This document shows positions 1-64,000 of a stretch of DNA of 64,000 bases, piece after piece. Source of the DNA: an uncultured virus (IMG/VR IMGVR_UViG_3300014913_000010) (Duplodnaviria > Heunggongvirae > Uroviricota > Caudoviricetes). How positions within the stretch are numbered: the first letter of the stretch is position 1; every line of letters begins with the position of its first letter. The stretch lies in the IMG/VR virus record IMGVR_UViG_3300014913_000010. One strand, 5' to 3'. The translations under genes were made by a program, and so were the position numbers. The notes below the pieces were generated by a model. That model had not been told where the DNA came from and did not search any database. It saw only the letters and a program-made list of their open reading frames with translations.

Positions 1-2
1 CA

Positions 3-194
3 TATCTAACACTTCTTTTTCTTGCTCTTTTTTCAAACTATACTTATCTATGTTTTGCTAGAGTAATGATGTATAATGACTATGATCGTTTTATGTTTTT
101 ATTAGTAAGGACAACATATGTTCCACCTGTTTATTTAGTAGTAGTAGTTATGGCCGCTCTAGTAATAAATAAGGCTCTTAAAAAAAGGAAATAA
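3..194 (+). CDS. Partial (5'-truncated) membrane protein, holin candidate
   Basis: Open frame from the window edge to TAA at 192-194; two hydrophobic segments (YLTLLFLALF, VYLVVVVMAALVI) and a basic C-terminus (KALKKRK); directly upstream of the endolysin. Confidence 0.45.
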   Translation, partial: YLTLLFLALFSNYTYLCFARVMMYNDYDRFMFLLVRTTYVPPVYLVVVVMAALVINKALKKRK

Positions 195-196
195 AA

Positions 197-598
197 ATGC
201 CATACTCATTTAGCAAAAGAAGTAAAGCAAAACTAGAGACGTGTGAACAGCCATTAATTGATTTATCACATGAAATGATAAAGGTAGTAGACTTCACAGT
301 TCTTTGTGGTTTTCGAGATAAAGATAAACAAGATGAAGCACTACGACTAAACCGAACTACTAAAAGATGGCCTTATAGTAAACATAATAAAATTCCTTCC
401 CCTGCAATTGATCTTGCGCCGTATCCTATTAAGTGGGATGAACTTGATCGGTTTGCTTACTTCGCCGGTTGGGTGATGTGCAAAGCAAAAGAAATGGGAA
501 TACTTCTTAAATGGGGAGGTGATTGGGACGGTGATTTTAATATTCAAGAGCACCGTTTAATAGATATGCCGCACTTTGAATTGATCGAAGTGCAATAA
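197..598 (+). CDS. Endolysin, M15 family (L-Ala-D-Glu-type) peptidase
   Basis: Motifs GFR...Q, SKHN..PS.AIDL, WGGDW and DMPHFEL, typical of phage M15 endolysins. Confidence 0.9.
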   Translation: MPYSFSKRSKAKLETCEQPLIDLSHEMIKVVDFTVLCGFRDKDKQDEALRLNRTTKRWPYSKHNKIPSPAIDLAPYPIKWDELDRFAYFAGWVMCKAKEMGILLKWGGDWDGDFNIQEHRLIDMPHFELIEVQ

Positions 599-622
599 CC
601 ATAACTACAGGAGGGTAGTACA

Positions 623-1015
623 ATGAAGAAAATCGTTTTACTTATTTTGTTTTTGCTCGTACCACTACTTGTTGTTACTCCAGCGCCTGCCGCCGATGTA
701 CCGGCCTTGTTCGAATGGGTGCAACCCGATTATGATATAGTAAACTATTGGGTGCTATATTGGGGCGACACCACCGGGGGGCCGTATGAGATTGGCAGTC
801 AGCAGTTTGATAAAGCCGATTTAGTAGAGGATCAATCGAATACCTTTACTATACCGTACCCAGATGGAGCTAAGACTACTTACTATTTTGTCTTGGTTTC
901 TTTCGTTGATACGGAGCATTATAGTGGGAACAGTATGGAAGTATACTTAGAGATTGACTACATACCAGTTCCCGGCGAACCCCTGCAGTTGAAGGTAACT
1001 ATAATACCGGAATAG
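623..1015 (+). CDS. Secreted protein with a single fibronectin-III-like domain
   Basis: Signal peptide (MKKIVLLIL...APA), then W..P, Y.LYWG, YYFVLVSF and YSGNSMEV in an FN3-like pattern; GGAGG RBS. Confidence 0.55.
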   Translation: MKKIVLLILFLLVPLLVVTPAPAADVPALFEWVQPDYDIVNYWVLYWGDTTGGPYEIGSQQFDKADLVEDQSNTFTIPYPDGAKTTYYFVLVSFVDTEHYSGNSMEVYLEIDYIPVPGEPLQLKVTIIPE

Positions 1016-1022
1016 AAGGGAG

Positions 1023-1415
1023 GTGATAGAGTTGTTGAGACGAAACCAGACTAGTGTAGTTGTTCTTCTTATTTTGGTTTGTTCACTTATGTTTTCTTGT
1101 GCTGGTATGCAATTAGGCGCTCCTGATGACACCCCGGAGTTAACGAATAAAAAAGCATACACCGTGGCACGGAAAGAATTTGCACTTACCTTAAAGAAGT
1201 ACAACGACTACTATGACAAGGCAGATGCTGAAACGCAGGCTAAGTGGAAAGAGGAAGTAGACCCACTTTTCAAGACTGCAGATAAGGCATTGGATGGTTG
1301 GCAGTTGGCAATCGATAATAACTGGGATGCCGCAGGCAATGAGAGTAAGTACTTAGAAATGAAGTCCGAACTACTCATTATGCTGGTGGGTGTTTTTGGA
1401 ATCACGGAGGAGTAA
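1023..1415 (+). CDS. Lipoprotein, spanin candidate
   Basis: Basic/hydrophobic signal with lipobox-like MFSC, helical body, hydrophobic C-terminus; lies in the lysis cassette. Confidence 0.5.
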   Translation: MIELLRRNQTSVVVLLILVCSLMFSCAGMQLGAPDDTPELTNKKAYTVARKEFALTLKKYNDYYDKADAETQAKWKEEVDPLFKTADKALDGWQLAIDNNWDAAGNESKYLEMKSELLIMLVGVFGITEE

Positions 1416-1418
1416 GTT

Positions 1419-1589
1419 ATGTTGACTCTGGCTCAAGTAGCATTGATAGATATTCTTTCGGATCGCATCATTACTATGGTCGGCATAATGAAGACAGTGC
1501 CGGGTATGGCTGAAGAAGAAGTAGATGCCGAAAAGAAGAAGTGGGAAGATATGTCTGATTCAGAAATGGATAGACTAGACAACCACTAA
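1419..1589 (+). CDS. Small hypothetical protein (56 aa, MLTLAQVALID...RLDNH)
   Basis: GGAGG RBS then ATG at 1419, open to TAA; below the ORF-track cutoff. Confidence 0.6.
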   Translation: MLTLAQVALIDILSDRIITMVGIMKTVPGMAEEEVDAEKKKWEDMSDSEMDRLDNH

Positions 1590-1778
1590 TCAGCACTTAC
1601 CACAATAGCATAAAGGCCGGGGAATTTCCTCCTCGGCCTTTTCTATTTCATCGATTACTTTCTTTGCGGCAAGTACATTAACCTTGACTGCATTATACAT
1701 TATCTCACACCTAATACACCTTTGAGCCTCATCATTCGCCGCCTGATTACTTCCACAGTACTTACATTGAAATGACAT
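1590..1778 (-). CDS. Small Cys-rich (Zn-binding) hypothetical protein
   Basis: CKYC, CIRC, CYCGKC; overlaps the upstream gene. Confidence 0.55.
   Translation of the reverse strand: MSFQCKYCGSNQAANDEAQRCIRCEIMYNAVKVNVLAAKKVIDEIEKAEEEIPRPLCYCGKC
1612..1643 (+). terminator. Rho-independent terminator at the end of the lysis transcript
   Basis: AAAGGCCGGGG-loop-CCTCGGCCTTTT hairpin followed by a T-run at the +/- convergence. Confidence 0.55.
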
Positions 1779-2277
1779 CTTTTGTTCCTTCTGTTTTTGG
1801 AGTGAGTATTACTGCCGGGCCTTCATACCTATACTTCTTAGGGTAGTCCTTCACGTAGATCTCGGCGGTCAATACCATATCGCATTTGCCGGTTGCTAAT
1901 TGTAAAAGGTGGTCATCGATCTTGGCGCATAAAGGACACGGCTCTTTAGCGTCAATATCGCCCATGAGCAATCGCTTTGTTATGTTTCGTGTGTTCGCTA
2001 ATTCCTTTTTAGCCTTAACTTTGCCGAGTCGGGTTTTATGATGGTAGTTAATCAATGTGTTAGTAGTCTGTAGTAGTCCGTAAATCCATTTTGTTTGGTT
2101 CACATGCATGGTAGTTCTAATGTAATTTTCTAACTCCATCTTTTCGGTAAGAAAAAAGGTTCCCCAAATCTCCCAGACTACTTCTTCTCCTTCCCGTTTC
2201 TTCAAGGCCCATAAGGCTCTTTTGCAACGGTCGTCTATCTCCGCTATTATGTCTTCTAGATTATTATCTAATAGCAT
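1762..2277 (-). CDS. Hypothetical protein
   Basis: GGAGGTAGTA-ATG at 2277 is the probable start; contains CPLC. Confidence 0.65.
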   Translation of the reverse strand: MLLDNNLEDIIAEIDDRCKRALWALKKREGEEVVWEIWGTFFLTEKMELENYIRTTMHVNQTKWIYGLLQTTNTLINYHHKTRLGKVKAKKELANTRNITKRLLMGDIDAKEPCPLCAKIDDHLLQLATGKCDMVLTAEIYVKDYPKKYRYEGPAVILTPKTEGTKDVISM

Positions 2278-2287
2278 TACTACCTCC

Positions 2288-2578
2288 TTACTGGATAATA
2301 CCTGGTGTGCTTGGGTTATCAATAGTAGTAGTTTTATTCGGATTAAATAGGTCGAGGATTCCCTGTAGTGCTCTCAATATGCCGTGGTGTGTTTTCTCCG
2401 TTACGATTACCAGCATAGCAAATATTTCAGCACCGCAATGAGGACAATTACTTCTTACTATCTTAGTAATCTCTGGTTTGAATGCATCAATCATAAGGTG
2501 TAGTTCCTGCCCACAATGAGGGCAAACGTTTTTCGGTGTTACATCATAGTCCCTTACTACTTCAATACCACTTTCCAT
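2288..2578 (-). CDS. Zn-ribbon hypothetical protein
   Basis: Two CPHCG motifs; AAGGAG RBS. Confidence 0.65.
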   Translation of the reverse strand: MESGIEVVRDYDVTPKNVCPHCGQELHLMIDAFKPEITKIVRSNCPHCGAEIFAMLVIVTEKTHHGILRALQGILDLFNPNKTTTIDNPSTPGIIQ

Positions 2579-2701
2579 TACTTTTTCTCCTTTTTAGTTT
2601 TGTTGTACTTCGGGTTGTGTAGGTGTCGCCATACGCCTTGACGTTTTACACGGTTGTTTCTCTTTACTTTCTTTTTACTACAGATTGGGCAAATACTTAT
2701 T

Positions 2702-3691
2702 TTATTCTCCTATCCATTGAGGGTTGTTAAGTGTCCATTCTATGGTGCTTTGCAGGGACTTATAAATAGTTATTGGCGGTTTCCATCCCATTGCCGCCAT
2801 TTTATACCCGGCTAGAGCATACCGTAAATCGTGGCCCGGCCTAGTACTGTGAAAGTCTACTATATTGTAGTATAGTGGACGGTCTAATATGTAGGCAATT
2901 GCCTGAGCAAGTTCAAGATTAGTAAGTTCTTTTTCACCGACGATGTTATACTTATCACGTTGATTGAATTTGTCAAGCAGGAAGTGAATTGCGTTTGCTA
3001 CATTCCGGGCATGGATATAAAACCGGGAGCCTGATTGTTTTCGTTTTCTATCCAGTGTGCCGTGGATAAAAATATATTCTCCTTTAATAATGTTATTTAT
3101 ACACAACGGAATAAACTTCTCCGGGTGCTGGCGTTCACCGAAAATATTCATACAATGAGTAATGAATCCCGGTAGACCATAGGTGTTCATATATGCAAGT
3201 ACTAACTCCTCACCACCGGCCTTGGTTGCACTATACGGGTTAGTAGAGTTATATCGATCCCACTCACTGTAGTCCCGGTCTGTCGGAGCCGGGCCGAATA
3301 CTTCATCTGTAGAGAAGTAAACAAATGCTTTTAAGTTCTTCTGTTTTCTGGCGAAGTCAAGCATATGCATAGTACCAACTACATTGGAATAGACAAATGG
3401 TGCAGGGTCTACTATTGAATTGTCCACATGGGTTTCTGCGCCCATATGAAAAATGTAGTCAATGTTATTGCACTCCCTCAATATGCCTTCAGATATTTCC
3501 TTAGTGAAGTCGAGGGTGAAAAAGTTTACTCTACTATTATCGAATGCATTGATATCTCTGACTCGATCAAGGCCGCTAGATGCATAGGTCAACTTATCGA
3601 AAGTAATAATATCCCAGTTAGTAGTTTTTAGAAAGTGCTCGATGAAGTGATGCCCCACAAATCCACATCCTCCAGTGATTAGTAATTTCAT
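2702..3691 (-). CDS. rmlB: dTDP-glucose 4,6-dehydratase-like NAD-dependent epimerase/dehydratase
   Basis: TGGCGFVG, DKLTYA, AETHVDNSI, STDEVFG, NPYSATK, QHPEKFIP, RPGHDLRY. Confidence 0.9.
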   Translation of the reverse strand: MKLLITGGCGFVGHHFIEHFLKTTNWDIITFDKLTYASSGLDRVRDINAFDNSRVNFFTLDFTKEISEGILRECNNIDYIFHMGAETHVDNSIVDPAPFVYSNVVGTMHMLDFARKQKNLKAFVYFSTDEVFGPAPTDRDYSEWDRYNSTNPYSATKAGGEELVLAYMNTYGLPGFITHCMNIFGERQHPEKFIPLCINNIIKGEYIFIHGTLDRKRKQSGSRFYIHARNVANAIHFLLDKFNQRDKYNIVGEKELTNLELAQAIAYILDRPLYYNIVDFHSTRPGHDLRYALAGYKMAAMGWKPPITIYKSLQSTIEWTLNNPQWIGE

Positions 3692-4567
3692 TATTTTCTC
3701 CTTTTCAGCTTTTTAATTTTTTTGAGTACTTTTTTTGGTTTCCGTTTTAACTTCTTGATCTTCTTCTTTTTCGGTTTGGGTGTCGCCCCAAAAAAGCTAG
3801 GGTCACACCACATTAAATAATCGTCTAGCCGCATGGTGAATAATAGGTTTACTCCACTTATTTGAATCCAACCAAATGCCCAATAAGGAGGACTAGTAAT
3901 AGGCCCGTTTATTTCTTCCATCCAGTCCTTTACTTCATTATCCATTACAATACGGCGGTGTCCATCATGTTTCACTTTATACACCATTAGTATAAAATTA
4001 CTATTCGACTTAATACCTTTCCACCATTTAACAACACTAAGACCAAGATGTTTTGCCGTTCCCTTTAGTACTATAGTTGTGTCCTTTAGTTTTACTGGAG
4101 TTATCTTGTTTTTTCCTCGTGTCCACCATAGACTTAATTTCTTTTCGAAAATTTTTTTGTATTTCATTTTCTTCCTCAAGTATGCGATCCATCGTGAAAA
4201 AACTACTATAGCCAAAGCCCATATAATAGGCTCCTTCTTCGTCGTCGCCACTTTCAAAGCATAACGAACATAAGAATCGGTTCCCTTTCTTCTTCTCCCT
4301 AATACCGCAACTAGTACATATTTTATCGGGGGGTATTTCTCTTCTTGTGTACTCGTCGCCTAAATCAGGTCGGGTTCCGTTTACTATAGACAGTATTAGA
4401 TTTTTTGAGCAACTCCATTTTTCACAACATTTACTTATACTCCAACCATCTTCTTTTATGCACTGTAGTACTTCCTTATTTCTAATGTCGTGTCTATAGT
4501 TCCTTACTTTCGTTGGCTTCTTCTTAACTACTTTGCTTTTACGCACTAGCTTCCGTAGTTTTTTCAT
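3691..4567 (-). CDS. Two overlapping hypothetical Lys-rich ORFs (3691-4257 and 4037-4567); exact boundaries uncertain
   Basis: ORF track; basic KKLKR/KKLRK termini; HTH-like and Cys-rich segment in 4037-4567. Confidence 0.5.
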
Positions 4568-4675
4568 CTGTATCCGTCCTTATTAATACGTCCTTTTAGT
4601 TCTTTATTATTTCGTCTTAATTTACCATTAGATGAAATAAAATAAGAAGAAGCCTACTTAACTTATTTCCATTTT

Positions 4676-5308
4676 TCAAGTGATCTTAGTAACATTACTA
4701 ATCCCTTTTGTATGTACTACTTTATATATTGAATCAGCAATTGACTCAAGTTCTTTTTCGTGTGTCACTATGATAAGTTGAAAGTCCAGACGGTGTGATA
4801 GTTCAGCTAGTACTTGTCCGGCTTGATTAATTGTGTCTCTACCCACGAACCGTAACGGCTCATCTAGCACAAACACGTTTCTACTACGTGGATGCTCTAA
4901 TGACCATAGTACTACTCTGAAGGCAAAACTTATAATGTCTATAATACCGCCGCCCATATCATCCTTAGGAATATATTCTACTTCACCTTCCTTTATAATG
5001 GGTGTGCATGATATCCGGTTGTACTTCTTCTCAATAAGTAGTTCAAATGAAAAGGGGCGGTCAAATACAGAATTAATTGCTAATGTTAGTAGCGCATCAA
5101 TCCTTACCTTAATACGCCTATGGGTTATGTCTAATGACTTATTTATAATTTCACGGGCTTCAATCGTATCAGTTAATTCTGCTGATACTTCTTTTTTGCG
5201 TTTTATTTTGGTCTTCTTCTTTTTGAGAAGTTCTTTTTTGCGCCATTTCAAATGCTCAACTTTATCCGATACTGTTTTTAGTCGTTGCTTTGTTTGGTAG
5301 TAGTTCAT
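4676..5308 (-). CDS. SbcC/Rad50 (gp46-like) C-terminal half
   Basis: Coiled coil, signature-like MGGG, Walker B FVLDEP, H-loop IIVTH; no Walker A. Confidence 0.85.
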   Translation of the reverse strand: MNYYQTKQRLKTVSDKVEHLKWRKKELLKKKKTKIKRKKEVSAELTDTIEAREIINKSLDITHRRIKVRIDALLTLAINSVFDRPFSFELLIEKKYNRISCTPIIKEGEVEYIPKDDMGGGIIDIISFAFRVVLWSLEHPRSRNVFVLDEPLRFVGRDTINQAGQVLAELSHRLDFQLIIVTHEKELESIADSIYKVVHTKGISNVTKIT

Positions 5309-5530
5309 ATTTTTAAATTCCCCGGCTCGTCTGCAATCAACTACTTACTTCGATTAGTGTTAGCATTGTCTCCGCAAATGACCATACTCACTGTTTCATA
5401 TTCAACTATATAATTATCAGCGTGTCGGAGACTACCCCGACCTTGTTAAATATTAAAATTAGTAGTTTGATCATTAGTAGAAGTTCCCAGACAAGTTTCC
5501 TCGGTGGTATTCCGAACCGGGGAAACCTTG

Positions 5531-6196
5531 TTAGAGGTTATCAAAAATAACAGGTATCAGTTTCTTTACTTCCTCATGCAAAGGAGCCATTACTTCTATC
5601 ATCTGAGGATGGGCCGCAGGACCACACCGCAACTTGAAGATGTGCCGCCATTCACGGAAGTTAGCAGTCCATACAATTTCGGTCTTGGTTGAGTTAGGTA
5701 GTACTGACCGGGCCTTCTGGGGCGACCATCCAGCATCGAGCAACCGGTTGTAGTCAATGGTCGCGCCTGCTATACTCGCCAACCATATATCTGTATCGGT
5801 TACTTTATCGCCTTTTACTTTCATCATCTGTAGTACATCGAATGCATTGTACTCCCCTTCTTTTAGATCCAACCATAAGGGAATGATAAAAGTACAGCCT
5901 CCCTTGTAGTTAACGTATCGGGTGCTTTCTTGACTATACGCCGCCAACCGGTGTCTTACTATCTCGTGAGATACTCCCCTATCACAGATAATACGGATAG
6001 TCATTGCGGAGTGCTCTATTACCGAGTGATGCCCCCGGTTCAATACCATTGCGGTGAAAGTAGTAGAAGATACCTCGTCCATTTTGTCTTCGGACTTGTA
6101 GCAAGTCCTTCCAGCCTGTTCGATCAACCTTAATGGATATTCACTATCCATTATAGCCATGATTTTATAGCCCGGCCTTACTAATTCCATTTTCAT
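5531..6196 (-). CDS. thyX: Flavin-dependent thymidylate synthase
   Basis: GHHSVIEH, RGVSHEIVRHR, SQESTRY, ARSVLP, NFREWRH. Confidence 0.95.
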   Translation of the reverse strand: MKMELVRPGYKIMAIMDSEYPLRLIEQAGRTCYKSEDKMDEVSSTTFTAMVLNRGHHSVIEHSAMTIRIICDRGVSHEIVRHRLAAYSQESTRYVNYKGGCTFIIPLWLDLKEGEYNAFDVLQMMKVKGDKVTDTDIWLASIAGATIDYNRLLDAGWSPQKARSVLPNSTKTEIVWTANFREWRHIFKLRCGPAAHPQMIEVMAPLHEEVKKLIPVIFDNL

Positions 6197-6507
6197 ATCT
6201 CCCCCTCAATTTTCATAAGCATTAAAGAAGCATAGTGGGCAATCTTAATGAGGTCGCGCTTTACTTCTTCTTTTCCACGAACATTACTTTCTAACCGTCC
6301 ATTATACCGGTCAACGTCGTGGCTCATATCCGATAACTTCATTTTCTTGAGCATAGGGTCTGGAAAGTCGCCATACTGCGGCACTACATAGGCATTGATA
6401 TGTGCCTTTACTCGTTGTGAAAATCTGTCCCATGCGATTACTTTTTTTGCTGGCATTTTTAAAATATCACTGCCTGTTGAATCTACACCATCTGTTTGAT
6501 TTGCCAT
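6193..6507 (-). CDS. Hypothetical protein
   Basis: GGAGGTAGTA-ATG RBS; ATGA overlap with thyX. Confidence 0.7.
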   Translation of the reverse strand: MANQTDGVDSTGSDILKMPAKKVIAWDRFSQRVKAHINAYVVPQYGDFPDPMLKKMKLSDMSHDVDRYNGRLESNVRGKEEVKRDLIKIAHYASLMLMKIEGEI

Positions 6508-6516
6508 TACTACCTC

Positions 6517-6759
6517 CTATTCTGTTTCAAGTTCTTCTAATTGTTCTTCTATCTCATCCAATAATGCGTTGGCCTTTTCCTCTGTTTTACTAATGTCATC
6601 CTTTAACTTCTTCTTTAATTCCTTTGCTTGCTTGATCGTAGAAACATTGTACTTCTTTTTTAACTCCTTTTTTGTAGTGTTTACTTTCTCTTTGAAAACT
6701 GCTCGCTTAGTTTTTGCCAGATCTAATTTGCGTTTGATCTTATCAACTTTGCTCGGCAT
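6517..6759 (-). CDS. Small coiled-coil protein (possible SbcCD accessory or middle piece)
   Basis: 80-aa heptad-rich helix overlapping the end of sbcD. Confidence 0.6.
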   Translation of the reverse strand: MPSKVDKIKRKLDLAKTKRAVFKEKVNTTKKELKKKYNVSTIKQAKELKKKLKDDISKTEEKANALLDEIEEQLEELETE

Positions 6760-7663
6760 TATACCTAATCCTTTCGATTGCTTTTACTACCGATTTTTTA
6801 ACATGAGTTCTTTTTATTAACTCATATAAGTTTGACAATACATCTATCTTTACTTCTTCTGGGGCTGACTCAACTGCTTCCATGAAGTCATCCATTATAG
6901 ATTGGATTTCGGTTTCACGATCTAAATGATCTCGTAGTAGTACTTCTTCAGCATCGGCGTGTGGGATAATATGCTTCTTAATGGTTCGGGTACGGGTGTT
7001 GACTATGTAGAAGTGTGGCTTGTGAGTGTAGTTGTACTCGGTGGCTTCTTTGCGGAGCATTGACCCGGTGTTTAAGATAGTGGTATCACCGGTAGTATAC
7101 TTAAATGACTTATGGATATCACCGCACACAATGAGGTCAAATCGATCCTTATATTTTTTGGCGAATGCCTTTGCGCCGGTAGTACTAACGTGTGATTCTT
7201 TGTTCATTGAGATAGATGAGTGGATTATCAATACCCGATAATCTCCTTCTTCTTCATTCAATGACTTCTTAGGAATATCCATTTTCCAGCCTGCGCCATA
7301 TAAAGCGACTCCACGTATTACTTGTTGATGCAGGAAAGTAACAAGCCCGGCCTCCCGTAAGACGCCCATAGTAGTAGACTTTACTTTATTCTCTTCTACA
7401 TTACGGAAGTACATATCATGCTGACCGGGAATCACATAAGTTTGGACCTTATATTTTTTGAGTAGTTCCATTAGTAGTGCTACCATTAACCAGTCCCTTG
7501 TCTTATCTACAAAGTCACCGGTCTGTAATATCATTGCTGATTGCTTCTTTGCAAAGGAGTAAACATAATCCAACTTAGCCATACAAGTTAAAATGTAGTT
7601 GTCACTTCTACCGATTGGTTGCTTGCCGGTGGCGTGTATGTCTGATAATACGATAAGTTTCAT
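6743..7663 (-). CDS. sbcD: SbcD/Mre11 (gp47-like) metallophosphoesterase nuclease
   Basis: SDIH, TGDFVD, GQHD, GDIH, NTGS. Confidence 0.85.
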   Translation of the reverse strand: MKLIVLSDIHATGKQPIGRSDNYILTCMAKLDYVYSFAKKQSAMILQTGDFVDKTRDWLMVALLMELLKKYKVQTYVIPGQHDMYFRNVEENKVKSTTMGVLREAGLVTFLHQQVIRGVALYGAGWKMDIPKKSLNEEEGDYRVLIIHSSISMNKESHVSTTGAKAFAKKYKDRFDLIVCGDIHKSFKYTTGDTTILNTGSMLRKEATEYNYTHKPHFYIVNTRTRTIKKHIIPHADAEEVLLRDHLDRETEIQSIMDDFMEAVESAPEEVKIDVLSNLYELIKRTHVKKSVVKAIERIRYNAEQS

Positions 7664-8727
7664 ATCTTGGCTTCTATCCTTTCAATTGCTTCGGCGTCTA
7701 TCAAATTGAAACACGTCGGGCATACTTCTTCTTCTTGCAGGGCTTCCAAATATTCTCTTTTCAATATGTCTACTTCTTCGTTTGCGCTTAGGAGTTTATT
7801 GTGTCCATGTATAAACTCCATTACTAGGTTGTGATCTGGTTGTAATACATTGTTGATACGTGCCACCATTGCCCCATATACGGCTAGTTTGTTATCAATA
7901 CCATCAATTTCACGGGTCATTGTTTTAAGGTGTCTATTATTATCAATGAATTTGTTGGCTATCTTTATGTCATCTTTAAAAATGTCTGCATTATATGTTA
8001 ATTGTATAGCACTCTCGAAGGAAGGGATTAACCGGTATGAAGAATTATACCGTAATAGAGTACTACTTCTTTTTTCAAGTTTGGTGATAAGGTCACCAAG
8101 GTCTGACCATTTATTTATAAGGCGAATTTCTTTACTTAGTTCTCGCCGGGCCTTTGATACCTTATCATCAATACCGGGTAGATCAGACAACACTGCTAAT
8201 TGAGATTTAATGTCTTTCAACTTAGTAGTAATGTTGGTTTTTTCTCGGGTGAGTTCGTTTACTTCTTTGTTTGCTTCCTTCACCCAAGCATCGACCTTCT
8301 CGGCCTTTGTAATACGGTTGATTGTCTTCGTGATTTCTGAACCGGTAGCAGTGACGAGGAAAGGGGAGTCAAGTTGTGTTTGAATATTTATGTCTGTCAA
8401 TCGGAGGGCTTCGGTTACTTCTTCAGGTACGGCAGTACCAAACTTTCGGAAAGTACTATTGTTTACTTTATATATTCTTTCCTTTGCTGTTTTCTTTAAG
8501 GTGACTTTGTCACCTTCCATTGTACGAGCAGTTATAAAAGCGTTCTGTTGCCCATGCCTAACAAACCGATTACCAGAAGGCCGGTTAGTACGTAGTAGAT
8601 CAAGTCCTCTTAGTATAGCAGTTTTACCGGCCTGCGACTTGCCGATAATTACATTGACTCCCTCTACTAATTTGATAATGGTCTTCTTATGACTTTGAAA
8701 GTTTTTTAATACGATTGATTTTAACAT
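7660..8727 (-). CDS. SbcC/Rad50 (gp46-like) N-terminal half
   Basis: LKNFQSH, Walker A GKSQAGKT, Q-loop IQTQ, coiled coil ending just after the zinc hook CPTC. Confidence 0.85.
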   Translation of the reverse strand: MLKSIVLKNFQSHKKTIIKLVEGVNVIIGKSQAGKTAILRGLDLLRTNRPSGNRFVRHGQQNAFITARTMEGDKVTLKKTAKERIYKVNNSTFRKFGTAVPEEVTEALRLTDINIQTQLDSPFLVTATGSEITKTINRITKAEKVDAWVKEANKEVNELTREKTNITTKLKDIKSQLAVLSDLPGIDDKVSKARRELSKEIRLINKWSDLGDLITKLEKRSSTLLRYNSSYRLIPSFESAIQLTYNADIFKDDIKIANKFIDNNRHLKTMTREIDGIDNKLAVYGAMVARINNVLQPDHNLVMEFIHGHNKLLSANEEVDILKREYLEALQEEEVCPTCFNLIDAEAIERIEAKI

Positions 8728-8998
8728 TCTTTTTTAACTTCCTTGTTTTAACATCTAATATTTGTACTATCTTTGGTTTCCTTTGCTTGGGCATAGTTTT
8801 ACCTGTGTCAAGTTCCAGCCTCATTCGGTTCCACTCAAAAAGAATGGAGTGAACAAAGTTAGTAATACGAGCATATTGCTCTGGACTTGCGTTAGTATTT
8901 TGAATGGTAGTAATAACCCGATGCATTTGTCCAGTAAGTTCTACTATCCAGTCGTTTTTATAGTCCACATGATGTAGTTGTGGCTTGCTTTTGCCCAT
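8687..8998 (-). CDS. Hypothetical protein
   Basis: AAGGAG RBS; ORF track. Confidence 0.6.
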   Translation of the reverse strand: MGKSKPQLHHVDYKNDWIVELTGQMHRVITTIQNTNASPEQYARITNFVHSILFEWNRMRLELDTGKTMPKQRKPKIVQILDVKTRKLKKNVKINRIKKLSKS

Positions 8999-9157
8999 CG
9001 TTTCTCCTTTTTTATTAAGTATATATTTCCTCTACTTACATTATATATATTTGCTAGTTCTGTTGGAGATTTATTGGATTTTCTTATTTCGATTACTTTT
9101 TCTATAGTTAATTTAGTGTATTGGTTTTTTCTTCTATTCGTTATTCTATTTTTTTAA

Positions 9158-10000
9158 TTATAGTCTAAAGTTCTTTTCCCATTTAGCGAACTGCTCATCC
9201 CTTAGGTAGTAAATGAATTTAAGGGAATCGAATACCTTTATAAATTGCAACCGGTCGAACTTATTCTTCTTGTACTTAAATCCAAAGTCAATGCCCATGT
9301 ACGGCAGTTCCACTAGTTCCATAAATCCTTTTATTGCTTCTTTACTCAATGCAATATTATCGTATGCTTTGGTAGTAGTCTTGAGTTGGCCTTTTATATA
9401 TTTGATTGCCGTTTTCTCTCCTACTTTCCAAACGCCTTTAATGTTATCCGATGAATCACCGGCAATAGCTTTTACTTTTGCCCACTTATTAGGCTTAACT
9501 CCATATTCCTTAATAAAGGATTTGATAGTATATATATTATGGGTTCTGGGATTATATATAGAAACGGATTTTGTTAGTAGTTGATAAAGATCCTTATCAG
9601 TACTAACTATGATAATTGTTTTATTGGTGTACTTCTTTGCATAGTACGCTATTATATCGTCACCCTCGTAGCCTCGTTTTACTTTTGTGTTTTTGAATCC
9701 AAGGCTAGGAAGTATTTCTCTTCGTAGTTGAGTTATCTGTTTATGCATTGCCGCCATTTCAATAGCCTCATCTGTAGTCATATCTTTTCGGCGGTTTGCT
9801 TTGTATTCCTTATCTGCTTCTTTGCGTAGGTTTGTTTTACTATCAAAACAGAAAACCATGTTAGGCCCGAACCGGCCTGCTATTCGATTTACTATATTTA
9901 GAAAACCAAATATAGTACCGGTTCGTTCTTCGCCTTCAGATAGTTCACCTAACGAATAGTAAGCAATATAAGCAAGGTTATTACTATCAATTAAAATCAT
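9158..10000 (-). CDS. 5'-3' exonuclease / RNase H (FEN family)
   Basis: ILIDSNN, YKANR, EGDDII, DKDLYQL, GDSSDNIKGV..VGEKTA. Confidence 0.9.
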   Translation of the reverse strand: MILIDSNNLAYIAYYSLGELSEGEERTGTIFGFLNIVNRIAGRFGPNMVFCFDSKTNLRKEADKEYKANRRKDMTTDEAIEMAAMHKQITQLRREILPSLGFKNTKVKRGYEGDDIIAYYAKKYTNKTIIIVSTDKDLYQLLTKSVSIYNPRTHNIYTIKSFIKEYGVKPNKWAKVKAIAGDSSDNIKGVWKVGEKTAIKYIKGQLKTTTKAYDNIALSKEAIKGFMELVELPYMGIDFGFKYKKNKFDRLQFIKVFDSLKFIYYLRDEQFAKWEKNFRL

Positions 10001-10009
10001 TACTACTCC

Positions 10010-10273
10010 TTATGTCTGACCTGGAGTCATAATAACGCCGGGCGGTGTCTGGATTATGCCGGGCTCTACTCTAGCCGATGACCACGTACCTGCAGCAAAG
10101 GCGTATGTATTATTACCTCTGACCTGTTGCGGTTGTCCTGCCGGGCCGGGTATGGATTGGAGTTTTACTAAGATAAGATCCCCGGTGTTACTAATACCAA
10201 AGTTATCTGCTTCAGGGAAGTTAACTTCATCTTCTGAATCTTTATCATCTACATTGAAAGTTACAGTTACCAT
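10010..10273 (-). CDS. Hypothetical protein
   Basis: GGAGGTAGTA-ATG RBS. Confidence 0.65.
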   Translation of the reverse strand: MVTVTFNVDDKDSEDEVNFPEADNFGISNTGDLILVKLQSIPGPAGQPQQVRGNNTYAFAAGTWSSARVEPGIIQTPPGVIMTPGQT

Positions 10274-10282
10274 TACTACCTC

Positions 10283-11353
10283 CTATAAAAGTGATTTAGG
10301 TTTTCTGGTTGTGCGAAACTTCTTTTGCACATCGTTCCACAGTTCAATAGTTATTTGTCTAAGTTCTTCTTCATGTTCATGTTCTTCAATCCAACTAATG
10401 GCTTGATCCATACGAACATAGTTTTTAGATATGCAGTCGTACTTATTACTACCAGTCATATCTTTTATATATTGAAGGTTACCCCGTATGTCGTCAATAC
10501 CATATCCAAATACTATATAAACAACGGCTTCACGGTGCGGCTCATCAATGGATGATTTAGTAATACTTACTTTACTGATAATTCCTTCTACTCGTTTGAC
10601 TTTTTGGTTCCCGATTTTCTTCTCCTTGTATATTTTACTTTTCGGAAATTGCTTTGCTATCCGCATTCTAAGGGAAGCATAGTAAGGAATGCCTTTGCCA
10701 CCGGGAGTTGATATTCCCATCGGCCCCTCACGTTCCTGATTACTACAAGCGACAAGCCATTTATTGTTTGCTATAATACGGGCAGTTTTGCGTAGTCCTT
10801 CTGAAAACTCTTTTGCCCGGCGCATTCCGTAAGCATCACCACTTGCCATTTCCATTTGAGTAGTCAATGCTGCAAGTGAATCTGCGGCTATAACACTAAT
10901 GGCATTTTTCTTTTTGACTTTTGGTTCCCATGTATAAATGTGGTCAAACATTTCACTTACATAATCCGGTCGGTAGTAGTCCTTACGTTTTAATGATAAC
11001 CCGTATATTTTGGAGTACTCCTGATCTAATCTGGCTTCAGGATCTAGGAAACGTGCTCCACCACCTTTTGCTTGACCACTAGCTGCAAGAGAAGTTAGTA
11101 TAGCAGTTTTACCAGCACCACTCGGCCCGTATACTTCAACTACAATACCACCCGGCACACCGCCCCTTTTAGTCACCTTTCCAGATATAGCAAGGTCAAG
11201 TAATGTACTACCGGTTGAAAGTAGTTGAGTCATTCTGGGTTTGCGTGTAACAGGTGGGGCCGGTTCTGCAGTTAATACCTCATTTACAGCATTGTCAGTG
11301 GAAGTGCTTAGTCTGCGGAGTTTTTTCTTTTTACCTCGTTTCAATTTTTTCAT
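10283..11353 (-). CDS. recA: RecA/UvsX-like recombinase
   Basis: STGSTLLD, EVYGPSGAGKT, DPEARLD, DSLAAL, NQER, TPGG....YYAS.R; probable start MKKLKR at 11353. Confidence 0.9.
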   Translation of the reverse strand: MKKLKRGKKKKLRRLSTSTDNAVNEVLTAEPAPPVTRKPRMTQLLSTGSTLLDLAISGKVTKRGGVPGGIVVEVYGPSGAGKTAILTSLAASGQAKGGGARFLDPEARLDQEYSKIYGLSLKRKDYYRPDYVSEMFDHIYTWEPKVKKKNAISVIAADSLAALTTQMEMASGDAYGMRRAKEFSEGLRKTARIIANNKWLVACSNQEREGPMGISTPGGKGIPYYASLRMRIAKQFPKSKIYKEKKIGNQKVKRVEGIISKVSITKSSIDEPHREAVVYIVFGYGIDDIRGNLQYIKDMTGSNKYDCISKNYVRMDQAISWIEEHEHEEELRQITIELWNDVQKKFRTTRKPKSLL

Positions 11354-11424
11354 AGCGGTCTCCAAAAATGAATGGAGGGTAGTACCCACGAATGAGTACT
11401 ACCCTAGGGAATCAATATCAATTA

Positions 11425-12570
11425 CTATTTTCTTTTTTTACCCTTCTTCCCTTTTTTCTTTTTGGTCGCTTTGGCCTTGGATCGTTTGGCCTTCTTACGT
11501 CGTTGCTGTTCTGCTAAGCATTCTTCCCACTTATCGCAGTCCTCGTCACAAGCCTCGAGTTCATTAGTATCGACTCCAAATTCGCCGCCGCCGGGACAAC
11601 TATTTTCATCGTCGTCGTCATCATCATCATCGTCGTCTTCATCATCGTCGTCGTCATCGTCATCGTCTACTTCTTCATCATCGTCTACTTCTTCTTCTTC
11701 ATCATCATCATCATCGACATCAATCGACTCACCGTAGTACTCCTCATAAACTGTATCGTACTCGGGGATAAGTATAAGTTCATCTAATGGCTCGGCATCT
11801 TCCAGAAGATTGTCGTCAATCTCATAGTCCCGTTCTACAAACCGGTGTCCAATATACTCAGCGAAGTCGTTGCGTGACTTTGGAGGATTGATAGTAAACG
11901 CAATTGACTTACCTTCATCAGGATCAGTGAAAGGAATCAATGCACTAGAAGATTCTCGGCCCGGTCGTCTACTACCCTTTGCCAAGGTGTCCAAATGTTT
12001 CTGAAAGTAGAACTCGGAAACTTCCCACACCTGTACGCCCTTATCTTCTTCCCGACTACTATCAAAACAAACGATATTATAGATAGCACGTTTCTTCGGG
12101 TAAAGTGCTTTCCACACATCTTCATCAGCACCATCTGCCCGGAGTGCTACTCGATGCTCACAAATTGGGCAAGGCTGATTGAAAGTTTCCTGCAGACACA
12201 TGAATGACTTATCCTCATTCGGGCCTACGCCGTAGTGAACCTTTACACGTAAGTTGTACGCCGGTTCGCCTTCTTCTACGGTCGGATGATTACTACCAGC
12301 AATGAAAGGAATAATATCAATCAAATGATCGCCACCATCAGGGGAGTAGAAAGTAATACCGGTATCAGGTTTGAATATCCCCTTGCCCCCGGCTTTACGG
12401 GCTTCCTGATCTTCCTTCAGACGTTTGATAAGTCCTTTTTTCATTTTGGCGCGAACACCGGAAGGCATTTTTTTCTTTTTCGGTGACTTCTTTTTCGGTG
12501 TGCGTTTTACGCCTTTCTTTACTTTTTTCTTGTCAGATTTCTTAACACCTTTCTTTTTCTTTACTGTCAT
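11425..12570 (-). CDS. Single-stranded DNA-binding protein (gp32-like) with a long acidic tract
   Basis: HY...CLQETFNQPCPICE Zn motif, D/E-rich tract, position next to recA; Lys-rich termini. Confidence 0.7.
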   Translation of the reverse strand: MTVKKKKGVKKSDKKKVKKGVKRTPKKKSPKKKKMPSGVRAKMKKGLIKRLKEDQEARKAGGKGIFKPDTGITFYSPDGGDHLIDIIPFIAGSNHPTVEEGEPAYNLRVKVHYGVGPNEDKSFMCLQETFNQPCPICEHRVALRADGADEDVWKALYPKKRAIYNIVCFDSSREEDKGVQVWEVSEFYFQKHLDTLAKGSRRPGRESSSALIPFTDPDEGKSIAFTINPPKSRNDFAEYIGHRFVERDYEIDDNLLEDAEPLDELILIPEYDTVYEEYYGESIDVDDDDDEEEEVDDDEEVDDDDDDDDDEDDDDDDDDDDENSCPGGGEFGVDTNELEACDEDCDKWEECLAEQQRRKKAKRSKAKATKKKKGKKGKKRK

Positions 12571-12700
12571 TGCACTCCCTCCTTTTGTTGTGGGATTCGT
12601 AGTAGCCTTTCATAATGCCCATTGTGATTACTTTTGCGATTAAGTACAATGCAAATAAACCTAATAGGAATAACGAAAGGAATTTAATTACTTCTATCAT
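12542..12700 (-). CDS. Small membrane protein (52 aa)
   Basis: ATG overlaps the upstream stop; one hydrophobic helix (FLSLFLLGLFALYLIA). Confidence 0.45.
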   Translation of the reverse strand: MIEVIKFLSLFLLGLFALYLIAKVITMGIMKGYYESHNKRRECNDSKEKERC

Positions 12701-13218
12701 TTTCTTTTCCTTTGCAGTTTCTTTATCCGTTTAGATTTACTTAGTTGTACTGTCGTGGCTTCATCCTGTTTTTGACTAAATGCCTCCTTTGCTTTGAATG
12801 GGATTTTAGGATCGGAATAGTAACCACTTAAAAATATTCTTACTAAATTTTCAAGTGCATCCTTCTTTTGTCTCATTGCATCTTTAGCACCGGCAAGTAT
12901 ATTCATGCTACGCCGGGCTTTATGCATTCGCTTTTTTGCTTCCCTATACGCCGGTAGTTGTAGTATAGCAGCCTTGAGTGCCTGTTCGGTGTATCTTTCC
13001 AGACCATATTCTTCTGGCTCAGCAGATATGTTGTCGTACAATTGAGCATAAAGTACATCTAATGTTTCTTTACTACGATCATAAAGATAACTTGCCTTAG
13101 CATATTCATCATTCCACTTCATAAATAAAGATGGTTGCCATTTCAACTCCTCATCTAAGTCAAGTGGGTCAATATCAAGATCTTGTTGATAAGTACTTTT
13201 TTTATTTTCTTTTTTCAT
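12697..13218 (-). CDS. UvsY-like recombination mediator (helical)
   Basis: Helical ~170-aa protein next to SSB and recA; probable leaderless start at 13218. Confidence 0.5.
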   Translation of the reverse strand: MKKENKKSTYQQDLDIDPLDLDEELKWQPSLFMKWNDEYAKASYLYDRSKETLDVLYAQLYDNISAEPEEYGLERYTEQALKAAILQLPAYREAKKRMHKARRSMNILAGAKDAMRQKKDALENLVRIFLSGYYSDPKIPFKAKEAFSQKQDEATTVQLSKSKRIKKLQRKRK

Positions 13219-13224
13219 ACCCAT

Positions 13225-13260
13225 ATTATACCACACTTTCTCGGCAAATCGAGAATTAAT
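13225..13260 (-). promoter_or_regulatory. Phage promoter class CGATTTGCC-N-AGTGTGGTATAAT (copy 1)
   Basis: Same motif at 21068, 27517 and 41066. Confidence 0.7.
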
Positions 13261-13262
13261 TT

Positions 13263-14171
13263 TTATTCTGTTAATTCGGTTATTTGATAACAAGTAAGTA
13301 CTAGTCCGGGTTTCTTTGAATACATAAAATTAGTCTCCACAAAAGAAGTCAATATATACGCCGCCCATGCGTCTCCATTTTTAAGTAGTACTGAAGAAAA
13401 GTAACCCATGACTTGATACCGCACAGTCTCCGGTTCATCCGTTATTTCTTTTAGTATAGTGGCAACCGTTTTCCACTTTGCTCTTTTCATTAATGCCCGG
13501 CATAGGTCAATACCGTGTTGTTCAGAAGTCTTTACTTCTTCGATTGCTTCCTCAATTCCATCCTCATCTAAATTGATTATCTTCGAAAGTATTGATAGTC
13601 CAGATCGGGGCGAACCTTCAGCCGCCTTTGCTATAGTACCAATGGTGTCTGGGTCTAGTTCTACTTCCTCAGCATCAGCAACATCAGCAATGAGTGCCCT
13701 CATCATTTTAGTAGTCAACGTAGATACTTGAAATTGAGTGCATCTGGTTAAGATTGTCTTGAGCAACTTCTCTGGTTCGGTAGTACATAAGATAAAGTAC
13801 GTTTGCGGTGGTGGTTCTTCGAGTACTTCCAATACCGCATTTTGAAATTCTTTTGTCGCCATGTGGCATTCATTAAGTATTATCACTCGGGCAACTCCGA
13901 AAGTGTGATACCATACCTTCTCGATGATCGACCGAGCGGCATCAATACCACGGGTGTCTGATATGTTGTACTCCTTTGGTTTCTTGCACCCTAAGTAATT
14001 ACTAATGATCCGTGCAAGGGTTGTCTTTCCGCATCCACTTGGCCCGTGAAGAAGATAAGTACTCGGTCGTCGGTCTTCATTCAATATCGCACTTTTCAAT
14101 GAGTCAAGCATCGAGTCATTGCCGTATACTTCATCAAAATCCTCGGGCCTATACTTTGTTATCAGTGACAT
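13263..14171 (-). CDS. Clamp loader AAA+ subunit (DnaX/RFC-like)
   Basis: KYRPEDFDEVYG, GPSGCGKTT, ILNECH, LEEPP, TILTRC, GSPR. Confidence 0.9.
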   Translation of the reverse strand: MSLITKYRPEDFDEVYGNDSMLDSLKSAILNEDRRPSTYLLHGPSGCGKTTLARIISNYLGCKKPKEYNISDTRGIDAARSIIEKVWYHTFGVARVIILNECHMATKEFQNAVLEVLEEPPPQTYFILCTTEPEKLLKTILTRCTQFQVSTLTTKMMRALIADVADAEEVELDPDTIGTIAKAAEGSPRSGLSILSKIINLDEDGIEEAIEEVKTSEQHGIDLCRALMKRAKWKTVATILKEITDEPETVRYQVMGYFSSVLLKNGDAWAAYILTSFVETNFMYSKKPGLVLTCYQITELTE

Positions 14172-14370
14172 TTACTTCTCCTTTCCCGAAAGTGTCCAGC
14201 CTATATTTATGCATGATTTTGGCTGCTACTTCTAATCGGTTTGAAAACTTTTTAATTTTGCGCCGTGATACTACATCTAAATCGATACGCTTTTCTAATT
14301 GCATTTTAAGATCTACTGCTTGTGTCATACCTACCCCGACTAATAAATCTATTGCTTCTACTACTTTCAT
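14149..14370 (-). CDS. Hypothetical protein
   Basis: AAGGAGG RBS; overlaps both neighbours. Confidence 0.6.
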   Translation of the reverse strand: MKVVEAIDLLVGVGMTQAVDLKMQLEKRIDLDVVSRRKIKKFSNRLEVAAKIMHKYRLDTFGKGEVNVTDNKV

Positions 14371-16982
14371 GCATCCTCCTTATATTTAAATTTTGTGTAC
14401 CATGATTGATCTACATCAGTAATTTCTACTTCACATTCTAACGGCACGATAAGGAAGTCATATTCACTTCTTATTTTTCGTTCCATTATGTACCGCATTT
14501 TTCTGATTACTTCTTTTTCTTCATCCGGGTAAAGGTTCCAAACGATCTCATCATGTATCTGGAAAATCGGTCTACTTCTATACCGCCGTTTGGCGATATC
14601 ATTCAATTTAATGTATGACCACAACAGGCAATGAAACGCCGTTGCTTGAATAGGTGTATTAATAATTTTATTAGGAGTTAGTAGTCCACCGCGCCTATGC
14701 CCAAACATTGTCTCTACATATCCGTGTTGCTGATAAAAAGCAATACCTTCATTTTGCCACTCCCTCACACCGGGGAAAGTATTCCAAAATTCCTGCTCTA
14801 CTTCTTTTACGTGTTGTTCAAAACCTTCATAGTCATACTTATCATCCATTATGCCCTTGTCGGCTAGGTGTTCCCATACCGGCACACCTTCACCGGTTTC
14901 CATATCCATGCATAAGTGATATATATTCCTTGCACAACTAACATAATATGAACCATAGAACTCTGGGAAGACAAATTGATTTTTAGTATAGAAACGAAGT
15001 TCCTTAGTAATGGTATCGTTATTCAATACGAAAATATTCTTAGCCTGATCTCGATGCATATCGGTTGTCTCATCGTGTAAGTACTCCAGCAGATTCTCAT
15101 CTTTAGTATAGCACCCGATAATACGGACTTCCTGACTTCCATAATCACCGAATAGTAGTTTACAACCGTGTTCCGGTTTGAACCCTGACCGAGTTGACTT
15201 CTTTGCTTCTTCCTCACGTGTCGGCACGTTTTGTAAATTAGGACCATTTGAACTACTACGGTATGATCGGGGAATATGTAAGTCAATGAATGCGTGTATA
15301 TGACCACCACTAATTTCTTGAGTGATTTGTTTCATATAAGTATTCTTTAATTTCTTTAACTTCCGAAGACTTACTAATCGCTTGGCAAAGGCATTATTCA
15401 TATTTTCTAATACCTCGGCAGTCATTTGAATATTGCCCTTCTCCGTTTTCTTCTCTAACTTTATCTTGACAATATTTTTAAAAAGAAGTATAAGGTCTTT
15501 TGTTGAATCAAGATTTATTCTTCGTTTGAACTTCTTAAAGAACTGTCTGGCTGGCTTGCTATTCATTAACCTATCTTCTATAGTATCCATTTTCTCACCG
15601 ATGGATATTTCTTCTTCCATGTAGTATATCTCATCAACCGGGAATCCACGAAGTTGTGTGTCTGAAAAAGCAAGTAGTCCTTTATGGGTTAGGGCGTATG
15701 CCTTCTTCAATTCTGAATCGCTGTTGATTGCTTTTTTCTGTAGGAAGTATAGTTTTCGAGTAAGTAAAGCATCGAGCCCACAATACATGAGTAAATCAGG
15801 TAGGGGTACTTCATTTAATCGGTTGATAAATGAACCGGGCCGGGTCTTCATAAAAGGTTTGATTTTACTTTCATATCCTTCAATACCGAAGTAAAGAAAG
15901 GATTGAAATTTGAGTCCAGTAAAGAACTTACGAGCATCGATAATATGGGCGGCATTCATACTGCACCACAACCAACCCATGATCTTTCTTTGCTTGAAGT
16001 AAATACGACTCCACATATCTTCAAACTTTAAGTTATGTGCTACTTTTTTGATCTTTTGATTTCTGAGATATCCGTTGACTTCGTTTACTACCTTTTCATA
16101 TTCGCTGTTGCTCCAATTCTCATAGTCAATAGGAAACGAAAAGGACTTCCCGGCATAAGCAATACTCATGCACCATATTTTATTGATAGGTTGAAACGGT
16201 TTAAGGCCTGATGTTTCGAAGTCAAAGGCAGTTACAATCTTTTTTGTGGTAGAACTTTTTCGCATAATACGGAAGTGCTTTAGTAGTGGTTTTATTTTCG
16301 TTACTAACTTTACTTTGTCGGTGTAGTCTGGGAACTCGGGTCGATCAAAGTTTTCCTCTAACCACTCGACTGCTTGCTCCAGATCCCGATCAATAACTGA
16401 CTCCACATTTTTATCGTAGTAAACATATCCACGTTTTGTCTTCTTCTTTGTGCGTAGTAGAAAGGTTGGGTTATACATAGGTACTATCCATGTATTCCAC
16501 TTCTTATCTGGAATAAGTAGTCCTCTCCATCTACTAATACCCAAGTTGCTGAACCGGTCGGCATAGATAGATTCAACAGCCGCGCCACCTAGGAGCCATA
16601 TCATTCTTGGCTTTAACCGGGCAATCAATTCATTAACATAGTACTCCCGGCAACATTTAATTTGTTTTCGGGTTATATTCTTTCCTTTGCGTACACAATT
16701 AATTGCATTGATTCTCCAGAAGTCAATATCAAGATTGAGTTCATATCGTTGTAGCTTTTCCCTGAGCATTTGCCCGGCTTCGCCAGTAAAAGATATATTA
16801 GTACTATCATCTTCTGTGTCTGGTGACTCACCAATAATAAGTACTCCACTTCGCCCTTCCCCTTGTACTATCATATAAGGATTTTCGCAGTGATCATGAA
16901 GTTTGCATCTTTCACATGGCGACAAGTTTTCCCTACCAGGCTTGCTTCGTTTTACTTCTTTTTTACTAAAAAATCCTTTCAT
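14367..16982 (-). CDS. Family A DNA polymerase with N-terminal uracil-DNA-glycosylase-like domain and 3'-5' exonuclease
   Basis: N-terminal C..C.L...C, IIGESP, FTGEAG; exonuclease DFET, HNLKFE, YCGLDA; polymerase motifs DYGSQEVR, R..TK...F..FYG, IHDE. Confidence 0.9.
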   Translation of the reverse strand: MKGFFSKKEVKRSKPGRENLSPCERCKLHDHCENPYMIVQGEGRSGVLIIGESPDTEDDSTNISFTGEAGQMLREKLQRYELNLDIDFWRINAINCVRKGKNITRKQIKCCREYYVNELIARLKPRMIWLLGGAAVESIYADRFSNLGISRWRGLLIPDKKWNTWIVPMYNPTFLLRTKKKTKRGYVYYDKNVESVIDRDLEQAVEWLEENFDRPEFPDYTDKVKLVTKIKPLLKHFRIMRKSSTTKKIVTAFDFETSGLKPFQPINKIWCMSIAYAGKSFSFPIDYENWSNSEYEKVVNEVNGYLRNQKIKKVAHNLKFEDMWSRIYFKQRKIMGWLWCSMNAAHIIDARKFFTGLKFQSFLYFGIEGYESKIKPFMKTRPGSFINRLNEVPLPDLLMYCGLDALLTRKLYFLQKKAINSDSELKKAYALTHKGLLAFSDTQLRGFPVDEIYYMEEEISIGEKMDTIEDRLMNSKPARQFFKKFKRRINLDSTKDLILLFKNIVKIKLEKKTEKGNIQMTAEVLENMNNAFAKRLVSLRKLKKLKNTYMKQITQEISGGHIHAFIDLHIPRSYRSSSNGPNLQNVPTREEEAKKSTRSGFKPEHGCKLLFGDYGSQEVRIIGCYTKDENLLEYLHDETTDMHRDQAKNIFVLNNDTITKELRFYTKNQFVFPEFYGSYYVSCARNIYHLCMDMETGEGVPVWEHLADKGIMDDKYDYEGFEQHVKEVEQEFWNTFPGVREWQNEGIAFYQQHGYVETMFGHRRGGLLTPNKIINTPIQATAFHCLLWSYIKLNDIAKRRYRSRPIFQIHDEIVWNLYPDEEKEVIRKMRYIMERKIRSEYDFLIVPLECEVEITDVDQSWYTKFKYKEDA

Positions 16983-17409
16983 CTTAACCCCTCACAATTA
17001 TCAGCCTTTGCTACCATATCATCTTTGGCTTTTAGTACTGGGCCGAAGTACTTATCATGCTTGGCACAAATAATGCCCTCATCTGGCTCTACTAACATAT
17101 ACCGGCAGCACTTCTCCTGTTGCCCCATCTTGCAAGTGTTGTGCATCATTTCCTTTGGAATAGATCTACTACTCATATCGGCACCTCCTCAAACCATTCA
17201 GAAAGATCCTTATCTAGTATGAGTCCATCTTCATTTTTTTCACCGTCCATGTAGTAGTACAACTGTCCAAATGAGTCATTAGTAACTCCCATAGTATGCT
17301 CATAAACATCTTCTCCATGTTCGGTAGTGCTGTACGGCGGCACTGGGCTGAACTCCGTACCGGCAGGGATTACTATATCTTTTTTCAATACCATCTTAAT
17401 CAACGGCAT
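16979..17409 (-). CDS. Two small hypothetical proteins (16979-17176 Cys-rich; 17173-17409)
   Basis: ORF track; translational overlaps and RBSs. Confidence 0.6.
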
Positions 17410-18433
17410 AACCTTCCTCCTTCATAAGTGCTACTAGGTGAGTGAAGTTGTCTGTTTTGAACTTTGCCCGATCAACTCCTATTTCCATCGTGTGGGCATC
17501 CCTAATTATATGGGTCAAAAACCCCGGATTGATGTATATAGTCGAACTTTTCTTTACCTTACTACGCAATTTCACGGTTGACGAGGCTTCCCCGGCATTC
17601 GGGTCATTAGTAGTAAAGGTAATCATCTTCTTTTTGGCAGTCATTTTCATCCACGGATATCCATGCTCATCTTCTACTGCCATAGGAGCCACGTACCGCA
17701 CGGCTTCCACGGTTTCCTGTACCGGAAGTTTCAAAGTGTTTACTACTTTAAAATCGAAGTTCTCGGTATGCTCGCCTAACTCCGCATCTACAATACGAGC
17801 GCAAAACTTTCGGGACTTTGTGCTATCGGTGAAGTAGATCCAGTTTCCGAAAACGCAGAAGTGAGTAAGATTGTCATACATTACTAACTCACTCACGGTC
17901 TTTGCTGGTATGAGTATTTCCTGATCAATACCCGACTCCATTTTATATTCACTTATCCTTACATCATCTGTAGCGACTACTACATCGTCGCTAATGCTCA
18001 CACAAGTCATTGCAGGCTCATTCATTTCTTTACTTGCGGAAGGATAGCACATATTCATGGCCTTCATAAAGTCCTCAGGTAGTACTTCCCAGTTCCTTTT
18101 CTTTTTTAACTTCATTGATTTTATGGAGTCAATAAGATCCGGGGCATCCACGGTGTTAACTTTCGCCGTAGTACGTGGGGTCTTCATTACTAGTTTACTA
18201 CCTACTACTTTGATCTCGGCTTCGCCGGTCTTCGGCAATACGGCATAAAACTTTTTTGCTGGCAGGACACACTCAAGGTCTGACTTGTACTTAATGTAAA
18301 CGCAGATTCGATCATTGTAAGATACAATACCGTCTTTAGTAAAGATGACATACTTGTAGAAGTCATCTGTCCGGGCATCTTCCAATGGTCGCAATACTTT
18401 TAGTATCAATGTCGAAAGTTCTCCGCAATCCAT
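17396..18433 (-). CDS. DNA sliding clamp (DnaN/beta-like)
   Basis: 345 aa; VVVATDDVRIS, ILIPAKTVSEL, INPGFL; next to polymerase and clamp loader. Confidence 0.75.
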   Translation of the reverse strand: MDCGELSTLILKVLRPLEDARTDDFYKYVIFTKDGIVSYNDRICVYIKYKSDLECVLPAKKFYAVLPKTGEAEIKVVGSKLVMKTPRTTAKVNTVDAPDLIDSIKSMKLKKKRNWEVLPEDFMKAMNMCYPSASKEMNEPAMTCVSISDDVVVATDDVRISEYKMESGIDQEILIPAKTVSELVMYDNLTHFCVFGNWIYFTDSTKSRKFCARIVDAELGEHTENFDFKVVNTLKLPVQETVEAVRYVAPMAVEDEHGYPWMKMTAKKKMITFTTNDPNAGEASSTVKLRSKVKKSSTIYINPGFLTHIIRDAHTMEIGVDRAKFKTDNFTHLVALMKEEGYAVD

Positions 18434-18435
18434 AA

Positions 18436-18877
18436 CTACCTCCTTAATTTGTCCCTTACTTCCATTATTATTTTACCTAGAAAGTTTTGGCCTTTAATAT
18501 TAATGCATCTTGCACAATAGCAATCTCCCCCAGATGTTGTCGTGCCATGAGTTTCCTTCAATAAGTAATTCATTTCCTGTGTCCATGAGTAGTTTTGCTA
18601 TCCGTGGGTTCTGTTCGAACTTTAAGGAGACGGCTTTATTCATTATGAGAAATCTAACTTTTTTCCAATCACTTCTCATTTTAACTCGTCTACCTCGGGA
18701 CTTAGCAGTGCCTGGATCGGGAGCGTTTACTACCCAATCCCTTTCGTCTTTGTCTTTTGTTTTGAAGGCATGAAACATATGTTCACTAGTAAGATATACC
18801 TTGTCTTTATATTTGACTTCACTATTATAGAAATTACTCAGGAAACTATACTTGCCACTGTCAAAATTATCAATCAT
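18436..18877 (-). pseudogene. NADAR (YbiA) family protein, frameshifted in a G5 run
   Basis: FLSNFY, TSEH.F.A.K, AKSRGR, KFEQNP, LIEGN.W.DNIWG; the conserved C-terminus (GDCYCARC...GQNFLGKIIMEVR) lies in another frame. Confidence 0.8.
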
Positions 18878-18886
18878 GGTGTCATC

Positions 18887-20023
18887 CTATGTTCGTTTAC
18901 TTATACCGAATCCGATCTTCTTTACTAATGCCTTCTTTTCAGGAGCCATGTAATCGGCTCCTACTATCTCGGCCTTCACCCGATCCTTTATAATACGGCA
19001 GTTAGTCTTGTATAACTCCAGTCCTACCCAGTGGCGGTGTAGTCGTTCAGCCGCAACTGCAGTAGTACCACTACCCATGAAAGGGTCTAGCACTCGGCAG
19101 GGCTTTACTTTATTTGTTCTACAATCACACTGCTTCTCCCATCCAGTCGTCTCCCGGTAATTAATCCCGGCATAGTTAGCCGCACCACTCGGCGGTGTTA
19201 TTGTACCGTGCATGGTGCCTTTCCCTTTTACTTTTTCCTCATCTACTGTTTTCTCGTTTTTACGTTTGATCACTTTTATCTTTCGTTTGTATGGTGTTCC
19301 ACACTTGACACAACTACCATGCTCGGAAGTAGTCGCCTTAATACAACGTAATGGGAGTTCCAACGGAAAAGTAGCAAAGTGCTTTAGGTTTTTCTCCTTC
19401 TTGTTTCCCATACTCCAAACGTCACGAGGGAAGGTGCCACGGGGAGTCAATATAGAATACTGATCATAGTAGTAGTTCTGGGTTTTCGAAAATAAAAAGA
19501 TATGCTCGTGTGAACTCATCGGGCGACTACTCACTGGGTTCGGCATAAAAGTAGTTTTACTCCAGATAACATCTGATCGTAAGTACCACCCGGCTTCCCT
19601 CATAGCAAGGGCGGTCATCCATGGTATTCCTACTAGGTCGGTTTGCTTTAAAGTAGGTATGTTCCGGGCGGCTGACTTCTTTCTTTTCAACACTCGCCCG
19701 GAGGTTGGCCGTTTTCCTGACGGGGAGAAGTCACCGCCTAGCCCACCTGATCCATTGTAGCAGTCTCCTAGGTTCAGCCATACAGTACCATCATTTCGGA
19801 GTGCCGGTTTGATTGCTTCGAATAGTTCTACTAGGTGGTTTATATACTCGGTAGGTGTCGGCTCCTGTCCTAACTCGCCTTCTGCCGACTCATCGTCTAG
19901 GTCGTAATCCCTTAACTTCCAATACGGGGGAGAAGTAACAACAGTTTGAATAGTACTGGCCTTGATTTTACTTGCGGTATCAATACAGTTGCCACGGAAG
20001 ATCTTGCCTGTAGTAATTTTCAT
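18887..20023 (-). CDS. DNA methyltransferase (N4-C/N6-A, beta-type order) with Cys-rich insertion
   Basis: VTSPPY, HFATFP, VLDPFMGSGTT; CVKC...CDC insert. Confidence 0.9.
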   Translation of the reverse strand: MKITTGKIFRGNCIDTASKIKASTIQTVVTSPPYWKLRDYDLDDESAEGELGQEPTPTEYINHLVELFEAIKPALRNDGTVWLNLGDCYNGSGGLGGDFSPSGKRPTSGRVLKRKKSAARNIPTLKQTDLVGIPWMTALAMREAGWYLRSDVIWSKTTFMPNPVSSRPMSSHEHIFLFSKTQNYYYDQYSILTPRGTFPRDVWSMGNKKEKNLKHFATFPLELPLRCIKATTSEHGSCVKCGTPYKRKIKVIKRKNEKTVDEEKVKGKGTMHGTITPPSGAANYAGINYRETTGWEKQCDCRTNKVKPCRVLDPFMGSGTTAVAAERLHRHWVGLELYKTNCRIIKDRVKAEIVGADYMAPEKKALVKKIGFGISKRT

Positions 20024-20050
20024 CTACTACCTCTATAGTAAGAATGCGAA

Positions 20051-20080
20051 TGCCCGCTCCCTTTTATTAGGGAGCGGGCA
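20051..20080 (-). terminator. Strong intergenic hairpin (terminator or processing site)
   Basis: TGCCCGCTCCC-N8-GGGAGCGGGCA, a perfect 11-bp stem; only a weak U-tail. Confidence 0.5.
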
Positions 20081-20114
20081 ATGTAGTAATGGTATTTTAC
20101 CGGTAGTGGTTGAA

Positions 20115-20990
<876 letters not shown>

Positions 20991-21067
20991 AATTTTCCTC
21001 CTATAGGAATAAAGGTTAGTTGTTACAATGGCGGCATATCTGCCCTTTCCCATTGTTTCCTGATCTC

Positions 21068-21103
21068 ATTATACCACACTATTATGGCAAATCGAGACTT
21101 AAT
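21068..21103 (-). promoter_or_regulatory. Phage promoter class (copy 2)
   Basis: CGATTTGCCataatAGTGTGGTATAAT. Confidence 0.7.
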
Positions 21104-21113
21104 CTTTTTTATT

Positions 21114-22712
21114 TTAAAATAAATTGTCTCCTTCAAACATCCACTCGGAGTCAAGTTCGGTGGCTCCTATGTCAAGTGCTTGAAGTACCACTACTTGGGT
21201 ATCAGTACTTTTTCTGGCGTGTCGGTGAAGTAGTGTACTAACCCGAATAATACCATGTTTGTACTCCTCAGGCTTTTGGTTGAGAGCCCACATAACGTCG
21301 CAATGAGCCAACTTCCGCACGTCCTCGGAAACGTTCGTTTCATTCAGGCTATCTTGTAGGAAAGATTTACGATTACCTTGAGTTGCAGTTAGTACTATAC
21401 AATCATATTCCATTGCCATACGTTTTAATGACTTCCATACATAGTCAAAAGTCGCCCGATCATTATTGCCAAATATTTCTGACCGGTCAACTTGTATAAT
21501 ATCCGCATAGTCAACTATTATTATATGCGGTCTCTTCGCTCCATTAGCTATTGCATATTCAATGTCTCCTTTTATGTTTGATATAGTACCATCAAATTTG
21601 AAGGCCTTAGTATATATACGACCACCACTCCCATGCGCCTTGAACTGCTTTACTGTCTTCCGCATTTTAGTAATAGTTTTACTTTTAGTATTCTCGGCAA
21701 AGAACCACGTGGAGGGTAAGTAGTCGTCTGTACCATTCGACCGGCAAGCAGTACACGTCTTATATCTCATCCGTGGTTTGAACTCAGGATATAGTGGTTT
21801 ACTAGTCTCCTCATCATATCCTATTATTAACTTCACGTCACTAGTGCGCTCGTCCTTTCGACAACTACCATCTTGATTATGCCAGCAATCAAAGCAGGGG
21901 AGCACTACTTTTTTTCCATCGTCCGTGAAACCGGTTATCGATTGAAACAATCTACTTACTTGCTGAGTTTGCGGCATTTCCAAAGAGAACTTATATACCG
22001 TAAGTCCTTGATAGACGGCATCAATAGCGAAGTTATCTAGGAACCACGTCTTGCCTCTTTTCATTGGAGCAAGTATACCGGCAAGATAGCCACATTTTAA
22101 CTTCCCATATAGTTGACCTAGTGCCGATCTACCTTCATTGTGCCAGAATAAGTAGTCGTTTTCATCTTCCTCAGGCCCGTGGAGATTGATCATTTCATTA
22201 GTAAGTGAATCTTCTAGCCTGTCAGTACTATTAATAGTCATTCCATCATTGACGAATACTTTTATTAACTTCTGTGCTCGGTCGTGTTTACCGGCACGAC
22301 TTAACCGAGTTATATCTTCAGCAAGTACATCAATAGCACGGTTAGCAAAGTAAATCCTGCCCTCATCTATTAAATACTCCACATTTATTTGATCTTGGGA
22401 TTCATAAACTTCGGAAAGGCCAGAAAGGAAAGTCTCAATTATTGTAGCGGTTGCTGGTAGTAGTCCTTGTTCTTTTTTTACTTCAAATATTTCTTCTATC
22501 TTTTCTTTGGGTACGATACTATATTCTCGGTAGTGATCTTTGCACCACTGGGCAACAATACCAGCGAACTCCATTTTAAATAGTCGGGGGTCAACTTGAT
22601 CATATATTTCTAACATGAACTCCCTTGACATAATAAGTCCGGTGACAAGTAGTTTTTCAATAGTACTATCAACTGATCTTCTGCGGAGGGTTCGGCGCTT
22701 TCGTTTTGCCAT
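21114..22712 (-). CDS. DnaB-like (SF4) replicative helicase
   Basis: APMKRGKT, FSLEMP, IIVDYAD, LTATQ, SEDVRKL; Cys-rich insertion. Confidence 0.85.
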   Translation of the reverse strand: MAKRKRRTLRRRSVDSTIEKLLVTGLIMSREFMLEIYDQVDPRLFKMEFAGIVAQWCKDHYREYSIVPKEKIEEIFEVKKEQGLLPATATIIETFLSGLSEVYESQDQINVEYLIDEGRIYFANRAIDVLAEDITRLSRAGKHDRAQKLIKVFVNDGMTINSTDRLEDSLTNEMINLHGPEEDENDYLFWHNEGRSALGQLYGKLKCGYLAGILAPMKRGKTWFLDNFAIDAVYQGLTVYKFSLEMPQTQQVSRLFQSITGFTDDGKKVVLPCFDCWHNQDGSCRKDERTSDVKLIIGYDEETSKPLYPEFKPRMRYKTCTACRSNGTDDYLPSTWFFAENTKSKTITKMRKTVKQFKAHGSGGRIYTKAFKFDGTISNIKGDIEYAIANGAKRPHIIIVDYADIIQVDRSEIFGNNDRATFDYVWKSLKRMAMEYDCIVLTATQGNRKSFLQDSLNETNVSEDVRKLAHCDVMWALNQKPEEYKHGIIRVSTLLHRHARKSTDTQVVVLQALDIGATELDSEWMFEGDNLF

Positions 22713-23873
22713 CTACTTCTCCCATGTAGGAGTGTAAGTATGATCTTCACTACTCCTAACAAGTTTCCTCATTATAGTTTCTGGTTCCGGAGTTGACTTT
22801 ACTAACATAGTAGTTCGGATCTTTTCTTCAAAAGCATCATACTCCCTTTGTCCGATATACTTCATATCCTCGAACTCCGCAATACGTATGATTTGAATGA
22901 AGTCAAGAAAGGGGTTAGTATTCTTTCTAAGTCGGGTCTTGTACTTATTTATAATTTGCATGTACCGACCGGATACTTGCATCATTTTAACTATACTTGG
23001 CTCAATACCAGTTTGTTGCCTTATCGCTTTTGATAGTTGTTTTGCTAACTTTAGGTTACCGCGGTAGTACTTCCCTATCAGGTCCCCCCTTGACTTACCG
23101 CACTCATCGAACCACGACTCAATACCATCAAACGTAAAGCCAGGTCTACCTTTGGTTTCTGCGGAGAAGTAAAAGAACTCGGCAAGGGAAACAATAAGAC
23201 CTGCTGGTTTGAATGGGACTCGAGATTTTAGGTCGGTAGCAGTGAGAAGCCAGAAGTAGGTATCAATACGTTGAGTAATTTCCTTCCGGTTATGGAGTTT
23301 CAATGCCTTCTTGATTTGGTTTACTATCTTTTCATACAAGTCGGTTCCACGTTGATGAGCAGTCAATGGTTTACCTTTGGAGCACCAATGATCAAAAATA
23401 TAGTCAACCCATCTTGAATTGTCAACGGTAGTTTGTTTTAGTTTACTACGTAGTTTTGAAGATCTACGGAGTTTACGACCTTTGCCGGTCACGGCAATTC
23501 TTTCCGAAGAATGAGGAAAGAATGATGTATAAATGTATATTAGTTTCTCTATATATATATGGGATGGGTAATTGGATGGGTAATTGGATGGGTAATTGGA
23601 TGGGTAATCAGGAGTCAAAATAGTAAACGTCTTACTGATCTTTCGTCCCATTCTCCTTTTGCCTATTTTCAAAAATCCAAGTTCTACTAATTGCTTTGTG
23701 ATGTTGTACTGTGTTTTCCTTGATATGTTAAGGTCTGTTGTTATCTTATGGTGCTCACGAAAGAATCCACCATTACTTTTTGCTTCTTCTTGGAATGACT
23801 CATTTTTTAATAACATACATAAGTAGTGATAGAACCGTTCAATGTTTGTTTCTAAATTTATTTTAGTGGCCAT
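22713..23873 (-). CDS. Replication initiator-like protein (N-terminal wHTH, internal iterons)
   Basis: wHTH-like LNISRKTQYNITKQLVELGFL; internal YPSN repeats; directly upstream of the helicase, as in lambda O/P-type modules. Confidence 0.6.
   Translation of the reverse strand: MATKINLETNIERFYHYLCMLLKNESFQEEAKSNGGFFREHHKITTDLNISRKTQYNITKQLVELGFLKIGKRRMGRKISKTFTILTPDYPSNYPSNYPSNYPSHIYIEKLIYIYTSFFPHSSERIAVTGKGRKLRRSSKLRSKLKQTTVDNSRWVDYIFDHWCSKGKPLTAHQRGTDLYEKIVNQIKKALKLHNRKEITQRIDTYFWLLTATDLKSRVPFKPAGLIVSLAEFFYFSAETKGRPGFTFDGIESWFDECGKSRGDLIGKYYRGNLKLAKQLSKAIRQQTGIEPSIVKMMQVSGRYMQIINKYKTRLRKNTNPFLDFIQIIRIAEFEDMKYIGQREYDAFEEKIRTTMLVKSTPEPETIMRKLVRSSEDHTYTPTWEK
23562..23609. repeat. Four tandem 12-bp iterons (GGATGGGTAATT), probable replication origin
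   Basis: Three perfect copies plus one near-perfect copy, flanked by an AT-rich tract (ATATATATAT at ~23549-23560). Confidence 0.7.
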
Positions 23874-23982
23874 ATACTACTACCTTTTTTAAGTGTTGAT
23901 TTATGTACCTGCCGGTTAGAGTATTTCGGTGGGTCATTTACCCATCCAATTAGAGTAATAAAAAGTGGAGATAGTGAGCAAT

Positions 23983-24084
23983 AAAAAACCCCTTAAGGCC
24001 TTAGTGATGGAGACACACATTGACAAGACATAAAGGAGATAACTACTACGTAGTTTTTGTCTCCATCACTAAGGCCTTAAAGGG
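23983..24084 (-). terminator. Long terminator/attenuator hairpin in the initiator leader
   Basis: 23-bp perfect inverted repeat (23993-24015 / 24058-24080) followed by GGGGTTTTTT on the minus strand. Confidence 0.7.
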
Positions 24085-24170
24085 CTATATATACTAACTA
24101 TTATGTCTCGTCATTGATACTGTGTGTGAGGCGGTCTCCCATCCACCTTGAAACAAAATCAATAATCAAT

Positions 24171-24199
24171 ATAATATCAATCCCAAAAAAATATGTCAA
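24171..24199 (-). promoter_or_regulatory. Sigma70-type promoter
   Basis: TTGACA-17 bp-TATTAT. Confidence 0.65.
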
Positions 24200-25068
24200 C
24201 CATTTTTATTATCAACAATTTCAGGTAGTAGTCCGAATCGAATTTTTACATTAAAATCGATTTTTACGTTTACTCCCAATGTACTACTAATTGCATCCTC
24301 AATAAGGTCAGTGATAGTTTTGGCTCCTTCATCAGTAGCAATTACTTTTACTATGGTGTCTTCATTAATCTTATTGGAAATAGTAGTTTTATCTTTTTTA
24401 TGAGGTAGTACTGCCTTTTTTGGTGTATGTACTTCGGCCCACTTGATCTCCTTTAGCCATGTGGATATCCACGGGTACTTGTCGGTCAGTTTAAATAAGG
24501 TGTAGTCATTGCTTCTTTTTCTATACAATCCGATAAGTTCTTCGGGTAGCATATCTAATGCCCCGGAACAGAAAGACCACATATACACTGGCCTGCTGGT
24601 AGCACTAATATTTTCTTTAATCATTAGTGCTCCTAATTCAGATTTTTTCATATGAGAAAACCTGGAGGAAATATCGCTTTTTCTTATTTTAGTGTACTTC
24701 ATAGCAGAATCTGCAGTACTACCTATCTCTGTTTTTATGATTTTAAATACGTCAATAATAGTGTACTTCTCACCTTTTAATAGTATAGCAATAATCATTT
24801 TTACAATGCTTGATGTATCCATGTTGTTCCTCCAATATTCACGGTTAATTTGGCGACGAGGAAGAAAAGTAGCACTACCACTTTTTGAAGTGTTCTTACT
24901 TTTTATTCTCGTCTTAGGGTAATTCTCCAATCCTTTTCTTGATCGGCTTTTCTTTTGGTCGAAGTCGGCTTGTGCTTCCATTGTCTTTTTCTCTACTTCC
25001 TTTTCGACAATGTACTTAGCAACCGGCTTCCCACCCACCGTAATACCATTGAGTCCGTCTATACTCAT
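24196..25068 (-). CDS. Hypothetical protein
   Basis: ORF track; GAGG RBS; ATGA overlap with primase. Confidence 0.7.
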   Translation of the reverse strand: MSIDGLNGITVGGKPVAKYIVEKEVEKKTMEAQADFDQKKSRSRKGLENYPKTRIKSKNTSKSGSATFLPRRQINREYWRNNMDTSSIVKMIIAILLKGEKYTIIDVFKIIKTEIGSTADSAMKYTKIRKSDISSRFSHMKKSELGALMIKENISATSRPVYMWSFCSGALDMLPEELIGLYRKRSNDYTLFKLTDKYPWISTWLKEIKWAEVHTPKKAVLPHKKDKTTISNKINEDTIVKVIATDEGAKTITDLIEDAISSTLGVNVKIDFNVKIRFGLLPEIVDNKNG

Positions 25069-25961
25069 AATAGTAGTCCTCTTATTTCGTGAATGACTTG
25101 CGGTTCTTGTTCTGCAGGATCTCCATTTTCTAGTTCTACTATTTCCACGTCCAATATAGCAGATAACTTATTTGCATATCGATCTACTTTTTCTGCTGCA
25201 TCCTCATCAAATACTAGGTATGCCTTTTTCACCCCCTTCTCTTTTAGTAGTACTAGCTGTTCATTTGTTATTAGTGAGCCAGACGCTGCAATAGCGCCTG
25301 TACCAATGGCCCATACGTCCGTGACACCTTCTACTATTATGGCATCACGTTTCACCCGGTCAATATTATAAAACGTGCTTTTTATCGGTAATACCGCTTT
25401 GCTATTTGAGCAAGCGATGTACTTCTTTTCTGATCTACCTGTAACATCACGGGCAATATAGTTTATTAGTTCTCCATCTAAAAAGTAAGGTATGATTATA
25501 CGGAACCTATACCTACCAATGGTATGCACTGCTTTTATTTTGTACTCCCTTTTTAAATGCTTCAATCCGAATCGTCTGCTTGCTATATACCGTTTATGAA
25601 TCTTTGGAAATTCAGAAGTAGACGATTTGGGCAGGACACCTTTCACTGGCCTATCCAGTGTGGAGGCAGTAGTACTTTCGGAGGACACATAAGTACTACC
25701 TAAAGTGTCCTGCCCTATCGTCTTTGCAATGTTCCAAGCAGTGGAGTTGTCCACGTCTATTAGTTCTGCTATCAGACGGTACAACTTCCCTGACTCGCCG
25801 CACTTCCAACAACTAAACTTAGTTGCGTCAGGTGACACACCGGCATGGTTGCTTTGATCATCACAGAATGGACATTGAATCCCTACCCATCCAGGAGAAA
25901 TGTTCTTCCCTTCGGTGTAGTACTCAATATCATGTTCTTCTAGAAATTCTATTATATCCAT
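25065..25961 (-). CDS. DNA primase (Zn finger + TOPRIM)
   Basis: CPFC..H...FSCWKCG, RIIIPY, IVEGVTD, FDEDA, DPAE. Confidence 0.9.
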   Translation of the reverse strand: MDIIEFLEEHDIEYYTEGKNISPGWVGIQCPFCDDQSNHAGVSPDATKFSCWKCGESGKLYRLIAELIDVDNSTAWNIAKTIGQDTLGSTYVSSESTTASTLDRPVKGVLPKSSTSEFPKIHKRYIASRRFGLKHLKREYKIKAVHTIGRYRFRIIIPYFLDGELINYIARDVTGRSEKKYIACSNSKAVLPIKSTFYNIDRVKRDAIIVEGVTDVWAIGTGAIAASGSLITNEQLVLLKEKGVKKAYLVFDEDAAEKVDRYANKLSAILDVEIVELENGDPAEQEPQVIHEIRGLLL

Positions 25962-26155
25962 TATACTACTTTAAACTCCAATTTTTCATCGAATATGAGA
26001 CCGGGCTTTTTAAACTCAAGTACTTCAAGTGCTATCTGAGTAGCTTCTTTCATTGTATCATATTCTGTAATATGGTTTACTTCCATCAATCCCCACTCAC
26101 CGGTTATGCCTTTTGGGTTAGTACGCCTGCCCATGATCTTAAAACTCATATCCAT
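25961..26155 (-). CDS. Small hypothetical protein
   Basis: Overlaps both flanking genes. Confidence 0.5.
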   Translation of the reverse strand: MDMSFKIMGRRTNPKGITGEWGLMEVNHITEYDTMKEATQIALEVLEFKKPGLIFDEKLEFKVV

Positions 26156-27510
26156 TTTTCCTTATAGTAGATGTTTAGTCGTTGTATGCAATGCTCTGCT
26201 AAGTATCTATATGGGTCAAGGAAGTCAATCAATTCAACACTATCTTTACCCTTGGCAGTACGGAATCCTCGGCCTATGGCCTGCAAAGTCATTACTTCCG
26301 ACTTACCGCCGCAGGCATTCAATACTACATCTAAAGAAGGTATGTTGATCCCCTCACGCCAGATCGTCGTGCTGATTACTACCTTTATTTTTTTATTCGA
26401 TAAGGCCATCTTTGTTTCTTTTCTTTGCTCCCCTTTTGTCGATCCCCAAATGAAAACGGATTTGATCTTTGACTTCTTTAGTAGGTCGTGTATGATATCG
26501 CCATGTTCTACTTCTTTTACCATGATCAATACCGACTTGCCGTTTGCTACCCGGTCGCCGGTCGCCTGTATGATCCTACCATTTCTTAGTCGGTTATTTA
26601 CTATGCCCTCCTTATATATATCCTTATACTTTCGATTGAGTGAAATTGATTGAGTTGTCGGGATAGGTATCATTGTGATTTTAGGAGTGGCAAGGAATCC
26701 ATCTTTAATACCATCTGTAGTGGAGTACTCACTCAATATCGGGCCTATGATCCCTTCTAATGCTAACTTATCTTTTGTCTTTTCGGGCAGGGTAGCAGTG
26801 AACCCTAACTTAACCGGAGCAATACAATGTTGTAATACTATACCAAATTGACTATCCCTGTCGTTTACGTGGTGGCATTCATCAACTATAATAGCGCCGA
26901 AGTAGTCCATATAGTTTTCGGGTGGTATCTTTGCGAATGATTGAATAGTAGCAAGTACTATATCAGCATCCTCATCGAACTCCTTTGACATACCGCCACC
27001 AATGATCTGCAAGCGCATTTCTGGCAAGTACTTTTTTGCTTCATCGGTCGTTTGTTGTAGTAGGTCTTTTGTGTGACACAGGAATAGTATACGGTAATCA
27101 CGGAAGACCGAACAGGCGGCAAGTACTATAATGGTCTTGCCACTGCCGGTAGGGGCTTTTACTACTCCCCTTTGCTTGGATAGGATTTCTTGTAGTGCGG
27201 TTTTTTGGTATGGGCGCAGGACTGCTTTCATGCTATACTTACTTGTCTGCACTTTTTCGATAGGGGATTTAGTTGTTTTGAATTTGATTTTGCGGTTAGT
27301 AAGAAAGGTTTGTACTCGTGGTAGTAGTCCGGTCAAGAATAAACCGGAGCGGCGATCAATAAAAGATCTGGTCTGGACTTTACTTTTAGTACCGAACCTT
27401 GCAGGCTGGAAATTTACGTCCTTATAAGATAAGGAGTTGTAAATTTCCAACCGTAAGGTTTTATCGGCACGGCAATGAACGGCGTCTAATATTTCGATTA
27501 TTGGTTTCAT
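26146..27510 (-). CDS. SF2 DEXH helicase (UvsW/XPB-like)
   Basis: LRPYQ, APTGSGKT, VDECHH, GFTAT, EGINIP, QAIGRGFR; probable leaderless start at 27510. Confidence 0.9.
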   Translation of the reverse strand: MKPIIEILDAVHCRADKTLRLEIYNSLSYKDVNFQPARFGTKSKVQTRSFIDRRSGLFLTGLLPRVQTFLTNRKIKFKTTKSPIEKVQTSKYSMKAVLRPYQKTALQEILSKQRGVVKAPTGSGKTIIVLAACSVFRDYRILFLCHTKDLLQQTTDEAKKYLPEMRLQIIGGGMSKEFDEDADIVLATIQSFAKIPPENYMDYFGAIIVDECHHVNDRDSQFGIVLQHCIAPVKLGFTATLPEKTKDKLALEGIIGPILSEYSTTDGIKDGFLATPKITMIPIPTTQSISLNRKYKDIYKEGIVNNRLRNGRIIQATGDRVANGKSVLIMVKEVEHGDIIHDLLKKSKIKSVFIWGSTKGEQRKETKMALSNKKIKVVISTTIWREGINIPSLDVVLNACGGKSEVMTLQAIGRGFRTAKGKDSVELIDFLDPYRYLAEHCIQRLNIYYKEKWI

Positions 27511-27516
27511 GCATTC

Positions 27517-27552
27517 ATTATACCACACTTTACCGGCAAATCGTTATTTAAT
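27517..27552 (-). promoter_or_regulatory. Phage promoter class (copy 3)
   Basis: CGATTTGCCggtaaAGTGTGGTATAAT. Confidence 0.7.
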
Positions 27553-27957
27553 TTTTTGCAGGTATTTTTCTACTTCTTCGAAGGTGCTTTTTACCTTCAA
27601 TCTACTTCTCCATTTTTTACGAAAGAACTTTCTTATATAATAAGAACGGTCTCCCTTAAATGCTCGGTAACGTCCATCCTTTGGGGATATACATGCATCC
27701 ACAAATTCTTTAGGGGCATTAAAAATGGTAGTTAGCACTTCTTTTGCATCGTCAGAAAGTTTTGAATATAAATCATTTTTTACCGCGCATTGCTCAGGGT
27801 TGGGCCGGTCGTCTGGTAAAAGATCATCGGTGCATTGAACGTACTCACCATAGATAATAACACAGGCTTGTACTATGTCTCCTTTTTTAGTTCGATCCCT
27901 TTTAGTAGTAGGTGTTTGTTTCAAATTTCTGATAGTAGACCTTTTCAATGTTCTCAT
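27544..27957 (-). CDS. Hypothetical protein
   Basis: AGGAGG RBS. Confidence 0.65.
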   Translation of the reverse strand: MRTLKRSTIRNLKQTPTTKRDRTKKGDIVQACVIIYGEYVQCTDDLLPDDRPNPEQCAVKNDLYSKLSDDAKEVLTTIFNAPKEFVDACISPKDGRYRAFKGDRSYYIRKFFRKKWRSRLKVKSTFEEVEKYLQKIK

Positions 27958-27960
27958 ATA

Positions 27961-28098
27961 TTAGCCTCCTATGCCGTAAGCATTGAACGCCCAATAGTAA
28001 CCAAAGCCCACTCCAAAAATAAAAACGATGAAGTACTTAGCGAATGCTAGAAATGCGGATTCAGTACTACTTCTAATTTCTAATTTTTCAAATGTCAT
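27961..28098 (-). CDS. Small membrane protein (45 aa, MTFEKLEIRS...AYGIGG)
   Basis: AAGGAGGACAAA-ATG RBS; one transmembrane-like segment. Confidence 0.6.
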   Translation of the reverse strand: MTFEKLEIRSSTESAFLAFAKYFIVFIFGVGFGYYWAFNAYGIGG

Positions 28099-28538
28099 TT
28101 TGTCCTCCTTTTTAGTATTCGTTTCTTTTTACTTGTTTTCTTCAATTTTTTTAGTACTCGTTTACTTTTTGGCTTGCGTTCTAACTTCTTTATTTTTGGG
28201 AGTTTAGCAGTTGTTTCTGCAAACCTGATAACTCGGTCTACTTGAAACATTTGACGTTTACAGTTATTGCACTTTAAATTAGTAAGTAATGATTCTCGTC
28301 TACTTTCACACTCATTGAGTGTCAGCCAGTAGTTATAAGTCTCGCACCAAAACCACTTTGATACCCGGAACCTTTTACAGGCCTTATTATCTGCGCCTAT
28401 CCACTTCTTTTTTCTTCGTGGGCATAGTCGTATTAACTTTTTTAAGTCCCGGTCTGATGCTTTCCTATACCAATAGCAGTACTTACAAAATAAAGTTGAG
28501 TACTTAACTTTAACGTCCTCCCGATCTAATTTTTTCAT
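28095..28538 (-). CDS. Cys-rich basic hypothetical protein
   Basis: GGAGGTAGT RBS; several CxxC; Lys-rich tail. Confidence 0.65.
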   Translation of the reverse strand: MKKLDREDVKVKYSTLFCKYCYWYRKASDRDLKKLIRLCPRRKKKWIGADNKACKRFRVSKWFWCETYNYWLTLNECESRRESLLTNLKCNNCKRQMFQVDRVIRFAETTAKLPKIKKLERKPKSKRVLKKLKKTSKKKRILKRRTK

Positions 28539-28579
28539 ACTACCTCCATTGTTAGTAGTTATTATTACTTACTAAGTTC

Positions 28580-28628
28580 AATCTCCAATGAGCCCTGCGA
28601 ACTTTCGCTCACAGGGCCGATGATGATT
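28580..28628 (-). repeat. Conserved intergenic RNA hairpin, copy 1 of 6
   Basis: AAUCAUCAUCGG-stem(GAAA loop)-CUCAUUGGAGAUU. Confidence 0.85.
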
Positions 28629-29610
28629 AAACTAGAACTACTTTTACTACCCTTACGAAGCAATTATCAAAGAAACCCCTTGCTACTTCTCGGTAGCAAA
28701 TATCCAACATCTTCTCGGCTTCTTCTTTTGTATCGTACTCATAAGGCTTCGCATCCTTACCGCTCGGCCTAATACTAAGCCACTTATGATTAGTATTAGG
28801 TGTTTTGATCTGCATCTGCCAACCCATATTACTACCTCCTAGTCGTCCATTTCTTTTACTATTTGATCTGCATAGCACTTACCGGCAATGAAGTTACACA
28901 CATCTCCAAGCATAATACGTTTCCACTTATCAGGAATGCCGTACCCTTCGGGTACTTCCTCAATGCATTCATGTTCAGTACTACCACACACCGGGCATAC
29001 ATCATAAATAAATCCCCAGTGGTTAGTACCGGTCTCCCGTTCGTTCTTGCAGTTAGTGCACTTATACGCTTTGTGTGAGTACTTACCTGTAACTGGTTTG
29101 CTTTTCATCGTCGTCACCTCCTATAATTGGCTTGCGAGTGAATGAGGTCTACTTCTAAATACCGGCTCCGATATATGAAAGTACCGGCCTTCTTTCTTAT
29201 CCAAGGCGTAGTACTCGGCATTGCTTTTTGATATCGGGCAAGCAATACATATATCTTTCTCATCAATCTTTTGTTCTACTAATGCAACCAACTCAGACAA
29301 TCTGCAGTGTGAGTTGTTTGTTGAATAGTAGTTCACGGCGGCACCTATAGAAACAAAGTAGTGAGTTCCAGTTACTAGTCTTCTGTTTACTAATGCCATT
29401 TTGTCCTCCTTCCTAAACAGTGTAGTAGTTGGGCAGAAACTTTACTACCCTAGAAGCGCGTTTAATTTCTAATTCGATCTCGCTCATCCGTCTTCTACAA
29501 GCCGGGTTTTTTCGACGGTCAACTACAATGAAGCAGTTGACTTTTCTGCGGTCGTTTTTACCCCGGTGCTCAGGATAATGAGTTACGGTAACACTTTTCC
29601 TCATGCTCAT
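28627..29610 (-). CDS. Four small early hypothetical proteins (28627-~28827, 28839-29117, 29121-29399, 29413-29610)
   Basis: ORF track; each preceded by a GGAGG RBS. Confidence 0.6.
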
Positions 29611-29653
29611 GATGTCCTCCTTTTGGTTTACTTACTTTTAACCACAATGGTTA

Positions 29654-29706
29654 AATCTCCAATGAGCCCCTTGAAGTACTACTACCTCAAGGGGCCGATG
29701 ATGATT
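29654..29706 (-). repeat. Conserved intergenic RNA hairpin, copy 2 of 6
   Basis: Same flanks; stem GGCCCCUUGAGGUA/UACUUCAAGGGGCU. Confidence 0.85.
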
Positions 29707-32342
29707 TAACTACTAATGATATTATTTGCGCTAGCCTTGACTTTCTTGGCAAATGCTGGACTCAATACCTTGCAAAGATTTTTAATAGTAGACCCTGCAA
29801 TTTCCTCAATGGTAGTAAATCCATTATCATACAGTTTGACTGCCCGAGCACCACCCACCTGATCAATTCTAGTGAGTACTGCTACTTCAGCAGACACACC
29901 GTACTTGACACGCTGGGGAAGTACTGCCCACATTGGTTTTTTCTGCCAGTGAGCATACTGCGAATCGATTAAAGACAACGCTTGATTGATCCGCTCAATA
30001 TCCCATGTTAACTGACGCTGAATACTTTTTAATGCATCCGGTACTTTCTTGCTTCCGGTAATAGCATGATACAACGCCATTGCACCGATTACTCCCTCAG
30101 TTGGCCTAATACCATAGTCGTAAATTAATCTACTACTAAAGTCGTCGGCTTCTCCTACTATCGGTTTAGGTATATAGCCCATGTTATTTGCTGGGATATC
30201 ACCTATTGCCCATGCTAGAAGTACTTCCTCATCAATGTTGCGGCCTTCGATATTAAACATCTTATCGAAATTCTGAAACCACTTATATACATCAACGGGA
30301 TTGAAGTACAGCCATGCACAAACTCGGCCTAGACCGGTAGGACTAATTCTAATACCGTCACCCTCGATCATTTCCATAGCGCTGTAGTTGTTTAAATGAT
30401 CTTCAGCCTCATCAATAGTCATAGGTGCAACTGACTGAAGGGAAGCTAAACTTCTACTATGCCATTCTACTAATGATCTACTATCTTGGATTGTTTTTGT
30501 TTCAATCTCCGCAATAGCATGAAAGTGAATGTACTTATCTAATACCGACTTGACCGGCCTAGGATTTTCGAACTTATTAATCCATTCGTGTTTACTATGT
30601 ACCGGAAGAAGTATTGACACAAAACCTTTATCATCAATACCATATCGCCCGGCACGTCCACACATCTGAATTATATCAAGTTCGTCTACTTCGTTTATAC
30701 CACGGTGGATTCCGACTACTACAACGTTACGGGCAGGCAAGTTGCGCCCCCATGCCAAGGTTGAAGTACTTACCAGCACCCTAATACCGTTGTGCCGGTC
30801 TTCAAATTTCTGTTCTACTTCCATCCGTTGTTCAACGTCAAGATCAGCATTATGAAAGAAGGCGTCTTCACCTTCCGTCTGTAATGCTTTGACAATACGC
30901 CTTCCCGTGCCTTTATCATGCACGAAAATTAAGTACTTTTCTTCTGGTTTACTCATTGCTATACCTATTGCTTTGTTCAACTTAATGGCTTGCGTTCCCC
31001 AGTAATCTTCCTGCCCACTTTCATAAGTGGCCGGTGTGTAGTCAATATAATTAATATCGAGTACTACCGGTCGCCATGTGGAATAAACTACTTCCGTTGC
31101 CTTATCATTTAATCGAGTTAGCCAAGTTGCCAACTCATCACAGTTCGGCATGGTAGCAGACAGAAATAGGATACGGGCTTTTTTGTTGATAGAAGTAAAC
31201 CTCATAATACCGGCTTCAACTGCATGACCGCGTTCAGTAGTTAGTATATGACTTTCGTCAACTACTACTAACCCGACTTGCTTCAACCAGAAGTTGTTCT
31301 CTGATTGCATACGTCGGGTACGTGAATCACACATCTCAGAAGTCATTACTATAATATTTGCTTCAGCAAGTTCAGCCTTCCGGGCTTCCGAAAGGGTGTA
31401 GTCGCCAGTTAGTATAGTAATGTTTTGATCATAGTACCGTTGTTTCCAGTCTATGTACTTCTCCTGAGTCAATGACTTCAGTGGTGAAAGGTAGATAACA
31501 CGTTTGCCCTTCGCCAGTACCGCATCCATAAGGAACTCCGCGCATATCGTTTTTCCAGCAGAAGTATTCGCGCCGATTACCATATTACAGTTCTTTTTGG
31601 CGTAAGGTAGTACTTCCGATTGCACCGGGTTAAATTCTTTAAACAAGTACTTATGCGGTTTATACGTTTTAGTTTTCACCAACTTACCGCTATACTCATT
31701 TACTACCGGTTCCACTGCTACCGCAATGGGATCTTCCACTACTACCGGTTCGGGTTCGGGAGTACTAACAACGTTATCTTCTTCAGCACTGTTGACCCAC
31801 TCATCCTTAAAATAAGGATCGGCCTTTAGTACTTTGGCTTCCATCGTCGGCTTGCCCTTTGGATTACTATCACCAAGTATCCACGTTAATTGCTTATCTG
31901 TCAGGTTACTTCTTTCTTCCAACTGCTCACGCAGGGAAGTACAAAAGTCCATCCAGTTCACAGCATCATGAGATAGTACAGCATGAACGTAATCGAAGTC
32001 GATTACTTCAATACCACCTACTTCCTCATTCAACTTAGTAATACGAGCATTGAGACGGTCGCCTATAGAAGTAGCGCCCTCAACACGAAGTATCTTTTTG
32101 CCCTTGCCTATAGGTCGGTTGTTTTCAGTATCCCAGTATACTACCCGAATGGCATCACTACCAATACGCCGAGAAGTATTAGTCCTAACATCTACAGTAC
32201 TATAAATACGGACTGATATACTGTCGATGATAGTCGGGACTTGATAAACAAATTCCTTGCAGTTCGGCACGTCTACTATAGCACGGTCTTCTGGCAAGTA
32301 GTCCTCGAACTGCTCTTTAGTCAAAGTCACGAAGTTACTCAT
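29706..32342 (-). CDS. Ski2/Hel308-like SF2 helicase with extra N-terminal domain and C-terminal HhH
   Basis: FNPVQ, ANTSAGKT, SPLKSL, VDESH, LSATM, STSTLAWGRNLPA, QMCGRAGR; RBS supports start at 32342. Confidence 0.85.
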   Translation of the reverse strand: MSNFVTLTKEQFEDYLPEDRAIVDVPNCKEFVYQVPTIIDSISVRIYSTVDVRTNTSRRIGSDAIRVVYWDTENNRPIGKGKKILRVEGATSIGDRLNARITKLNEEVGGIEVIDFDYVHAVLSHDAVNWMDFCTSLREQLEERSNLTDKQLTWILGDSNPKGKPTMEAKVLKADPYFKDEWVNSAEEDNVVSTPEPEPVVVEDPIAVAVEPVVNEYSGKLVKTKTYKPHKYLFKEFNPVQSEVLPYAKKNCNMVIGANTSAGKTICAEFLMDAVLAKGKRVIYLSPLKSLTQEKYIDWKQRYYDQNITILTGDYTLSEARKAELAEANIIVMTSEMCDSRTRRMQSENNFWLKQVGLVVVDESHILTTERGHAVEAGIMRFTSINKKARILFLSATMPNCDELATWLTRLNDKATEVVYSTWRPVVLDINYIDYTPATYESGQEDYWGTQAIKLNKAIGIAMSKPEEKYLIFVHDKGTGRRIVKALQTEGEDAFFHNADLDVEQRMEVEQKFEDRHNGIRVLVSTSTLAWGRNLPARNVVVVGIHRGINEVDELDIIQMCGRAGRYGIDDKGFVSILLPVHSKHEWINKFENPRPVKSVLDKYIHFHAIAEIETKTIQDSRSLVEWHSRSLASLQSVAPMTIDEAEDHLNNYSAMEMIEGDGIRISPTGLGRVCAWLYFNPVDVYKWFQNFDKMFNIEGRNIDEEVLLAWAIGDIPANNMGYIPKPIVGEADDFSSRLIYDYGIRPTEGVIGAMALYHAITGSKKVPDALKSIQRQLTWDIERINQALSLIDSQYAHWQKKPMWAVLPQRVKYGVSAEVAVLTRIDQVGGARAVKLYDNGFTTIEEIAGSTIKNLCKVLSPAFAKKVKASANNIISS

Positions 32343-32427
32343 TTTGTCCTCCTTATGTGGCAATAGCCACGTTAGTAATTAATACTACCTCCGTTAATAA
32401 CAACTACTACTACTACTTACGTAATTG

Positions 32428-32476
32428 AATCTCCAATAAGTCCCATGAACCGTAGCTCATGGAACCTATGATGATT
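32428..32476 (-). repeat. Conserved intergenic RNA hairpin, copy 3 of 6
   Basis: Stem GGUUCCAUGAGC-UACG-GUUCAUGGGACU. Confidence 0.8.
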
Positions 32477-32482
32477 CAAGTA

Positions 32483-32893
32483 CTACTCAAGATCGTCAAT
32501 CGTCTTGAATGATACTCGATGAAAGGTCTTAGTAGTTTTCACTGCTAGCCTTTCAAATCGCTCATCCCCGAGTACTCCCCTTGCTTTGGTGTTTGACACA
32601 TTCACCGAGTCAAGGAATTTCTTAGTAGATGCAACTGCTTTCTTGTACTTTCTAATATCAAGATCGAATGCATCAACGTCCTCAATTACTACCACTGCCC
32701 GGTTGTGTCCTCGGATAAGTGGTTTGTTGACTGACTCAGCATGACTTCTTAATTTTTCCTTTACTTCATTAAACCGAGCAGTCAAGTCCTTAATGTGTTC
32801 GCCCAACTGCTGACCTTCAGCAATTAATTCTTTTACGTTGCGAACACGCTTCAGCCGATTCAAGGTCTTTTTCTTTTTCTTAGGCATTGTCAT
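32483..32893 (-). CDS. Hypothetical protein
   Basis: AAGGAG RBS; basic N-terminus and coiled coil. Confidence 0.65.
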   Translation of the reverse strand: MTMPKKKKKTLNRLKRVRNVKELIAEGQQLGEHIKDLTARFNEVKEKLRSHAESVNKPLIRGHNRAVVVIEDVDAFDLDIRKYKKAVASTKKFLDSVNVSNTKARGVLGDERFERLAVKTTKTFHRVSFKTIDDLE

Positions 32894-33284
32894 TGTTTTC
32901 TCCTTTCCATTCTTCTACTACCGGTTTTTCTTCAAGGCTGATATGATTGACACGGCTAAAGAAGTAGGTGTATGCCTTCTTCTCATTAATCGTTACTACT
33001 TTCCGGTTATAAAGATTGTCTTTCCTTCCTTTTTTATAACCCTCAATAGCATCACACTGGCGAAGTACTTCTTTTATGTTGTTTACTTCCATAAGTTCAC
33101 CGATTACATAACTACCGTTGTCGCATTCAACCATTGCTGGGAAAGGCCCAAGGTCAATTATTTTGGCATTGTGAAGTATAGCCGTATCAACGTTTACTAC
33201 ATAGTGCTCCACTGCCGAGTATCTCACTTGACCTACCTTGAGCGTACCATAGACAAAGATTCTGCTGATTTTTTCCTCATTCAT
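32880..33284 (-). CDS. Gamma-glutamylcyclotransferase (AIG2-like)
   Basis: IFVYGTLK, GPFPAM, GELMEV, DAIEGY, LYNR, AYTY. Confidence 0.9.
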   Translation of the reverse strand: MNEEKISRIFVYGTLKVGQVRYSAVEHYVVNVDTAILHNAKIIDLGPFPAMVECDNGSYVIGELMEVNNIKEVLRQCDAIEGYKKGRKDNLYNRKVVTINEKKAYTYFFSRVNHISLEEKPVVEEWKGENNDNA

Positions 33285-33339
33285 TTTCTGTCCTCCGTTT
33301 GGTGTTTAGTACTACTACTACTTTCGACTATCGAAAGTT

Positions 33340-33392
33340 AATCTCCAATGAGCCCCACGAAGTATTACTACCTCGTGGGGCCGATGATGATT
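33340..33392 (-). repeat. Conserved intergenic RNA hairpin, copy 4 of 6
   Basis: Stem GGCCCCACGAGGUA-GUAA-UACUUCGUGGGGCU. Confidence 0.85.
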
Positions 33393-34026
33393 AACCATTC
33401 AATATATTACTAATTGCATCCTCATTCGGTCGTTGCCGTACTAACGTGTGCTGTTTGTGGTCAAGTTTGTTGTACTGCTTCGGGAATACTTTCTTGAAAA
33501 GATTGATTGACCACCTACACGTTTTCTTTTCATTTTTCCCGAGTGCATGACCGAACTCATGTAAAAAAGTAATAATGGAAAGGTTGCCCCTCATGGTAAT
33601 CGTATGACTACCGGGGGAATAACTACTACTATCTGACGGATTCATTTTAGTGTCCCTGATAATTGCATCCAGATCAATACCGTCGACTACTACCGTAGGC
33701 ACGGCAATGTCATACAAGGATGCAAGTTGCTCAGCGAGTACTATGAGACCATCGAGACGCATCTGATTCGTTTTACTACCCCACAACTTTAAGGACTTCC
33801 ATCCTTTCAGTGCCGGGATAACACCACGACGATACTTGATCTCATCGTCAAGTACTTCCTCAACTGTTTCCGGGTAGGCATTACTTTCCATCATTGCCGA
33901 TGTTATGTTAGTAATGTCACCACTACTTCTGCCCGTTCCGTTGTTGACTACAGATGTATTATCGTTACAACTACACTCATCCAAGTCGCCATTGCATTCA
34001 GAACATACATTCAGTTGATTACTCAT
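33391..34026 (-). CDS. Zincin-like metallopeptidase (HExxH)
   Basis: TFLHEFGHALG; AAGGAGGACAAAA-ATG RBS. Confidence 0.65.
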   Translation of the reverse strand: MSNQLNVCSECNGDLDECSCNDNTSVVNNGTGRSSGDITNITSAMMESNAYPETVEEVLDDEIKYRRGVIPALKGWKSLKLWGSKTNQMRLDGLIVLAEQLASLYDIAVPTVVVDGIDLDAIIRDTKMNPSDSSSYSPGSHTITMRGNLSIITFLHEFGHALGKNEKKTCRWSINLFKKVFPKQYNKLDHKQHTLVRQRPNEDAISNILNG

Positions 34027-34092
34027 TTTTGTCCTCCTTGTTGGTTTCCAGCCAACTGTTTATTGTTTACTACTATTTGGATCATCGTCTAC

Positions 34093-34148
34093 TGATTCTC
34101 CAATGAGCACTGCGAAGTGTACTACCTCGCAGTGCCGATGATGAATCA
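34093..34148 (-). repeat. Conserved intergenic RNA hairpin, copy 5 of 6
   Basis: Stem GGCACUGCGAGGU/ACUUCGCAGUGCU; basal stem changed compensatorily to UGAUUC/GAAUCA. Confidence 0.85.
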
Positions 34149-35576
34149 TTAAACATCAAACATACTATCTGGTCTACTAGCAGTATATTCTTGTTGTTCC
34201 TCGGTCTGTTCATTAGCACCGAGTGCGCCAAGGTTGTCTGGGTTACGTCTACCCTCAAACAATTGAGCACGTTGAATAAAATGCCGCAGTGCATCAAGTT
34301 GTTCGTCACTAAGTACTTCCATTTCAATCGTGACAGGATCGCTATTGTCGGTTGGTTCTACTACCGGCTCAACATCTGCCGGGGAGTCGTAACCTTCCGG
34401 TATAGTATCCATACCTAATGGGAATAACCGAAAACGCTTTCCAGTCTTTACTATATTGAAACCGAATCCCCACTTGAGATTCTTAAGGTTAGTCAATTGA
34501 CCACTAACCAATTTCAACTGCTTCCCACTTTCCAATCTACCGAAGTCCCGGTCGAGCATACTAACTATATCTTGCTTAGTACACCATTTGGAAATAAGTA
34601 TACGAATAATAGCGCCGGTTTTAATATCGGCTTTTGGTAGTCGTTGTTTTTTAGCATTGGGATGAATGAACTTTTCTTTAAAGTTAGTACATGCAATGCG
34701 CGACCGAGCCGACCGGATAAATTGCTGTTCGTAGTACTCGCCGGTAGTATTACCATCGTTATTAGTTCTGGAGGGTACTTGTTGACTAACTGCCTGACGA
34801 GCTTCAAAAGAAGTTCGTTTCAGCGAATCAACAAAATCTTGAAACCGTGAGCGATCATTAATTACTACACCGCCTTTAGTTGCAAGGTCAATCCATCGTT
34901 GAGTAATAAGAATCCAACTACTAATTTTTGCCCACTCGACTGTACCCGAATGCATACGAAACTCCAAAGTGTTTCGAATAGCATAGGACTTAAAATTCAA
35001 ACTACTTCTCCGTCCTAACTGATTACTATACCAGTCAAAAGGATTTTCGTCAGCCCTACACCTTCTTGTACCGTAATCAGACCACGGCTTGCAGTAGGTG
35101 TTGCTCAGTCGACTATCGGGCAATGCATAGAAGAAGTACTTCTCATCATTACGATATGCATTGACTACATTTCTAATAGTGTCAATCGTTTCCCCAGCCA
35201 TACCATGATGGACGTGCAGGCCGCAAGTCCTGCTTGCCGTAGCAAAAGGATTTCCGGTTCCATCATCTAAAGCATTGCAAACTACTTTTATGGCCTTCAT
35301 GCCTTCTACTCCCTTAAGAATAGGAGACACAATTTCCATGTTATGGGGAAACTGCCGACCCATTTGACTATTGAGTGTCATAACTGATCCATCTGGTTTG
35401 ATCTTCCATGTAGTAAAGTTGTCTTGAGCAGTGTCGTGACCGTACCGCCTAGTGACTACTACATCATGGTTGATCATGTTATCAGCAAAGTACTGCCGTA
35501 ATCTATCGGCAATCCTTTCCTCACTAACCGTGGCATGGCATTCAATCTCCAGTCCAATAGTTCTGTCCTCATTCAT
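34149..35576 (-). CDS. Putative amidoligase (COOH-NH2 ligase) enzyme
   Basis: TIGLEIE, W.IKPDGS, EIVSPIL, CGLHVH, SLNF, TLEFR.HSGT. Confidence 0.85.
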   Translation of the reverse strand: MNEDRTIGLEIECHATVSEERIADRLRQYFADNMINHDVVVTRRYGHDTAQDNFTTWKIKPDGSVMTLNSQMGRQFPHNMEIVSPILKGVEGMKAIKVVCNALDDGTGNPFATASRTCGLHVHHGMAGETIDTIRNVVNAYRNDEKYFFYALPDSRLSNTYCKPWSDYGTRRCRADENPFDWYSNQLGRRSSLNFKSYAIRNTLEFRMHSGTVEWAKISSWILITQRWIDLATKGGVVINDRSRFQDFVDSLKRTSFEARQAVSQQVPSRTNNDGNTTGEYYEQQFIRSARSRIACTNFKEKFIHPNAKKQRLPKADIKTGAIIRILISKWCTKQDIVSMLDRDFGRLESGKQLKLVSGQLTNLKNLKWGFGFNIVKTGKRFRLFPLGMDTIPEGYDSPADVEPVVEPTDNSDPVTIEMEVLSDEQLDALRHFIQRAQLFEGRRNPDNLGALGANEQTEEQQEYTASRPDSMFDV

Positions 35577-35658
35577 GCTGTCCTCCATTTCGCCGGTAGT
35601 AATACCGGCAAGTTAGTAGTTATTAATATTTCGTCTCCATTTATTATACACTACTTTT

Positions 35659-35713
35659 AATCTCCAATGAGTACTGCGAAAGTATTACTACCCTCGCAGT
35701 ACCGATGATGATT
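35659..35713 (-). repeat. Conserved intergenic RNA hairpin, copy 6 of 6
   Basis: Stem GGUACUGCGAGGGUA-GUAA-UACUUUCGCAGUACU. Confidence 0.85.
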
Positions 35714-35717
35714 AAAA

Positions 35718-36626
35718 TTAGTCACCGTAAGAAACTCGTTTAGGTGGTGGATTACCTAAAGCGGTTGCCGGTGCAGGATAACCTCGACGACCGTAGTAAC
35801 TATCTACTATATTGTTATAAAAGGCCTCATCCGAGTCCTCAGGATCGTCGTGATTTACTTCCCTAGTTACTACTACCGGCTCAGGGTCTTCTTCGTAACG
35901 TCCAAGGTTCGTAAACTCCATCGTTTCAACGTCTACCATGTAGTAGTGCAATGGCTTAGTGAAAAACGATTTTATTTTCTTAACCTGAACACTAGTAATA
36001 CCGGCCTTGTTAGTATACCGTAAAGCATCCTGCACAATTTGCTTAGTGCTACAAAATATCCGGACTCCTAATGAGTCCCGAAGGTCTACTACACACATAG
36101 GCCGGGATGAGTCACGTGCAAAAAGTACTACATTTTCAATGAAGTTCACTGCTATCATTGAGTAGCTTTGAACCGCATTAAGTAGTTCTTTAGTGAACCC
36201 TACTTTTTCAACGCATCGAAAAAAGGCTTCGGTATCACTACCACTTTTTATTTTCGATTTTACCCGATGCAATTTAGCAAGGTCAAACGCATCATGCATA
36301 GTACCGTTATGTACTATAGCCCACTCATCACCTACGAAAGGCTGAGTGTTTAATACGTTTACTTCACCCATACTAGCGTTACGATTATGACCGACGAACA
36401 GGCGACAATTCCGGTTTACTATTGCATCCTTGAAGTAGTCGCTTTGTTCCATGAACTCACTTGCCTTGATTGCTGATTTCTCCGTAAGTAGTTCGCTATC
36501 ACTAATAGCAAAGAACCCGGTTCCATCAGTACCACGAGTTTCTGAAACTACGGCAAGTACTTTCATAAACTTAGCAAGTACTTTCGGATCTTTCGGATTG
36601 CCTACATAACCATAAATTCCACACAT
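35718..36626 (-). CDS. Class II (Ntn) glutamine amidotransferase
   Basis: True start MCGIYG after AAGGAGG; RGTDGTG, GHNR.AS, NTQPF, HNG, DTE. Confidence 0.9.
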   Translation of the reverse strand: MCGIYGYVGNPKDPKVLAKFMKVLAVVSETRGTDGTGFFAISDSELLTEKSAIKASEFMEQSDYFKDAIVNRNCRLFVGHNRNASMGEVNVLNTQPFVGDEWAIVHNGTMHDAFDLAKLHRVKSKIKSGSDTEAFFRCVEKVGFTKELLNAVQSYSMIAVNFIENVVLFARDSSRPMCVVDLRDSLGVRIFCSTKQIVQDALRYTNKAGITSVQVKKIKSFFTKPLHYYMVDVETMEFTNLGRYEEDPEPVVVTREVNHDDPEDSDEAFYNNIVDSYYGRRGYPAPATALGNPPPKRVSYGD

Positions 36627-36822
36627 ATTATCCTCCTTTGGTAGTCCTCCAAGACTACCGGTTAAATTAACTACATTATCTTTACTACTTCTTTCAGATC
36701 GCCTTAAATGATCTGTTCCGCTCTCATCCCTCATAATTGTAAGTATTTAAGCAATTCACTTATTTACTTAATCATGGGATGAAACCATAACACATGATTT
36801 AAGGCAGTGGTAGTAACAAGAC

Positions 36823-37225
36823 CTAACGTGATCGTCGTAGTCGTCGGAGTCGACGATTTACTAACTTTTGTTTTTCACGATTTTTATTATGATAATGACA
36901 CACATCTAATTTAATTGTTTTAGTATAGCACATTGAATATGAGTAAACAAGATTTTTTGCTCCCCAGTTTCTAACGTGCGGTACTTTTTTAATCGGACTA
37001 CTTTTGTCGGGAATAGTCATAACTGGACTATTGCAATATCTACATATTTTCATCATTGTTAGCTCCCTTTACTATATCAATATCAATACCACGAAAAGTT
37101 TCATTATCTATTTGATAGTAGTTCGTCCAATTAGCATGGCTTTTTCCGATGGAGTCGTCGTGCTGATAAAAGCTAATGAAGCAATAGTGTTTATTGTTCA
37201 TTTCCATAAATGTAAAAGTATCCAT
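36823..37225 (-). CDS. Two small early proteins (36823-37056; 37040-37225, starting MDTFTF)
   Basis: GGAG RBSs; first ORFs downstream of the long leader. Confidence 0.55.
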
Positions 37226-37239
37226 TTTAGTACTCCTTA

Positions 37240-38167
37240 TAGTTAGGTTATAACAGGACGGTAGTTGTTTGCTTTTCCTAGGACTTTTATTATGCCTAGT
37301 ACTATTGAGGGACAACTACCACCCCAAGTTACAACGGCGTACAATCAATGGATTGACCAATTCTTTTCCTAGGACTTAATAGGCGCCTAGTACTATCGTT
37401 TCAAAAGGTCGCACCATATCATATACAACCGTGGGATTTATAGGGCTGACTTTCGTCTTTCCCACCGCCTCGGCTCTACTACCTGCGGATCTACTATAGT
37501 TGTCAACTTTTCCTAGGACTTAATATGCCTAGTACTATTGTGACGTGCTTTTCGATACCGGTACTACTAATGTTTTCACTCGCCTGCCGTCCCAAGGAGA
37601 TTTGGAGGATGGGTTATGAACTAAACCACCGGAGGAGGTGGATTTACTATGTCCTAACGGGTTTTATTGGTAGCACTAATCGTTTATAGTGCAATCGGCG
37701 CACCGGACGCCTACCAAAGTCGGGAGTGTCAATTAGTATTTCGGATTTGAACCGTCCAACCTTTCGGTAGTAGTTTTCTCATGGTGTGTTTGATCCATTA
37801 TCTATACCGGCGGTAATAGTTGGCATATACCGCACGTGGCGAATTTTGTTTCATTAAAGTTTTACTACCACGATTAAATATTAAGGAATATTTTAATTAC
37901 CATTCAATTAGTAGTTGACCCTGAGTCATTTATTTTTCGTTTTGACTTCGCCCTAGCAAGTTCGCCCGAAGGCAAAAAGTAGGAGTCAATCGCATCCATC
38001 GGATTTTTTCGAGTGCCGTTTCCCACGGCCCCCAAGGTCTACTAATTGTGTGAGCATGGCGCGTGAGGTCAACCGGTATCGAGGGTAGTACTAACGATGG
38101 TGCTGGTAGTAGTTGCCCCCGGTCCTAGTGACCCCCGGTGTTGCCGTGCTCGATATGTCAAAGAACT
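37240..38167 (-). ncRNA. Candidate large structured RNA / 5' leader of the early operon
   Basis: ORF-free, many stems with UUCG/GAAA tetraloops, long-range complementarity, three repeated modules. Confidence 0.65.
38156..38166 (-). promoter_or_regulatory. boxA-like antitermination element
   Basis: GTTCTTTGACA just downstream of the promoter; resembles boxA (GCTCTTTAACA). Confidence 0.45.
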
Positions 38168-38172
38168 GATTA

Positions 38173-38201
38173 AAAGTAACATTTTCAGTGTGTTATGTCA
38201 A
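38173..38201 (-). promoter_or_regulatory. Sigma70-type early promoter
   Basis: TTGACA-17 bp-(TG-n)TACTTT with AT-rich upstream sequence. Confidence 0.65.
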
Positions 38202-38219
38202 CATTTATTTTCATACCGG

Positions 38220-38533
38220 TCTAGATCGCCTTATATATAGGCCAAAAAACGTAATGATTTCATGGTGTTACGGGAGTTAAAATTATTTTCAAAATAATGC
38301 GCTTTTTTTCGCCTTATAACCTATTGGATTTATTGATAAAAATAGGCCCAAAATAGGCTAAAAAACCGTGTATTTTCGGGGAGTTATAACCCATAAATCC
38401 GGGAGATCCCCTCAAATTACCACAAAGTGGTATAAAAACGACCTAAAAAACGGACTACTACCAAAATAGGCGAAAATAGGCCATTTTTGCCATATGCCGG
38501 GAAACCGGGCAAATTGGACTACTAATAGGTCTA
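38220..38533. repeat. Non-coding region with short A-tract repeats (AAAATAGGC, CGGGA, TTATAACC)
   Basis: AAAATAGGC at about 38339, 38350, 38463 and 38473, with partial copies at about 38237 and 38525. Confidence 0.55.
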
Positions 38534-38758
38534 CTAATATTTGATTGATTCAGATAGGATATCGACAGGATTATAAGTAGAAGTAGGGGAAGGACAACTA
38601 TAATCTAACCACTCCACTAATTGGGAGTACTCATTTAAGTGGCAACCGATTATATGGTCTACTAATCGATTATAGTTGTCCTTATACCTACCATCTTTTA
38701 GTCGTCGAAATTTAGGCAGGACATATTTGCAGTACTTACATTGATAGACGAATGCCAC
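38534..38758 (-). CDS. Small C2H2-like Zn-finger protein
   Basis: CKYC...HIIGCH; GGAGG RBS, GTG start. Confidence 0.55.
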   Translation of the reverse strand: MAFVYQCKYCKYVLPKFRRLKDGRYKDNYNRLVDHIIGCHLNEYSQLVEWLDYSCPSPTSTYNPVDILSESIKY

Positions 38759-38761
38759 CTA

Positions 38762-39424
38762 CTAATCCTCTTCCCACTCATCTTCTTCTTCATCGTTGTC
38801 GTCAAATTCATCTGGAATTTCTTCCTCGCCTATATGGTTTAGATTACTTCCCTTTTCTATATCACTTGCTTTCCATCCATCGTTTACTAATTCTATACAT
38901 CGGGAGCAGTAGTCGTCAGTGATATCAAATCTTTCCGAATGGAGTGAGCAGTACCACATATCAGGATCGTGAGCATTACCATCATGCCGCCAGAAGTTCT
39001 CCCGGTAGTCATCCCACGGATCTACTTCCTCATTTATTTTGTATTCATACTTATCAATACGATCAAAATGATCTACTACCTCCGCTAAGGTATGGAATAC
39101 CGGGATACCCAACTCCTCACACCTTTTAAGTTCAGCCATTACTCCGGTAGATGTTTTCTCCCCTGATATCACGAGGGCGCACTCAGAAACATCGAGCCAT
39201 GCTAAAGTATTTTCGTAGTAGTCATTAATACCTAATTCTACTCCATCACGCCGCATCAACGTAAAATGGTAATCAAACCACGGCACAAACGGCGCAAACC
39301 CTGCGGCTAGTACTTCTACGCCTATTTGCATCCCTGACCGCATATTTTCCAGTACACCTAAAACGTTATCGGATGAATAACAACCGAGTATTGCAACCCG
39401 GTGACGTTTACTTACTACTGCCAT
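38762..39424 (-). CDS. DUF4406/nucleoside deoxyribosyltransferase-like fold protein with acidic tail
   Basis: PFVP, LAWLDVSEC, STGVMAE...A/C..LGIPVF pattern. Confidence 0.5.
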   Translation of the reverse strand: MAVVSKRHRVAILGCYSSDNVLGVLENMRSGMQIGVEVLAAGFAPFVPWFDYHFTLMRRDGVELGINDYYENTLAWLDVSECALVISGEKTSTGVMAELKRCEELGIPVFHTLAEVVDHFDRIDKYEYKINEEVDPWDDYRENFWRHDGNAHDPDMWYCSLHSERFDITDDYCSRCIELVNDGWKASDIEKGSNLNHIGEEEIPDEFDDNDEEEDEWEED

Positions 39425-39637
39425 TAGTAGTCTCCTTTCTTAATAGTTTAATAAGTCCTATTTCCGTTCATTTCCTCAATACATGAGTCCGCTTTATTAT
39501 TAAGCATTACTTATCTCCTTTATCAGAAAGAAAATGGCCTACCAGTAAGCCAAAGAATATACTTACTGATAGACCTATCAATAATACCAATACCACATTG
39601 ATAATCCAATGAACTATATTTGATAGAAAGTCAATCA

Positions 39638-40979
39638 TTACTTTACTTTCTTTTTAATGCAACGGTGAACCCGGATATTATCGGGAGTGGTTCCGTCCTT
39701 TTTCTCATATGCTACACCACTTACTACTATATTTGAAAGACCTTTCTTGAATCCATCGAAAGCAGTCTTTGCGGCGGCAGGAGAAGTCCACTGTCGGTCA
39801 CTCCGCACTACTACTTGCTTGTTGACTAAGAACTTCCAACGCCACAGACCACTTTTAGCAACCTGATAGATTACCAGAAACCGGCGACCATCAAACTTCA
39901 TGTTGCCTATACTATCTTTCTGTACTTCATCCCCTTCCTTCAATACGGGTTTCCTCACTACTGCTTTTCCTCGTTTCATAACTATCTCCCTTATTTATTG
40001 TTTACCACTCATATGTACTCCCCCATCGGAAGTACTCCAAAAATCTGCACTGGCATAAGCCACTCGAGTATTAAGCAATGAGCACTTGGTTTCCATAAGT
40101 TCGCATAGTTGCTCAATATCATGACTACTTAACTTTTTCATATTATGGAACCGTTGAATAGTTTTATCGATGCACGCTAAGTCCTTATCAATACCAGCAA
40201 GTAAATCATGGATAGTATCATTACCCATTACTACCTCCTATATAACTATCTTAATATTAGTAGTCGCCTTGACTATATCAACAATACCACCGGAATGGTG
40301 AGACAACAAACTGACTTCTACTTTCTCCATTATGAATCCATGCTCCAATAGATCCTCAGCAAGCATATCAAGCATTTCATCAATACTACCTTCAATGCCT
40401 TTAACTATCTCCTTTGCCTTAGTTGCATTCATCTACTAATCTCCTTTAATAGTAATGCGATTACCTTTCTTATATATGACAACAGGACGATTAAGCAATA
40501 CATCATCCACTAAGTAGTTATACACCTTTACAGTACCATCGGCAAAGTACAACTCCGTATGCTTATGCCGCACCGGAGCACTTGCTAAACTCCCAGCCGC
40601 AACCCGAACAACATACTTTACATCTACTATAGTACCGGTCATTACTATCTTTGGTGTAGGCGGTATATAATTCAACCGCTCCCTAAAAGCCATGAGACCA
40701 ACTAATATAATTAATACGAACACACCAATACTCATCCAGTGGTGAAACTCAAGACGACGACGACTACTCATTCTTATCTCCTTTACTATAATTAGTAAAC
40801 GCAATCGGTGCAACTGCTTTACAATCACAACATACTAATTCTAATATCTCAGTAAAGTCAGGAGCATCTACTTTCATCTGCCACTTATCACAACCGCACG
40901 GACACCGTAACCAATACGACCAGTTCAATGAAGTAACATTACTACTCCTCATCTCATCTCCCATACTACTCCTCATCAA
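39638..40979 (-). CDS. Cluster of small hypothetical proteins (39638-39979, 39995-40228, 40238-40432, 40436-~40771, 40764-~40964)
   Basis: ORF track; each with a GGAG(G)TAGT-type RBS. Confidence 0.6.
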
Positions 40980-41065
40980 ATAAAATAAAGGGTAAACATA
41001 ATATTCAACCGGTACTCATCAATACGACTGGAAACCCTTACTATTTAAGGATTTATCATGAATGT

Positions 41066-41100
41066 ATTATATCACACTTTACCGTCATATCGAGAATTAA
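41066..41100 (-). promoter_or_regulatory. Phage promoter class (copy 4, variant)
   Basis: CGATATGACggtaaAGTGTGATATAAT at the divergence point. Confidence 0.6.
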
Positions 41101-41138
41101 TTATTTTTATTTAGTTTTTTAAAAAAGACTGGTAAGAT

Positions 41139-41906
41139 ATGTGCATGAGACGATTAAAAAGAAGGAAATTAAATAGGATTAAAAATAAAGTACAGATCAA
41201 CAGCAAACCCACTCGGAGTGAGCGAAGACAAGGGAAGTACTTCGGTCGTTCTGATGAGGGTAGTAGTGGTGATACTTTCAAAAAGAAGAAACTAACACGA
41301 TTACAACAGCGTATGATTGATGAGTATATGAAGGACTTTAATGGCTTTAGGGCATACAAAGCTGCTGGAGGAAAAGGTGAGGGAGCAACGGGCCGTGCTT
41401 GCACCGCGCAGATCCTATGTTACTCCCATGTCCAGAAGGAGATACGGCAACGCCAGACCATACTAAGAGAGCAGTCGGGTGTTGAAACGCTCGATGTAGT
41501 AAGAGAGTTAATGAGGATTGCCTTTGCCGATATGAAGGACTACGCCCAGTGGTCTTCCGGCACGGTAGTACTAAAAGATTCTGAAGAACTCGACCCAAGC
41601 CTATCATGCGCTGTAAGTGAAGTAGTCGAAACCCCCGGTAAACTTGGTAGTACTATTAAGATCAAACTCCATCCTAAAATCCAAGCACTCAAGATGCTTG
41701 GTGAGCACCTTAACTTATTTGGAAAAGTAGAGCCTGATAATGAAACAATAGAAGAGAAGGCCCAGAAGATCCGAGCGGCAGTCAACGGTATCTTTACTTC
41801 TGTTCCTATTACGGATGAAGGTAGTAATGAAACAACTTCAACAGTGATTCCATTAAAAGGAAAAAAAGGAGGAAGTAAAGATGGGAAAAATGAAAAAAAG
41901 AAGTAG
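41139..41906 (+). CDS. Terminase small subunit
   Basis: LT..Q..MIDEYMKDFN..RAY..AG, VVRELMRIAF, KIKLHPKIQALKMLGEHL. Confidence 0.85.
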   Translation: MCMRRLKRRKLNRIKNKVQINSKPTRSERRQGKYFGRSDEGSSGDTFKKKKLTRLQQRMIDEYMKDFNGFRAYKAAGGKGEGATGRACTAQILCYSHVQKEIRQRQTILREQSGVETLDVVRELMRIAFADMKDYAQWSSGTVVLKDSEELDPSLSCAVSEVVETPGKLGSTIKIKLHPKIQALKMLGEHLNLFGKVEPDNETIEEKAQKIRAAVNGIFTSVPITDEGSNETTSTVIPLKGKKGGSKDGKNEKKK

Positions 41907-42198
41907 TGGAAGAAAGCAGTCTATTACTCCAAAACAAAAGTCAGCCCGTAGGAAAAATATGGCAATAGCAAGAGCCGCAAGAAGTAATTACTCAAAGGCC
42001 CATGATGTAATAAGGGGAGTGGGTAGGAAAGCAACTACTTTAGGTGGCAAGAACTTCCTCGAAGCAAGTAAAGCCGGTTCGTCAAGGTATGGAGGGAAGA
42101 AGTTCTATACTATGGGGCACACCCGGAGAATCACGTCAGGGTTGAAAAAGGCTGGAGTTGCATTTAAGAGAAAAGGAACATTAATTCACGTCTTATAA
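41881..42198 (+). CDS. Small basic protein, paralog 1 (ITPKQKSARRKNMAIAR)
   Basis: AGGAGG RBS; shared motif. Confidence 0.7.
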   Translation: MGKMKKRSSGRKQSITPKQKSARRKNMAIARAARSNYSKAHDVIRGVGRKATTLGGKNFLEASKAGSSRYGGKKFYTMGHTRRITSGLKKAGVAFKRKGTLIHVL

Positions 42199-42210
42199 AA
42201 AGAGGCAGTC

Positions 42211-42660
42211 ATGGCAAATAAACCAAGTAAACCAAAAGGAGGAAAAGCTCCCATTACTTCTAAGCAACGTACTGCCCGGCATAAAAATATTATCATTGCT
42301 CGAGCAGTAAAGCATAGGGGAGCAAAGAAATCGAGTAAGGTAGTAAGTAAGTCTACTTATGATAAACGAGTAAGAAAGATGACTAAAGGGAATCAGTCGC
42401 CCGGCGCTAGTAGTAAAAGTAAAGCCGGTGGTGCAGCAAAGTCAGCCTATAAAAAGACTTACAAAGAAGTTCGTAAGCATGGAGGTAGTAAAGAAAATGC
42501 TCGAACTATGGCCCTGCAGTCGGCCCATAAAAAGGGTGCTCGGTGGACTTATAAGAAGGCACGTACTTTAGCAGTAGGCATAGGTCGTAAGTACGGATGG
42601 TCGAAAAGTGGAGTAGATCAGTTTGCTCGAGGGTTTACTAAAGCACTCAGAAGGAGTTAG
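42211..42660 (+). CDS. Small basic protein, paralog 2 (ITSKQRTARHKNIIIAR)
   Basis: GAGG RBS; shared motif. Confidence 0.7.
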   Translation: MANKPSKPKGGKAPITSKQRTARHKNIIIARAVKHRGAKKSSKVVSKSTYDKRVRKMTKGNQSPGASSKSKAGGAAKSAYKKTYKEVRKHGGSKENARTMALQSAHKKGARWTYKKARTLAVGIGRKYGWSKSGVDQFARGFTKALRRS

Positions 42661-42662
42661 TC

Positions 42663-42974
42663 ACGCCTAAGAAAGTAAGGATCACTGCAAAACAGAAAAG
42701 TGCTCGTAGAAAGAATATCGCCGTTGCCCGTAAGTCAAAGAAGAAGGGAAGTGGTGGAGCGACGAAAGCACAGAAGGCTAAGGCCAAACGGATGAACATT
42801 GATAAGGCCGCATCGATCCTGAAGAGTAAAGGAGCTACACTTGGCAGGGGTAGTACTAAACTGAATAAGAAGACCGGGCAATTTGAAACGAAGTATAAGG
42901 TCACTACTAAGTCCGGTAAGTCGGGTATGGTCACAGCAAAGCAGTTGCAGACCAAACTCGCTAAGTACTTATAA
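42663..42974 (+). CDS. Small basic protein, paralog 3 (ITAKQKSARRKNIAVAR), apparent ACG start
   Basis: AAGGAG-N6-ACG in frame with the 42792-42974 ORF; contains the family motif. Confidence 0.6.
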   Translation, partial: TPKKVRITAKQKSARRKNIAVARKSKKKGSGGATKAQKAKAKRMNIDKAASILKSKGATLGRGSTKLNKKTGQFETKYKVTTKSGKSGMVTAKQLQTKLAKYL

Positions 42975-42985
42975 GGAGTAGTCTA

Positions 42986-44341
42986 TTGGGAGAAGTAGTG
43001 CAATTTAATCGTATGTACCCAATGAGGTATCATGCTGAGCAGGCGAGGTTATGGGCTTCGTCTGCTCGTTATAATGTGGTGCCTGCCGGTCGCCGTAGTG
43101 GTAAGACGGAGATCTGCGGAAAAAGAAAAGTAGTCATGAAAGCCTTACTGGGTACGGACTTCCCCGACCCTCGTTTCTTTTGTGGTGCGCCTACCCGTGA
43201 TCAAGCAAAGCGAATCTATTGGAAGGACTTAAAACTAATGACTCCTAATGAGTTCATTACTAACATTTCTGAAACTATGCTTTGCATTACTTTAGTAAAC
43301 AATGCGGAGATCCATGTACTTGGTATGGATAAACCGGAACGTATCGAGGGTAGTCCTTGGGATGGAGGAGTACTCGATGAATATGGGAATATGAAAAGCG
43401 AAGCCTGGGGAGAGCATGTTAGGCCTGCACTTTCGGATAGGCTGGGATGGTGTGACTTCATTGGTGTTCCCGAGGGTAGGAATCACTACTACGACTTATA
43501 TAAGGATGCTCAGGAAAAGTGTGCCTATGATATTCGAAAAGGACGACTACCTGAGTGGAATCACTTCCATTGGTATTCATCTGATATACTACCCGCTTCT
43601 GAGATTGAGGCTGCAAGGCGTGACTTAGATGAGTTGACTTTTGCTCAGGAATACGAGGCCTCCTTTGTTTCCTTCTCTGGTCGTGCCTACTACCCCTTCC
43701 TTGATACCCTTCATACTAACCGCCTTCAATACGACCCTGCCGGGGATCTTGAGATATGCCTTGACTTCAACGTATCGCCCGGTGTAGCAGTGATAGTACA
43801 AGAGCAGTGGTTGCCTACTTCTAGTGAAGAGGAAACATTTGGAGATGGAATAATAGGGGAAGTATACATACCTCAGAACTCCAATACTGTTGCGGTCTGT
43901 GATAAGTTAATTCAGGACTGGGGCAACCATGAAGGCAACATATACTTCTTTGGTGATTATACAGGTGGTAGTAGAGGGACTGCTAAAATTATGGGTAGTG
44001 ACTGGCAGATAGTAAAGGATAAAATGCATGGGCATTTCGAGTCAGGGCAGTGTGTATTTAAGGTCAGGCCGAATCCTCGAGAAAGAGATAGAATCAACTC
44101 TGTTAATTCTCGACTACTATCGATAGAAGGAGATATTCGAATGATGCTTGATCCATCTAAAGCGAAGTACACCATTAAAGACTTGGAGGGTGTGACTTTG
44201 CTGGAGGGTGGTAGTGGTGAACTTGATAAAAACAAGAATAAGGACTTGACTCATTTAAGTGATGCACTCGGTTATCGAATATGGGAAAAGTACCCTGTAA
44301 AGCGTCGGTACGTGCCGAGTGGTCAACGGTATCACAAGTGA
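42986..44341 (+). CDS. Terminase large subunit
   Basis: AGRRSGKT, GAPTRDQAK, GVLDEY, GVPEG, FAQEYEASF, DFNV, HLSDALGY. Confidence 0.95.
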   Translation: MGEVVQFNRMYPMRYHAEQARLWASSARYNVVPAGRRSGKTEICGKRKVVMKALLGTDFPDPRFFCGAPTRDQAKRIYWKDLKLMTPNEFITNISETMLCITLVNNAEIHVLGMDKPERIEGSPWDGGVLDEYGNMKSEAWGEHVRPALSDRLGWCDFIGVPEGRNHYYDLYKDAQEKCAYDIRKGRLPEWNHFHWYSSDILPASEIEAARRDLDELTFAQEYEASFVSFSGRAYYPFLDTLHTNRLQYDPAGDLEICLDFNVSPGVAVIVQEQWLPTSSEEETFGDGIIGEVYIPQNSNTVAVCDKLIQDWGNHEGNIYFFGDYTGGSRGTAKIMGSDWQIVKDKMHGHFESGQCVFKVRPNPRERDRINSVNSRLLSIEGDIRMMLDPSKAKYTIKDLEGVTLLEGGSGELDKNKNKDLTHLSDALGYRIWEKYPVKRRYVPSGQRYHK

Positions 44342-44414
44342 TTACATTAATCTGGTTATGTGTAGTTGTTTATTTACTAATAGTACTGGTAGCACCTAAA
44401 GATAGGAGGAAGTA

Positions 44415-44600
44415 ATGAGCAAAAAGAGAAAAATAAAAGTCACAGCAAAGCAAAAGTCTGCCCGGTCAAAGAATATGGCTATTGCTCGTAAGAGTAGATG
44501 GCGCGGAAAGGATGGAACAGAGCCCGGTGGCAAAAGGAAAAAAGTAAAAGGCGGTGGATGGACTAATAGTAAAACAGGAAGTCGTATTTACGGGAGGTAG
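44415..44600 (+). CDS. Small basic protein, paralog 4 (VTAKQKSARSKNMAIAR)
   Basis: GGAGG RBS; shared motif. Confidence 0.7.
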   Translation: MSKKRKIKVTAKQKSARSKNMAIARKSRWRGKDGTEPGGKRKKVKGGGWTNSKTGSRIYGR

Positions 44601-44602
44601 TA

Positions 44603-44956
44603 TTGAAGTACTACCTATATATCATTATAATTATAGTCGTGTTTTCTCCTTTGGTATGTAGAGGAGCAAACGTGACTTTTGAAATAGCGCCTATTCAAAG
44701 TGGGGAATCATGGCAAGTGTTGAAGTACTTAGCTTTTATGGCTCCCCCCGGTGTGGATATTACTATAGATAAGGATTTTGCAGTAGCGGAAGTTCCCTCG
44801 GATGAGACGGTCTTTTTAGTAAAGGACGTTCCCGTGGGAGACTGGTGCTTTGGAGTAGTAGGTCTTTATTCAGATGGTAAGTACTCCCCGTTGTCTAATA
44901 TTGAGTGCCTTGACATTCAAGACTTTTTTTCAGAACATAAGTTAAACTTTATTTAA
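44603..44956 (+). CDS. Secreted FN3-like protein
   Basis: Signal-like N-terminus; WCFGVVGL...YSPLSN. Confidence 0.5.
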   Translation: MKYYLYIIIIIVVFSPLVCRGANVTFEIAPIQSGESWQVLKYLAFMAPPGVDITIDKDFAVAEVPSDETVFLVKDVPVGDWCFGVVGLYSDGKYSPLSNIECLDIQDFFSEHKLNFI

Positions 44957-44966
44957 TGAGTAAACA

Positions 44967-45248
44967 ATGGCTGAAGTATTTCGACTCAACGAGGGTTCCG
45001 GTGGTGCTGAAGTCCTACGGAAACTTGCTGACAGGTTGGAAGAAGGTAAAATCGAATCTTTAGTAGTAGCAAATGAACCATTTAGTCTCGAGAAAAGATT
45101 AGTAGAAGATTCTTTAGGAACTATTCACCGCTACTGGTTTCTAAAAGGATCACTTGGCTGTCTTGATGTTTTGGGATTACTGGACTACTCTAAGGAGATT
45201 ATTAGAAAAATGATGTTTGATGATATCGATTTAATAAGAGGAGAATAA
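44967..45248 (+). CDS. Hypothetical protein
   Basis: ORF track. Confidence 0.55.
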   Translation: MAEVFRLNEGSGGAEVLRKLADRLEEGKIESLVVANEPFSLEKRLVEDSLGTIHRYWFLKGSLGCLDVLGLLDYSKEIIRKMMFDDIDLIRGE

Positions 45249-45249
45249 C

Positions 45250-46875
45250 ATGGCAACGTCAACTGCGACTAAGGTAGTAAACATCAGGAAGCCTGCAGAG
45301 GAGACAAATTTAAAGTCTACTAATCCGCTTTTCGATAAGTACTTTGAGGAGTGGCGTTTTCTCAATGCGGCTTATGAAGGGGTTCGCGCCTTAATTGCTT
45401 ATGGCACATTGTACCGGCATGAACGGGAATCTAAAAAGAACTACAAGCGACGTATGGCTACAGCCTACGGGTTTAGCTATAGTAAGTCGGTAGTAGACAT
45501 TTTTAATTCATACTTATTTCGAAAAGAATTTCCAAAAGAGATTGCTGAATCACTTACGAAAGATGAGCAGTGGAAGGCATTCCAAAAAGATTGCAATTTG
45601 GAAGGAGACGAGTTCGATGATTTCTTTGTGGATGAGCAACGCCATGCCTCCATCCTCGGTCATGTAGGACTATTAGTAGATAAGCCTAATACAGAAACAT
45701 TGAATCGTGCTGAAGAAAAGGACTCAGAAATTTATCCCTATGTAGTAGCATATAAACCAATGGCTATCTTAGATTGGGAGTATGAACGGGATAAGACCGG
45801 GCGGCGTATACTAACTTATTTAAAAGTACTCGACGATGATGAACGCTATCGGGTATGGACTCGGGAGAAGTGGCAGATATGGGAGATAGTCACTGCCCAG
45901 TCATCCCAGAAAAACGCTGCTGGAGTAAATCCGGTTGAGGAAGTAGGTAATCAAAAGGGTAAGGCTGAAATTACCGGGAAGGGAACTGCTGGAGTACTAA
46001 TTGAGGAAGGCGACAATGAACTTGGGGAGATTCCGTGGGTGTGGTTATACAATCAAAGAAGTAATATCGATAAGGAAGTAGGCGTCAGTGATATAGTAGA
46101 TGTTGCTCGGATCGATGCAAGTATAATTCGCAACCTTTCTCAGATTGAAGAAATCGTTGACTACGCCGCCTTTCCCATGATGAGGAAACCGATGAAAGAA
46201 GCGGGTAGTCCTACCGGTGCTGATGAGTCTGGACCTACTGCTATTCTTGAGTTTGATCCTGATAAACCGGAAAGTAAACCTGACTGGTTAGCGGCAGAAG
46301 TAGACGGCCCGGTGAAAGCAATTATTGATGTCATTAAAGAGAAAGTAGGCGAGATATACCGGTCATCCAATATCGGCGGTATGAGTGCAACCGAGATAAG
46401 TAAACAGGCGAAGTCAGGGGTAGCACTTAAAACTGAATTTCAACTACTTAACTCCAAGTTAGTAAAGAAGGGCAAAAACGTAGTAAAGGCCAAAAAGAAA
46501 GTAGTTGAGTACTGGCTCAAGTGGCAGGATGAGTGGGATAAGTATAAGGATGAAATAAAGTACGATCATATACAATCCTTTGAAGTACAAGATATGGTGA
46601 GCGATCTTGAGAATATCCTTACTAGTACCGTACTTGTCACGGGTAGTGGTAGTTATAAAACGGAGATCCAGAAGTTAGTAGTTCGTATGGTACTTCCGAT
46701 GATCGACGACGAAACCCTCGCCAACATTGATAAGGAAATTGAAGACGGCGTGTTTGAAGGCATTGGAGAGTTTTTCGGCAACGAAGCCCTAGGTATGGAG
46801 GGGGAAGGTAATCCACCTAACGGCTTTGTACCCGGCGACGAAGGAGCAGTAAACCAAAACGATACAGAGGAGTAA
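45250..46875 (+). CDS. Portal protein
   Basis: 541 aa after TerL; YKRR, NELGEIPWV, SGVALK; acidic tail. Confidence 0.85.
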   Translation: MATSTATKVVNIRKPAEETNLKSTNPLFDKYFEEWRFLNAAYEGVRALIAYGTLYRHERESKKNYKRRMATAYGFSYSKSVVDIFNSYLFRKEFPKEIAESLTKDEQWKAFQKDCNLEGDEFDDFFVDEQRHASILGHVGLLVDKPNTETLNRAEEKDSEIYPYVVAYKPMAILDWEYERDKTGRRILTYLKVLDDDERYRVWTREKWQIWEIVTAQSSQKNAAGVNPVEEVGNQKGKAEITGKGTAGVLIEEGDNELGEIPWVWLYNQRSNIDKEVGVSDIVDVARIDASIIRNLSQIEEIVDYAAFPMMRKPMKEAGSPTGADESGPTAILEFDPDKPESKPDWLAAEVDGPVKAIIDVIKEKVGEIYRSSNIGGMSATEISKQAKSGVALKTEFQLLNSKLVKKGKNVVKAKKKVVEYWLKWQDEWDKYKDEIKYDHIQSFEVQDMVSDLENILTSTVLVTGSGSYKTEIQKLVVRMVLPMIDDETLANIDKEIEDGVFEGIGEFFGNEALGMEGEGNPPNGFVPGDEGAVNQNDTEE

Positions 46876-46881
46876 GTACTT

Positions 46882-47028
46882 ATGGGAAAGAAAAGACCAC
46901 GACCTATAAAAGTAACAAAGCGCAGATACAAGGCCCACGGGAGTCGCCGCAGGGTAAGGGAAGGCGACCCATCCTACGGGACTACTACTTCAACTACAAC
47001 TACCACAACAACCACTACTACTATATAA
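46882..47028 (+). CDS. 48-aa basic protein with C-terminal poly-Thr tail
   Basis: GAGGAG RBS; MGKKRPRPIKVTKRRY...SYGTTTSTTTTTTTTTTI. Confidence 0.65.
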   Translation: MGKKRPRPIKVTKRRYKAHGSRRRVREGDPSYGTTTSTTTTTTTTTTI

Positions 47029-47037
47029 GGAGGGGTT

Positions 47038-47331
47038 ATGACTTGGACTTTCGATAAAGAAAACTTTCGAGTTGTATTCCGGGCGGTACTTGCGTCTGTT
47101 TCACTTCTGTTTGTTTTCTACTACGTTTACAAAATTACCTTTGTACCTGAAGGATTGGAAGTGTCGAAGTATGGAGATTTTATTCTTGGCTTCCTGCTTG
47201 GCACCTTGCTTAATACGGCATTCAACTACTATTTCAGTGGAACCGAGGATAAGGAGAAAGAACTACCTTCAGATGATTCACTACCCGCTATTCCAGTGAT
47301 TGAGGAGATTGATGAAATTAACACCCCTTAG
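47038..47331 (+). CDS. Two-TM membrane protein (holin-like)
   Basis: Two hydrophobic helices; AAGGAGG RBS. Confidence 0.55.
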   Translation: MTWTFDKENFRVVFRAVLASVSLLFVFYYVYKITFVPEGLEVSKYGDFILGFLLGTLLNTAFNYYFSGTEDKEKELPSDDSLPAIPVIEEIDEINTP

Positions 47332-47923
47332 TAAACAGTTCATAAGGAATAGTCCTAATACATATATGAATCGATTAATTGATAATCCTAACTGCTCCTT
47401 TTTAGGTAGTAAAGCAGATCAACCGTTTACTGCCTTTTATGTATGGGAGAAATTCTTTATTAGATATGGAGAGAAGTTAAAACGGTTTATCGAGTTCGGT
47501 TGTGATCAGGGTAGTGCTTCCTGTTACTTCCTTTTGCAGTGTATTCAGAATGAAGTTGAATATATTGGATATGATAAAAGGAAGAAAATAACTTATCATA
47601 ATACTCATATTAAACGACTACTACGACTGCGGCGGCATATACGCCTCGGTGATGGTTACAAGAAGGCCGATGAGATAAAGGAGTTAGTACAGGAAAAAGG
47701 TATGAGCATTATTTTTACTGATTGCATAGATAAGCCTTGGGAGTTTACTACTTTTGCTCCAATGCTTAAAAGGGGTGATGTACTTGCTATGCATGATTGG
47801 GATCGGGCGATAAAGGATGAGTGGGTAGTAGATGAAATGGAAGCACTCGAACCATATACCCTTCTCTTTGAATGTGAACGTGTTGGGCTTAATACACTAA
47901 CAAGGTTTTTTATGAAGGAGTAG
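47312..47923 (+). CDS. Class I SAM-dependent methyltransferase (CmcI/sugar O-methyltransferase-like)
   Basis: FIEFGCDQGS, YIGYD, IIFTD, PMLKRGDVLAMHD. Confidence 0.7.
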   Translation: MKLTPLSKQFIRNSPNTYMNRLIDNPNCSFLGSKADQPFTAFYVWEKFFIRYGEKLKRFIEFGCDQGSASCYFLLQCIQNEVEYIGYDKRKKITYHNTHIKRLLRLRRHIRLGDGYKKADEIKELVQEKGMSIIFTDCIDKPWEFTTFAPMLKRGDVLAMHDWDRAIKDEWVVDEMEALEPYTLLFECERVGLNTLTRFFMKE

Positions 47924-47925
47924 TC

Positions 47926-48039
47926 ATGGCTGCAAAAAAGAAGTGTCCAGGCGGTAAGATTAAATCAAAAGGTAAAGGGCGAGGACTTGGAACTGGCAAG
48001 GGCAAAGGCCCAATAAACAAAAGGAAGAAAAAGAAGTAA
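47926..48039 (+). CDS. 37-aa Lys/Gly-rich peptide (MAAKKKCPGGKIKSKGKGRG...)
   Basis: AAGGAG RBS; fills the intergenic gap exactly. Confidence 0.6.
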   Translation: MAAKKKCPGGKIKSKGKGRGLGTGKGKGPINKRKKKK

Positions 48040-48051
48040 GGAGTAGTAGTT

Positions 48052-48420
48052 ATGAAAAAAATATTAGCTATACTCGGTGGAGCCCTTACTATACTTGCCT
48101 TTGCAGGAGCAGTTTGGGCTGTTTCCTCTTTTTGGCATAATTATAAATCTGAAGAAGAGATCCATGAGTTTGCTCAGTCGGCTGAAATAGAAGAAGTATA
48201 TGATACCGCTATACTAGCCATGCAAAAAAGTAGTCTCGCTATCGCTCAGCAACGTGCCGCATGGTTGGAGGAGCAGTTAGTATACTATGAAAGACAACAC
48301 GGTTGTAAGGACTCGGGGCAGACTGCTAATTGTAACGGTCGGATATGGAAGACCTATAATAAGTACTTACTTGAATATAATGATCTGCAAAAGGAAATAA
48401 GAAAGGCGGTGAATAATTGA
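48052..48420 (+). CDS. Membrane-anchored helical protein
   Basis: N-terminal TM helix and coiled coil. Confidence 0.6.
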   Translation: MKKILAILGGALTILAFAGAVWAVSSFWHNYKSEEEIHEFAQSAEIEEVYDTAILAMQKSSLAIAQQRAAWLEEQLVYYERQHGCKDSGQTANCNGRIWKTYNKYLLEYNDLQKEIRKAVNN

Positions 48421-48845
48421 TTATCCGAATATTATTAACGGTTATAATAGCACTCTTATCATGTCACACTGTTTTTGCTCAGGAAGATGTGTGTGACGGG
48501 GTGACTACTTATACTGCTCTACCGGGTGATCAGTATGAACTATGTTGGGAACGTAACCAACCTAATGATGTAGTAGATCATTATAAGGTGTTTAGTAATC
48601 CTATACCAGATACCCCTCACGGGGAGTTTGGAGAAGAAATGTTTACTATCTTGGATTCTGATTGCATGGAAGTAAACTGTTTCTCTGGGATGCAAGTTGT
48701 ACCTAATGAGTCTGGCATTCATTACCTTACTGTACGGGCCTTTGACGCCTATGATCATTATAGTGATGCTTCCAATGACGTGATACTAACCATAACAATG
48801 CTAGTACTGCCTGCTCACAGTTTAACTGTAGAGGTAGTATACTAA
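48417..48845 (+). CDS. Secreted FN3-like protein
   Basis: Signal peptide (VFA cleavage); L.W..N, HYKVF, HYLTVRAFD...YSDASN. Confidence 0.55.
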   Translation: MIIRILLTVIIALLSCHTVFAQEDVCDGVTTYTALPGDQYELCWERNQPNDVVDHYKVFSNPIPDTPHGEFGEEMFTILDSDCMEVNCFSGMQVVPNESGIHYLTVRAFDAYDHYSDASNDVILTITMLVLPAHSLTVEVVY

Positions 48846-48856
48846 AGGAGGAAACA

Positions 48857-49153
48857 ATGAGTTATGCAATACCAAGTAGTCCAGATGAAAAGAGATGGCA
48901 AGCCAAAGAAGATGCCTGGAACTTAGCGGAAGTAGAGCGAATTAAGGAAGATCCGACAAGGCTAGCCGCGGCTCAAGCAATGGCTAAGCAGATGGCAGAT
49001 GAAGATAGTAAACGAATTGTCGCTATGAGGAAAGTAGCGCAGAAAACAACTCCTACTACCGGGTCGGCAAAAAGAGTAGTAAAGAAACCACCAAAAGGAC
49101 CGGACTCATTTACTAATGTAAAAGGTATAAGGAACCTGTTAGGTAAAATATGA
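48857..49153 (+). CDS. Hypothetical protein
   Basis: AGGAGG RBS; ATGA overlap with MuF gene. Confidence 0.65.
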   Translation: MSYAIPSSPDEKRWQAKEDAWNLAEVERIKEDPTRLAAAQAMAKQMADEDSKRIVAMRKVAQKTTPTTGSAKRVVKKPPKGPDSFTNVKGIRNLLGKI

Positions 49154-52100
49154 CTACTAAAGAAGACACAATTGCTAAGATCACTAAGCGCACTGACTCC
49201 CGGCTAGCTAAGCATATCAGTGCAGATGCCTTTAAGTTAAATAAAGCCATTACTACCTTAGAAAAGAAGATCATTGCTCAGGTGTCTTCTTTATCCACGG
49301 GAGAGAACGGCAGTCTAGTCGGCCCGAAAGTAAATCTTAAACAAGCACAGAAGATTCATGCTTCATTAGTAAAGCAGTTCGATGATATATACGGAGCCGC
49401 GGCACGCACTGCTGTTTCTGGTTATAGTACGGCGAATAGTTGGGTGCTGGAGAACTACTCCGATTTAGGACTAAGTACTACCTTTACTGACTTTGATAAG
49501 ACTATGATTGATCAATTAAGTAATCAATCAATGCTCGATTTTGTCAATATCGGAAACGATGCACGGGCGAGGGTTGAAGGCGCACTATATCAATCGATAG
49601 CGGCACAGGTTCCAATGGAAGAACTAATAGGACAGATCAGCGCTGCACTGACCGGGCAGTTTGCTCAGAATGGCAGACCACTTTCTTCTTATGCAGAACT
49701 ATATGCTAATGATGCATTGATGAACTACTACAACTCTGTTCATCTTGAAAAGGGTAGACAACTCGGTCTTGATAAGTTTTACTATTCCGGTACGATCATG
49801 GGAAACACCCGTGACTTCTGCCGCCGTAGGGTAGGCAATGTCTATACTACCGAACAGATTAATAGTTGGGACTTCTCATGGTCTGGGAAGTCCGGACCTG
49901 CAATGACTAATCGGGGAGGCTGGAATTGTCGTCACCACTGGCAACCGGTAGATGAGGAGTGGATAGATGACCCGGATAAACTACTAGGTCGATCTTGGGA
50001 AGATATGTCTATCAATGAACGCTTTGCTATGATGAAATCTCGGGGCATGGCAATGAGTCCAGATGAGAAGTTGTTTAAGAAACGACTAAACCAACTCCGC
50101 TATAATTTGAAGACTGGCAAGGACTTTAAAGTAAATAGTAATCTTGGGAAGATGTGGTACAACATACCTGATTATGAAAGAAGTAAAATAATTACGGAGT
50201 GGCAGAATGCAGGTATTAACTTCCCGGCAGATATGCTTGCTGACTTAGTAGCAGATATGCCTCCTAGTACTTTTGTGAAGATTCCCGGAACAGTAGTACC
50301 GAATGCCCCGCCACCACTACCCAAACCTCCGAAAGTAAAACCACCATCTATCAAGGTTCCAAAAGTAAAGCCTGAAGCCTCAGTAATACCGCCTTCTGAT
50401 GCTGACGTATATACAGAAGGACTTAATTGGGATGAGTTGAACCCTAAGCAAAAGAAAGATATGGGGCAGATGGGTTACAACCTAAAAGTAGGAAAGAAGT
50501 ACAACCCGGCGAGTCAACCGGCTAAGACGTGGAACTCCATGTCTTATGAAGCTCAACAGATGAAGTTGAAAGGGTGGCAGTCAAAAGGATTTGATATACC
50601 TTCTAACTTACCGATAAAAGGTGAAGGCAATGTAGCGGCGAATATAGTAAACAATGCTTATGAAGTAGTAGACGATATCGATGAGTTCAATTGGTATGCT
50701 ACTACTCCTAAAGAAGCAAGTGAGCAATTCACTAAAAAGTTTGGTTTCCAAGATGGTGCCTTTACTACTAACTATGCAACTGAAGCGGAAGGCCTGCAAG
50801 CACTTGGTGAGATAGGAGAGCATTGGGATGGTGTAGTAGCACGTCATTCCAAGTTAGAAGGCATTATCAATTTAGCGGAGCAGAATAAAACTGGTAAGCA
50901 TGTACTTATTAATAACTCTAAGATGGTAGGTAATGGGGCGGCAGGAGTTTATGACGATGCAGGCCATACTTTACAACTAGCCGGGCAGTTAAAGAAGACC
51001 GGGACAATCCATATAGGTGAAGGCGGCTTTTCTGTCGCTAGTGATTTTGCTTCTGTTAGTAGGCATGAGTTTGGTCATTACATAGATAATACACTGCGGC
51101 AGATGCAGGACTGGCCTTCTAGATCATCTACTAAGTACTTAGGGTGGAATCATCAAACCGAATGGAGAACATTATACAAAAAACACCAAAGCAACTGGAA
51201 GACATTACTTGGGGAGTACTCATCACAAGATAAGTATGAGGGATTCGCAGAAGCTTTCTGTGCATATACTTCCCCAGACTATAAGGTTGGTATGCTTCCT
51301 AAAGATATTGAGGGGTACCTTAAAAAACTATTAGGCGGTAAAGTTAAGGTAGTAGTTCCTCCAAAACCTACTACAGTCAAAACAACAATACGTCTATTTG
51401 CTGACCCCGATAATCAAAAGACCTATGATGACTTATATGCTCACTACAAGAATCTCGGTCTTACTGAAATTGAACTACAAGAAGAATTACGAAATAGGTG
51501 TCCTGCGGTGTTTGATGCATTGAAGTCGTGGCAGGGAAGTACTCAAAGTGCATCTCCTTCTGCACTTAAATTGAAAGCGGAACTTTTGGAAGCTAGGGAC
51601 GATATAAAGTTCTTTGCTAGTAAGGGTAGTACTTTTGACATGGATCGTTTGAGAAGGGCCGCTGATAATATACCCGATGAGGAGTACATTAGGATTCGGG
51701 CATTCAATCAGGAGTACTTCGCAAGAACTAATACTAAGACTATCAAATTGAAACGTGGAACGGATGGGCAGAACTCCGGGCCTGCTTTCGCTAGAAAAGT
51801 AAACACTGTCAAGGCCGAGTATGACCCGAAGGACTGGAATAAAATAGATGTTGAGATTCGGGAGCCTGCACTTAATGGATGGTCTACTAATCTTAGAACA
51901 GCAGATAACTTTGGATCATCTGGTGGCGGCATTACTACTACTTCCAATGTACCAGTAGAAGATGTTTTCTGCTCCGATAAGTTGTGGCCTAAGTATCGTT
52001 ATAAAGGCGAGAAAGAATGGATCATTATTAGATCGGAAAAACAAACTTACAAACTATCAGAGATTTCGTCTGGGTTTAAAGATACCGCGGCAGCAACAGC

Positions 52101-52821
52101 AACTGCTACCCCTGCACCCCCGGTATGGAAGGTTCCGCAAAAGGTAGTAGATCAAATTGATGCTCTGCCCAGTATTATAGAAGAAGAAGTACCAGAAGCG
52201 ATATCTTTATATATACAAAAGATACCGAAGTGGCAGACATTAGATAAGGATGAGATAGTAGAGAAGTTAACTAAGAAATATCAAGCGATTCAAAAAGCAC
52301 TCAATACAGATGAATTGCCTTATATGTTCCCCGGCAAGAAGGTAGGACAAGATACTGTTGATGTGATGAAGGAAGTAGTCAACACACTTAATAATACAGA
52401 AGGTCACTCGATATGGGTGAAAGCAGTAGAAGAATTTGACCCTGTACTATTCGATGGTTTCTCCCTTGACCCGGTAGTAAAGGCAGGCAAGGGATTAAGT
52501 AAGTCAAAGTACAATATAGTAAGTGGTGCAAAAAAACTACCAGAAGTAATCGACAGTACGGAAGAACTTAAAACTATGACTGTGAAAGTACTTGACAGTT
52601 ATGACTATACGGCCATACCAGATTATGAGATAAAGGATCTTCTAGGAACAGATATACTCATCTGGGATAGTACTGCCGGGGATTTGAAAATACTCGGTCA
52701 CACTATTACTTATGATGCCAAGGATGAGTTCATTAGTTTGTTGAATACTATTGAGGACGCAATACAACCAGATGTTGACTTCACTAAATTAGTAGAAGCA
52801 ACCAAACTCAAATACTTTTAG
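49150..52821 (+). CDS. MuF/gp7-like minor head protein with metallopeptidase and ADP-ribosyltransferase-like C-terminal domains
   Basis: TRDFC...GGWNCRHHW (MuF); Pro-rich linkers; HEFGH.ID...EGFAEAF; LKRG...WSTN...EKE. Confidence 0.75.
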   Translation: MTTKEDTIAKITKRTDSRLAKHISADAFKLNKAITTLEKKIIAQVSSLSTGENGSLVGPKVNLKQAQKIHASLVKQFDDIYGAAARTAVSGYSTANSWVLENYSDLGLSTTFTDFDKTMIDQLSNQSMLDFVNIGNDARARVEGALYQSIAAQVPMEELIGQISAALTGQFAQNGRPLSSYAELYANDALMNYYNSVHLEKGRQLGLDKFYYSGTIMGNTRDFCRRRVGNVYTTEQINSWDFSWSGKSGPAMTNRGGWNCRHHWQPVDEEWIDDPDKLLGRSWEDMSINERFAMMKSRGMAMSPDEKLFKKRLNQLRYNLKTGKDFKVNSNLGKMWYNIPDYERSKIITEWQNAGINFPADMLADLVADMPPSTFVKIPGTVVPNAPPPLPKPPKVKPPSIKVPKVKPEASVIPPSDADVYTEGLNWDELNPKQKKDMGQMGYNLKVGKKYNPASQPAKTWNSMSYEAQQMKLKGWQSKGFDIPSNLPIKGEGNVAANIVNNAYEVVDDIDEFNWYATTPKEASEQFTKKFGFQDGAFTTNYATEAEGLQALGEIGEHWDGVVARHSKLEGIINLAEQNKTGKHVLINNSKMVGNGAAGVYDDAGHTLQLAGQLKKTGTIHIGEGGFSVASDFASVSRHEFGHYIDNTLRQMQDWPSRSSTKYLGWNHQTEWRTLYKKHQSNWKTLLGEYSSQDKYEGFAEAFCAYTSPDYKVGMLPKDIEGYLKKLLGGKVKVVVPPKPTTVKTTIRLFADPDNQKTYDDLYAHYKNLGLTEIELQEELRNRCPAVFDALKSWQGSTQSASPSALKLKAELLEARDDIKFFASKGSTFDMDRLRRAADNIPDEEYIRIRAFNQEYFARTNTKTIKLKRGTDGQNSGPAFARKVNTVKAEYDPKDWNKIDVEIREPALNGWSTNLRTADNFGSSGGGITTTSNVPVEDVFCSDKLWPKYRYKGEKEWIIIRSEKQTYKLSEISSGFKDTAAATATATPAPPVWKVPQKVVDQIDALPSIIEEEVPEAISLYIQKIPKWQTLDKDEIVEKLTKKYQAIQKALNTDELPYMFPGKKVGQDTVDVMKEVVNTLNNTEGHSIWVKAVEEFDPVLFDGFSLDPVVKAGKGLSKSKYNIVSGAKKLPEVIDSTEELKTMTVKVLDSYDYTAIPDYEIKDLLGTDILIWDSTAGDLKILGHTITYDAKDEFISLLNTIEDAIQPDVDFTKLVEATKLKYF

Positions 52822-52829
52822 TAGAGGTA

Positions 52830-53245
52830 GTGATGCCTGATTTATTTAGTAAACCCAAATATCCGAAATTGTACTACAAGCAGAATGCTCAAGATTCTGA
52901 TTGGCTTATGGCGTCTCGTTTAAAGAAGATAGTAGACGCAGGCGGCCCGGAGGCTAAAGAAGCCCAGAAAGAATTAAATCGGATGGAAGAGACAGAGTTA
53001 GTTTATTGGAGGGATCTACTATAATGTTGATTGAACCGAAATGTTATAAAAGAAGATGTAAGTATTATAATGGTGTATATATGAGGGTTGAGGGTAATGA
53101 GGCTTCGGAAATCCATATCTGTAAAGCGTTTCCCGAGGGCATACCTTTTGATATAGCATATGGTAGTAATCCCCATATAGAAGTCCATCCATATCAGGAC
53201 GACCCGAAGGGCTTGACATATAAGGAAAAATCTAAATATGCATAA
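52830..53245 (+). CDS. Two small proteins downstream of MuF (52830-53024; 53024-53245, with CKAFPEGIP)
   Basis: RBS and TAATG coupling. Confidence 0.6.
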
Positions 53246-53407
53246 TAGGTTTTTTTCTCTTGAAAAACTTTTTTAAAAAGTATATCATATGGGTGTTTAG
53301 TTTCATTTTTATTATGGTACTTCGGACGAAGTATATAATAAGTACTTTGTAAGAAGCCTGCCGGACGGCACAACTTAAAACGACCCCGGACGGGGCAAGG
53401 AGGCACG

Positions 53408-54277
53408 ATGTTTGTAAAATTGGCAGTAGACGAAAATGGAGCAGTAAAAGTTACCGAAGACGGGAAACCCTTGTACTTAAATGATAAGAATGAGGAAGTG
53501 GCCGTTGATCCCCCCGCCATGTACCAAAAGATTTTGGACTTGGGGGCTGAAAGTAAAAAGTTTCGCGAATCTGCAGAAGGTGTAACCGGGAAGTACTCGG
53601 CCTTGGAAAAGATCGAGGACTTTGATGCATGGTATGAGAAAGCCACGCAGGCCTTGGAACAGGTGGACAACTTCAACGAGAAGGATTGGCTCGATGTAAA
53701 GAAAGTAGACGCCATGAAACTCCAGATGAAAGAAGCCCATACCAAGGAACTCGGTCAGATCAAGACGCAGTTCGAAAGTACTATCGCTGAGCAGGTAGAT
53801 ACGCTCGGAAAGAAAGATGCCCAGATCAGGAAACTGGTAGTTAGTAATCGATTCTCAAGTAGTCCTTTGTTTTCGGGGCAAGCCCCCAAGACTACTATGA
53901 CACCGGAAGTAGCAGAAGCATTCTTTGGTCATCACTTCCAGGTGCAGGACGATGAAAACACGGGGCAACCGATGGTACGAACCTTCTTTACTAATGGTGA
54001 CGTGGTTTACTCCGCATCCCCGGAACGTGTAGGGGAACCGGCTACCTTTGATGAAGGTATGCAGATCATTTTTGATCAGTACCCAAATAGGGATCAGTAC
54101 TTGAGAAGTAAATCAGGTAGTGGTGCTCGGGGCGGCGCTGGTGGGGATGAACCGACTACTGACATTGCCAAACTACGGGCTGAGTACGCAGAAGCAGAGA
54201 AGAATAGGGACACGGCTAAAATGATCTCACTAAAAAACAAGATCACTGTCTTACAGCAAACCGGTAAGGCGGCGTAG
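53408..54277 (+). CDS. Capsid scaffolding protein
   Basis: Helical/coiled-coil protein directly before the major capsid gene; GSGARGG near the C-terminus. Confidence 0.7.
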   Translation: MFVKLAVDENGAVKVTEDGKPLYLNDKNEEVAVDPPAMYQKILDLGAESKKFRESAEGVTGKYSALEKIEDFDAWYEKATQALEQVDNFNEKDWLDVKKVDAMKLQMKEAHTKELGQIKTQFESTIAEQVDTLGKKDAQIRKLVVSNRFSSSPLFSGQAPKTTMTPEVAEAFFGHHFQVQDDENTGQPMVRTFFTNGDVVYSASPERVGEPATFDEGMQIIFDQYPNRDQYLRSKSGSGARGGAGGDEPTTDIAKLRAEYAEAEKNRDTAKMISLKNKITVLQQTGKAA

Positions 54278-54341
54278 TAGTCCTTTACTTCTCTATTGTA
54301 TCGAATCATTTACTTACTACTAATAAAGAGGAGTAAACAAA

Positions 54342-55304
54342 ATGGCAAACACATCAGCGGCGGCAACAGTATGGAATTGCCCGAACTATACCGGTGAACT
54401 TTATCTCATCGGTGCAAATAAAACCCCTTTCCTTAACATGATTGGTGGCTTGTCCGGTGGCCGTGTTCGCACGGTTGCTGACTTTCAGTTTCCCTTGGCT
54501 CAGCCTTGGGCATTGGAAGCCGCATCCCAACCCAACATTACGGAGACTGCTTCACTTACTGCTCCCACTGCACTTACTTATGTTCGTGGGCAGGACGTGA
54601 ATACTTGCCAAATCTGGCAGAGACGAGTTTCCGTGTCCTATGCCAAACAGTCCGTTACCGGGCAGATTACTGCTGACGCTACTACCGGGTTAGTAGATGG
54701 TACGGATCTTCAGCCGGTACAGAACGAGAAGGACTTCCAGATCAATGCCCATATGCGCCAGATCGCCGTGGACGTTGACTATACCTTCTTGAACGGTGCC
54801 TATGTCCAGACCACTGCCGCTAACGTTGCGGCCCGTACCCGTGGTATCATCACCGGAGCAACTACTAATACGGTTGCTGCGGGAGCCGCGACTCTGGACA
54901 AAGTACTTATCGACACACTGCTTAGAACAATGGCTACTAACGGTTCTGAATTTCTGAACCCGGTCATCTTCTGCGGTGCCTACCAGAAACAGCGTTTCAG
55001 TTCCATTTACGGATATGCTCCCGAAGACAGAAATGTCGGTGGAGTAAACATCAAACAGATCGAAACCGACTTTGCAATTCTCGGTATCGTATGGGCTCCT
55101 AATGTTCCAGCCGGTTCGTTGCTGATAGCAGACCTGGCCTTCTGTTCTCCGGTGTTCCTGCCTGTTCCTGAAAAGGGAGTACTTTTTTATGAGGAACTCG
55201 CAAAAAGCGGTGCATCCGAAGATGGACAGATCTATGCCCAACTCGGTCTTGACTATGGCCCGGAAGAAATGCACGGAACCATTACCGGACTTGCCACTTC
55301 CTAA
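54342..55304 (+). CDS. Major capsid protein
   Basis: 320 aa; TPFL.MIG, N.CQI, RTRGI, IETDFA, EELAKSG...GQIY. Confidence 0.85.
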   Translation: MANTSAAATVWNCPNYTGELYLIGANKTPFLNMIGGLSGGRVRTVADFQFPLAQPWALEAASQPNITETASLTAPTALTYVRGQDVNTCQIWQRRVSVSYAKQSVTGQITADATTGLVDGTDLQPVQNEKDFQINAHMRQIAVDVDYTFLNGAYVQTTAANVAARTRGIITGATTNTVAAGAATLDKVLIDTLLRTMATNGSEFLNPVIFCGAYQKQRFSSIYGYAPEDRNVGGVNIKQIETDFAILGIVWAPNVPAGSLLIADLAFCSPVFLPVPEKGVLFYEELAKSGASEDGQIYAQLGLDYGPEEMHGTITGLATS

Positions 55305-55373
55305 TCCGGCTTTATGAGTAAGTTGTAGTAGTACTCGCATAACAACTACACTCACTGAAAAAGGAGGTTTCAA

Positions 55374-55526
55374 ATGGCGAGTAAAAAAGAAGCACAGGAA
55401 AGACGGGACTTAGCAAAGAATCCCGGTCATCACCCTCTTGAACGCCGAGTACTTCAGCAGACCATCGCTACCGGCGTTTATGGGACTACTTCTACTTCCA
55501 CTACTACTACGACAACCACAACCTAG
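55374..55526 (+). CDS. 50-aa protein with C-terminal poly-Thr tail
   Basis: AAGGAGG RBS; MASKKEAQERR...VYGTTSTSTTTTTTTT. Confidence 0.7.
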   Translation: MASKKEAQERRDLAKNPGHHPLERRVLQQTIATGVYGTTSTSTTTTTTTT

Positions 55527-55561
55527 TAGGGGATCGTAGGAAGCATTAAAGGAGAAAGCAG

Positions 55562-56011
55562 ATGAGATTCTATCAAGGACTACTCCCAGCAGTACAGTGG
55601 GATAAAGAGGTTGGTGCTCCGAAGTGTGAATTTAAAAAGGGAGTACTCGACACCGATGATGAGGAACTTATTAACTTCCTGTTAGATAAAGGTTACCTCG
55701 TTCAGAAAGATGTTGATGTACTTGTAGCCGGTGGGAACTTGGATCATGGAGGCTTTGAACCACAAGAGCCTTCTGACAAGGACTTACCATCCGGCCGTCC
55801 TCCGATGGACAACCCAGAAATGGCGCAGGGTGGCGGTGTAATACCGGCGACACGTCCAGTACTAACGGATAACTTGCCAGTAAGCGAGCAGGCAGAAATC
55901 AACAGTACAGTAGTTGATACTACCCCGGTGCAGAAGCGAAAAACTACTCCTGTCCCTAAGGAAGCAAAAAAGCCTAAACGCAAATTGAATCGAGGTAGCA
56001 CAAAGAAGTAG
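55562..56011 (+). CDS. Hypothetical head-region protein
   Basis: AAGGAG RBS; position. Confidence 0.6.
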   Translation: MRFYQGLLPAVQWDKEVGAPKCEFKKGVLDTDDEELINFLLDKGYLVQKDVDVLVAGGNLDHGGFEPQEPSDKDLPSGRPPMDNPEMAQGGGVIPATRPVLTDNLPVSEQAEINSTVVDTTPVQKRKTTPVPKEAKKPKRKLNRGSTKK

Positions 56012-56020
56012 AGGTGATGG

Positions 56021-56470
56021 ATGACTTTGTACTATCATACTGAAGATGACTTGGTGGAAGTTCGGCCCGATATACTTTCCTATGGAGCCTCAGACCTTGA
56101 GCCTCAAATGCTTGAAGGCGAGTCCATTATAAATAGAACTATTGAATCTCGATGGTATCGAGCGGCGGCGGCAGAGAATGGTCTCAATTTTCATACTACC
56201 GTTTTCAACCCCGCTTTACTACTCAATGCTGACGACCAGTTGAAACGTCTTGCAGTGTATAAGTCGTTACAACTATCTTACTTATACTTAATGAAGGAAG
56301 CGCCTGAGCCTGATGCATTCGAAAGGCAGATGAGCACCTTTAGAAAATTGTATGAGGAAGAACTACAGTTAGTACTGGGAGCAGGCCTTGACTACGACTG
56401 GGATGAAAGTGGTGCTATAGAAGCAGGAGAGAATTTACAGCCGACCTACCGCCGTTTACAAAGGTGTTAG
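56021..56470 (+). CDS. Head-tail adaptor
   Basis: Size, position and helical character. Confidence 0.55.
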   Translation: MTLYYHTEDDLVEVRPDILSYGASDLEPQMLEGESIINRTIESRWYRAAAAENGLNFHTTVFNPALLLNADDQLKRLAVYKSLQLSYLYLMKEAPEPDAFERQMSTFRKLYEEELQLVLGAGLDYDWDESGAIEAGENLQPTYRRLQRC

Positions 56471-56473
56471 TAA

Positions 56474-56956
56474 ATGGCAACTAATAAGGTAGAGATCCGC
56501 GGTGTAGAAAGTTTGCGTCGTGTCTTGAAGAGAACTGCCGATGGCATTGTTACTAGCGACGTGCTGGGAAAGATCGGTACGTACTTAACTTTCAGCATTA
56601 AGCAACGTGTGCAGGAAGGTAGTAAAGATGTTTTTGGAAGGCCTTTAGATCCTTATGTTCCAGCCTATAAGTTGTGGAGGGTGGAGAACAAATATGGAGC
56701 AGGAGTAGATTTAACACTTACTGGCTCTATGTTTGCCGCCCTAACCCACACTACTACCCCTGATAAAGTCACCATCTTCTTTATGCCCGGCGAAGGCAGG
56801 ACAGTTCGCCCCGGTGCAAAGAAAGTTCAGAACCCAGCCAAAGCCTTTTACTTACAGGAGAAACGTAAATTCTTCGGTTATACTGAAGAAGATGTAATTA
56901 AAATTATGCACTTGTATAATGTGCATTTAGGGGAGGTTGTCAAACGTGGCGGCTAA
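56474..56956 (+). CDS. Neck / virion morphogenesis protein
   Basis: VDLTLTGSM, KRKFFG; position. Confidence 0.6.
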   Translation: MATNKVEIRGVESLRRVLKRTADGIVTSDVLGKIGTYLTFSIKQRVQEGSKDVFGRPLDPYVPAYKLWRVENKYGAGVDLTLTGSMFAALTHTTTPDKVTIFFMPGEGRTVRPGAKKVQNPAKAFYLQEKRKFFGYTEEDVIKIMHLYNVHLGEVVKRGG

Positions 56957-57404
56957 TAGTAAACGAGAAAACATACTTGTTGCCTTCAAAGCATTACTTG
57001 AAGGACTACCGTCTGTTAAAAAAGTAGATAGACGCCAACCCACCTCACCTGAGGATCTTCGTCGTGTTGCCGGGACACAGATGCCTATGGTAGCAATGAT
57101 AGGCGGTGTACCACAACCAAAAGAGCATATTTCTGGTCGTGGCCCCGGAGGGGTAGATGTAGTAATTAGTAATCTAAGTGTAGCACTGTTTGTTTACTTC
57201 ATGGACAACGCTACCGCTGATAGTACTTTGTCTGATATTATGGATGATGTATGGGCAAAAGTATACAGTGATCAGACGCTTGGATTTAAGTACGTAACTC
57301 AAATTACTATCTCTCCTAATACGGAGGTTGCTGTGTGGGAGCCTTATGTAGCCTTTTCAATGAACATAAAAATAACTTACCATCATACAACAGGAGGAAT
57401 TTGA
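56946..57404 (+). CDS. Tail terminator / tail completion protein
   Basis: Position before the tail tube; SKRENIL N-terminus. Confidence 0.55.
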   Translation: MAANSKRENILVAFKALLEGLPSVKKVDRRQPTSPEDLRRVAGTQMPMVAMIGGVPQPKEHISGRGPGGVDVVISNLSVALFVYFMDNATADSTLSDIMDDVWAKVYSDQTLGFKYVTQITISPNTEVAVWEPYVAFSMNIKITYHHTTGGI

Positions 57405-57405
57405 A

Positions 57406-57957
57406 ATGCCTCAGCCTTCAAGTACTAATAACCTTGCAATTGGAAAAGGAATACTTTCCATTGCATTGTGGGCAGGCGGTAGTATTGGCTCTTATGAAGA
57501 TATGGGGAATGTTAACTCCCTTGAAATTGAGCCAACACTGGAACGCCTTCCCCACTACTCTTCCCGGTCGGGCTTTCGGACGAAAGACAAAAACCCGATT
57601 ATTCAAACGGAGTATGTACTTAACTTCGTTGCGGAGGAGATTGCGGCAGCAAACCTGAATCGCTTCCTACTCGGTTCTTTGCAGAATGCTACTACCGTCT
57701 TAGGCCTGATGGGTACTAATGCGGAATATGCTTGCCGTTTTATTTCTGATAATCCTTTGGGACCTAATCAGACGTGGGACTTCTGGAAGTTGACTTTATC
57801 CCCGAATGGCGCAATGCAACTGATTGGAGAGGAGTGGATGAGTATGAGTTTTACCGGTGAAGGTCTCGCAGATACCGGTGGACACCCGACTTCTCCATAC
57901 TTCACGGTAGTAACAACCGAGAACACGTCTACTACTACTACCACGACCACTACTTAA
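57406..57957 (+). CDS. Major tail tube protein with C-terminal poly-Thr tail
   Basis: IGKG, DMGNV..LEI, HYSSRSG.R.KD; ends NTSTTTTTTT. Confidence 0.75.
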   Translation: MPQPSSTNNLAIGKGILSIALWAGGSIGSYEDMGNVNSLEIEPTLERLPHYSSRSGFRTKDKNPIIQTEYVLNFVAEEIAAANLNRFLLGSLQNATTVLGLMGTNAEYACRFISDNPLGPNQTWDFWKLTLSPNGAMQLIGEEWMSMSFTGEGLADTGGHPTSPYFTVVTTENTSTTTTTTTT

Positions 57958-57998
57958 TACTAACCTTTAATCTGAACTGAATTGAAAGGAGATGTTAG

Positions 57999-58534
57999 AT
58001 GAGGGTGAGGAAAACTATCAAGATTGACAAGGATGAATATGTCATCCGTGAGTTGTCCTTACGGCAGATTATTGACTACTTTCAAGAACTTACTAATGCC
58101 GATAAGGAAGAAGAAGAAACTACGGATACATTAGGCTTTTTTCAAAAAGAGATTCAAGCCCTGTTGGACCTTGCCTTGGAGGGTGATTATAAAGTCGAAG
58201 ACCTTATAGACCTTGCTCCAAGTGAATTGAAACTACTTTATGATGAATTTAAGGAAGTAAATAAAGTTTTTTTCGACACAGCCGCTCAGATAGGAGTCAC
58301 GGAAGTGATGGAGGAGATCAGGTTGACGATCCAATCCGAATTTTCCGGTCTGCTTGTGAACTCGTCGAAAGCGGCCATCACGAGGTCTTTGACTACGGAT
58401 TCTCCTACTTCATAGCCGCGCTTAACGAGCATAAGCGCATTGAACATTTCCAATTACAACAAAACGCGCTCGCCTACCGAGTTGCCCGAAACGCTTCAGA
58501 TAAGAAGTGGGGGCAATTTATGAAAGGTGTATAA
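57999..58534 (+). CDS. Tail assembly chaperone (57999-58415) with a -1 frameshift extension to 58534
   Basis: Between tube and tape measure; -1 frame open from about 58265 to TAA at 58532-58534. Confidence 0.7.
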
Positions 58535-61113
58535 TGGCGACTAGTAAACAAACGCTTGAAATAGTAATTCGTTTAAGAGACTTAGCAAGTAAAGGACTGC
58601 TCGGTTTGCGCCGGGGTCTTAGTGGAATTAGAACTGGGATCGGTAAGGTGCAAGGAGCAGTTTTTTCTTTGAAGGGCGCTTTAATAGGTCTTGGTGCTGG
58701 ATTAGTAGCGCGAAGTTTTTTAAGTATTGCTTCTTCTTTTGAACAGATGGAGAAGCAGTTAGATCAGTTAACTAAGGGTAAGGGAACCGAAACGCTTGAG
58801 GAGTTGAATACGTGGGCTAAGCAAATGCCCGTGAACACTCAGCAAGCGGTAAGTGCTTTTGTTCAGATGCAGGCCTTCGGTCTCGATCCTACCCTTGAGA
58901 AGATGGAAATACTAACTGACATTGCTACTGTTATGGGGGAGTCAGCACTACCTCGAGTTAGTAGAGCCCTTGGTCAAATGGCGGCACTTGGGAAAGTTTC
59001 AGGTGAGGAGTTAAACCAACTTTCTGAAATTGGTATCAATGCTCGAGGTATACTAAAAGAAGCATACGGGGTGCCGCTTGAAGAACTACAGCGCCAGTCG
59101 GTAGATATAAAAGAGATTATAGATGTCATATGGGAAGGCCTTGCCGGTCAATACGGCGGCGCATCTAAGAAGGCTTTAGATTCGTGGCAGGGCATTATGA
59201 CAGTACTAAAATCTTATTGGACGGATTTTGTAAAGGAAACTTCTGAAGCAGGCTTGTTTGTCTATATGAAAACAGTACTACGGGAGATTCTTGACTTAGT
59301 ACAACGTTTTGAAAAAGACGGTAGTCTAAAAAATTGGTCACAAAATATATCTGACTACGGTATAAAAACAATTAATCTACTAGCCAAAGGAATAGGTATA
59401 GTAGGTGATGCATGGCGAGGGTGGCAGATTATATGGGCCGGGCTTAAAGGAGTATACGCTACTTTCTCAATAGGGGTGAATCAAGCAACCCTTGCAATCA
59501 TGGACAATATCAAAGCAGTACTTGACTTTTTCGCCCCTGCTGTTAAAAAGATAGCAGAAGGAATTGAGTCAATAGATTTTCTCAATCGGTTTGAAGCCGC
59601 AACCGATAGTATGAAAGCGTTTGCTGATGAAGCTGGTAACTTTGGAAATGAGTATAAGACTGGATTAGAAGAAAGTATTGCAAAGTCCGATCAAATACTT
59701 TTGAATGCTGGAAAGACTATTACAGAAATATCTGCCCAGAAGTCATGGCTTGAAAAGGTTAATGAATTACTTGCTTCAATAAATAAAAAGTATAAGGATC
59801 AGAGAGACGGTAAAAAGAAAGATACCGCAGATGAAAAGAAAGGTAGTGGCATTACTAAAAGATCTTTTGCTGTTACTGGTGTAGGTGAGGCTAAAGCACA
59901 ACTAGCTCAGATTCAAGCCGCTACTGCTGAAGCATTAGTATACATACAAGCCGAATTTGATAAAGGAACTATATCGGCTCAAGCCTTTTACGATGCTCAG
60001 GTAGTAGGTGCAAAGCAAGCCTATCAGGCCGAACAGAATTTACTACTTACTCAATTAGCTTCTGAAAAGAAGTCAACTAAGAAAGAAGCAATCCAGAATA
60101 AAATAGTCGCCCTCGAGTCAAAGCATAATATAGCACTTTTTAAATTGAACGAGGAACGACTTAATAATATATCTGCTGAAGAGCAGAAGGCATACGAACA
60201 CCAAAAGCACCTGGCTGAATTGAAGCAAAGAGAACTTGCTACTACAAGTAGTCAATCAGAAATTACCAGTGTGTTTTCTGCTGAACTTCTTGCGCTTGAT
60301 AGTAAACATGCCGAGGAAATTCAACGCCTACGGGAGACCGAAGCAGAGAAAGCATTAATAAAAGAAACCTACCGGGTACAAGATCTTGAAAAAGAGAAGT
60401 TAGCCGCGGATCAAAAGATACGACTACAGAATATGATCCTTGACGCTACTAGTGAAGTACTTGGTAATACCGCAAGTGCATTTGAAGAACTATACAATGC
60501 GACTGGTAAAAAGACTAAGGAGTTCTTTTATATTTACAAATCTGCCGCGATCGCGCAAGCAATTATCGATACTTATAAAGGCGCTACTTCCGCATATACC
60601 GCTATGGCAGGCATACCGTATGTCGGCCCGGCATTAGGTATCGCTGCTGCTACTGCTGCTATTGCCGCTGGTATCGCACGTGTGGCGACAATACGAACGC
60701 AGTCCCTAGCAGAGGGTGGCATTGTCGGTGGTAGTAGTCCTCATAGTAAATCCGATAACGTTCCTATCAATGCTACTGCCGGGGAGTTTATGCAACCGGT
60801 AAGTGCTGTTTCCTACTATGGTAAAAATGTAATGGAATCACTGCGAACAAAATCTATTCCAAGAGAACTACTACTTGGATTCAAATCACCTTCCTTTAAA
60901 ACTGGGTTTGGTAGTTTTGCTGTTGGTGGTGCAGTGTCTAATAAAAGTAGTAAAGCAAGCGGTAATGAAGGTGGCTCTCCGGTGACTATTAATAATATAG
61001 TAGATCCACAAATGATGGATCAGCACCTTATTAGTACTCCGGGGCAACGATCAGTAATGAACGTTATTTCTGAAAATAAGTATGAACTGAAACAACTAGT
61101 CTTAGGAGAATAG
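58534..61113 (+). CDS. Tail tape measure protein
   Basis: Long Ala/Gly-rich helical protein; ALGQM.A.GKVSGEELNQL, AEGGIV, GEFM; TAATG-coupled start at 58534. Confidence 0.9.
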   Translation: MATSKQTLEIVIRLRDLASKGLLGLRRGLSGIRTGIGKVQGAVFSLKGALIGLGAGLVARSFLSIASSFEQMEKQLDQLTKGKGTETLEELNTWAKQMPVNTQQAVSAFVQMQAFGLDPTLEKMEILTDIATVMGESALPRVSRALGQMAALGKVSGEELNQLSEIGINARGILKEAYGVPLEELQRQSVDIKEIIDVIWEGLAGQYGGASKKALDSWQGIMTVLKSYWTDFVKETSEAGLFVYMKTVLREILDLVQRFEKDGSLKNWSQNISDYGIKTINLLAKGIGIVGDAWRGWQIIWAGLKGVYATFSIGVNQATLAIMDNIKAVLDFFAPAVKKIAEGIESIDFLNRFEAATDSMKAFADEAGNFGNEYKTGLEESIAKSDQILLNAGKTITEISAQKSWLEKVNELLASINKKYKDQRDGKKKDTADEKKGSGITKRSFAVTGVGEAKAQLAQIQAATAEALVYIQAEFDKGTISAQAFYDAQVVGAKQAYQAEQNLLLTQLASEKKSTKKEAIQNKIVALESKHNIALFKLNEERLNNISAEEQKAYEHQKHLAELKQRELATTSSQSEITSVFSAELLALDSKHAEEIQRLRETEAEKALIKETYRVQDLEKEKLAADQKIRLQNMILDATSEVLGNTASAFEELYNATGKKTKEFFYIYKSAAIAQAIIDTYKGATSAYTAMAGIPYVGPALGIAAATAAIAAGIARVATIRTQSLAEGGIVGGSSPHSKSDNVPINATAGEFMQPVSAVSYYGKNVMESLRTKSIPRELLLGFKSPSFKTGFGSFAVGGAVSNKSSKASGNEGGSPVTINNIVDPQMMDQHLISTPGQRSVMNVISENKYELKQLVLGE

Positions 61114-61115
61114 TA

Positions 61116-62381
61116 ATGGCTTTAAATCAAGCGTATGAAACCGGGACTGTTACTACATTTGCAGGAGCAACCGGACTGCTGACCGCGCTTCTTGATTTGA
61201 TATTAGGCACAGAAGTTACAGATGAAGTACTAGCGACTGCAGCAAATGTCAGCACTACCCTTGCTAATACCCCGTGTGCTCCAGGCCGGTTAGTTGTTAC
61301 TTATACTATATCTACTGTTGAGTATGAGGCTACTGACGATGGTAATGGAGTAGTAACAGGAACACTTGCAACCGGAACTATCAACTACTCTACCGGTGCA
61401 ATTGCTGTTACATTTACTGGAACTCCAACTGGCGACGTTACAGGTGATTACTTATACGGGGAACCTGGAGAGGATTGGAGAGAAGAAGTAAACCGCAATA
61501 CTGAAGACAACACAGAACCACCGGATAATCCGTTTGGTAGTGATTGTAAAGAAGTAATACTTTCCAATACCGGAATCAGTGGCCAGGAATCAGTTTACAT
61601 TGGTATTCGAGAATGGAAGTACGCTGCTGGAAATGCTTATGGTTGGAATATCAATGGCTATACATGGTACAATGAAGATATGCTATGGAATGCTAATAAA
61701 ATAGATCATGGTTATGATCTATATAGTGCTTTATGGGAGAACTGGCAAGAAATGCCATCAATTCCTTTGATAGATGATACTATGGATTATTGGTTCTTTT
61801 CTAATAGGCAAAGAATCATAGTAGTAGCAAAGGTTTCCGGTAACTATGAGCAAATATATCTTGGCTTTGGTAGACGGTTTGGAAACCCTTCTGATTATCC
61901 TTATCCGATGCATATAGGAGGATGTATCTCTGGTTTAAACAACTACTCCAATACAAGTGGTTTCCACATCGGTATCCATCAAGGAATACAAACAGATTCT
62001 GTTAATCCTAAAATGATGTATACTCCCGGCGGTGTTTGGTGGGGGATGTCGGCATATGAAAATCAAACGGCAATAAAAGTAGAGCCGAGATATTCTTGGA
62101 GTGATGATGGTATTATTGCGCCTACTATTGGTGGTCGAATACTAATGTATCCTTGCTATTTATGTCAATCATTTGTACTAGAATGCTATATGGATTTGGA
62201 TGGTGTTTACTTAGCAGTTGGAACAGGCATACAGGCTGAAGATACAATTGATCGGGCGCAAAAGAAATGTATCGTGTTTCCGAATATCTGGCGCAATACT
62301 TATTATGATCATTGTGCAATAGCGGCATATGATATTACTACTACGACCACAACTACTTCAACATCAACAACTACTTCATAA
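61116..62381 (+). CDS. Tail/virion structural protein with C-terminal poly-Thr tail
   Basis: Thr/Gly-rich beta domain (GTINYSTG), YWFFSN..RIIVV, YPYP; ends DITTTTTTTSTSTTTS. Confidence 0.7.
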   Translation: MALNQAYETGTVTTFAGATGLLTALLDLILGTEVTDEVLATAANVSTTLANTPCAPGRLVVTYTISTVEYEATDDGNGVVTGTLATGTINYSTGAIAVTFTGTPTGDVTGDYLYGEPGEDWREEVNRNTEDNTEPPDNPFGSDCKEVILSNTGISGQESVYIGIREWKYAAGNAYGWNINGYTWYNEDMLWNANKIDHGYDLYSALWENWQEMPSIPLIDDTMDYWFFSNRQRIIVVAKVSGNYEQIYLGFGRRFGNPSDYPYPMHIGGCISGLNNYSNTSGFHIGIHQGIQTDSVNPKMMYTPGGVWWGMSAYENQTAIKVEPRYSWSDDGIIAPTIGGRILMYPCYLCQSFVLECYMDLDGVYLAVGTGIQAEDTIDRAQKKCIVFPNIWRNTYYDHCAIAAYDITTTTTTTSTSTTTS

Positions 62382-62393
62382 GGAATTTGAAAA

Positions 62394-63377
62394 ATGGCCG
62401 GACAGATTTATAACTATACGGTGCATAGTCTCCCTACTAGTGGTAAAGATGCATTAGCAAAACTCAGAACCTTTTTAATCGCTCAAGGTTGGACAAGTGA
62501 AGACTATCGAACAAGTGTAGACTGGGGAAGTGATGGTAGTGGTGGTTATCAGTGGAATGCTGGCAACGATGACTTCTGTCAGATGTTTAGTAATGGATAT
62601 GGTCATCAATCAATACGTACTAGATTATATGTAGAGTATGATTCTACATATACTAATCAATATAAGTTCTATAGTAGTGTGTTAGACCCCACTGACGATG
62701 GAGTACTAGACTTCAATTCTTCTGTGCACCCAAAGGATCAAGGGGCATGGTATGATACACAGATGCACTACCTTACAGTGCCGTCAGGAACGTTTAATGA
62801 ATTGTACTTATTTGGAAATAATAAGTGGTTCCTGATTGGCTTCCGTTGTACTGCTACTACTTTTATCCAATTCAATTTAGGGACTCCTGAGTTGTACCCG
62901 GAGTACAGAAACACTACTGAATTAATGATGCGGTTTCCAGGACAGAATACTAATAATGTATTGTATAGGTGGGATGCACTAGACAATGGTTCGTATGCTG
63001 GTCACTTCTTTCGTCCGTGGGCAATCAAAGGAGTACAGAATTGCCATATCATGTACTATGATGGTGAATCGCAAAACTATACCAAAGTCAATATGAACAT
63101 GACTGAAACAAACGGATCTGAAACAGGATATTGGAGTAGGTTTAGAAATGTTAGACGTGTAAATTCGTGGTCAGGCAAACGTTTGATGATTCGCCCTGAT
63201 TTTTTCGTAAAAAATAGTAGTGATGTTTGGGAGCCTATTGGTCATCACCCTGCCCATGCCTTGCCGGTCGCGGGTTTAAGAATGGCGGAAATAGTAAAAT
63301 ATGGTAGTGAAGAATATATGACTTTCCCTTGTCCAGTATATGGTGAAGAGGATTCGTTCGGCATAAGGATTGCATAA
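62394..63377 (+). CDS. Tail/virion structural protein
   Basis: Position in the tail module. Confidence 0.6.
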   Translation: MAGQIYNYTVHSLPTSGKDALAKLRTFLIAQGWTSEDYRTSVDWGSDGSGGYQWNAGNDDFCQMFSNGYGHQSIRTRLYVEYDSTYTNQYKFYSSVLDPTDDGVLDFNSSVHPKDQGAWYDTQMHYLTVPSGTFNELYLFGNNKWFLIGFRCTATTFIQFNLGTPELYPEYRNTTELMMRFPGQNTNNVLYRWDALDNGSYAGHFFRPWAIKGVQNCHIMYYDGESQNYTKVNMNMTETNGSETGYWSRFRNVRRVNSWSGKRLMIRPDFFVKNSSDVWEPIGHHPAHALPVAGLRMAEIVKYGSEEYMTFPCPVYGEEDSFGIRIA

Positions 63378-63380
63378 AAA

Positions 63381-64000
63381 ATGGGAAACTCAAAATCAAT
63401 ATTAACTTCTGGTTTTTCAGTAGTTAATGATGAACTAGTAGTTCATAAGATTCCTTCTGAACTTCCAATACTAGGAAATAAATCAGATGTTGGAGCTGTT
63501 AGCCTTGTAGATACTAGAGTAATAGAATCCGTTCATGGGTCAGGTTTTATAAATAACCCCAATAGAAACAAGAAAAGTGTTATGGATAGTATAGGGGATA
63601 TTTTAATATATAATCGGATTTGGGTTGAACCACTAGAAGTTGCATCTGGATTTATTACTGAGGAGTCTGAAACAAACATCTACATATGGAATGCCGAATA
63701 TGGCAGCACTGCAACAATTGAATCACTTACTTCAGTACTACCTGATGGCACTAGTTTTTCTTTAGATCCTGCAGATACACCACTAGAGCTTGGAATTGAT
63801 GCTGAAATTATTTATGTTGTCACCGTTGAAAAGCCCGGCCCTCCTATACAGGACACCTACTATACGATTACTATAGAAGGAATTGAATATGAAATTTATG
63901 TTCATGGCACAAGGGTTATTCCAATTGATCAAGAACCGGATTGGCGTACTCCTCCTACTTATCGATATCGGTTTCAAACAGTAGTTGCTTCGTCACCGAC
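63381..64000 (+). CDS. Tail structural protein (3'-truncated)
   Basis: ATG at 63381 and open as far as I translated; YNRIWVEP...IWNA. Confidence 0.6.
   Translation, partial: MGNSKSILTSGFSVVNDELVVHKIPSELPILGNKSDVGAVSLVDTRVIESVHGSGFINNPNRNKKSVMDSIGDILIYNRIWVEPLEVASGFITEESETNIYIWNAEYGSTATIESLTSVLPDGTSFSLDPADTPLELGIDAEIIYVVTVEKPGPPIQDTYYTITIEGIEYEIYVHGTRVIPIDQEPDWRTPPTYRYRFQTVVASSP

Follow-up and report, generated by a model that had tools for sequence, protein, structure and literature searches.

Introduction

Dividing a long early message at hairpins and stabilising the resulting pieces is a common phage device, and cleavage at the signals of the T7 early mRNA is established. In another early-phage case, repeated, sequence-similar RNase III hairpins are found, and a purine run resembling a ribosome site past the cut stabilises the downstream RNA. 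For T7, the account in PMC3867540 gives five RNase III signals in about 7000 nt. Substrates of the E. coli enzyme are described as typically spanning about two helical turns, at least ∼20–22 bp (PMC1540722), and an internal loop in the substrate as limiting cleavage to one phosphodiester, which leaves a protective 3′ hairpin (PMC1540722, PMC3867540); at a loop-short helix-loop arrangement (the bulge-helix-bulge motif), E. coli RNase III may bind without cutting, according to the description in PMC1540722. The ESAS elements of Cluster K mycobacteriophages, as presented in PMC3203893, are imperfect inverted repeats with a variable spacer that lie between non-structural genes in one orientation and are conserved across related phages, and their function is given there as unknown. 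PeSLs of T4-type phages are characterized in PMC4122927 as motifs that combine a terminator with a promoter and bring about modular shuffling.

Here, we analyze a family of intercistronic hairpins in a 64,000-nucleotide stretch of DNA from an uncultured tailed phage (the window). Like ESAS, these hairpins are conserved repeats found in one orientation between genes across related phages. ESAS, however, have 17-bp arms that immediately precede a 13-bp start-associated sequence positioned at the start codon, whereas the window elements abut stop codons, are longer, contain an invariant internal loop, and lie 35–85 nt from the next start; on the strength of their place at stop codons, we do not assign them to the ESAS/SAS group. 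They are PeSL-like in being short conserved stem-loops between variable accessory genes, an arrangement linked to gene gain and loss in the descriptions given by PMC4122927 and PMC2839356, but they carry no promoter- or terminator-like signal and are not counted among the PeSLs either. If they act as proposed below, they would represent a further independent case, found in a clade of uncultured marine-sediment phages distant from T7, of a phage dividing its early message into separately stabilised pieces by means of a private hairpin family. Such a family opens no new kind of biology; it does provide a well-covarying RNA motif outside Rfam, with 14 copies and a working covariance model.

Results

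Six copies of one element lie at stop codons in a co-directional gene block

Six copies of a ∼65-nt element are found in the window, all on the minus strand, which is the coding strand (Table 1). Scanning the window with the pattern TCATCATMGG-N20-34-CTYATTGGAGA returned matches at 28582–28626, 29656–29704, 32430–32474, 33342–33390, 34097–34144, and 35661–35711, and no match in any of 100 dinucleotide shuffles. A covariance model run unfiltered over the entire window found these six only (70.9–86.1 bits), the next, unrelated match scoring 12 bits (E = 2.9). The original prediction had placed copies at 28580, 29654, 32428, 33340, 34093, and 35659, each at or just after a stop codon and ahead of the next ribosome-binding site; all are present, the listed starts falling within 2–4 nt of the 3′ end of the conserved core, and inspection of genes and flanks confirms the placement for each of the six. 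The end that it gave to the range, 35713, has to be moved by 6 nt, as the last copy reaches 35719 when its basal stem is included. At every copy the 5′ basal stem contains or touches the upstream stop codon, and a strong ribosome site precedes the next start codon, which lies ∼35–85 nt downstream.

Table 1. Gene block and hairpin copies in the window, with the orthologous copies in the relative G002
Feature	Position	Strand	Gene context	Hairpin features	MFE (kcal/mol)	z	Score (bits)	G002 orthologue
Gene block	28095–36734	−	Co-directional genes punctuated by the hairpins (from ORFs, Pfam, PHROGs, and gene sharing)					
Copy 1	35653–35719	−	Immediately past stop of class-II glutamine amidotransferase-like gene (35718–36734)	Upper stem of 15 pairs, loop GUAA	−34.6	−8.2	78.0	47957–48021
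Copy 2	34089–34152	−	Stop codon of amidoligase gene (34149–35588) inside 5′ basal stem	Basal variant GAUUC/GAAUC	−34.9	−7.0	77.7	46340–46399
Copy 3	33334–33398	−	Stop codon of 211-aa HExxH-motif ORF (33391–34026) inside basal stem	Loop GUAA	−40.1	−9.0	86.1	45690–45753
Copy 4	32422–32482	−	Immediately past stop of 136-aa ORF (32483–32893)	UACG tetraloop; sole changed core among the copies (AUCAUAGG / CUUAUUGG), loop closed by A-U pair	−33.4	−8.6	70.9	44797–44861
Copy 5	29648–29712	−	Stop codon of 878-aa Hel308/Ski2-like helicase gene (29706–32342) inside basal stem		−35.5	−7.2	86.0	42025–42089
Copy 6	28574–28634	−	Stop codon of 83-aa ORF (28627–28878) inside basal stem; final copy ahead of tightly packed replication genes	GAAA tetraloop	−33.9	−7.4	77.2	40211–40275

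The block punctuated by the hairpins encodes a GATase-II-like protein, an amidoligase, an HExxH protein, a GGACT cyclotransferase plus the 136-aa ORF, the helicase, four small ORFs, and a 147-aa ORF. Among the relatives compared, nearly all of these genes, the helicase excepted, are common only to the window phage and a syntenic phage, G002, and several of the ORFs are small, zinc-ribbon-like, and without a family match. By gene order this accessory block is probably early, and we infer that it forms a single transcription unit.

Each copy folds into a covarying hairpin with a constant central module

Every copy is predicted to fold as a single hairpin, with minimum free energies (MFEs) of −33.4 to −40.1 kcal/mol on 71–77 nt and folding z scores of −7.0 to −9.0; for each of the six, none of 200 shuffles was equally stable. 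In a MAFFT alignment of eight copies, 98.9% of 184 cells are paired, a level reached by 0 of 500 shuffles, and 10 of the 23 pairs are changed on both sides. With 14 copies (the window's six and eight from G002), 98.1% of 322 cells are paired, compared with 29.5%–47.2% in slid controls, and compensatory changes are seen at 14 of the 23 pairs. The paired upper stems, the GAAA, GUAA, and UACG loops, and the basal covariation (AAUC/GAUU versus AUUC/GAAU) that had been described at the outset are all legible in the alignment.

Read upward from its base, the hairpin has a basal stem of 8–11 bp containing or abutting the upstream stop codon, an A-A mismatch (rarely C-A), three invariant pairs (U-G, C-G, and A-U), a 2×3 internal loop with UC opposite CAU, and an upper stem of 12–15 bp that opens with invariant G-U and G-C pairs and covaries freely over the remainder; the apical loop, as read from the folds, is usually a GNRA or UNCG tetraloop (9 of 14 copies). 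Below the internal loop, 12 positions are made up of 8 pairs, one mismatch, and 3 pairs, with 12–15 pairs above it, and the 23 modelled pairs are extended by 1–3 additional apical pairs in each copy. The predicted overall shape is a quasi-continuous double helix of ∼25–30 bp with a central distortion: in each of the 14 copies, prediction places the 2×3 loop and the 1×1 mismatch midway along the helix, with support from covariation.

Eighteen columns around the loop are invariant across the 14 copies, and the middle and apex of the stem covary. The central module (UCAUcGG / CUcAUUGGAG) is constant with one paired exception, so that the original prediction of a near-invariant internal loop stands for the module as a whole and gives way only at copy 4 (32422–32482), where the double change to AUCAUAGG / CUUAUUGG converts a C-C opposition in the internal loop into an A-U pair. 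Each copy contains 2–6 G-U pairs, and across the family three such pairs are invariant or near-invariant; one mutation each would turn the two invariant wobbles into G-C pairs, and G58 is retained even where its partner becomes U or G. G-U pairs had also been held to fix the strand, and for the most part they do, the sense strand giving the more stable fold in 11 of 14 copies, but in the other three the two strands are about equal.

Neither terminators nor promoters accompany the hairpins

None of the 16 terminator-like sites in 27000–41200 coincides with a copy, and inspection of the 3′ flanks reveals no U-tract after the hairpin in any of the 14 copies, so the absence of a U-tail noted earlier holds and the elements are not classed as intrinsic terminators. 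No sigma-70-like promoter was found beside the hairpins: shuffles predict 36.8 promoter-like sites for the region, which contains 26, one 9-of-12 match overlaps copy 4, and no promoter-like site lies downstream of any copy. A promoter reading was dropped for want of an accompanying promoter-like signal, as was a role in stimulating stop-codon readthrough or frameshifting, because the frame shuts a few codons past the stop (one copy, inspected by eye). An integron attC-like identity, suggested by two copies that happen to match the attC box consensus GTTRRRY/RYYYAAC, was likewise set aside in view of the covariation of the basal stem and the departure of the remaining copies from the consensus. 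Neither a phage RNA polymerase nor an RNase III or RegB was recognised in domain scans of 67 of the 89 window ORFs by Pfam, 23 by PHROGs, and 34 further G002 ORFs, and the same scans gave no other RNA-binding or nuclease domain.

The family is shared with one syntenic relative

G002, a syntenic 83-kb relative whose proteins are ∼40%–88% identical to those of the window phage, carries eight copies, six of them at orthologous junctions, and all six window junctions are common to both phages. The two additional copies, one of which lies alongside additional small ORFs, bring the density to eight per 8.8 kb, compared with six per 7.1 kb in the window. Judged from this sequence comparison, the preserved junctions are sites maintained by selection. 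Copies within a genome are at least as alike as orthologues (similarity 0.70 and 0.75 for paralogous versus 0.68 for orthologous copies), which points to recombination among copies. A third sequence, a ∼85%–90% identical relative found in run X6, has lost one base from each upper-stem arm of copy 1 (35681 and 35691), and the other indels listed for it are at the copy 4 apex. None of the sequencing runs listed as containing 28000–37500 is an RNA run. An identical 13.4-kb fragment (G001) lies outside the hairpin region.

The search of Rfam proposed with the original prediction found no family: the whole window gave 0 matches to 4227 families at gathering score, and at E ≤ 5 over 28400–38600 the copies themselves were matched by two microRNA-precursor models only, at 26.8 and 20.4 bits (thresholds 65 and 90). 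The companion search of phage sequences was productive in one respect, in that the eight G002 copies were recovered; among other members of the capsid clade, model R1 had 0 matches at E ≤ 0.01 in the 25 longest records of the 70 loci found with the capsid query (45 were left out), 7 of these 25 being at least 90% complete. Scanning viral contigs with the invariant-core pattern gave 78 stretches, eight of which are the G002 copies. Two of the other 70 score above chance (L017, 35.8 bits; L086, 24.6 bits); both occur singly, in unrelated records and immediately after a stop codon, and we leave them out of the family as possible outliers. At least 120 pattern stretches were found in metagenome contigs and at least 120 in prokaryote genomes, and the best of 80 scored loci among those listed reached chance level in both (18.1 and 20.7 bits, respectively).

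The capsid and helicase proteins have distant matches only, the capsid being nearest to those of actinobacterial phages (35%–37% identity), and there is no close cultured relative; blastn of 28100–36000 against the phage collection returned nothing. The helicase query finds G002 and one further record, L224, whose helicase is 47% identical and which lacks the motif (best score, 14.1 bits). Within the sequences searched, the element family is confined to two phages and their close variants.

The hairpins resemble the T7 early intercistronic regions in layout

For comparison, we folded five intergenic regions of the T7 early operon, which we take to be RNase III sites R0.3, R0.5, R1, R1.1, and R1.3 (they are not annotated in the record). 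They form a 9–13-bp upper stem, an internal loop, and a lower stem, at −21.6 to −26.2 kcal/mol (z = −1.7 to −3.6), with common sequence near the loop and differing apices. The window elements share with T7-type sites the helix length, the central loop, the intergenic position on the sense strand, and the pattern of a family with conserved loop and variable apex. In both phages, a repeated intercistronic hairpin family without a U-tail occupies one co-directional early gene array at similar density (five per ∼7 kb and six per 7.1 kb), with two helical segments about an internal loop. Sequence similarity between the two sets is nil. The stems are longer in the window (12–15 bp plus ∼12 bp, versus 9–13 bp plus 4–9 bp in T7) and far more stable, the internal loop is smaller (2×3 with a separate 1×1 mismatch), and the stop codon lies inside the basal stem, unlike in T7; cleavage is known for T7, whereas the window elements are known from sequence. 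The structural core of the original prediction is borne out: the elements are intercistronic RNA hairpins that covary and are strand-specific, they have neither a terminator tail nor a promoter, and their layout matches the folded T7 regions.

A sister phage has a different sequence on the same scaffold

At equivalent positions in the related phage G009, at least 10 copies of another hairpin (type B) occur in ∼9.4 kb, each junction running from stop codon through hairpin and A/C-rich leader to a strong ribosome site. As read from individual folds (MAFFT misaligns the shorter upper stems), the scaffold consists of a 9-bp lower stem, a 1×1 mismatch, 2 bp, a second 1×1 mismatch, and an 11–12-bp covarying upper stem. 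This is like the order in the window (lower stem, mismatch, 2–3 bp, mismatch or loop, ∼12-bp covarying upper stem), but the conserved sequence, GGCUUUGAGCC-C-CA-C ... U-UG-U-GGGCUCAAAA, is unrelated, and model R1 does not detect the G009 family. A common scaffold bearing another sequence argues that a shape, rather than one given sequence, is what is required.

Other relatives differ. The equivalent region of L224 has three copies of an element made of an ordinary hairpin and a U-tract, and G008 and G010 have an element of two hairpins with UUUCGG at its end, which suggests that related phages may have real terminators here. A scan of G011, G012, and G013 for hairpin families found none, a weak result since the scan also missed the window family as a cluster, its copies being too diverged for the BLAST step.

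Discussion

By analogy with T7, the elements may well be hairpins particular to this lineage that serve to process and stabilise the message between cistrons, probably through cleavage by RNase III, although we hold this reading tentatively. The six would act in cis as RNA hairpins in the long polycistronic message of the accessory gene block. Once the terminating ribosome leaves, the hairpin would fold and the host's double-strand-specific RNase III would bind the two flanking helical turns and, because of the central loop, cut a single strand; the likeliest target is the invariant 3′ strand, near CAU/UGG. The upstream message would keep the upper hairpin, whose stability would bar 3′ exonucleases, and the downstream message would begin a few bases ahead of the invariant GGAG, which, in the most speculative step, could recruit a 30S subunit and protect the 5′ end created by the cut; the purine run of the early-phage case mentioned in the Introduction resembles this 3′-strand GGAG by description only. 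As with the T7 early operon, the message would end up as separate pieces of one or two cistrons, each with a stability of its own, and the uniformity of copies within a genome could be due to common descent, gene conversion among copies, and selection on the loop-proximal bases. Compact and very stable insulator hairpins of this kind would be candidates for use in synthetic operons.

Several features speak against RNase III processing of the T7 kind. The window hairpins are longer and far more stable than the T7 regions and have a smaller internal loop, and E. coli RNase III can bind a bulge-helix-bulge arrangement without cutting it (PMC1540722). The constancy of sequence (18 fixed columns and two G-U wobbles) exceeds the small sequence needs of RNase III, and the invariant columns, the kept wobbles, and the kept G58 point to base-specific recognition beyond RNase III alone. 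The near-invariant loop is not explained by that enzyme by itself, and a specific protein partner, the alternative named in the original prediction, may be involved. Although we consider it unlikely, the central module could be where a dedicated sequence-specific protein, co-evolving with it, binds or cuts; with the same modest likelihood, this protein would most likely be found among the unannotated small proteins of the block and would process the message or control its translation or stability. Such a partner would fit the 18 invariant columns with their wobbles, the retention of AUUGGAG on the 3′ strand where its partner varies, the restriction of the motif to two phages and close variants (0 of 25 other capsid-clade records), the different conserved sequence on the same scaffold in G009, and the near-restriction of the block genes, several of them zinc-ribbon-like, to the same two phages. 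Against it stand the lack of any recognisable RNA-binding or nuclease domain in the scanned ORFs and the nature of the sole natural loop change, in copy 4, which is paired and saves geometry rather than base identity; moreover, gene conversion can also hold copies uniform, and the T7 RNase III sites are comparably conserved near the loop without a dedicated protein. The narrower proposal that the mismatch/3-bp/loop/G-U module is the address of a dedicated, unrecognised phage endoribonuclease or RNA-binding regulator, a private system for processing the operon with a logic like that of Cas6 and CRISPR repeats or of T4 RegB and GGAG, is doubtful, though a co-evolving private protein would account for one sequence in the window phage and G002, another in G009, and none in other clade members.

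REP palindromes in E. coli operons allow segments of an operon to decay independently, and the very stable stems, the GNRA/UNCG tetraloops, and the position directly after stop codons would equally suit uncut, passive elements that insulate the message by blocking 3′ exonucleases or scanning endonucleases; tail-less, leaky terminators are a variant of this idea for which the hairpin/U-tract copies of L224 and the two-hairpin elements of G008 and G010 may be adduced. We think either form rather unlikely, since a passive barrier has no need of an internal loop or wobble pairs that never vary, and a U-tract is missing after all 14 copies. An action of the repeats mainly as DNA, be it as PeSL-like recombination sites for the gain, loss, or exchange of cassettes or as a selfish palindrome, appears improbable. 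The repeats do bound genes that vary between relatives, G002 has two additional copies, one with additional small ORFs, the within-genome similarity implies recombination, and PeSLs are described as mediating modular shuffling (PMC4122927); however, the G-U pairs and RNA-type tetraloops point to the transcript, no promoter part was found at the hairpins, the retention of six junctions between phages that differ by ∼35% in protein speaks against recent spread, and recombination, which may be a side effect, leaves the compensatory changes unexplained. Ribozymes are common in phage DNA, and an invariant internal loop next to a conserved helix would suit the self-cleavage that the original prediction raised as an alternative. 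It is very hard to credit here: Rfam gave no match at gathering score over the whole window and no ribozyme match at E ≤ 5 over 28400–38600, and a single unbranched hairpin with a 2×3 loop and no tertiary elements is simpler than the known classes.

For processing by RNase III or otherwise, the sister phages, with different sequences on one scaffold, offer a natural comparison for the features that the processing machinery reads. The 3′ strand of the G009 hairpins lacks GGAG, and the idea of a role for GGAG does not extend to that family. In the G009 hairpins, an additional 5′ GGRGGC can pair into a small alternative hairpin, and for 3 of 10 copies this competitor is the MFE structure.

Six Hairpins Punctuate a Minus-Strand Gene Block

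The window covers most of the genome of an uncultured tailed phage (∼83 kb or more) that occurs in public DNA runs of sediment and marine metagenomes. The plus strand, from 41139 on, encodes the structural proteins; the minus strand, from ∼40979 to 1433, carries genes for replication, nucleotide metabolism, and accessory functions. A co-directional block on the minus strand encodes, in order, a class-II glutamine amidotransferase-like protein, an amidoligase, a 211-aa HExxH-motif protein, a GGACT cyclotransferase overlapping a 136-aa ORF, and an 878-aa Hel308/Ski2-like helicase, followed by four small ORFs and a 147-aa ORF; a hairpin element is present at six junctions of this block. The six copies of the original prediction were confirmed: a pattern derived from their consensus has six matches, all of them on the minus strand, against none in 100 shuffled sequences, and an unfiltered search of the whole window with a covariance model built from the family (R1) returned the same six at 70.9–86.1 bits, the best unrelated match scoring 12 bits. 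Each copy folds as a single hairpin (−33.4 to −40.1 kcal/mol, z −7.0 to −9.0), and the stems, loops, and basal covariation originally quoted are all found in the alignment. The positions first assigned to the copies do mark the 3′ edge of the conserved core, with the full elements extending further.

Coordinates of the hairpin elements, the gene block, and neighboring repeats
Feature	Coordinates	Strand	Basis or detail
Full hairpin elements (copies 6 to 1)	28574-28634, 29648-29712, 32422-32482, 33334-33398, 34089-34152, 35653-35719	minus	pattern, fold, model R1
Co-directional gene block	36734-28095	minus	ORFs, Pfam, PHROGs
Small leader hairpins	35592-35609, 32357-32370, ~34041-34057, ~29630-29646	minus	e.g., GCCGGUA-UUAC-UACCGGC, GUGGC-UAUU-GCCAC
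ATAGTACTAGGC..(A)AGTCCTAGGAAAAG, three copies	~37507-37538, 37363-37396, 37272-37306	minus	
GCCTATTTT, five copies	~38240-38482	minus	

Read from its base, the element begins with a basal stem of 8 modeled pairs, often with 1–3 extra, above which come an A-A mismatch (replaced by C-A in two copies from G002, a relative described below) and three pairs that never vary (U-G, C-G, and A-U). Next is an internal loop in which UC of the 5′ strand faces CAU of the 3′ strand, then invariant G-U and G-C pairs, a freely covarying stem, and a mostly conserved GAG/(U/C)UC closing segment; an apical GNRA or UNCG tetraloop, read by eye from the folds, is present in 9 of the 14 copies from the two genomes. 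The arrangement thus places a distortion in the middle of ∼25–30 stacked pairs. As predicted, the copies sit at stop codons: in all six, the upstream stop is inside or directly against the 5′ basal stem, so that a terminating ribosome must melt that stem. The next start codon lies 35–85 nt on, past an A/C-rich leader, and is always preceded by a strong GGAGGA-type ribosome site. At several junctions, this leader holds another small hairpin, unrelated to the main one and placed ahead of the ribosome site; it may shield the 5′ end of the downstream message.

No tRNA gene is present in the window, and no phage RNA polymerase, RNase III, or other recognizable RNA-binding or RNA-cutting domain was found among the ORFs searched (67 of the 89 window ORFs by Pfam, 23 by PHROGs, and 34 ORFs of G002 outside window coverage). 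The amidoligase, glutamine amidotransferase-like, HExxH, and cyclotransferase genes are neighbors at 32880–36734 (minus), with a hairpin between each; among the relatives compared, this set is common only to the window phage and G002 and suggests the making or trimming of a gamma-glutamyl-type peptide or modification.

Pairing Is Maintained across Two Genomes

G002 is a syntenic relative of 83,017 bp with terminal repeats, whose proteins are 29–88% identical to those of the window phage. It carries eight hairpin copies within 8.8 kb, all on the coding strand, six of them at junctions equivalent to those of the six window copies. One extra copy faces a weak remnant in the window at 36767–36804 (minus; UUAAAUCAUG...CAUGAUUAAG; −9.3 kcal/mol, z −1.2), which is possibly a decayed seventh copy keeping the basal stem only. 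In a structure-blind alignment of 8 copies, 98.9% of cells pair and 10 of the 23 pairs have changed on both sides, a result that no shuffle equals. Across all 14 copies, in an alignment fitted to the model and hence leaning toward the structure, 98.1% of the 322 cells are paired, compared with 29.5–47.2% in slid controls, and compensatory change is seen in 14 of the 23 pairs. In 11 of the 14 copies, the sense strand gives the more stable fold of the two strands.

Eighteen columns are invariant in the 14 copies: 12–15 and 17–18 on the 5′ side, 49, 50, and 52–58 on the 3′ side, and three others. Within the loop, only copy 4 departs from the rest, by two substitutions (C to A and C to U) that turn a C-C opposition into an A-U pair. 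In a relative ∼85–90% identical to the window phage, known from contig differences alone, copy 1 is one pair shorter, having lost a base on each side of its upper stem (35681 and 35691), and the apex of copy 4 carries insertions. Orthologous copies (likeness 0.68) are no more alike than copies within the window (0.70) or within G002 (0.75), which implies either that copies exchange sequence or that the free positions are saturated, with the core held fixed.

Comparison with T7 and Possible Roles

The hairpins match no Rfam family. In agreement with the reported lack of a U-tail, a U-tract follows none of the copies; no terminator-like site of the region coincides with a copy, and promoter-like sites are fewer than in shuffles, none accompanying the copies. 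All five intergenic stretches of the T7 early region fold as a hairpin with a 9–13 bp upper stem, an internal loop, and a lower stem; the loop-proximal sequence on both strands is nearly identical in three, a close variant in the fourth, and looser in the fifth, and the apices differ. These five stretches correspond to the established RNase III sites of T7, which the T7 record table does not annotate. Compared with them, the window hairpins are longer, much more stable, and more tightly conserved. In the passages of the sources cited here, a T7 precursor of ∼7000 nt has five signals (PMC3867540), the substrates of E. coli RNase III are typically two helical turns long, cutting is confined to one strand by loops, bulges, or mismatches at the target, and the 3′ hairpins left by cutting guard against exonucleases (PMC1540722, PMC3867540). 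The predicted structure of the window hairpins shows every structural feature that these passages give for RNase III substrates.

The original interpretation as RNase III-type processing or stabilizing sites is borne out in part, namely for structure, strand, conservation, position, and the absence of promoter and terminator signals. A transcript through the sites, cleavage by RNase III, the place of the cut, and any change in message stability are putative parts of the account that we prefer. The hairpin would form behind the terminating ribosome, RNase III would cut one strand only, in the invariant 3′ side of the loop, and the upstream message would be guarded by its 3′ hairpin. Possibly, the ribosome-site-like GGAG would also guard the new 5′ end of the downstream message, for which SP82 offers a precedent. 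Because the depth of sequence conservation exceeds the known requirement of RNase III, a dedicated protein partner stays a serious rival to processing by that enzyme, and the hairpins may instead act as a passive barrier or by binding without cleavage. The family is uncatalogued and the kind of phage signal is already known; the interest lies mainly in the clean covariation and in the finding of two families on one scaffold in sister phages.

Relatives Carry Hairpin Families of Their Own

The most informative result comes from the alternatives carried by relatives. The sister phage G009, of 86.9 kb, whose capsid protein is 84% and helicase 57% identical, bears at least 10 copies of a different repeat in the equivalent region (L415 7861–17310, plus strand); as in the window, each follows a stop codon and precedes an A/C-rich leader that carries a strong ribosome site. 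The repeat reads GGRGGCUUUGAGCCYCCAC-stem-UUGUGGGCUCAAAA and consists of a 9-bp lower stem, a 1×1 mismatch, two pairs, a second 1×1 mismatch, an 11–12 bp covarying upper stem, and a short loop; the layout is like that of the window family, whereas the conserved sequence is unrelated. The scaffold is thus common to sister phages where the sequence differs. The 5′ GGRGGC of the G009 repeat can also pair with GCCYCC as a competing small hairpin, which suggests two alternative folds.

In L224, a more distant relative (helicase 47%), an ordinary hairpin followed by a U-tract occurs three times. Two other relatives, G008 (at ∼18.1, 22.1, and 22.8 kb) and G010 (at ∼5.5, 9.1, and 12.8 kb), share a three-copy, two-hairpin element composed of CCTCATCAG, a variable hairpin, AGA, a G+C-rich 9-bp hairpin, and TTTCGG; the opening of this element, UCAUCAGUAC, looks similar to UCAUCGGUAC, the 5′ core of the window hairpins. 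In G011 and G012, no hairpin family was found by a scan insensitive enough that the window's own copies were likewise not clustered. Taken together, the relatives' own families indicate that punctuating this block with private hairpins is a recurring habit of the clade. L224 also has, at 8354–8968, ∼28 tandem copies of a 15-nt unit inside a 290-aa ORF; three copies of GGCAGGAGAAATCCTGYCYTTTGT followed by AGATGTCAACCA are found at that locus.

The Window Family Is Narrowly Distributed

The capsid protein defines a sizeable clade (70 loci), and R1 found no match in its 25 longest records (seven at least 90% complete). Scans for the invariant core gave only chance-level matches in metagenome contigs (best 18.1 bits) and in one genome per prokaryote species (best 20.7 bits), with 80 of at least 120 stretches scored in each. 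Viral contigs beyond G002 yielded two single copies above background, L017 (35.8 bits) and L086 (24.6 bits), both directly 3′ of a stop codon and both in unrelated records; their membership of the family is possible but unproven. Lone hairpins with the same invariant core, directly after a stop, occur in two unrelated viral records, L091 (1501–1558, plus) and L092 (1501–1556, minus). In L091 (66% G+C), the 3′-strand GGAGG lies 7 nt ahead of an ATG and could itself be a ribosome site.

Other Signals in the Window

Overlapping words of the type (A)GTAGTA, TACTAC(T), and AGTACT (strongest AGTACT, TACTAC, GTAGTA, and GGTAGTA) occur at 5.6–6.8 times, and GGTAGTA at 12.8 times, the base-composition expectation over the whole window. 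The excess is present on each strand and in each half, and it extends to all reading frames that do not create an in-frame TAG. Such words also fill hairpin apices and the first bases after most hairpins. The enrichment is weaker in G002 (2–5 times), is not seen in other clade members, and G009 is nearly devoid of the words (AGTACT 0 versus 19 expected, GTAGTA 2 versus 27 expected). The enrichment resembles a signal at the level of DNA or a bias linked to restriction or modification.

Upstream of the hairpin block lies an ORF-free stretch of 1.3 kb (37250–38530, minus) that holds the two repeat sets of the table, several TTGACA hexamers, and a G+C-rich part. It has no Rfam match above chance and is possibly a control region, an origin, or a non-coding RNA. 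The 323-nt gap between the genes that lie at 23873 and 24196 holds a perfect 23-bp inverted repeat (TTAAGGCCTTAGTGATGGAGACA...) with a ∼40-nt spacer (23992–24081, −42.6 kcal/mol), a candidate for an origin or a regulatory site.

Follow-up and report, generated by a model that had tools for sequence, protein, structure and literature searches.

An uncultured phage of marine sediment carries, within the 64-kb stretch of DNA analysed here (hereafter the window), a region of ~0.9 kb free of open reading frames, and the question raised by this locus is what such a region encodes. The first-pass annotation had read it as a giant structured RNA of unrecognised family that leads the early operon. Our analysis indicates that the minus strand from 38167 to ~37247 very probably encodes a conserved structured RNA, a multi-domain non-coding molecule of ~0.9 kb (Table 1), and the part of the earlier reading that posited a large non-coding structured RNA is supported by negative Rfam searches, by the lack of codon periodicity and by an excess of compensatory base changes. 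To our knowledge, very few bacterial or phage RNAs besides rRNA exceed ~500 nt with conserved complex folds.

Table 1. Positions of the element, its domains and its immediate surroundings in the window.
Feature	Position	Strand	Details
Upstream spacer, outside the structured RNA	38202..38533	minus	GCCTATTTT repeats, TAGTAG(A/T)CC repeats
Predicted sigma-70-type promoter	38173..38201	minus	TTGACA 38201-38196, 17-nt spacer, TG-n-TACTTT 38181-38173
Conserved 5' box AGTTCTTTGACATAT (RNA AGUUCUUUGACAUAU)	38153..38167	minus	Predicted transcript start
Domain 1, 5' leader hairpin domain, weakly supported	38052..38151	minus	Closing helix 8/9 bp
Domain 2, variable, 144 nt	37905..38048	minus	17-bp covarying closing stem 38048-38031/37925-37905
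Multi-branched core, 480 nt	37425..37904	minus	Includes GAC-GAAA-GUC hairpin 37457-37448 and long hairpin 37658-37613
Repeat hairpin module, copy 1	37497..37541	minus	AUAGUA-CUAGG-loop-CCUAG-GAAAAG, inside the core
Repeat hairpin module, copy 2	37353..37399	minus	Not clearly matched in L001
Repeat hairpin module, copy 3	37262..37308	minus	Tip of the 3' long stem
3' long stem, candidate RNase III-type processing site	37247..37335	minus	8 + 14 bp; in the folds of both phages
RBS and first downstream ORF, 61 aa	37040..37238	minus	AAGGAG 37238-37233, ATG at 37225
Zn-ribbon (CxxC...CxxH) small protein, arginine-rich tail, candidate RNA-binding partner	36823..37056	minus	

The sole distinct relative that could be fetched is L001, an IMG/VR locus with neighbouring proteins ~65% identical to those of the window, and the conservation evidence presented here therefore comes from two distinct sequences (the window and L001), a sample for which an R-scape-type statistic is impossible. 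Scans of IMG/VR with sequence blocks of 26, 24 and 17 bases and with two protein alignments led to the L001 contig only, the 17-mer scan yielding eight loci (one true, seven coding look-alikes). The metagenome scan returned only L004, a twin of the window that is 100% identical over 5612/5612 bases, and GenBank phage DNA gave no matches to the element. A 19-mer scan of genome_contigs produced three matches, all of them due to chance. Neither nhmmer nor blastn matched the element at ten loci whose amidotransferase is 27-44% identical, their yield being a 10-bit biased match in L006 and L007 to the AT-rich upstream part; among the four closest amidotransferase loci checked, only L008 has an ORF-free gap (674 nt). 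In sequencing run X7, the region is covered by contigs ~90% alike, and the other runs examined had no such cover. The known range of the element thus comprises the two fetched lineages and the ~90% identical relative seen in run X7 only.

The DNA of the element is not protein-coding. The earlier statement that ~930 nt lack a credible ORF holds, since no ORF in 37226-38533 exceeds 43 aa in minus-strand frames or 54 aa in plus-strand frames; none of the single stop-codon reassignments tried over the region opened a long frame, and Pfam assigned a family to none of the six small ORFs. Between the core and L001, mismatches fall on the three codon phases without periodicity (40/44/42), vs 81/50/164 and 103/62/189 in two neighbouring genes, and 8 of the 10 indels in the core are not multiples of three, compared with none of 7 in the neighbouring genes. 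Single-base indels also occur in the ~90% identical relative. A protein-coding gene, standard or recoded, would be expected to show an open frame, periodicity and indels by three, and these were not found. Judged by sequence comparison, the 480-nt core is under purifying selection, with 27.6% of positions differing from L001 vs 56-61% at third codon positions in the genes on either side.

It is highly improbable that the region is a relic of a coding sequence or a very short one, such as the 16-19-codon ORF beginning MKQNSPR in the most conserved block, or that its apparent structure arose by chance. An ATG-led short frame does lie within a 27-nt invariant block in both phages, but this ORF is preceded by no Shine-Dalgarno sequence, the block is invariant at every codon position with no periodicity, and the downstream part of the peptide diverges at the very point at which a helix switches from GCGGUA/UACCGC to CGAGUA/UACUCG. 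Chance might be invoked as the structure is supported by two sequences only, yet it is contradicted by the shuffles and coding controls described below.

The covariation check suggested by the first-pass annotation was run on L001 with RNAalifold, and compensatory changes exceeded those in both shuffles and coding controls. Core sequences are 72% identical at aligned positions (126/456 differ). Among 84 consensus pairs, 20 are compensatory, 4 are single-sided and none is broken, counts that, like the energies below, must be read knowing that RNAalifold scoring itself favours covariation. Column shuffles gave 6.55 +/- 2.3 compensatory pairs (maximum 12; 0/100 reached 20), and the energy of the core, -64.6, was likewise reached by 0/100 shuffles (-37.3 +/- 4.6). 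Four coding controls had 14, 5, 11 and 10 compensatory pairs vs shuffle means of 10.4, 7.7, 11.9 and 12.1, showing no compensatory excess. Helices of the core include 37833-37828/37815-37810, 37737-37732/37571-37566, 37560-37554/37491-37486 and 37465-37461/37435-37431. When the structure was instead taken from single-sequence minimum free energy (MFE) folds, 14/57 and 17/53 changed pairs in the core were compensatory, and eight coding control runs gave 2-10 compensatory among 62-88 changed pairs. Full-length MFE z-scores are unremarkable (-1.30 for the minus strand and -0.68 for the plus strand).

Several motifs singled out by eye in the window fared unevenly when set against L001. The GAC-GAAA-GUC hairpin is invariant and lies within a covarying helix. 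The GCC-UUCG-GGC (37964-37973) and ACC-GAAA-GGU (37759-37768) hairpins are lost, and the supposed T-loop hairpin CGG-UUCAAAU-CCG (37742-37754) is broken (CGA...ACG); its CGGUUC pairs over a long range with GAGCCG, for which L001 compensates with CGAUUC/GAAUCG. A proposed helix at 37711-37717/37667-37673 is fully paired in the window (7/7) and survives in part, with 4 bp retained in L001, all of them double changes. The 11-bp pairing 38072-38082/37552-37562, invoked as a pseudoknot or alternative fold, is perfect in the window and missing in L001; 13/200 shuffles reach 11 bp, and its 3' arm is taken up by a covarying local helix. As for the assertion that tetraloops read correctly only on the minus strand, four 3-bp GNRA/UNCG hairpins indeed lie on that strand and none on the other (vs 0.81 +/- 0.87 in shuffles, 3/500 reaching 4), but this excess is not repeated in L001, where two were observed and 95/500 shuffles reach 2.

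Conservation of sequence is lower in the 5' part (38170-37897, 35% identical to L001) than in the core (66% by columns). Domain 2 is almost unalignable in sequence, although its length is 144 nt in the window and 143 nt in L001, and in its 17-bp closing stem 11 pairs have changed on both sides, 2 on one side and 4 not at all. The helix annotated earlier at its base (38039-38048/37905-37914) was confirmed in a MAFFT alignment, being paired at 10/10 positions in both phages with differing sequences. The alifold energy of this domain (-27.7) was reached by 0/100 shuffles (-4.7 +/- 2.7), and MFE z-scores are -4.64 in the window and -3.04 in L001. Domain 1 gave a different result: its MFE z-score is -2.79 in the window vs -0.90 in L001, and its ungapped alifold showed no excess and no covariation, 18/100 shuffles reaching its energy. 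The helix proposed to close it (38143-38151/38052-38060) is paired at 8/9 positions in the window and draws no support from covariation. The stretch running from the 5' box to the base of domain 2 nonetheless measures 122 nt in both phages.

At the other end, the 3' long stem is longer in L001 than in the window (22-30 bp overall range), with MFE z-scores of -3.70 and -2.44, respectively, and alifold of 37440-37226 gave -33.9 vs -6.9 +/- 2.6 in 25 shuffles. Its near-continuous duplex has the ~20 bp or more expected of an RNase III substrate, and it may be cleaved by such an enzyme. As far as two sequences can tell, base pairing is maintained across these diverged phages in the core, in domain 2 and in the 3' stem, largely via double changes.

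The pattern of G-U pairs fits the minus strand, and the orientation of genes and promoter agrees with it. This bears on the idea that selection acts on the DNA itself, through palindromes serving as operators or as single-stranded-DNA hairpins, RNA structure being a by-product. Each repeat does contain two 8-bp palindromes, e.g., TAGTACTA and TCCTAGGA, and pairing of the core is nearly strand-symmetric (-64.6 vs -62.9). However, compensated helices spanning up to 280 nt make no sense for protein sites on duplex DNA, domain 2 (minus reading -27.7, plus reading -13.9) and the 3' part pair better on one strand owing to G-U pairs, and the TAGTACTA palindrome is broken in L001 (TAGTACTG), where the hairpin is retained via a G-U pair. 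We regard selection at the DNA level as hardly credible.

Transcription of the element would start at the predicted promoter, whose earlier identification was upheld by our reading of the sequence and by its conservation, L001 retaining the -35 hexamer as well as the segment CTGAAAATGTTAC that covers spacer and -10. The combined motif occurs once in the window; it escaped a consensus scan, its -10 agreeing at 3/6 positions only. The conserved 5' box is likewise single-copy in the window at 0 mismatches, and 2 of its 15 positions differ in L001, the first base being G instead of A and the ninth T/U instead of G. The box called boxA-like in the first-pass annotation is thus present at the predicted start and kept at 13/15 positions, and it is a putative, partial match to the rrn/lambda boxA consensus. 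The claim that the element leads the early operon fails: six minus-strand ORFs lie upstream of it between 40828 and 38534, which places it ~2.6 kb inside the early arm instead of at its head. The nearest of these genes, ending at 38534, is a complete, conserved 74-aa ORF. Between this gene and the promoter, the upstream spacer is 36% identical to L001, gives no structure signal and holds a weak terminator-like hairpin at 38358-38346.

The repeats of this spacer have an analogue upstream in L001 (ATGAGTAGTTCC repeats), and they could be initiator or regulator sites for an origin-associated transcript, i.e., a replication primer or R-loop in the style of ColE1 RNA II or T4 oriF/oriG. The element sits in the replication and nucleotide-metabolism arm, with its own promoter and a long untranslated transcript, and repeats precede the promoter in both phages. 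Nevertheless, no initiator gene was recognised adjoining the element, the cumulative GC-skew minimum lies at ~40-41 kb, at the strand switch and away from the element, the repeats are not conserved in sequence, and priming leaves unexplained why the 144-nt variable domain keeps its length and stem. A role at an origin is accordingly improbable.

Within and beyond the core, three hairpin modules made up of direct-repeat families D1, D2 and D7 recur at spacings of 91 and 144 nt, with variable loops of 10-12 nt. Two helices surround copy 1, namely 37544-37541/37505-37502 and, with 2 compensatory changes vs L001, 37560-37554/37491-37486. In L001 its AGUA...GAA flanks persist around a different stem. 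Copy 3 is the best preserved (93% over 30 nt in L001, the other two being less well kept), and an A-to-G change in L001 makes a G-U pair there, tolerable only for a minus-strand RNA. A type III toxin-antitoxin or CRISPR-like unit would have tandem repeats of ~30-36 nt along with a toxin or cas gene; the spacing here is 91/144 nt, and no toxin or cas gene was found adjoining the element. Mimicry of CRISPR repeats by the modules is likewise disfavoured by their spacing and loop variability.

Downstream, in order, are the 61-aa ORF, the Zn-ribbon protein (77 aa), a glutamine amidotransferase and an amidoligase. The first ribosome-binding site, announced near 37235, was read as the AAGGAG listed in Table 1. 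The 61-aa ORF belongs to no PHROG or Pfam family and has no counterpart seen in L001, in which the first ORF after the element encodes the Zn-ribbon protein. A search of 5.8 billion proteins with the latter found two, itself and P0004; its arginine-rich segment lies at the C-terminus in the window and P0004 but at the N-terminus in L001. Its AlphaFold model (pLDDT 86.9, from an alignment of 3 rows) has no Foldseek match in the PDB at E <=0.001 (best E 3.6).

Our best guess for the function of the element is a processed stable RNA or an RNA-protein particle. Host sigma-70 RNA polymerase would initiate at the conserved promoter, the boxA-like box may help the long untranslated transcript to escape Rho, and transcription would continue into the 61-aa ORF and the Zn-ribbon, glutamine amidotransferase and amidoligase genes, a read-through that we infer because no terminator was found to separate the element from the first RBS. 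An RNase III-type enzyme could then cleave the 22-30-bp stem just ahead of this RBS and free a stable RNA, which would act alone or as a particle. The AGUA-stem-GAA modules may be protein-binding sites, with the arginine-rich Zn-ribbon protein encoded next door as the foremost candidate to bind them. That the element is such a released trans-acting RNA or ribonucleoprotein, and not a cis-acting leader, has in our estimation slightly less than an even chance. The fuller proposal of a founding member of a new class of giant ornate phage RNAs, which unlike GOLLD and ROOL would be made as the leading (5') portion of an operon transcript, freed at its long terminal stem, assembled with the Zn-ribbon protein and acting early, is put forward more tentatively.

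The main rival is that the RNA stays on the Zn-ribbon/amidotransferase/amidoligase mRNA as a cis-acting 5' leader, which could work by processive antitermination or anti-Rho activity (boxA-like box, nut-like hairpins and arginine-rich protein), or through mRNA stability or processing. With no terminator after it, the element may never exist as a separate RNA; it is contiguous and co-oriented with the operon in both phages, it has a conserved box at the transcript start and three related hairpins, and an arginine-rich small protein is encoded directly downstream. On the other hand, its ~0.9 kb in three domains far exceed the bacterial leader switches known to us, Rfam gave no riboswitch or leader match, and only one copy of the hairpin, out of three, is well preserved in L001. 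A simple switch of the downstream gene is also disfavoured by an RBS that lies unsequestered outside the structure, by a gap from the 3' stem to the Shine-Dalgarno sequence of 8 nt in the window vs ~29 nt in L001, and by a first gene that differs between the phages. We consider a cis-acting leader, in any of these modes, unlikely but deserving of attention.

How does an RNA of this kind relate to known systems? No match at gathering score was found in the whole window for any family of Rfam 15 (GOLLD, ROOL, OLE, HEARO, raiA and all others). At E <=10, positions 36500-39000 matched COG2908 RNA only (16.4 bits vs a gathering score of 58.7), and 4200-5700 of L001 gave 10 matches, all far below gathering (best 19.2 bits vs 82). 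The earlier verdict that the family is not recognised therefore stands at gathering and permissive thresholds alike, and since it matches no known RNA family the element is a candidate addition to the giant structured phage RNAs. A group I or II self-splicing intron was discarded, as Rfam gave no match, the upstream 74-aa ORF is complete and the downstream gene has its own RBS.

GOLLD is described as phage-encoded, with many members >800 nt, often near tRNA islands, and ROOL (Rumen-Originating, Ornate, Large) as a large, complex phage or prophage RNA that may act as an RNA-only assembly. Cryo-EM is reported to show GOLLD, ROOL and OLE as RNA-only multimers, homo-multimeric nanocages joined through kissing loops for the first two and a dimer for OLE. 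As in GOLLD, a less conserved 5' region precedes a conserved 3' region in our element, a likeness of layout only and not evidence of homology. In contrast to the setting reported for GOLLD and ROOL, no tRNA island is present (ARAGORN found 0 tRNA and 0 tmRNA genes over the 64 kb); unlike GOLLD, the element runs into protein genes without a terminator, and, unlike what is described for ROOL, it has a candidate protein partner encoded nearby. By analogy, it may be considered akin to the GOLLD/ROOL class in scale and layout, and it is a member of neither family.

Other likenesses concern its two ends. Arginine-rich motifs of lambdoid N proteins bind boxB-type hairpins, and RNase III processing hairpins occur in phage early transcripts, e.g., in the T7 early region. 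Like boxA/nut sites, rrn leaders and HK022 put, the element has an 11-15-nt box resembling boxA at the 5' end of a long untranslated transcript, followed by hairpin repeats and with a small arginine-rich protein encoded nearby. Its hairpins differ from boxB by their variable 10-12-nt loops, the known nut and put sites are tens of nt long vs ~0.9 kb here, and the repeat hairpins, one of them well kept in L001, lie 620-870 nt downstream of the putative boxA. That box is the one feature speaking for an antitermination role, which can only be suggested. As in RNase III hairpins, an imperfect stem of 22-30 bp follows the upstream RNA and precedes the first RBS, and related hairpins recur; T7-type hairpins separate cistrons, whereas this stem forms the boundary of a large structured RNA and its cleavage is presumptive. 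Lastly, the IMG/VR structured-RNA catalogue (PMC10690425) shares with our analysis a source in intergenic viral metagenome DNA and the logic of covariation. Its candidates span 29-151 bases and required at least three distinct IMG/VR regions; our element is ~0.9 kb and had one IMG/VR relative in our scans.

An unrelated RNA of GOLLD/ROOL/OLE scale from marine-sediment phages would broaden that class. With its cleanly bounded domains, its likely processing site and its candidate protein partner, the element would therefore be a tractable new structural object, for which in vitro transcription, chemical probing and cryo-EM require no host. It also illustrates that a rare element with one diverged relative is testable by pairwise compensatory counts against shuffles and coding controls.

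Two minor observations concern the repeat modules. A sponge with many UAGUA sites was considered and dropped, as this pentamer is only ~2-fold enriched locally and is common throughout the window (~5 per kb, on either strand). The palindromic hexamers AGUACU and CCUAGG are present in the modules.

The stretch is non-coding and under selection, its pairing is kept by compensation, and the minus strand gives the best reading. The first-pass annotation saw no credible ORF over about 930 nt, and none lies in the whole 1.3 kb separating the stop codon (38534) of a conserved 74-aa gene from the ATG at 37225: no minus-strand frame exceeds 43 aa and no plus-strand frame 54 aa, reading any single stop codon as sense opened no convincing frame, and none of the six small ORFs tested against Pfam has a family. 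Comparison was made with L001, a locus on an 83-kb IMG/VR contig that has the same gene order as the window and an amidotransferase 65-67% identical to that of the window. Of 456 aligned positions in the 480-nt core (37905-37425), 126 differ (27.6%, against 56-61% at third codon positions of the two neighbouring genes). These differences fall 40/44/42 by codon phase, and 8 of 10 indels have lengths not divisible by three; the neighbouring genes show phase differences of 81/50/164 and 103/62/189, and all 7 of their indels stay in frame. Chance or micro-ORFs would be a very improbable explanation beside these counts. Several core blocks are invariant, for example the 27-nt ACTTTAATGAAACAAAATTCGCCACGT, and only 35-36% identity to L001 is found upstream of the promoter (38533-38202) and in the 5′ part of the transcript (38170-37897).

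RNAalifold applied to the core of both phages gave 84 pairs at -64.6 kcal/mol, comprising 60 unchanged pairs, 4 one-sided changes, 20 double changes and no broken pair. Because RNAalifold itself rewards covariation, three controls were run. Column shuffles preserving the pattern of identical, different and gapped columns (n = 100) averaged -37.3 ± 4.6 kcal/mol and 6.55 ± 2.3 double changes (maximum 12), and none reached the observed values. Four coding stretches from the same two phages, treated identically, gave 14, 5, 11, and 10 double changes where their own shuffles averaged 10.4, 7.7, 11.9, and 12.1, with many more one-sided changes (9-21) than the core. Lastly, the MFE structure of one sequence alone was tested on the other: in the core, 14 of 57 and 17 of 53 changed pairs were double changes, compared with 2-10 of 62-88 in eight control runs; 32 and 28 core pairs were broken, as expected for a 480-nt single-sequence fold. 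The structured RNA put forward by the first-pass annotation therefore shows, in one relative (L001), a compensatory excess in its core over both shuffles and coding controls.

Predicted features of the element (all on the minus strand) and their state in the two phages; the five core helices are the best ones
Feature	Coordinates	Window	L001	Remark
Promoter	38201-38173	TTGACA (38201-38196), 17 nt, TG-n-TACTTT (38181-38173)	-35 hexamer and segment CTGAAAATGTTAC kept	
Helix b	38048-38039/37914-37905	CAAUUAGUAG/CUACUAAUUG, paired 10/10	UGACAUGGUG/UACCAUGUCG, paired 10/10	plain MAFFT alignment for L001
Core helix	37833-37828/37815-37810	GCGGUA/UACCGC	CGAGUA/UACUCG	
Core helix	37737-37732/37571-37566	ACUAAU/AUUAGU	CCUACA/UGUAGG	
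Core helix	37560-37554/37491-37486			covarying pairs; among the best
Core helix	37465-37461/37435-37431			covarying pairs; among the best
Core helix	37754-37749/37476-37471			covarying pairs; among the best
Candidate pseudoknot (a lead)	37823-37818/37761-37756	CCAACU/GGUUGG		one double change
Variable hairpin, tip	37717-37667	CGG-UGCG-CCG	UGA-GUAA-UCA	
Hairpin	37658-37613	loop 6 nt	loop 16 nt	stem invariant
Direct repeat, copy 1	37541-37497		AGUA and GAA flanks kept around a different short stem	
Direct repeat, copy 2	37399-37353		no clear counterpart	
Direct repeat, copy 3	37308-37262		kept	A-to-G change in L001 makes a G-U pair
3′ long imperfect stem	37335-37247	8 + 14 bp	longer	tip is repeat copy 3

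Judged from sequence, the strongest single piece of evidence is the predicted helix b, which the first-pass annotation had already drawn; with its extension it makes a 17-bp stem of 11 double changes, 2 single changes and 4 unchanged pairs. Domain 2, which it closes, measures 144 nt in the window, against 143 nt in L001, despite barely alignable sequence. Its alifold energy is -27.7 vs -4.7 ± 2.7 in shuffles (0 of 100 reach it), in an alignment whose single gap was positioned for the best energy, to the advantage of the inner pairs and not of the outer stem; the plus reading gives only -13.9, and MFE z-scores against shuffles are -4.64 and -3.04 in the two phages. At the 3′ end, segment 37440-37226 scores -33.9 vs -6.9 ± 2.6 in 25 shuffles, and a second MAFFT alignment of a slightly different segment gives -15.7 on the minus reading vs -4.2 on the plus reading. 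Set beside these strand differences, an element acting at the DNA level is given very little credence. Domain 1 (the first 122 nt) is equally long in the two phages, with its closing helix at matching offsets; it shows no covariation between window and L001 and a z of only -0.90 in L001, and is unproven as a conserved structure. The three repeat modules share the pattern AUAGUA-CUAGG-(10-12 nt)-CCUAG-GAAAAG, in which AGUA opposite GAA presumably recalls the loop E/sarcin-ricin motif, and the window has no further copy.

Smaller motifs proposed by the first-pass annotation fared unevenly. The minus-strand tetraloop bias is real in the window (four 3-bp GNRA/UNCG hairpins vs none on the plus strand; 3 of 500 shuffles reach four), and L001 has no such excess, its two hairpins being reached by 95 of 500 shuffles. 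There, GAC-GAAA-GUC is kept, GCC-UUCG-GGC and ACC-GAAA-GGU are not kept, and the supposed T-loop hairpin is broken. The perfect 11-bp pairing about 510 nt apart is absent from L001 and matched by 13 of 200 shuffles.

The promoter is present as originally described; a consensus scan omits it because its -10 is weak. Transcription would start at about 38167, and the conserved 5′ box AGUUCUUUGACAUAU, which we take to resemble boxA, could recruit Nus factors, which an untranslated RNA of 0.9 kb would require to withstand Rho. A transcript priming an origin of replication is improbable. Since no terminator was found after the element, its RNA would form the 5′ portion of the operon message; at 22-30 bp, the duplex at its end is of the size required by RNase III, and a cut there would release the RNA. 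No structure occludes the RBS, and both the distance of the RBS from the structure (8 nt from the 3′ stem to the Shine-Dalgarno in the window vs ~29 nt in L001) and the identity of the first gene differ between the phages. For these reasons, a free, stable RNA or RNA-protein particle, tentatively the leading reading, is rated above a cis-acting leader, which seems rather unlikely. A possible partner of such an RNA is the Zn-ribbon protein, whose gene lies just downstream (36823-37056, minus strand; 5588-5854, plus strand, in L001). Its arginine-rich segment is C-terminal in the window and in the related protein P0004 and N-terminal in L001, so that the motif was kept while its position moved; no fold relatives of its model were found.

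The first-pass annotation recognised no family, and Rfam holds none that fits the element of either phage, even with E allowed up to 10. The element resembles GOLLD in size, phage origin, and conserved-3′/variable-5′ layout, but membership tests place it in neither GOLLD, ROOL, nor any other Rfam family, and its context differs from theirs in being fused to an operon and free of tRNAs (no tRNA or tmRNA in 64 kb). The element is filed as a "large ornate phage RNA of unknown function" outside these families. A published IMG/VR catalogue of candidate viral RNAs describes motifs of 29-151 bases, each in at least 3 regions (PMC10690425). An intron between exon halves was rejected, the upstream 74-aa gene being complete and conserved and the downstream gene having its own RBS.

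The comparative evidence consists of two sequences, window and L001, and this depth is its main weakness; among the public runs listed as containing the phage, none is of RNA. The sole metagenome match, L004, adds nothing because it is a 100% twin of the window over 5612/5612 bases. Scans of IMG/VR and GTDB genomes, or with two protein alignments, found no further copies; none of ten loci whose amidotransferases are 27-44% identical matches the element region, and of the four of these inspected for ORF-free gaps (L006-L009), only L008 has one, of 674 nt. Contigs in sequencing run X7 are ~90% alike over the region; the differences listed include single-base indels at 37932, 37956, 38131, 38219, and 38236.

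The window derives from an uncultured tailed phage whose DNA is also present in sediment and marine metagenome runs; it has no close GenBank phage (portal ≤32% identical to any record), and the element region matched no GenBank phage DNA. Small and large terminase, portal, and head genes lie on the plus strand from ~41.1 kb, and a long minus-strand arm (40828 to ~1.8 kb) carries a helicase, a glutamine amidotransferase, and an amidoligase, among others. The element does not lead this arm as first claimed: six minus-strand ORFs lie upstream. The class-II amidotransferase and the amidoligase adjoin each other (34149-36626, minus strand), and a nucleoside 2-deoxyribosyltransferase-like protein is encoded further upstream (38762-39424); such gene sets are linked to phage nucleotide or DNA modification. 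The amidotransferase ORF is listed as 338 aa from 36734, yet homology and the catalytic N-terminal Cys begin only at MCGI (36626), the true start, so that ~200 nt upstream are probably untranslated. Between this start and the Zn-ribbon ORF (36626-36823, minus strand) lies a 30-nt inverted repeat (36701-36730/36776-36805, 80% complementary). Directly 3′ of the element, a 61-aa ORF with a strong RBS (37040-37225, minus strand) has no counterpart seen in L001, where the first ORF is the Zn-ribbon protein.

Short direct repeats differing in sequence precede the promoter in both phages: in the window (38339-38538, minus strand) GCCTATTTT occurs four or five times, one pair forming a weak terminator-like hairpin (38358-38346), and TAGTAG(A/T)CC three times; in L001 (4234-4314, plus strand) ATGAGTAGTTCC-like words occur three times. 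A perfect 16-bp inverted repeat, AAGGACAACTATAATC/GATTATAGTTGTCCTT (38590-38605 and 38668-38683, 62 nt between arms), lies inside the 74-aa gene and overlaps a promoter-like site (38597-38570); no equivalent is listed in L001. Related words, GACAACTA/TAGTTGTC, reappear next to repeat copy 1 and within the arms of the 3′ long stem; the inverted repeat could serve as another processing site of the long-stem type or as a pair of operators. Finally, the 64 kb hold 339 minus-strand and 305 plus-strand copies of the pentamer TAGTA (~5 per kb), apparently several-fold above a rough composition-based expectation; this enrichment is genome-wide and not specific to the element, and DNA modification or recognition sites are possible causes.

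Follow-up and report, generated by a model that had tools for sequence, protein, structure and literature searches.

In the 64,000-nt stretch of tailed-phage DNA that was analysed as a whole (hereafter the window), three near-identical repeats are probably three equivalent hairpin arms of a structured phage RNA, in which they would act as docking modules for a common partner. The region that holds them is predicted to encode a conserved structured RNA on the minus strand, which would be transcribed from about position 38170 to about 37250 and would measure roughly 0.9 kb. Each arm would consist of an inner stem-loop standing directly on an internal loop with AGUA on its 5' strand and GAA on its 3' strand, which is a sequence of the sarcin-ricin type. 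The features and their coordinates are collected in Table 1.

The window carries the genes of a tailed phage, with the large subunit of the terminase starting at 42986 and the portal protein at 45250, both on the plus strand, and with minus-strand genes encoding a DEAD-box/Hjm-like helicase, a GGACT protein, an Amidoligase_2 protein and a class-II glutamine amidotransferase. A search of its full length revealed no tRNA genes. The repeats are placed in its only stretch of at least 350 nt that is free of any ORF of 70 aa or more (37316-38533), and the region 37250-37885, taken as the conserved part of the RNA, likewise contains no ORF of that size. This gap is flanked by two genes for small cysteine/histidine-rich proteins of 74 and 77 aa. 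The 77-aa protein is zinc-ribbon-like and has an arginine-rich tail, which is C-terminal in the window and N-terminal in the related phage L001 (see below); it matched no Pfam or PHROG family and has only two relatives among 5.8 billion proteins. The next ORF downstream of the RNA on the same strand has its ribosome-binding site and ATG at about 37240-37223, and the downstream operon comprises small ORFs, the glutamine amidotransferase, the amidoligase and others.

The repeat unit is 32-34 nt long and reads, from 5' to 3', AUAGUA, CUAGGC, a variable loop, AAGUCCUAG and GAAAAG. Its three copies were found exactly where the earlier note had located them: the pattern ATAGTACTAGGC-N(4-12)-AGTCCTAGGAAAAG gave three matches, on the minus strand only, while none of 100 dinucleotide-preserving shuffles contained any, and the same three copies were recovered by a repeat search as families D2, D6 and D8. 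They start 91 and 144 nt apart. A metagenome contig of independent origin (L004) is identical to the window over the whole region, and the repeats are therefore not an assembly artefact of a single record. The caution expressed in the earlier note, that AGTA is enriched across this genome, is well founded, since the 64 kb contain 689 copies of AGTA and 827 of TACT; the words TAGTAG and CTACTA occur 104 and 118 times, respectively, against about 20 expected from composition. A loose pattern of AGUA, a stem of at least four pairs and GAA was found 15 times (both strands), against 6.2 +/- 2.4 in 100 shuffles, the largest value being 11. The generic AGUA/GAA pattern alone is thus weak evidence, because it is common in an AGTA-rich genome, and it is the exact triple repeat, its location in the sole ORF-free gap and its conservation in relatives that make it more than a chance occurrence.

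Table 1. Features of the predicted RNA and of its three arms in the window
Feature	Position	Strand	Basis
Sequence-conserved part: core and 3' domain with the three arms	37250..37885	-	L001 alignments, pair counts, BLAST
Poorly conserved 5' part of the presumed transcript	37886..38172	-	ORF-free; aligns weakly to L001; extent inferred
Promoter-like site: TTGACA, 17 nt, TACTTT, with TG before the second hexamer	38173..38201	-	Inferred
Arm 1 core: AU-AGUA, inner stem CUAGG(C)/(G)uCCUAG, variable loop, GAA-AAG	37507..37538	-	Exact pattern match
Arm 1 outer helix, 5' strand GUCA	37541..37544	-	Pairs with 37502-37505
Arm 1 outer helix, 3' strand UGAC	37502..37505	-	Pairs with 37541-37544
Arm 2 core: the 12 + 15 nt of arm 1, longer loop	37363..37396	-	Exact pattern match
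Arm 3 core: same 12 + 15 nt as arm 1, 7-nt variable loop part	37272..37305	-	Exact pattern match
Arm 3 outer helix, 5' strand	37312..37325	-	Pairs with 37255-37268
Arm 3 outer helix, 3' strand; can also pair with 37476-37486	37255..37268	-	Pairs with 37312-37325

The phages belong to a rare group from sediments, of which three lineages are known, namely that of the window, that of L001 and a strain about 90% identical to the window (hereafter the ~90% strain). L001 (record G002) is a complete 83-kb phage genome with terminal repeats and the same gene order, in which the two small flanking proteins are conserved (60% and 50% identity) and a syntenic ORF-free gap aligns with that of the window (BLAST E 1.8e-47). 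The ~90% strain was found on contigs of three marine or marine-sediment metagenome runs (X4, X5 and X8); none of the 15 public runs listed with the stretch is on record as RNA. Searches of IMG/VR with DNA patterns (the arms and three conserved blocks), and with the amidotransferase, the helicase and the 77-aa protein as anchors, gave only the contig of L001 for the RNA, and a search of 5.8 billion proteins gave 10 relatives of the amidotransferase. The JGI metagenome search that provided L004 also gave L005, a locus with an amidotransferase of 44% identity and a different gene order, in which the amidoligase and the amidotransferase stand back to back; blastn detected no RNA in 8.7 kb of this locus. 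No match to the RNA was obtained in L008 (helicase of 47% identity) or in its 63-kb record, and the ORF-free gap of L008 resembles a tRNA cluster. Because the DNA seen of L005 and L008, which are more distant relatives sharing the neighbouring genes, is without the RNA, the latter is not essential to that gene set.

Wider searches were negative. Blastn found nothing similar to the region in 50,697 phage records, the nearest virus record (G001) has no match to the RNA, and the two annotation gaps of MW202621.1, the phage with the nearest terminase (56%), contain no arms; these gaps are GC-rich and resemble unannotated coding sequence. The one match among GTDB genomes lies inside an alcohol dehydrogenase gene of a MAG and was rejected as a chance match. 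No description of this RNA was found in the literature, and the L001 contig is not mentioned in the searchable supplements of a catalogue of candidate phage RNAs (PMC10690425).

The sequence-conserved part of the RNA comprises a core (window 37885-37545) and the 3' domain. Using RNAalifold on a two-sequence alignment of the window with L001, all 61 predicted pairs of the core form in both sequences and 13 of them are changed on both sides, and in the 3' domain nine of 41 predicted pairs are changed on both sides and still paired; these counts lean towards the predicted structures, which were derived from the same two sequences, and two full sequences and one partial strain are too few for a statistical test of the covariation. 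When the partners in the core were slid by one to three columns, 29-44% of cells were paired and zero to two double changes were seen, and none of 500 column shuffles attained the observed pairing values. The ~90% strain offers a small independent check on the core structure: of its 11 listed core substitutions, nine are at unpaired positions, one converts a U-G pair to U-A and one breaks a terminal pair.

Several of the pairs are G-U, which the other strand would read as A-C, and the RNA is therefore assigned to the minus strand; the folding z-score is -2.25 for that strand and -0.65 for the plus strand (20 shuffles each). The presumed 5' end is placed from a promoter-like site whose -35 hexamer and spacer motif, CTGAAAATGTTAC, are conserved in L001. 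This site is a weak one, as a consensus promoter scan did not list it. An extended -10-like sequence, TGnTATAA, was read by eye at the 3' end of the RNA in both phages, and no terminator-like site was seen at that end. A candidate intrinsic terminator at 37641-37626 was rejected, having a 16-nt loop in L001 and a U-rich tail that is paired in a conserved long hairpin.

Rfam 15 gave no match at the gathering score over the whole window and, at E values up to 10, only sub-threshold noise in window 36500-39000 and in L001 4200-5650. The families without a match include GOLLD, ROOL, raiA, OLE, Dictyoglomi-1, RNase P and the group I and II introns, and the identifications as a group I or II intron, as RNase P or as tmRNA were rejected for want of a match.

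When folded singly, each arm of the window forms an outer helix, the AGUA/GAA loop and an inner hairpin, the last having 5-6 bp in its stem and 7-9 nt in its A/U-rich loop. Arms 1 and 3 fold with z-scores of -2.08 and -2.96, and arm 2 with one of +0.29. The outer helix of arm 3, GGUAGUUGU/ACAACUACC, can be extended by eye to 14 pairs, G-U included, of which RNAfold forms nine or ten. The earlier note had named an outer helix for each copy, and all three are present as written, but the closure of arm 2 by GACC (37407-37410) opposite GGUC (37355-37358) is not supported. Judged by its z-score this closure is no better than chance; in the ~90% strain two positions of its 3' strand are altered and no change is listed for the facing strand, the helix that closes arm 2 in L001 is another one and directly abuts the loop, and GACC can pair in a local upstream hairpin instead.

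Six arms, three of the window and three of L001, were compared by direct reading and single-arm folds, as MAFFT did not align them. The arms of L001 are located at the same three places (5228-5258, 5368-5418 and 5483-5513) and both AGUA and GAA are kept in all six, although two of the inner stems are wholly different in L001 and still paired. Arm 1 of L001 retains AUAGUA and GAAAA around a different inner stem that still pairs, and has an outer helix of 5 bp, GGUCA/UGACC. Arm 2 retains AGUA/GAAA with yet another stem and is closed directly by a helix of 7-8 bp. Arm 3 is near the sequence of the window, with two changes, in the stem and the bulge, and has a long equivalent outer stem (folding z -2.56). 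Beside AGUA/GAA the inner helix is closed by a C-G pair in four arms, and by A-U and G-C in one arm each. The earlier note had proposed a comparison with homologues: in this homologue GAA is kept opposite AGUA and the adjoining helices covary, which supports the view that the repeats form hairpins at the RNA level, as parts of a large structured RNA. A covariance model built from four arms scored the three window copies and arm 3 of L001 (51.0 bits) at 51-58 bits and all others at 12.7 bits or less; arm 1 of L001 was at noise level (10.8 bits) and arm 2 was missed.

The ~90% strain is informative at closer range. Between 37287 and 37535, 21 of its 23 substitutions are listed and all 21 fall outside the arm cores, which occupy 63 of the 249 positions; by our own arithmetic the chance of this is about 0.002, the two unlisted substitutions being unplaced. 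Its arm 2, which lies mid-contig, has the 12 + 15 core nucleotides unchanged and one substitution and a 2-nt deletion in the loop (at the places of 37379 and 37383), and its arm 3 loop is the same as its arm 1 loop (loose contig ends). The outer helix of arm 1 carries four substitutions and one insertion in the 3' strand (37500-37504) and two substitutions and two insertions in the 5' strand (37543-37545), changes which, by our reading, would maintain and lengthen the helix. All three arms are of the arm 3 type in the lineage of the window and in the ~90% strain, whereas those of L001 differ from one another.

Since the RNA is placed directly upstream of the next ORF on the same strand, with no terminator-like site at its 3' end, we considered whether it is a cis-acting leader of the downstream operon, its arms being sensors or effectors that are riboswitch-like or titrated by a protein. 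The segment 37255-37268 has two mutually exclusive partners, 37312-37325 and 37476-37486, both of them conserved, and the second pairing covaries between the window and L001 (columns 77-85 with 326-338), so that the alternative pairing of the 3' strand of arm 3 could be the switch. We regard such a leader as unlikely, and the switch likewise. With about 900 nt the RNA far exceeds known leaders, the TGnTATAA at its 3' end in both phages could alone drive the operon, and the amidoligase and amidotransferase of L005 are back to back without it. Moreover the enriched words of this genome and their complements elsewhere in the RNA can create spurious alternative pairings, and no riboswitch or T-box model matched at E up to 10. 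In T-box Stem I, the specifier loop has an S-turn next to unpaired bases, and the earlier note had speculated that an invariant AAG after GAA sits where the specifier codon would be. This triplet is not conserved, reading AAA, ACG and AGU in the three arms of L001, and no antiterminator or T-box sequence was seen in the RNA; the T-box suggestion is thus not supported.

Helices that contain a sarcin-ricin loop are rigid and kinked, and their groove is distinctive. The canonical sequence of this motif is AGUA opposite GAA (PMC1865062, PMC8450098), which agrees with its naming in the earlier note. According to PMC8450098, the motif in its standard form is a 5 x 4 loop. From top to bottom it has a sheared A-G pair, a trans U-A pair that forms a triple with the bulged G, a pair of two A residues and a variable lower pair, for which the observed combinations include U-A and C-A, the lower U-A being less stable and more ambiguous than any other variant. 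As a modular element it turns up repeatedly in large RNAs, among them ROOL, raiA and class B RNase P (PMC13085918).

In all six arms the AGUA strand runs 5'-to-3' into a Watson-Crick helix, with no listed change in the ~90% strain, GAA follows that helix immediately on its 3' side, on the other strand, and the A of AGUA and the G of GAA are directly against the inner helix. Over two full genomes and one partial strain the core is invariant and the adjoining helix covaries. The lower position is U with A in five of the six arms and C with A in the other; a lower U-A may form a Watson-Crick pair, which would give a smaller form of the motif. On the far side of the loop, arm 1 has a 3 x 3 non-canonical stretch followed by a covarying outer helix, arms 2 and 3 of L001 are closed directly by a helix, and arms 2 and 3 of the window have long asymmetric linkers. 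The arms fit the sarcin-ricin motif (also known as the G-bulge, S-turn or eukaryal loop E type) in sequence and polarity, and from sequence alone an S-turn geometry would be expected. They share with it AGUA/GAA set against a Watson-Crick helix in the same polarity, an invariant core with variable flanking pairs and recurrence within one molecule (PMC1865062, PMC8450098 and PMC13085918), and differ in that their lower pair is mostly the ambiguous U-A and that arms 2 and 3 of the window are without a regular helix on the far side.

Helix 95 of 23S rRNA shares AGUA/GAA with the arms, which are present in three copies, and ribosomal sarcin-ricin loops are protein-binding sites (PMC8450098), and the arms could accordingly be decoys of that loop or of 5S loop E for translation GTPases, ribosomal proteins or ribotoxin-type defence nucleases, as the earlier note had also envisaged. 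However, the hairpin loop that adjoins the core in helix 95 is absent, the arms having instead their short stem and A/U-rich loop, and these loops vary freely between close strains. A conserved 12-nt helix-95 sequence has no match with up to two mismatches in the RNA and four elsewhere in the window, which is the chance level. Judged by their primary sequence, the arms are not strict mimics of helix 95, and we find the decoy explanation very improbable.

We attach equally little belief to the notion that the repeats arose by a recent and selectively neutral duplication within a spacer that evolves fast, their match to AGUA/GAA being coincidental. The generic pattern is indeed common in this genome, and copies that are identical in one lineage and not in L001 are what recent copying would give. 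Nevertheless the arms of L001 keep AGUA/GAA at the same places with different stems, and the arm cores are unchanged in a strain with at least 21 substitutions in 249 nt of the 3' domain. The word enriched at the L001 locus is another one, TGAGTA/TACTCA (46 and 31 occurrences against about 4 expected), yet its arms read U or C before AGUA, and the arm motif is therefore independent of the word enrichment.

That the repeats act as DNA, as operators or iterons for a protein recognising the interrupted palindrome CTAGG...CCTAG, is the least credible explanation of all, for even though there are three exact intergenic copies near other direct repeats and each contains a CCTAGG palindrome (three of the eight in the window are here), two of the three L001 arms have unrelated stems that still pair, so that RNA pairing and not a DNA word is kept, the half-site spacing differs between the copies (10, 12 and 12 nt), G-U pairs occur in the flanking helices, and the arms sit in a region rich in compensatory changes. 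A CRISPR repeat or repeat-mimic was rejected because the loops differ, the spacing is irregular and the L001 arms are mutually different, and CsrA-type GGA sites were rejected because GGA is absent from arm 1 of L001.

We therefore return to the reading of the repeats as docking arms. The AGUA/GAA element of each arm would be either the small sarcin-ricin form closed by U-A or a form in which U and A make the lower non-canonical pair, and the arms would dock one common partner. In the lineage of the window, arms 1 and 2 seem to have received copies of the arm 3 sequence; as the arms of the window and of the ~90% strain are alike and those of L001 differ, copying of one arm onto the other two is the simplest reading. 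If such copying is tolerated, the arms would do the same job and be interchangeable. The identity reaches into the stem and the 3' portion of the loop, which suggests a partner that reads sequence, i.e. a protein, while the divergent stems of L001 suggest that an S-turn with a hairpin shape is the minimum requirement. The partner would more likely be a protein, of the phage or of the host, bound in up to three copies; the main alternative, which is less likely, is RNA-RNA contacts of the arms, by which the fold or an oligomer would be built, as in other large RNAs. The 77-aa zinc-ribbon-like neighbour is a candidate partner by its position only. The proposal of the earlier note that the repeats are multivalent binding modules is a reasonable one.

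Among known RNAs the nearest precedent for several such loops in one molecule is the Dictyoglomi-1 RNA (RF01703), a bacterial non-coding RNA with four conserved sarcin-ricin motifs (PMC13085918). It differs from the RNA described here, which gives no match to its covariance model, is borne by a phage, measures about 0.9 kb and has arms that are near-identical within a lineage. ROOL, GOLLD and raiA are, like the phage RNA, large and highly structured, and some are found in phages or prophages; they differ in that none of their Rfam models matches here and that the window has no tRNA genes. A 7 x 6 sarcin-ricin loop is confirmed in 3D structures of ROOL and raiA (PMC13085918), and GOLLD and ROOL are described as RNA-only multimers (PMC12286853 / 10.1101/2024.12.08.627333). 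The RNA is a family absent from Rfam, within the known kind of large structured phage RNAs, and its arms would add new examples of a known motif, unusually arranged as a near-identical triple. It is conceivable, though we would put it forward only tentatively, that it constitutes a new class of large ornate phage RNA whose three interchangeable arms recruit three copies of one host or phage protein or, as is the case for GOLLD and ROOL, let the RNA assemble into an RNA-only multimer; a factor associated with the ribosome or with translation and the neighbouring arginine-rich zinc-ribbon protein are candidates for the protein recruited.

To our knowledge, phages have few large structured RNAs, and what the known ones do has yet to be explained. 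The RNA described here adds a further large phage RNA family. It also has an unusually simple and testable design, in which three copies of a well-understood 3D building block would be set on a conserved core, and the apparent copying from arm to arm would be a clear case of concerted evolution of modules inside one RNA.

In the window, a set of minus-strand genes encoding a class-II glutamine amidotransferase, an Amidoligase_2 protein, a 211-aa protein with a HEFGH motif and a GGACT cyclotransferase was identified, and the set resembles a system for amide or peptide ligation carried by the phage. An amidoligase and an amidotransferase are also encoded side by side in the more distant relative L005. 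The 77-aa CxxC...CxxH protein, whose gene adjoins the putative minus-strand structured RNA, may bind nucleic acid. It carries an arginine-rich tail, placed at the C-terminus in the window and at the N-terminus in the related 83-kb phage L001, and only two relatives were found in the protein collection searched.

Positions of the genes, repeats and short motifs described in the text
Feature	Position	Details
Amide/peptide gene set	window 32880-36734	minus strand
77-aa CxxC...CxxH protein	window 36823-37056; L001 5588-5854	minus strand in the window; adjoins the RNA
CUAUAG, self-complementary hexamer	window 37494-37499; L001 5266-5271	just 3' of arm 1, the first AGUA/GAA hairpin of the RNA
Direct repeat, family D5	window, within 38237-38482	10-mer, AAAATAGGCC type; 4 copies
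Direct repeat, family D1	window, within 38237-38482	34-nt unit; 3 copies
Imperfect inverted repeat	window 38326-38400	30 nt
Tandem repeat, family D4	window 38512-38535	two 12-mers; minus-strand sequence AGTAGACCTATT and AGTAGTCCAATT
Recurring element of L005	L005, about 2850-2910, 3540-3590, 4925-4975, 6135-6185	~50 nt

We observed that the CUAUAG hexamer falls inside a block conserved between the window and L001, and, provided that it stays single-stranded, two RNA molecules could base-pair with each other through it. Another conserved word of the RNA, the 11-mer GCAGGUAGUAG (37476-37486), is complementary to the 3' strand (37255-37268) of the third AGUA/GAA hairpin and also to a 5' stretch of the same molecule (38102-38112), these complementarities being the inverted-repeat pairs I16 and I23. 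Moreover, the 3' end of the RNA in L001, as read from its sequence, is perfectly complementary to that phage's own 11-mer. The 11-mer may act as a conformational switch, or its pairing may be a side effect of a word that is repeated genome-wide.

Repeated sequences are also present outside the RNA. Upstream of it, in minus-strand context, a cluster of direct repeats, along with the imperfect inverted repeat, lies between the upstream gene and the promoter-like site, and these elements could be regulatory sites or iterons. The two tandem 12-mers immediately follow the upstream gene's stop codon; at the same place in L001 (4240-4310) another unit, ATGAGTAG..CC, occurs in three copies and is built on that phage's own enriched word.

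In L005, a hairpin-containing element with the core ...GCGCATTAC...GTAGTGCGTCC... is repeated ahead of successive genes. Each copy is followed by a strong ribosome-binding site, and the element probably serves this phage specifically as a promoter or as a processing site. In L008, another distant relative, a stretch without an ORF (18256-18940), located downstream of the helicase region, contains tRNA-like sequences.

Words over-represented on both strands were found in the whole window and in L001 1-12891, and they are lineage-specific. In the window these are TAGTAG and CTACTA (104 and 118 occurrences, about 20 expected) and GGTAGTAG (17 versus 0.8 expected), while in L001 they are TGAGTA (46 versus 4.9) and ATGAGTA (26 versus 1.5). 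The enriched words of the two phages differ by a GT-to-TG swap, and when window and L001 are compared the same swap is also seen inside the RNA, where it is compensated. The swap between phages and its compensated counterpart within the RNA suggest that the words are recognised by a factor that changes its specificity in step with the phage genome.
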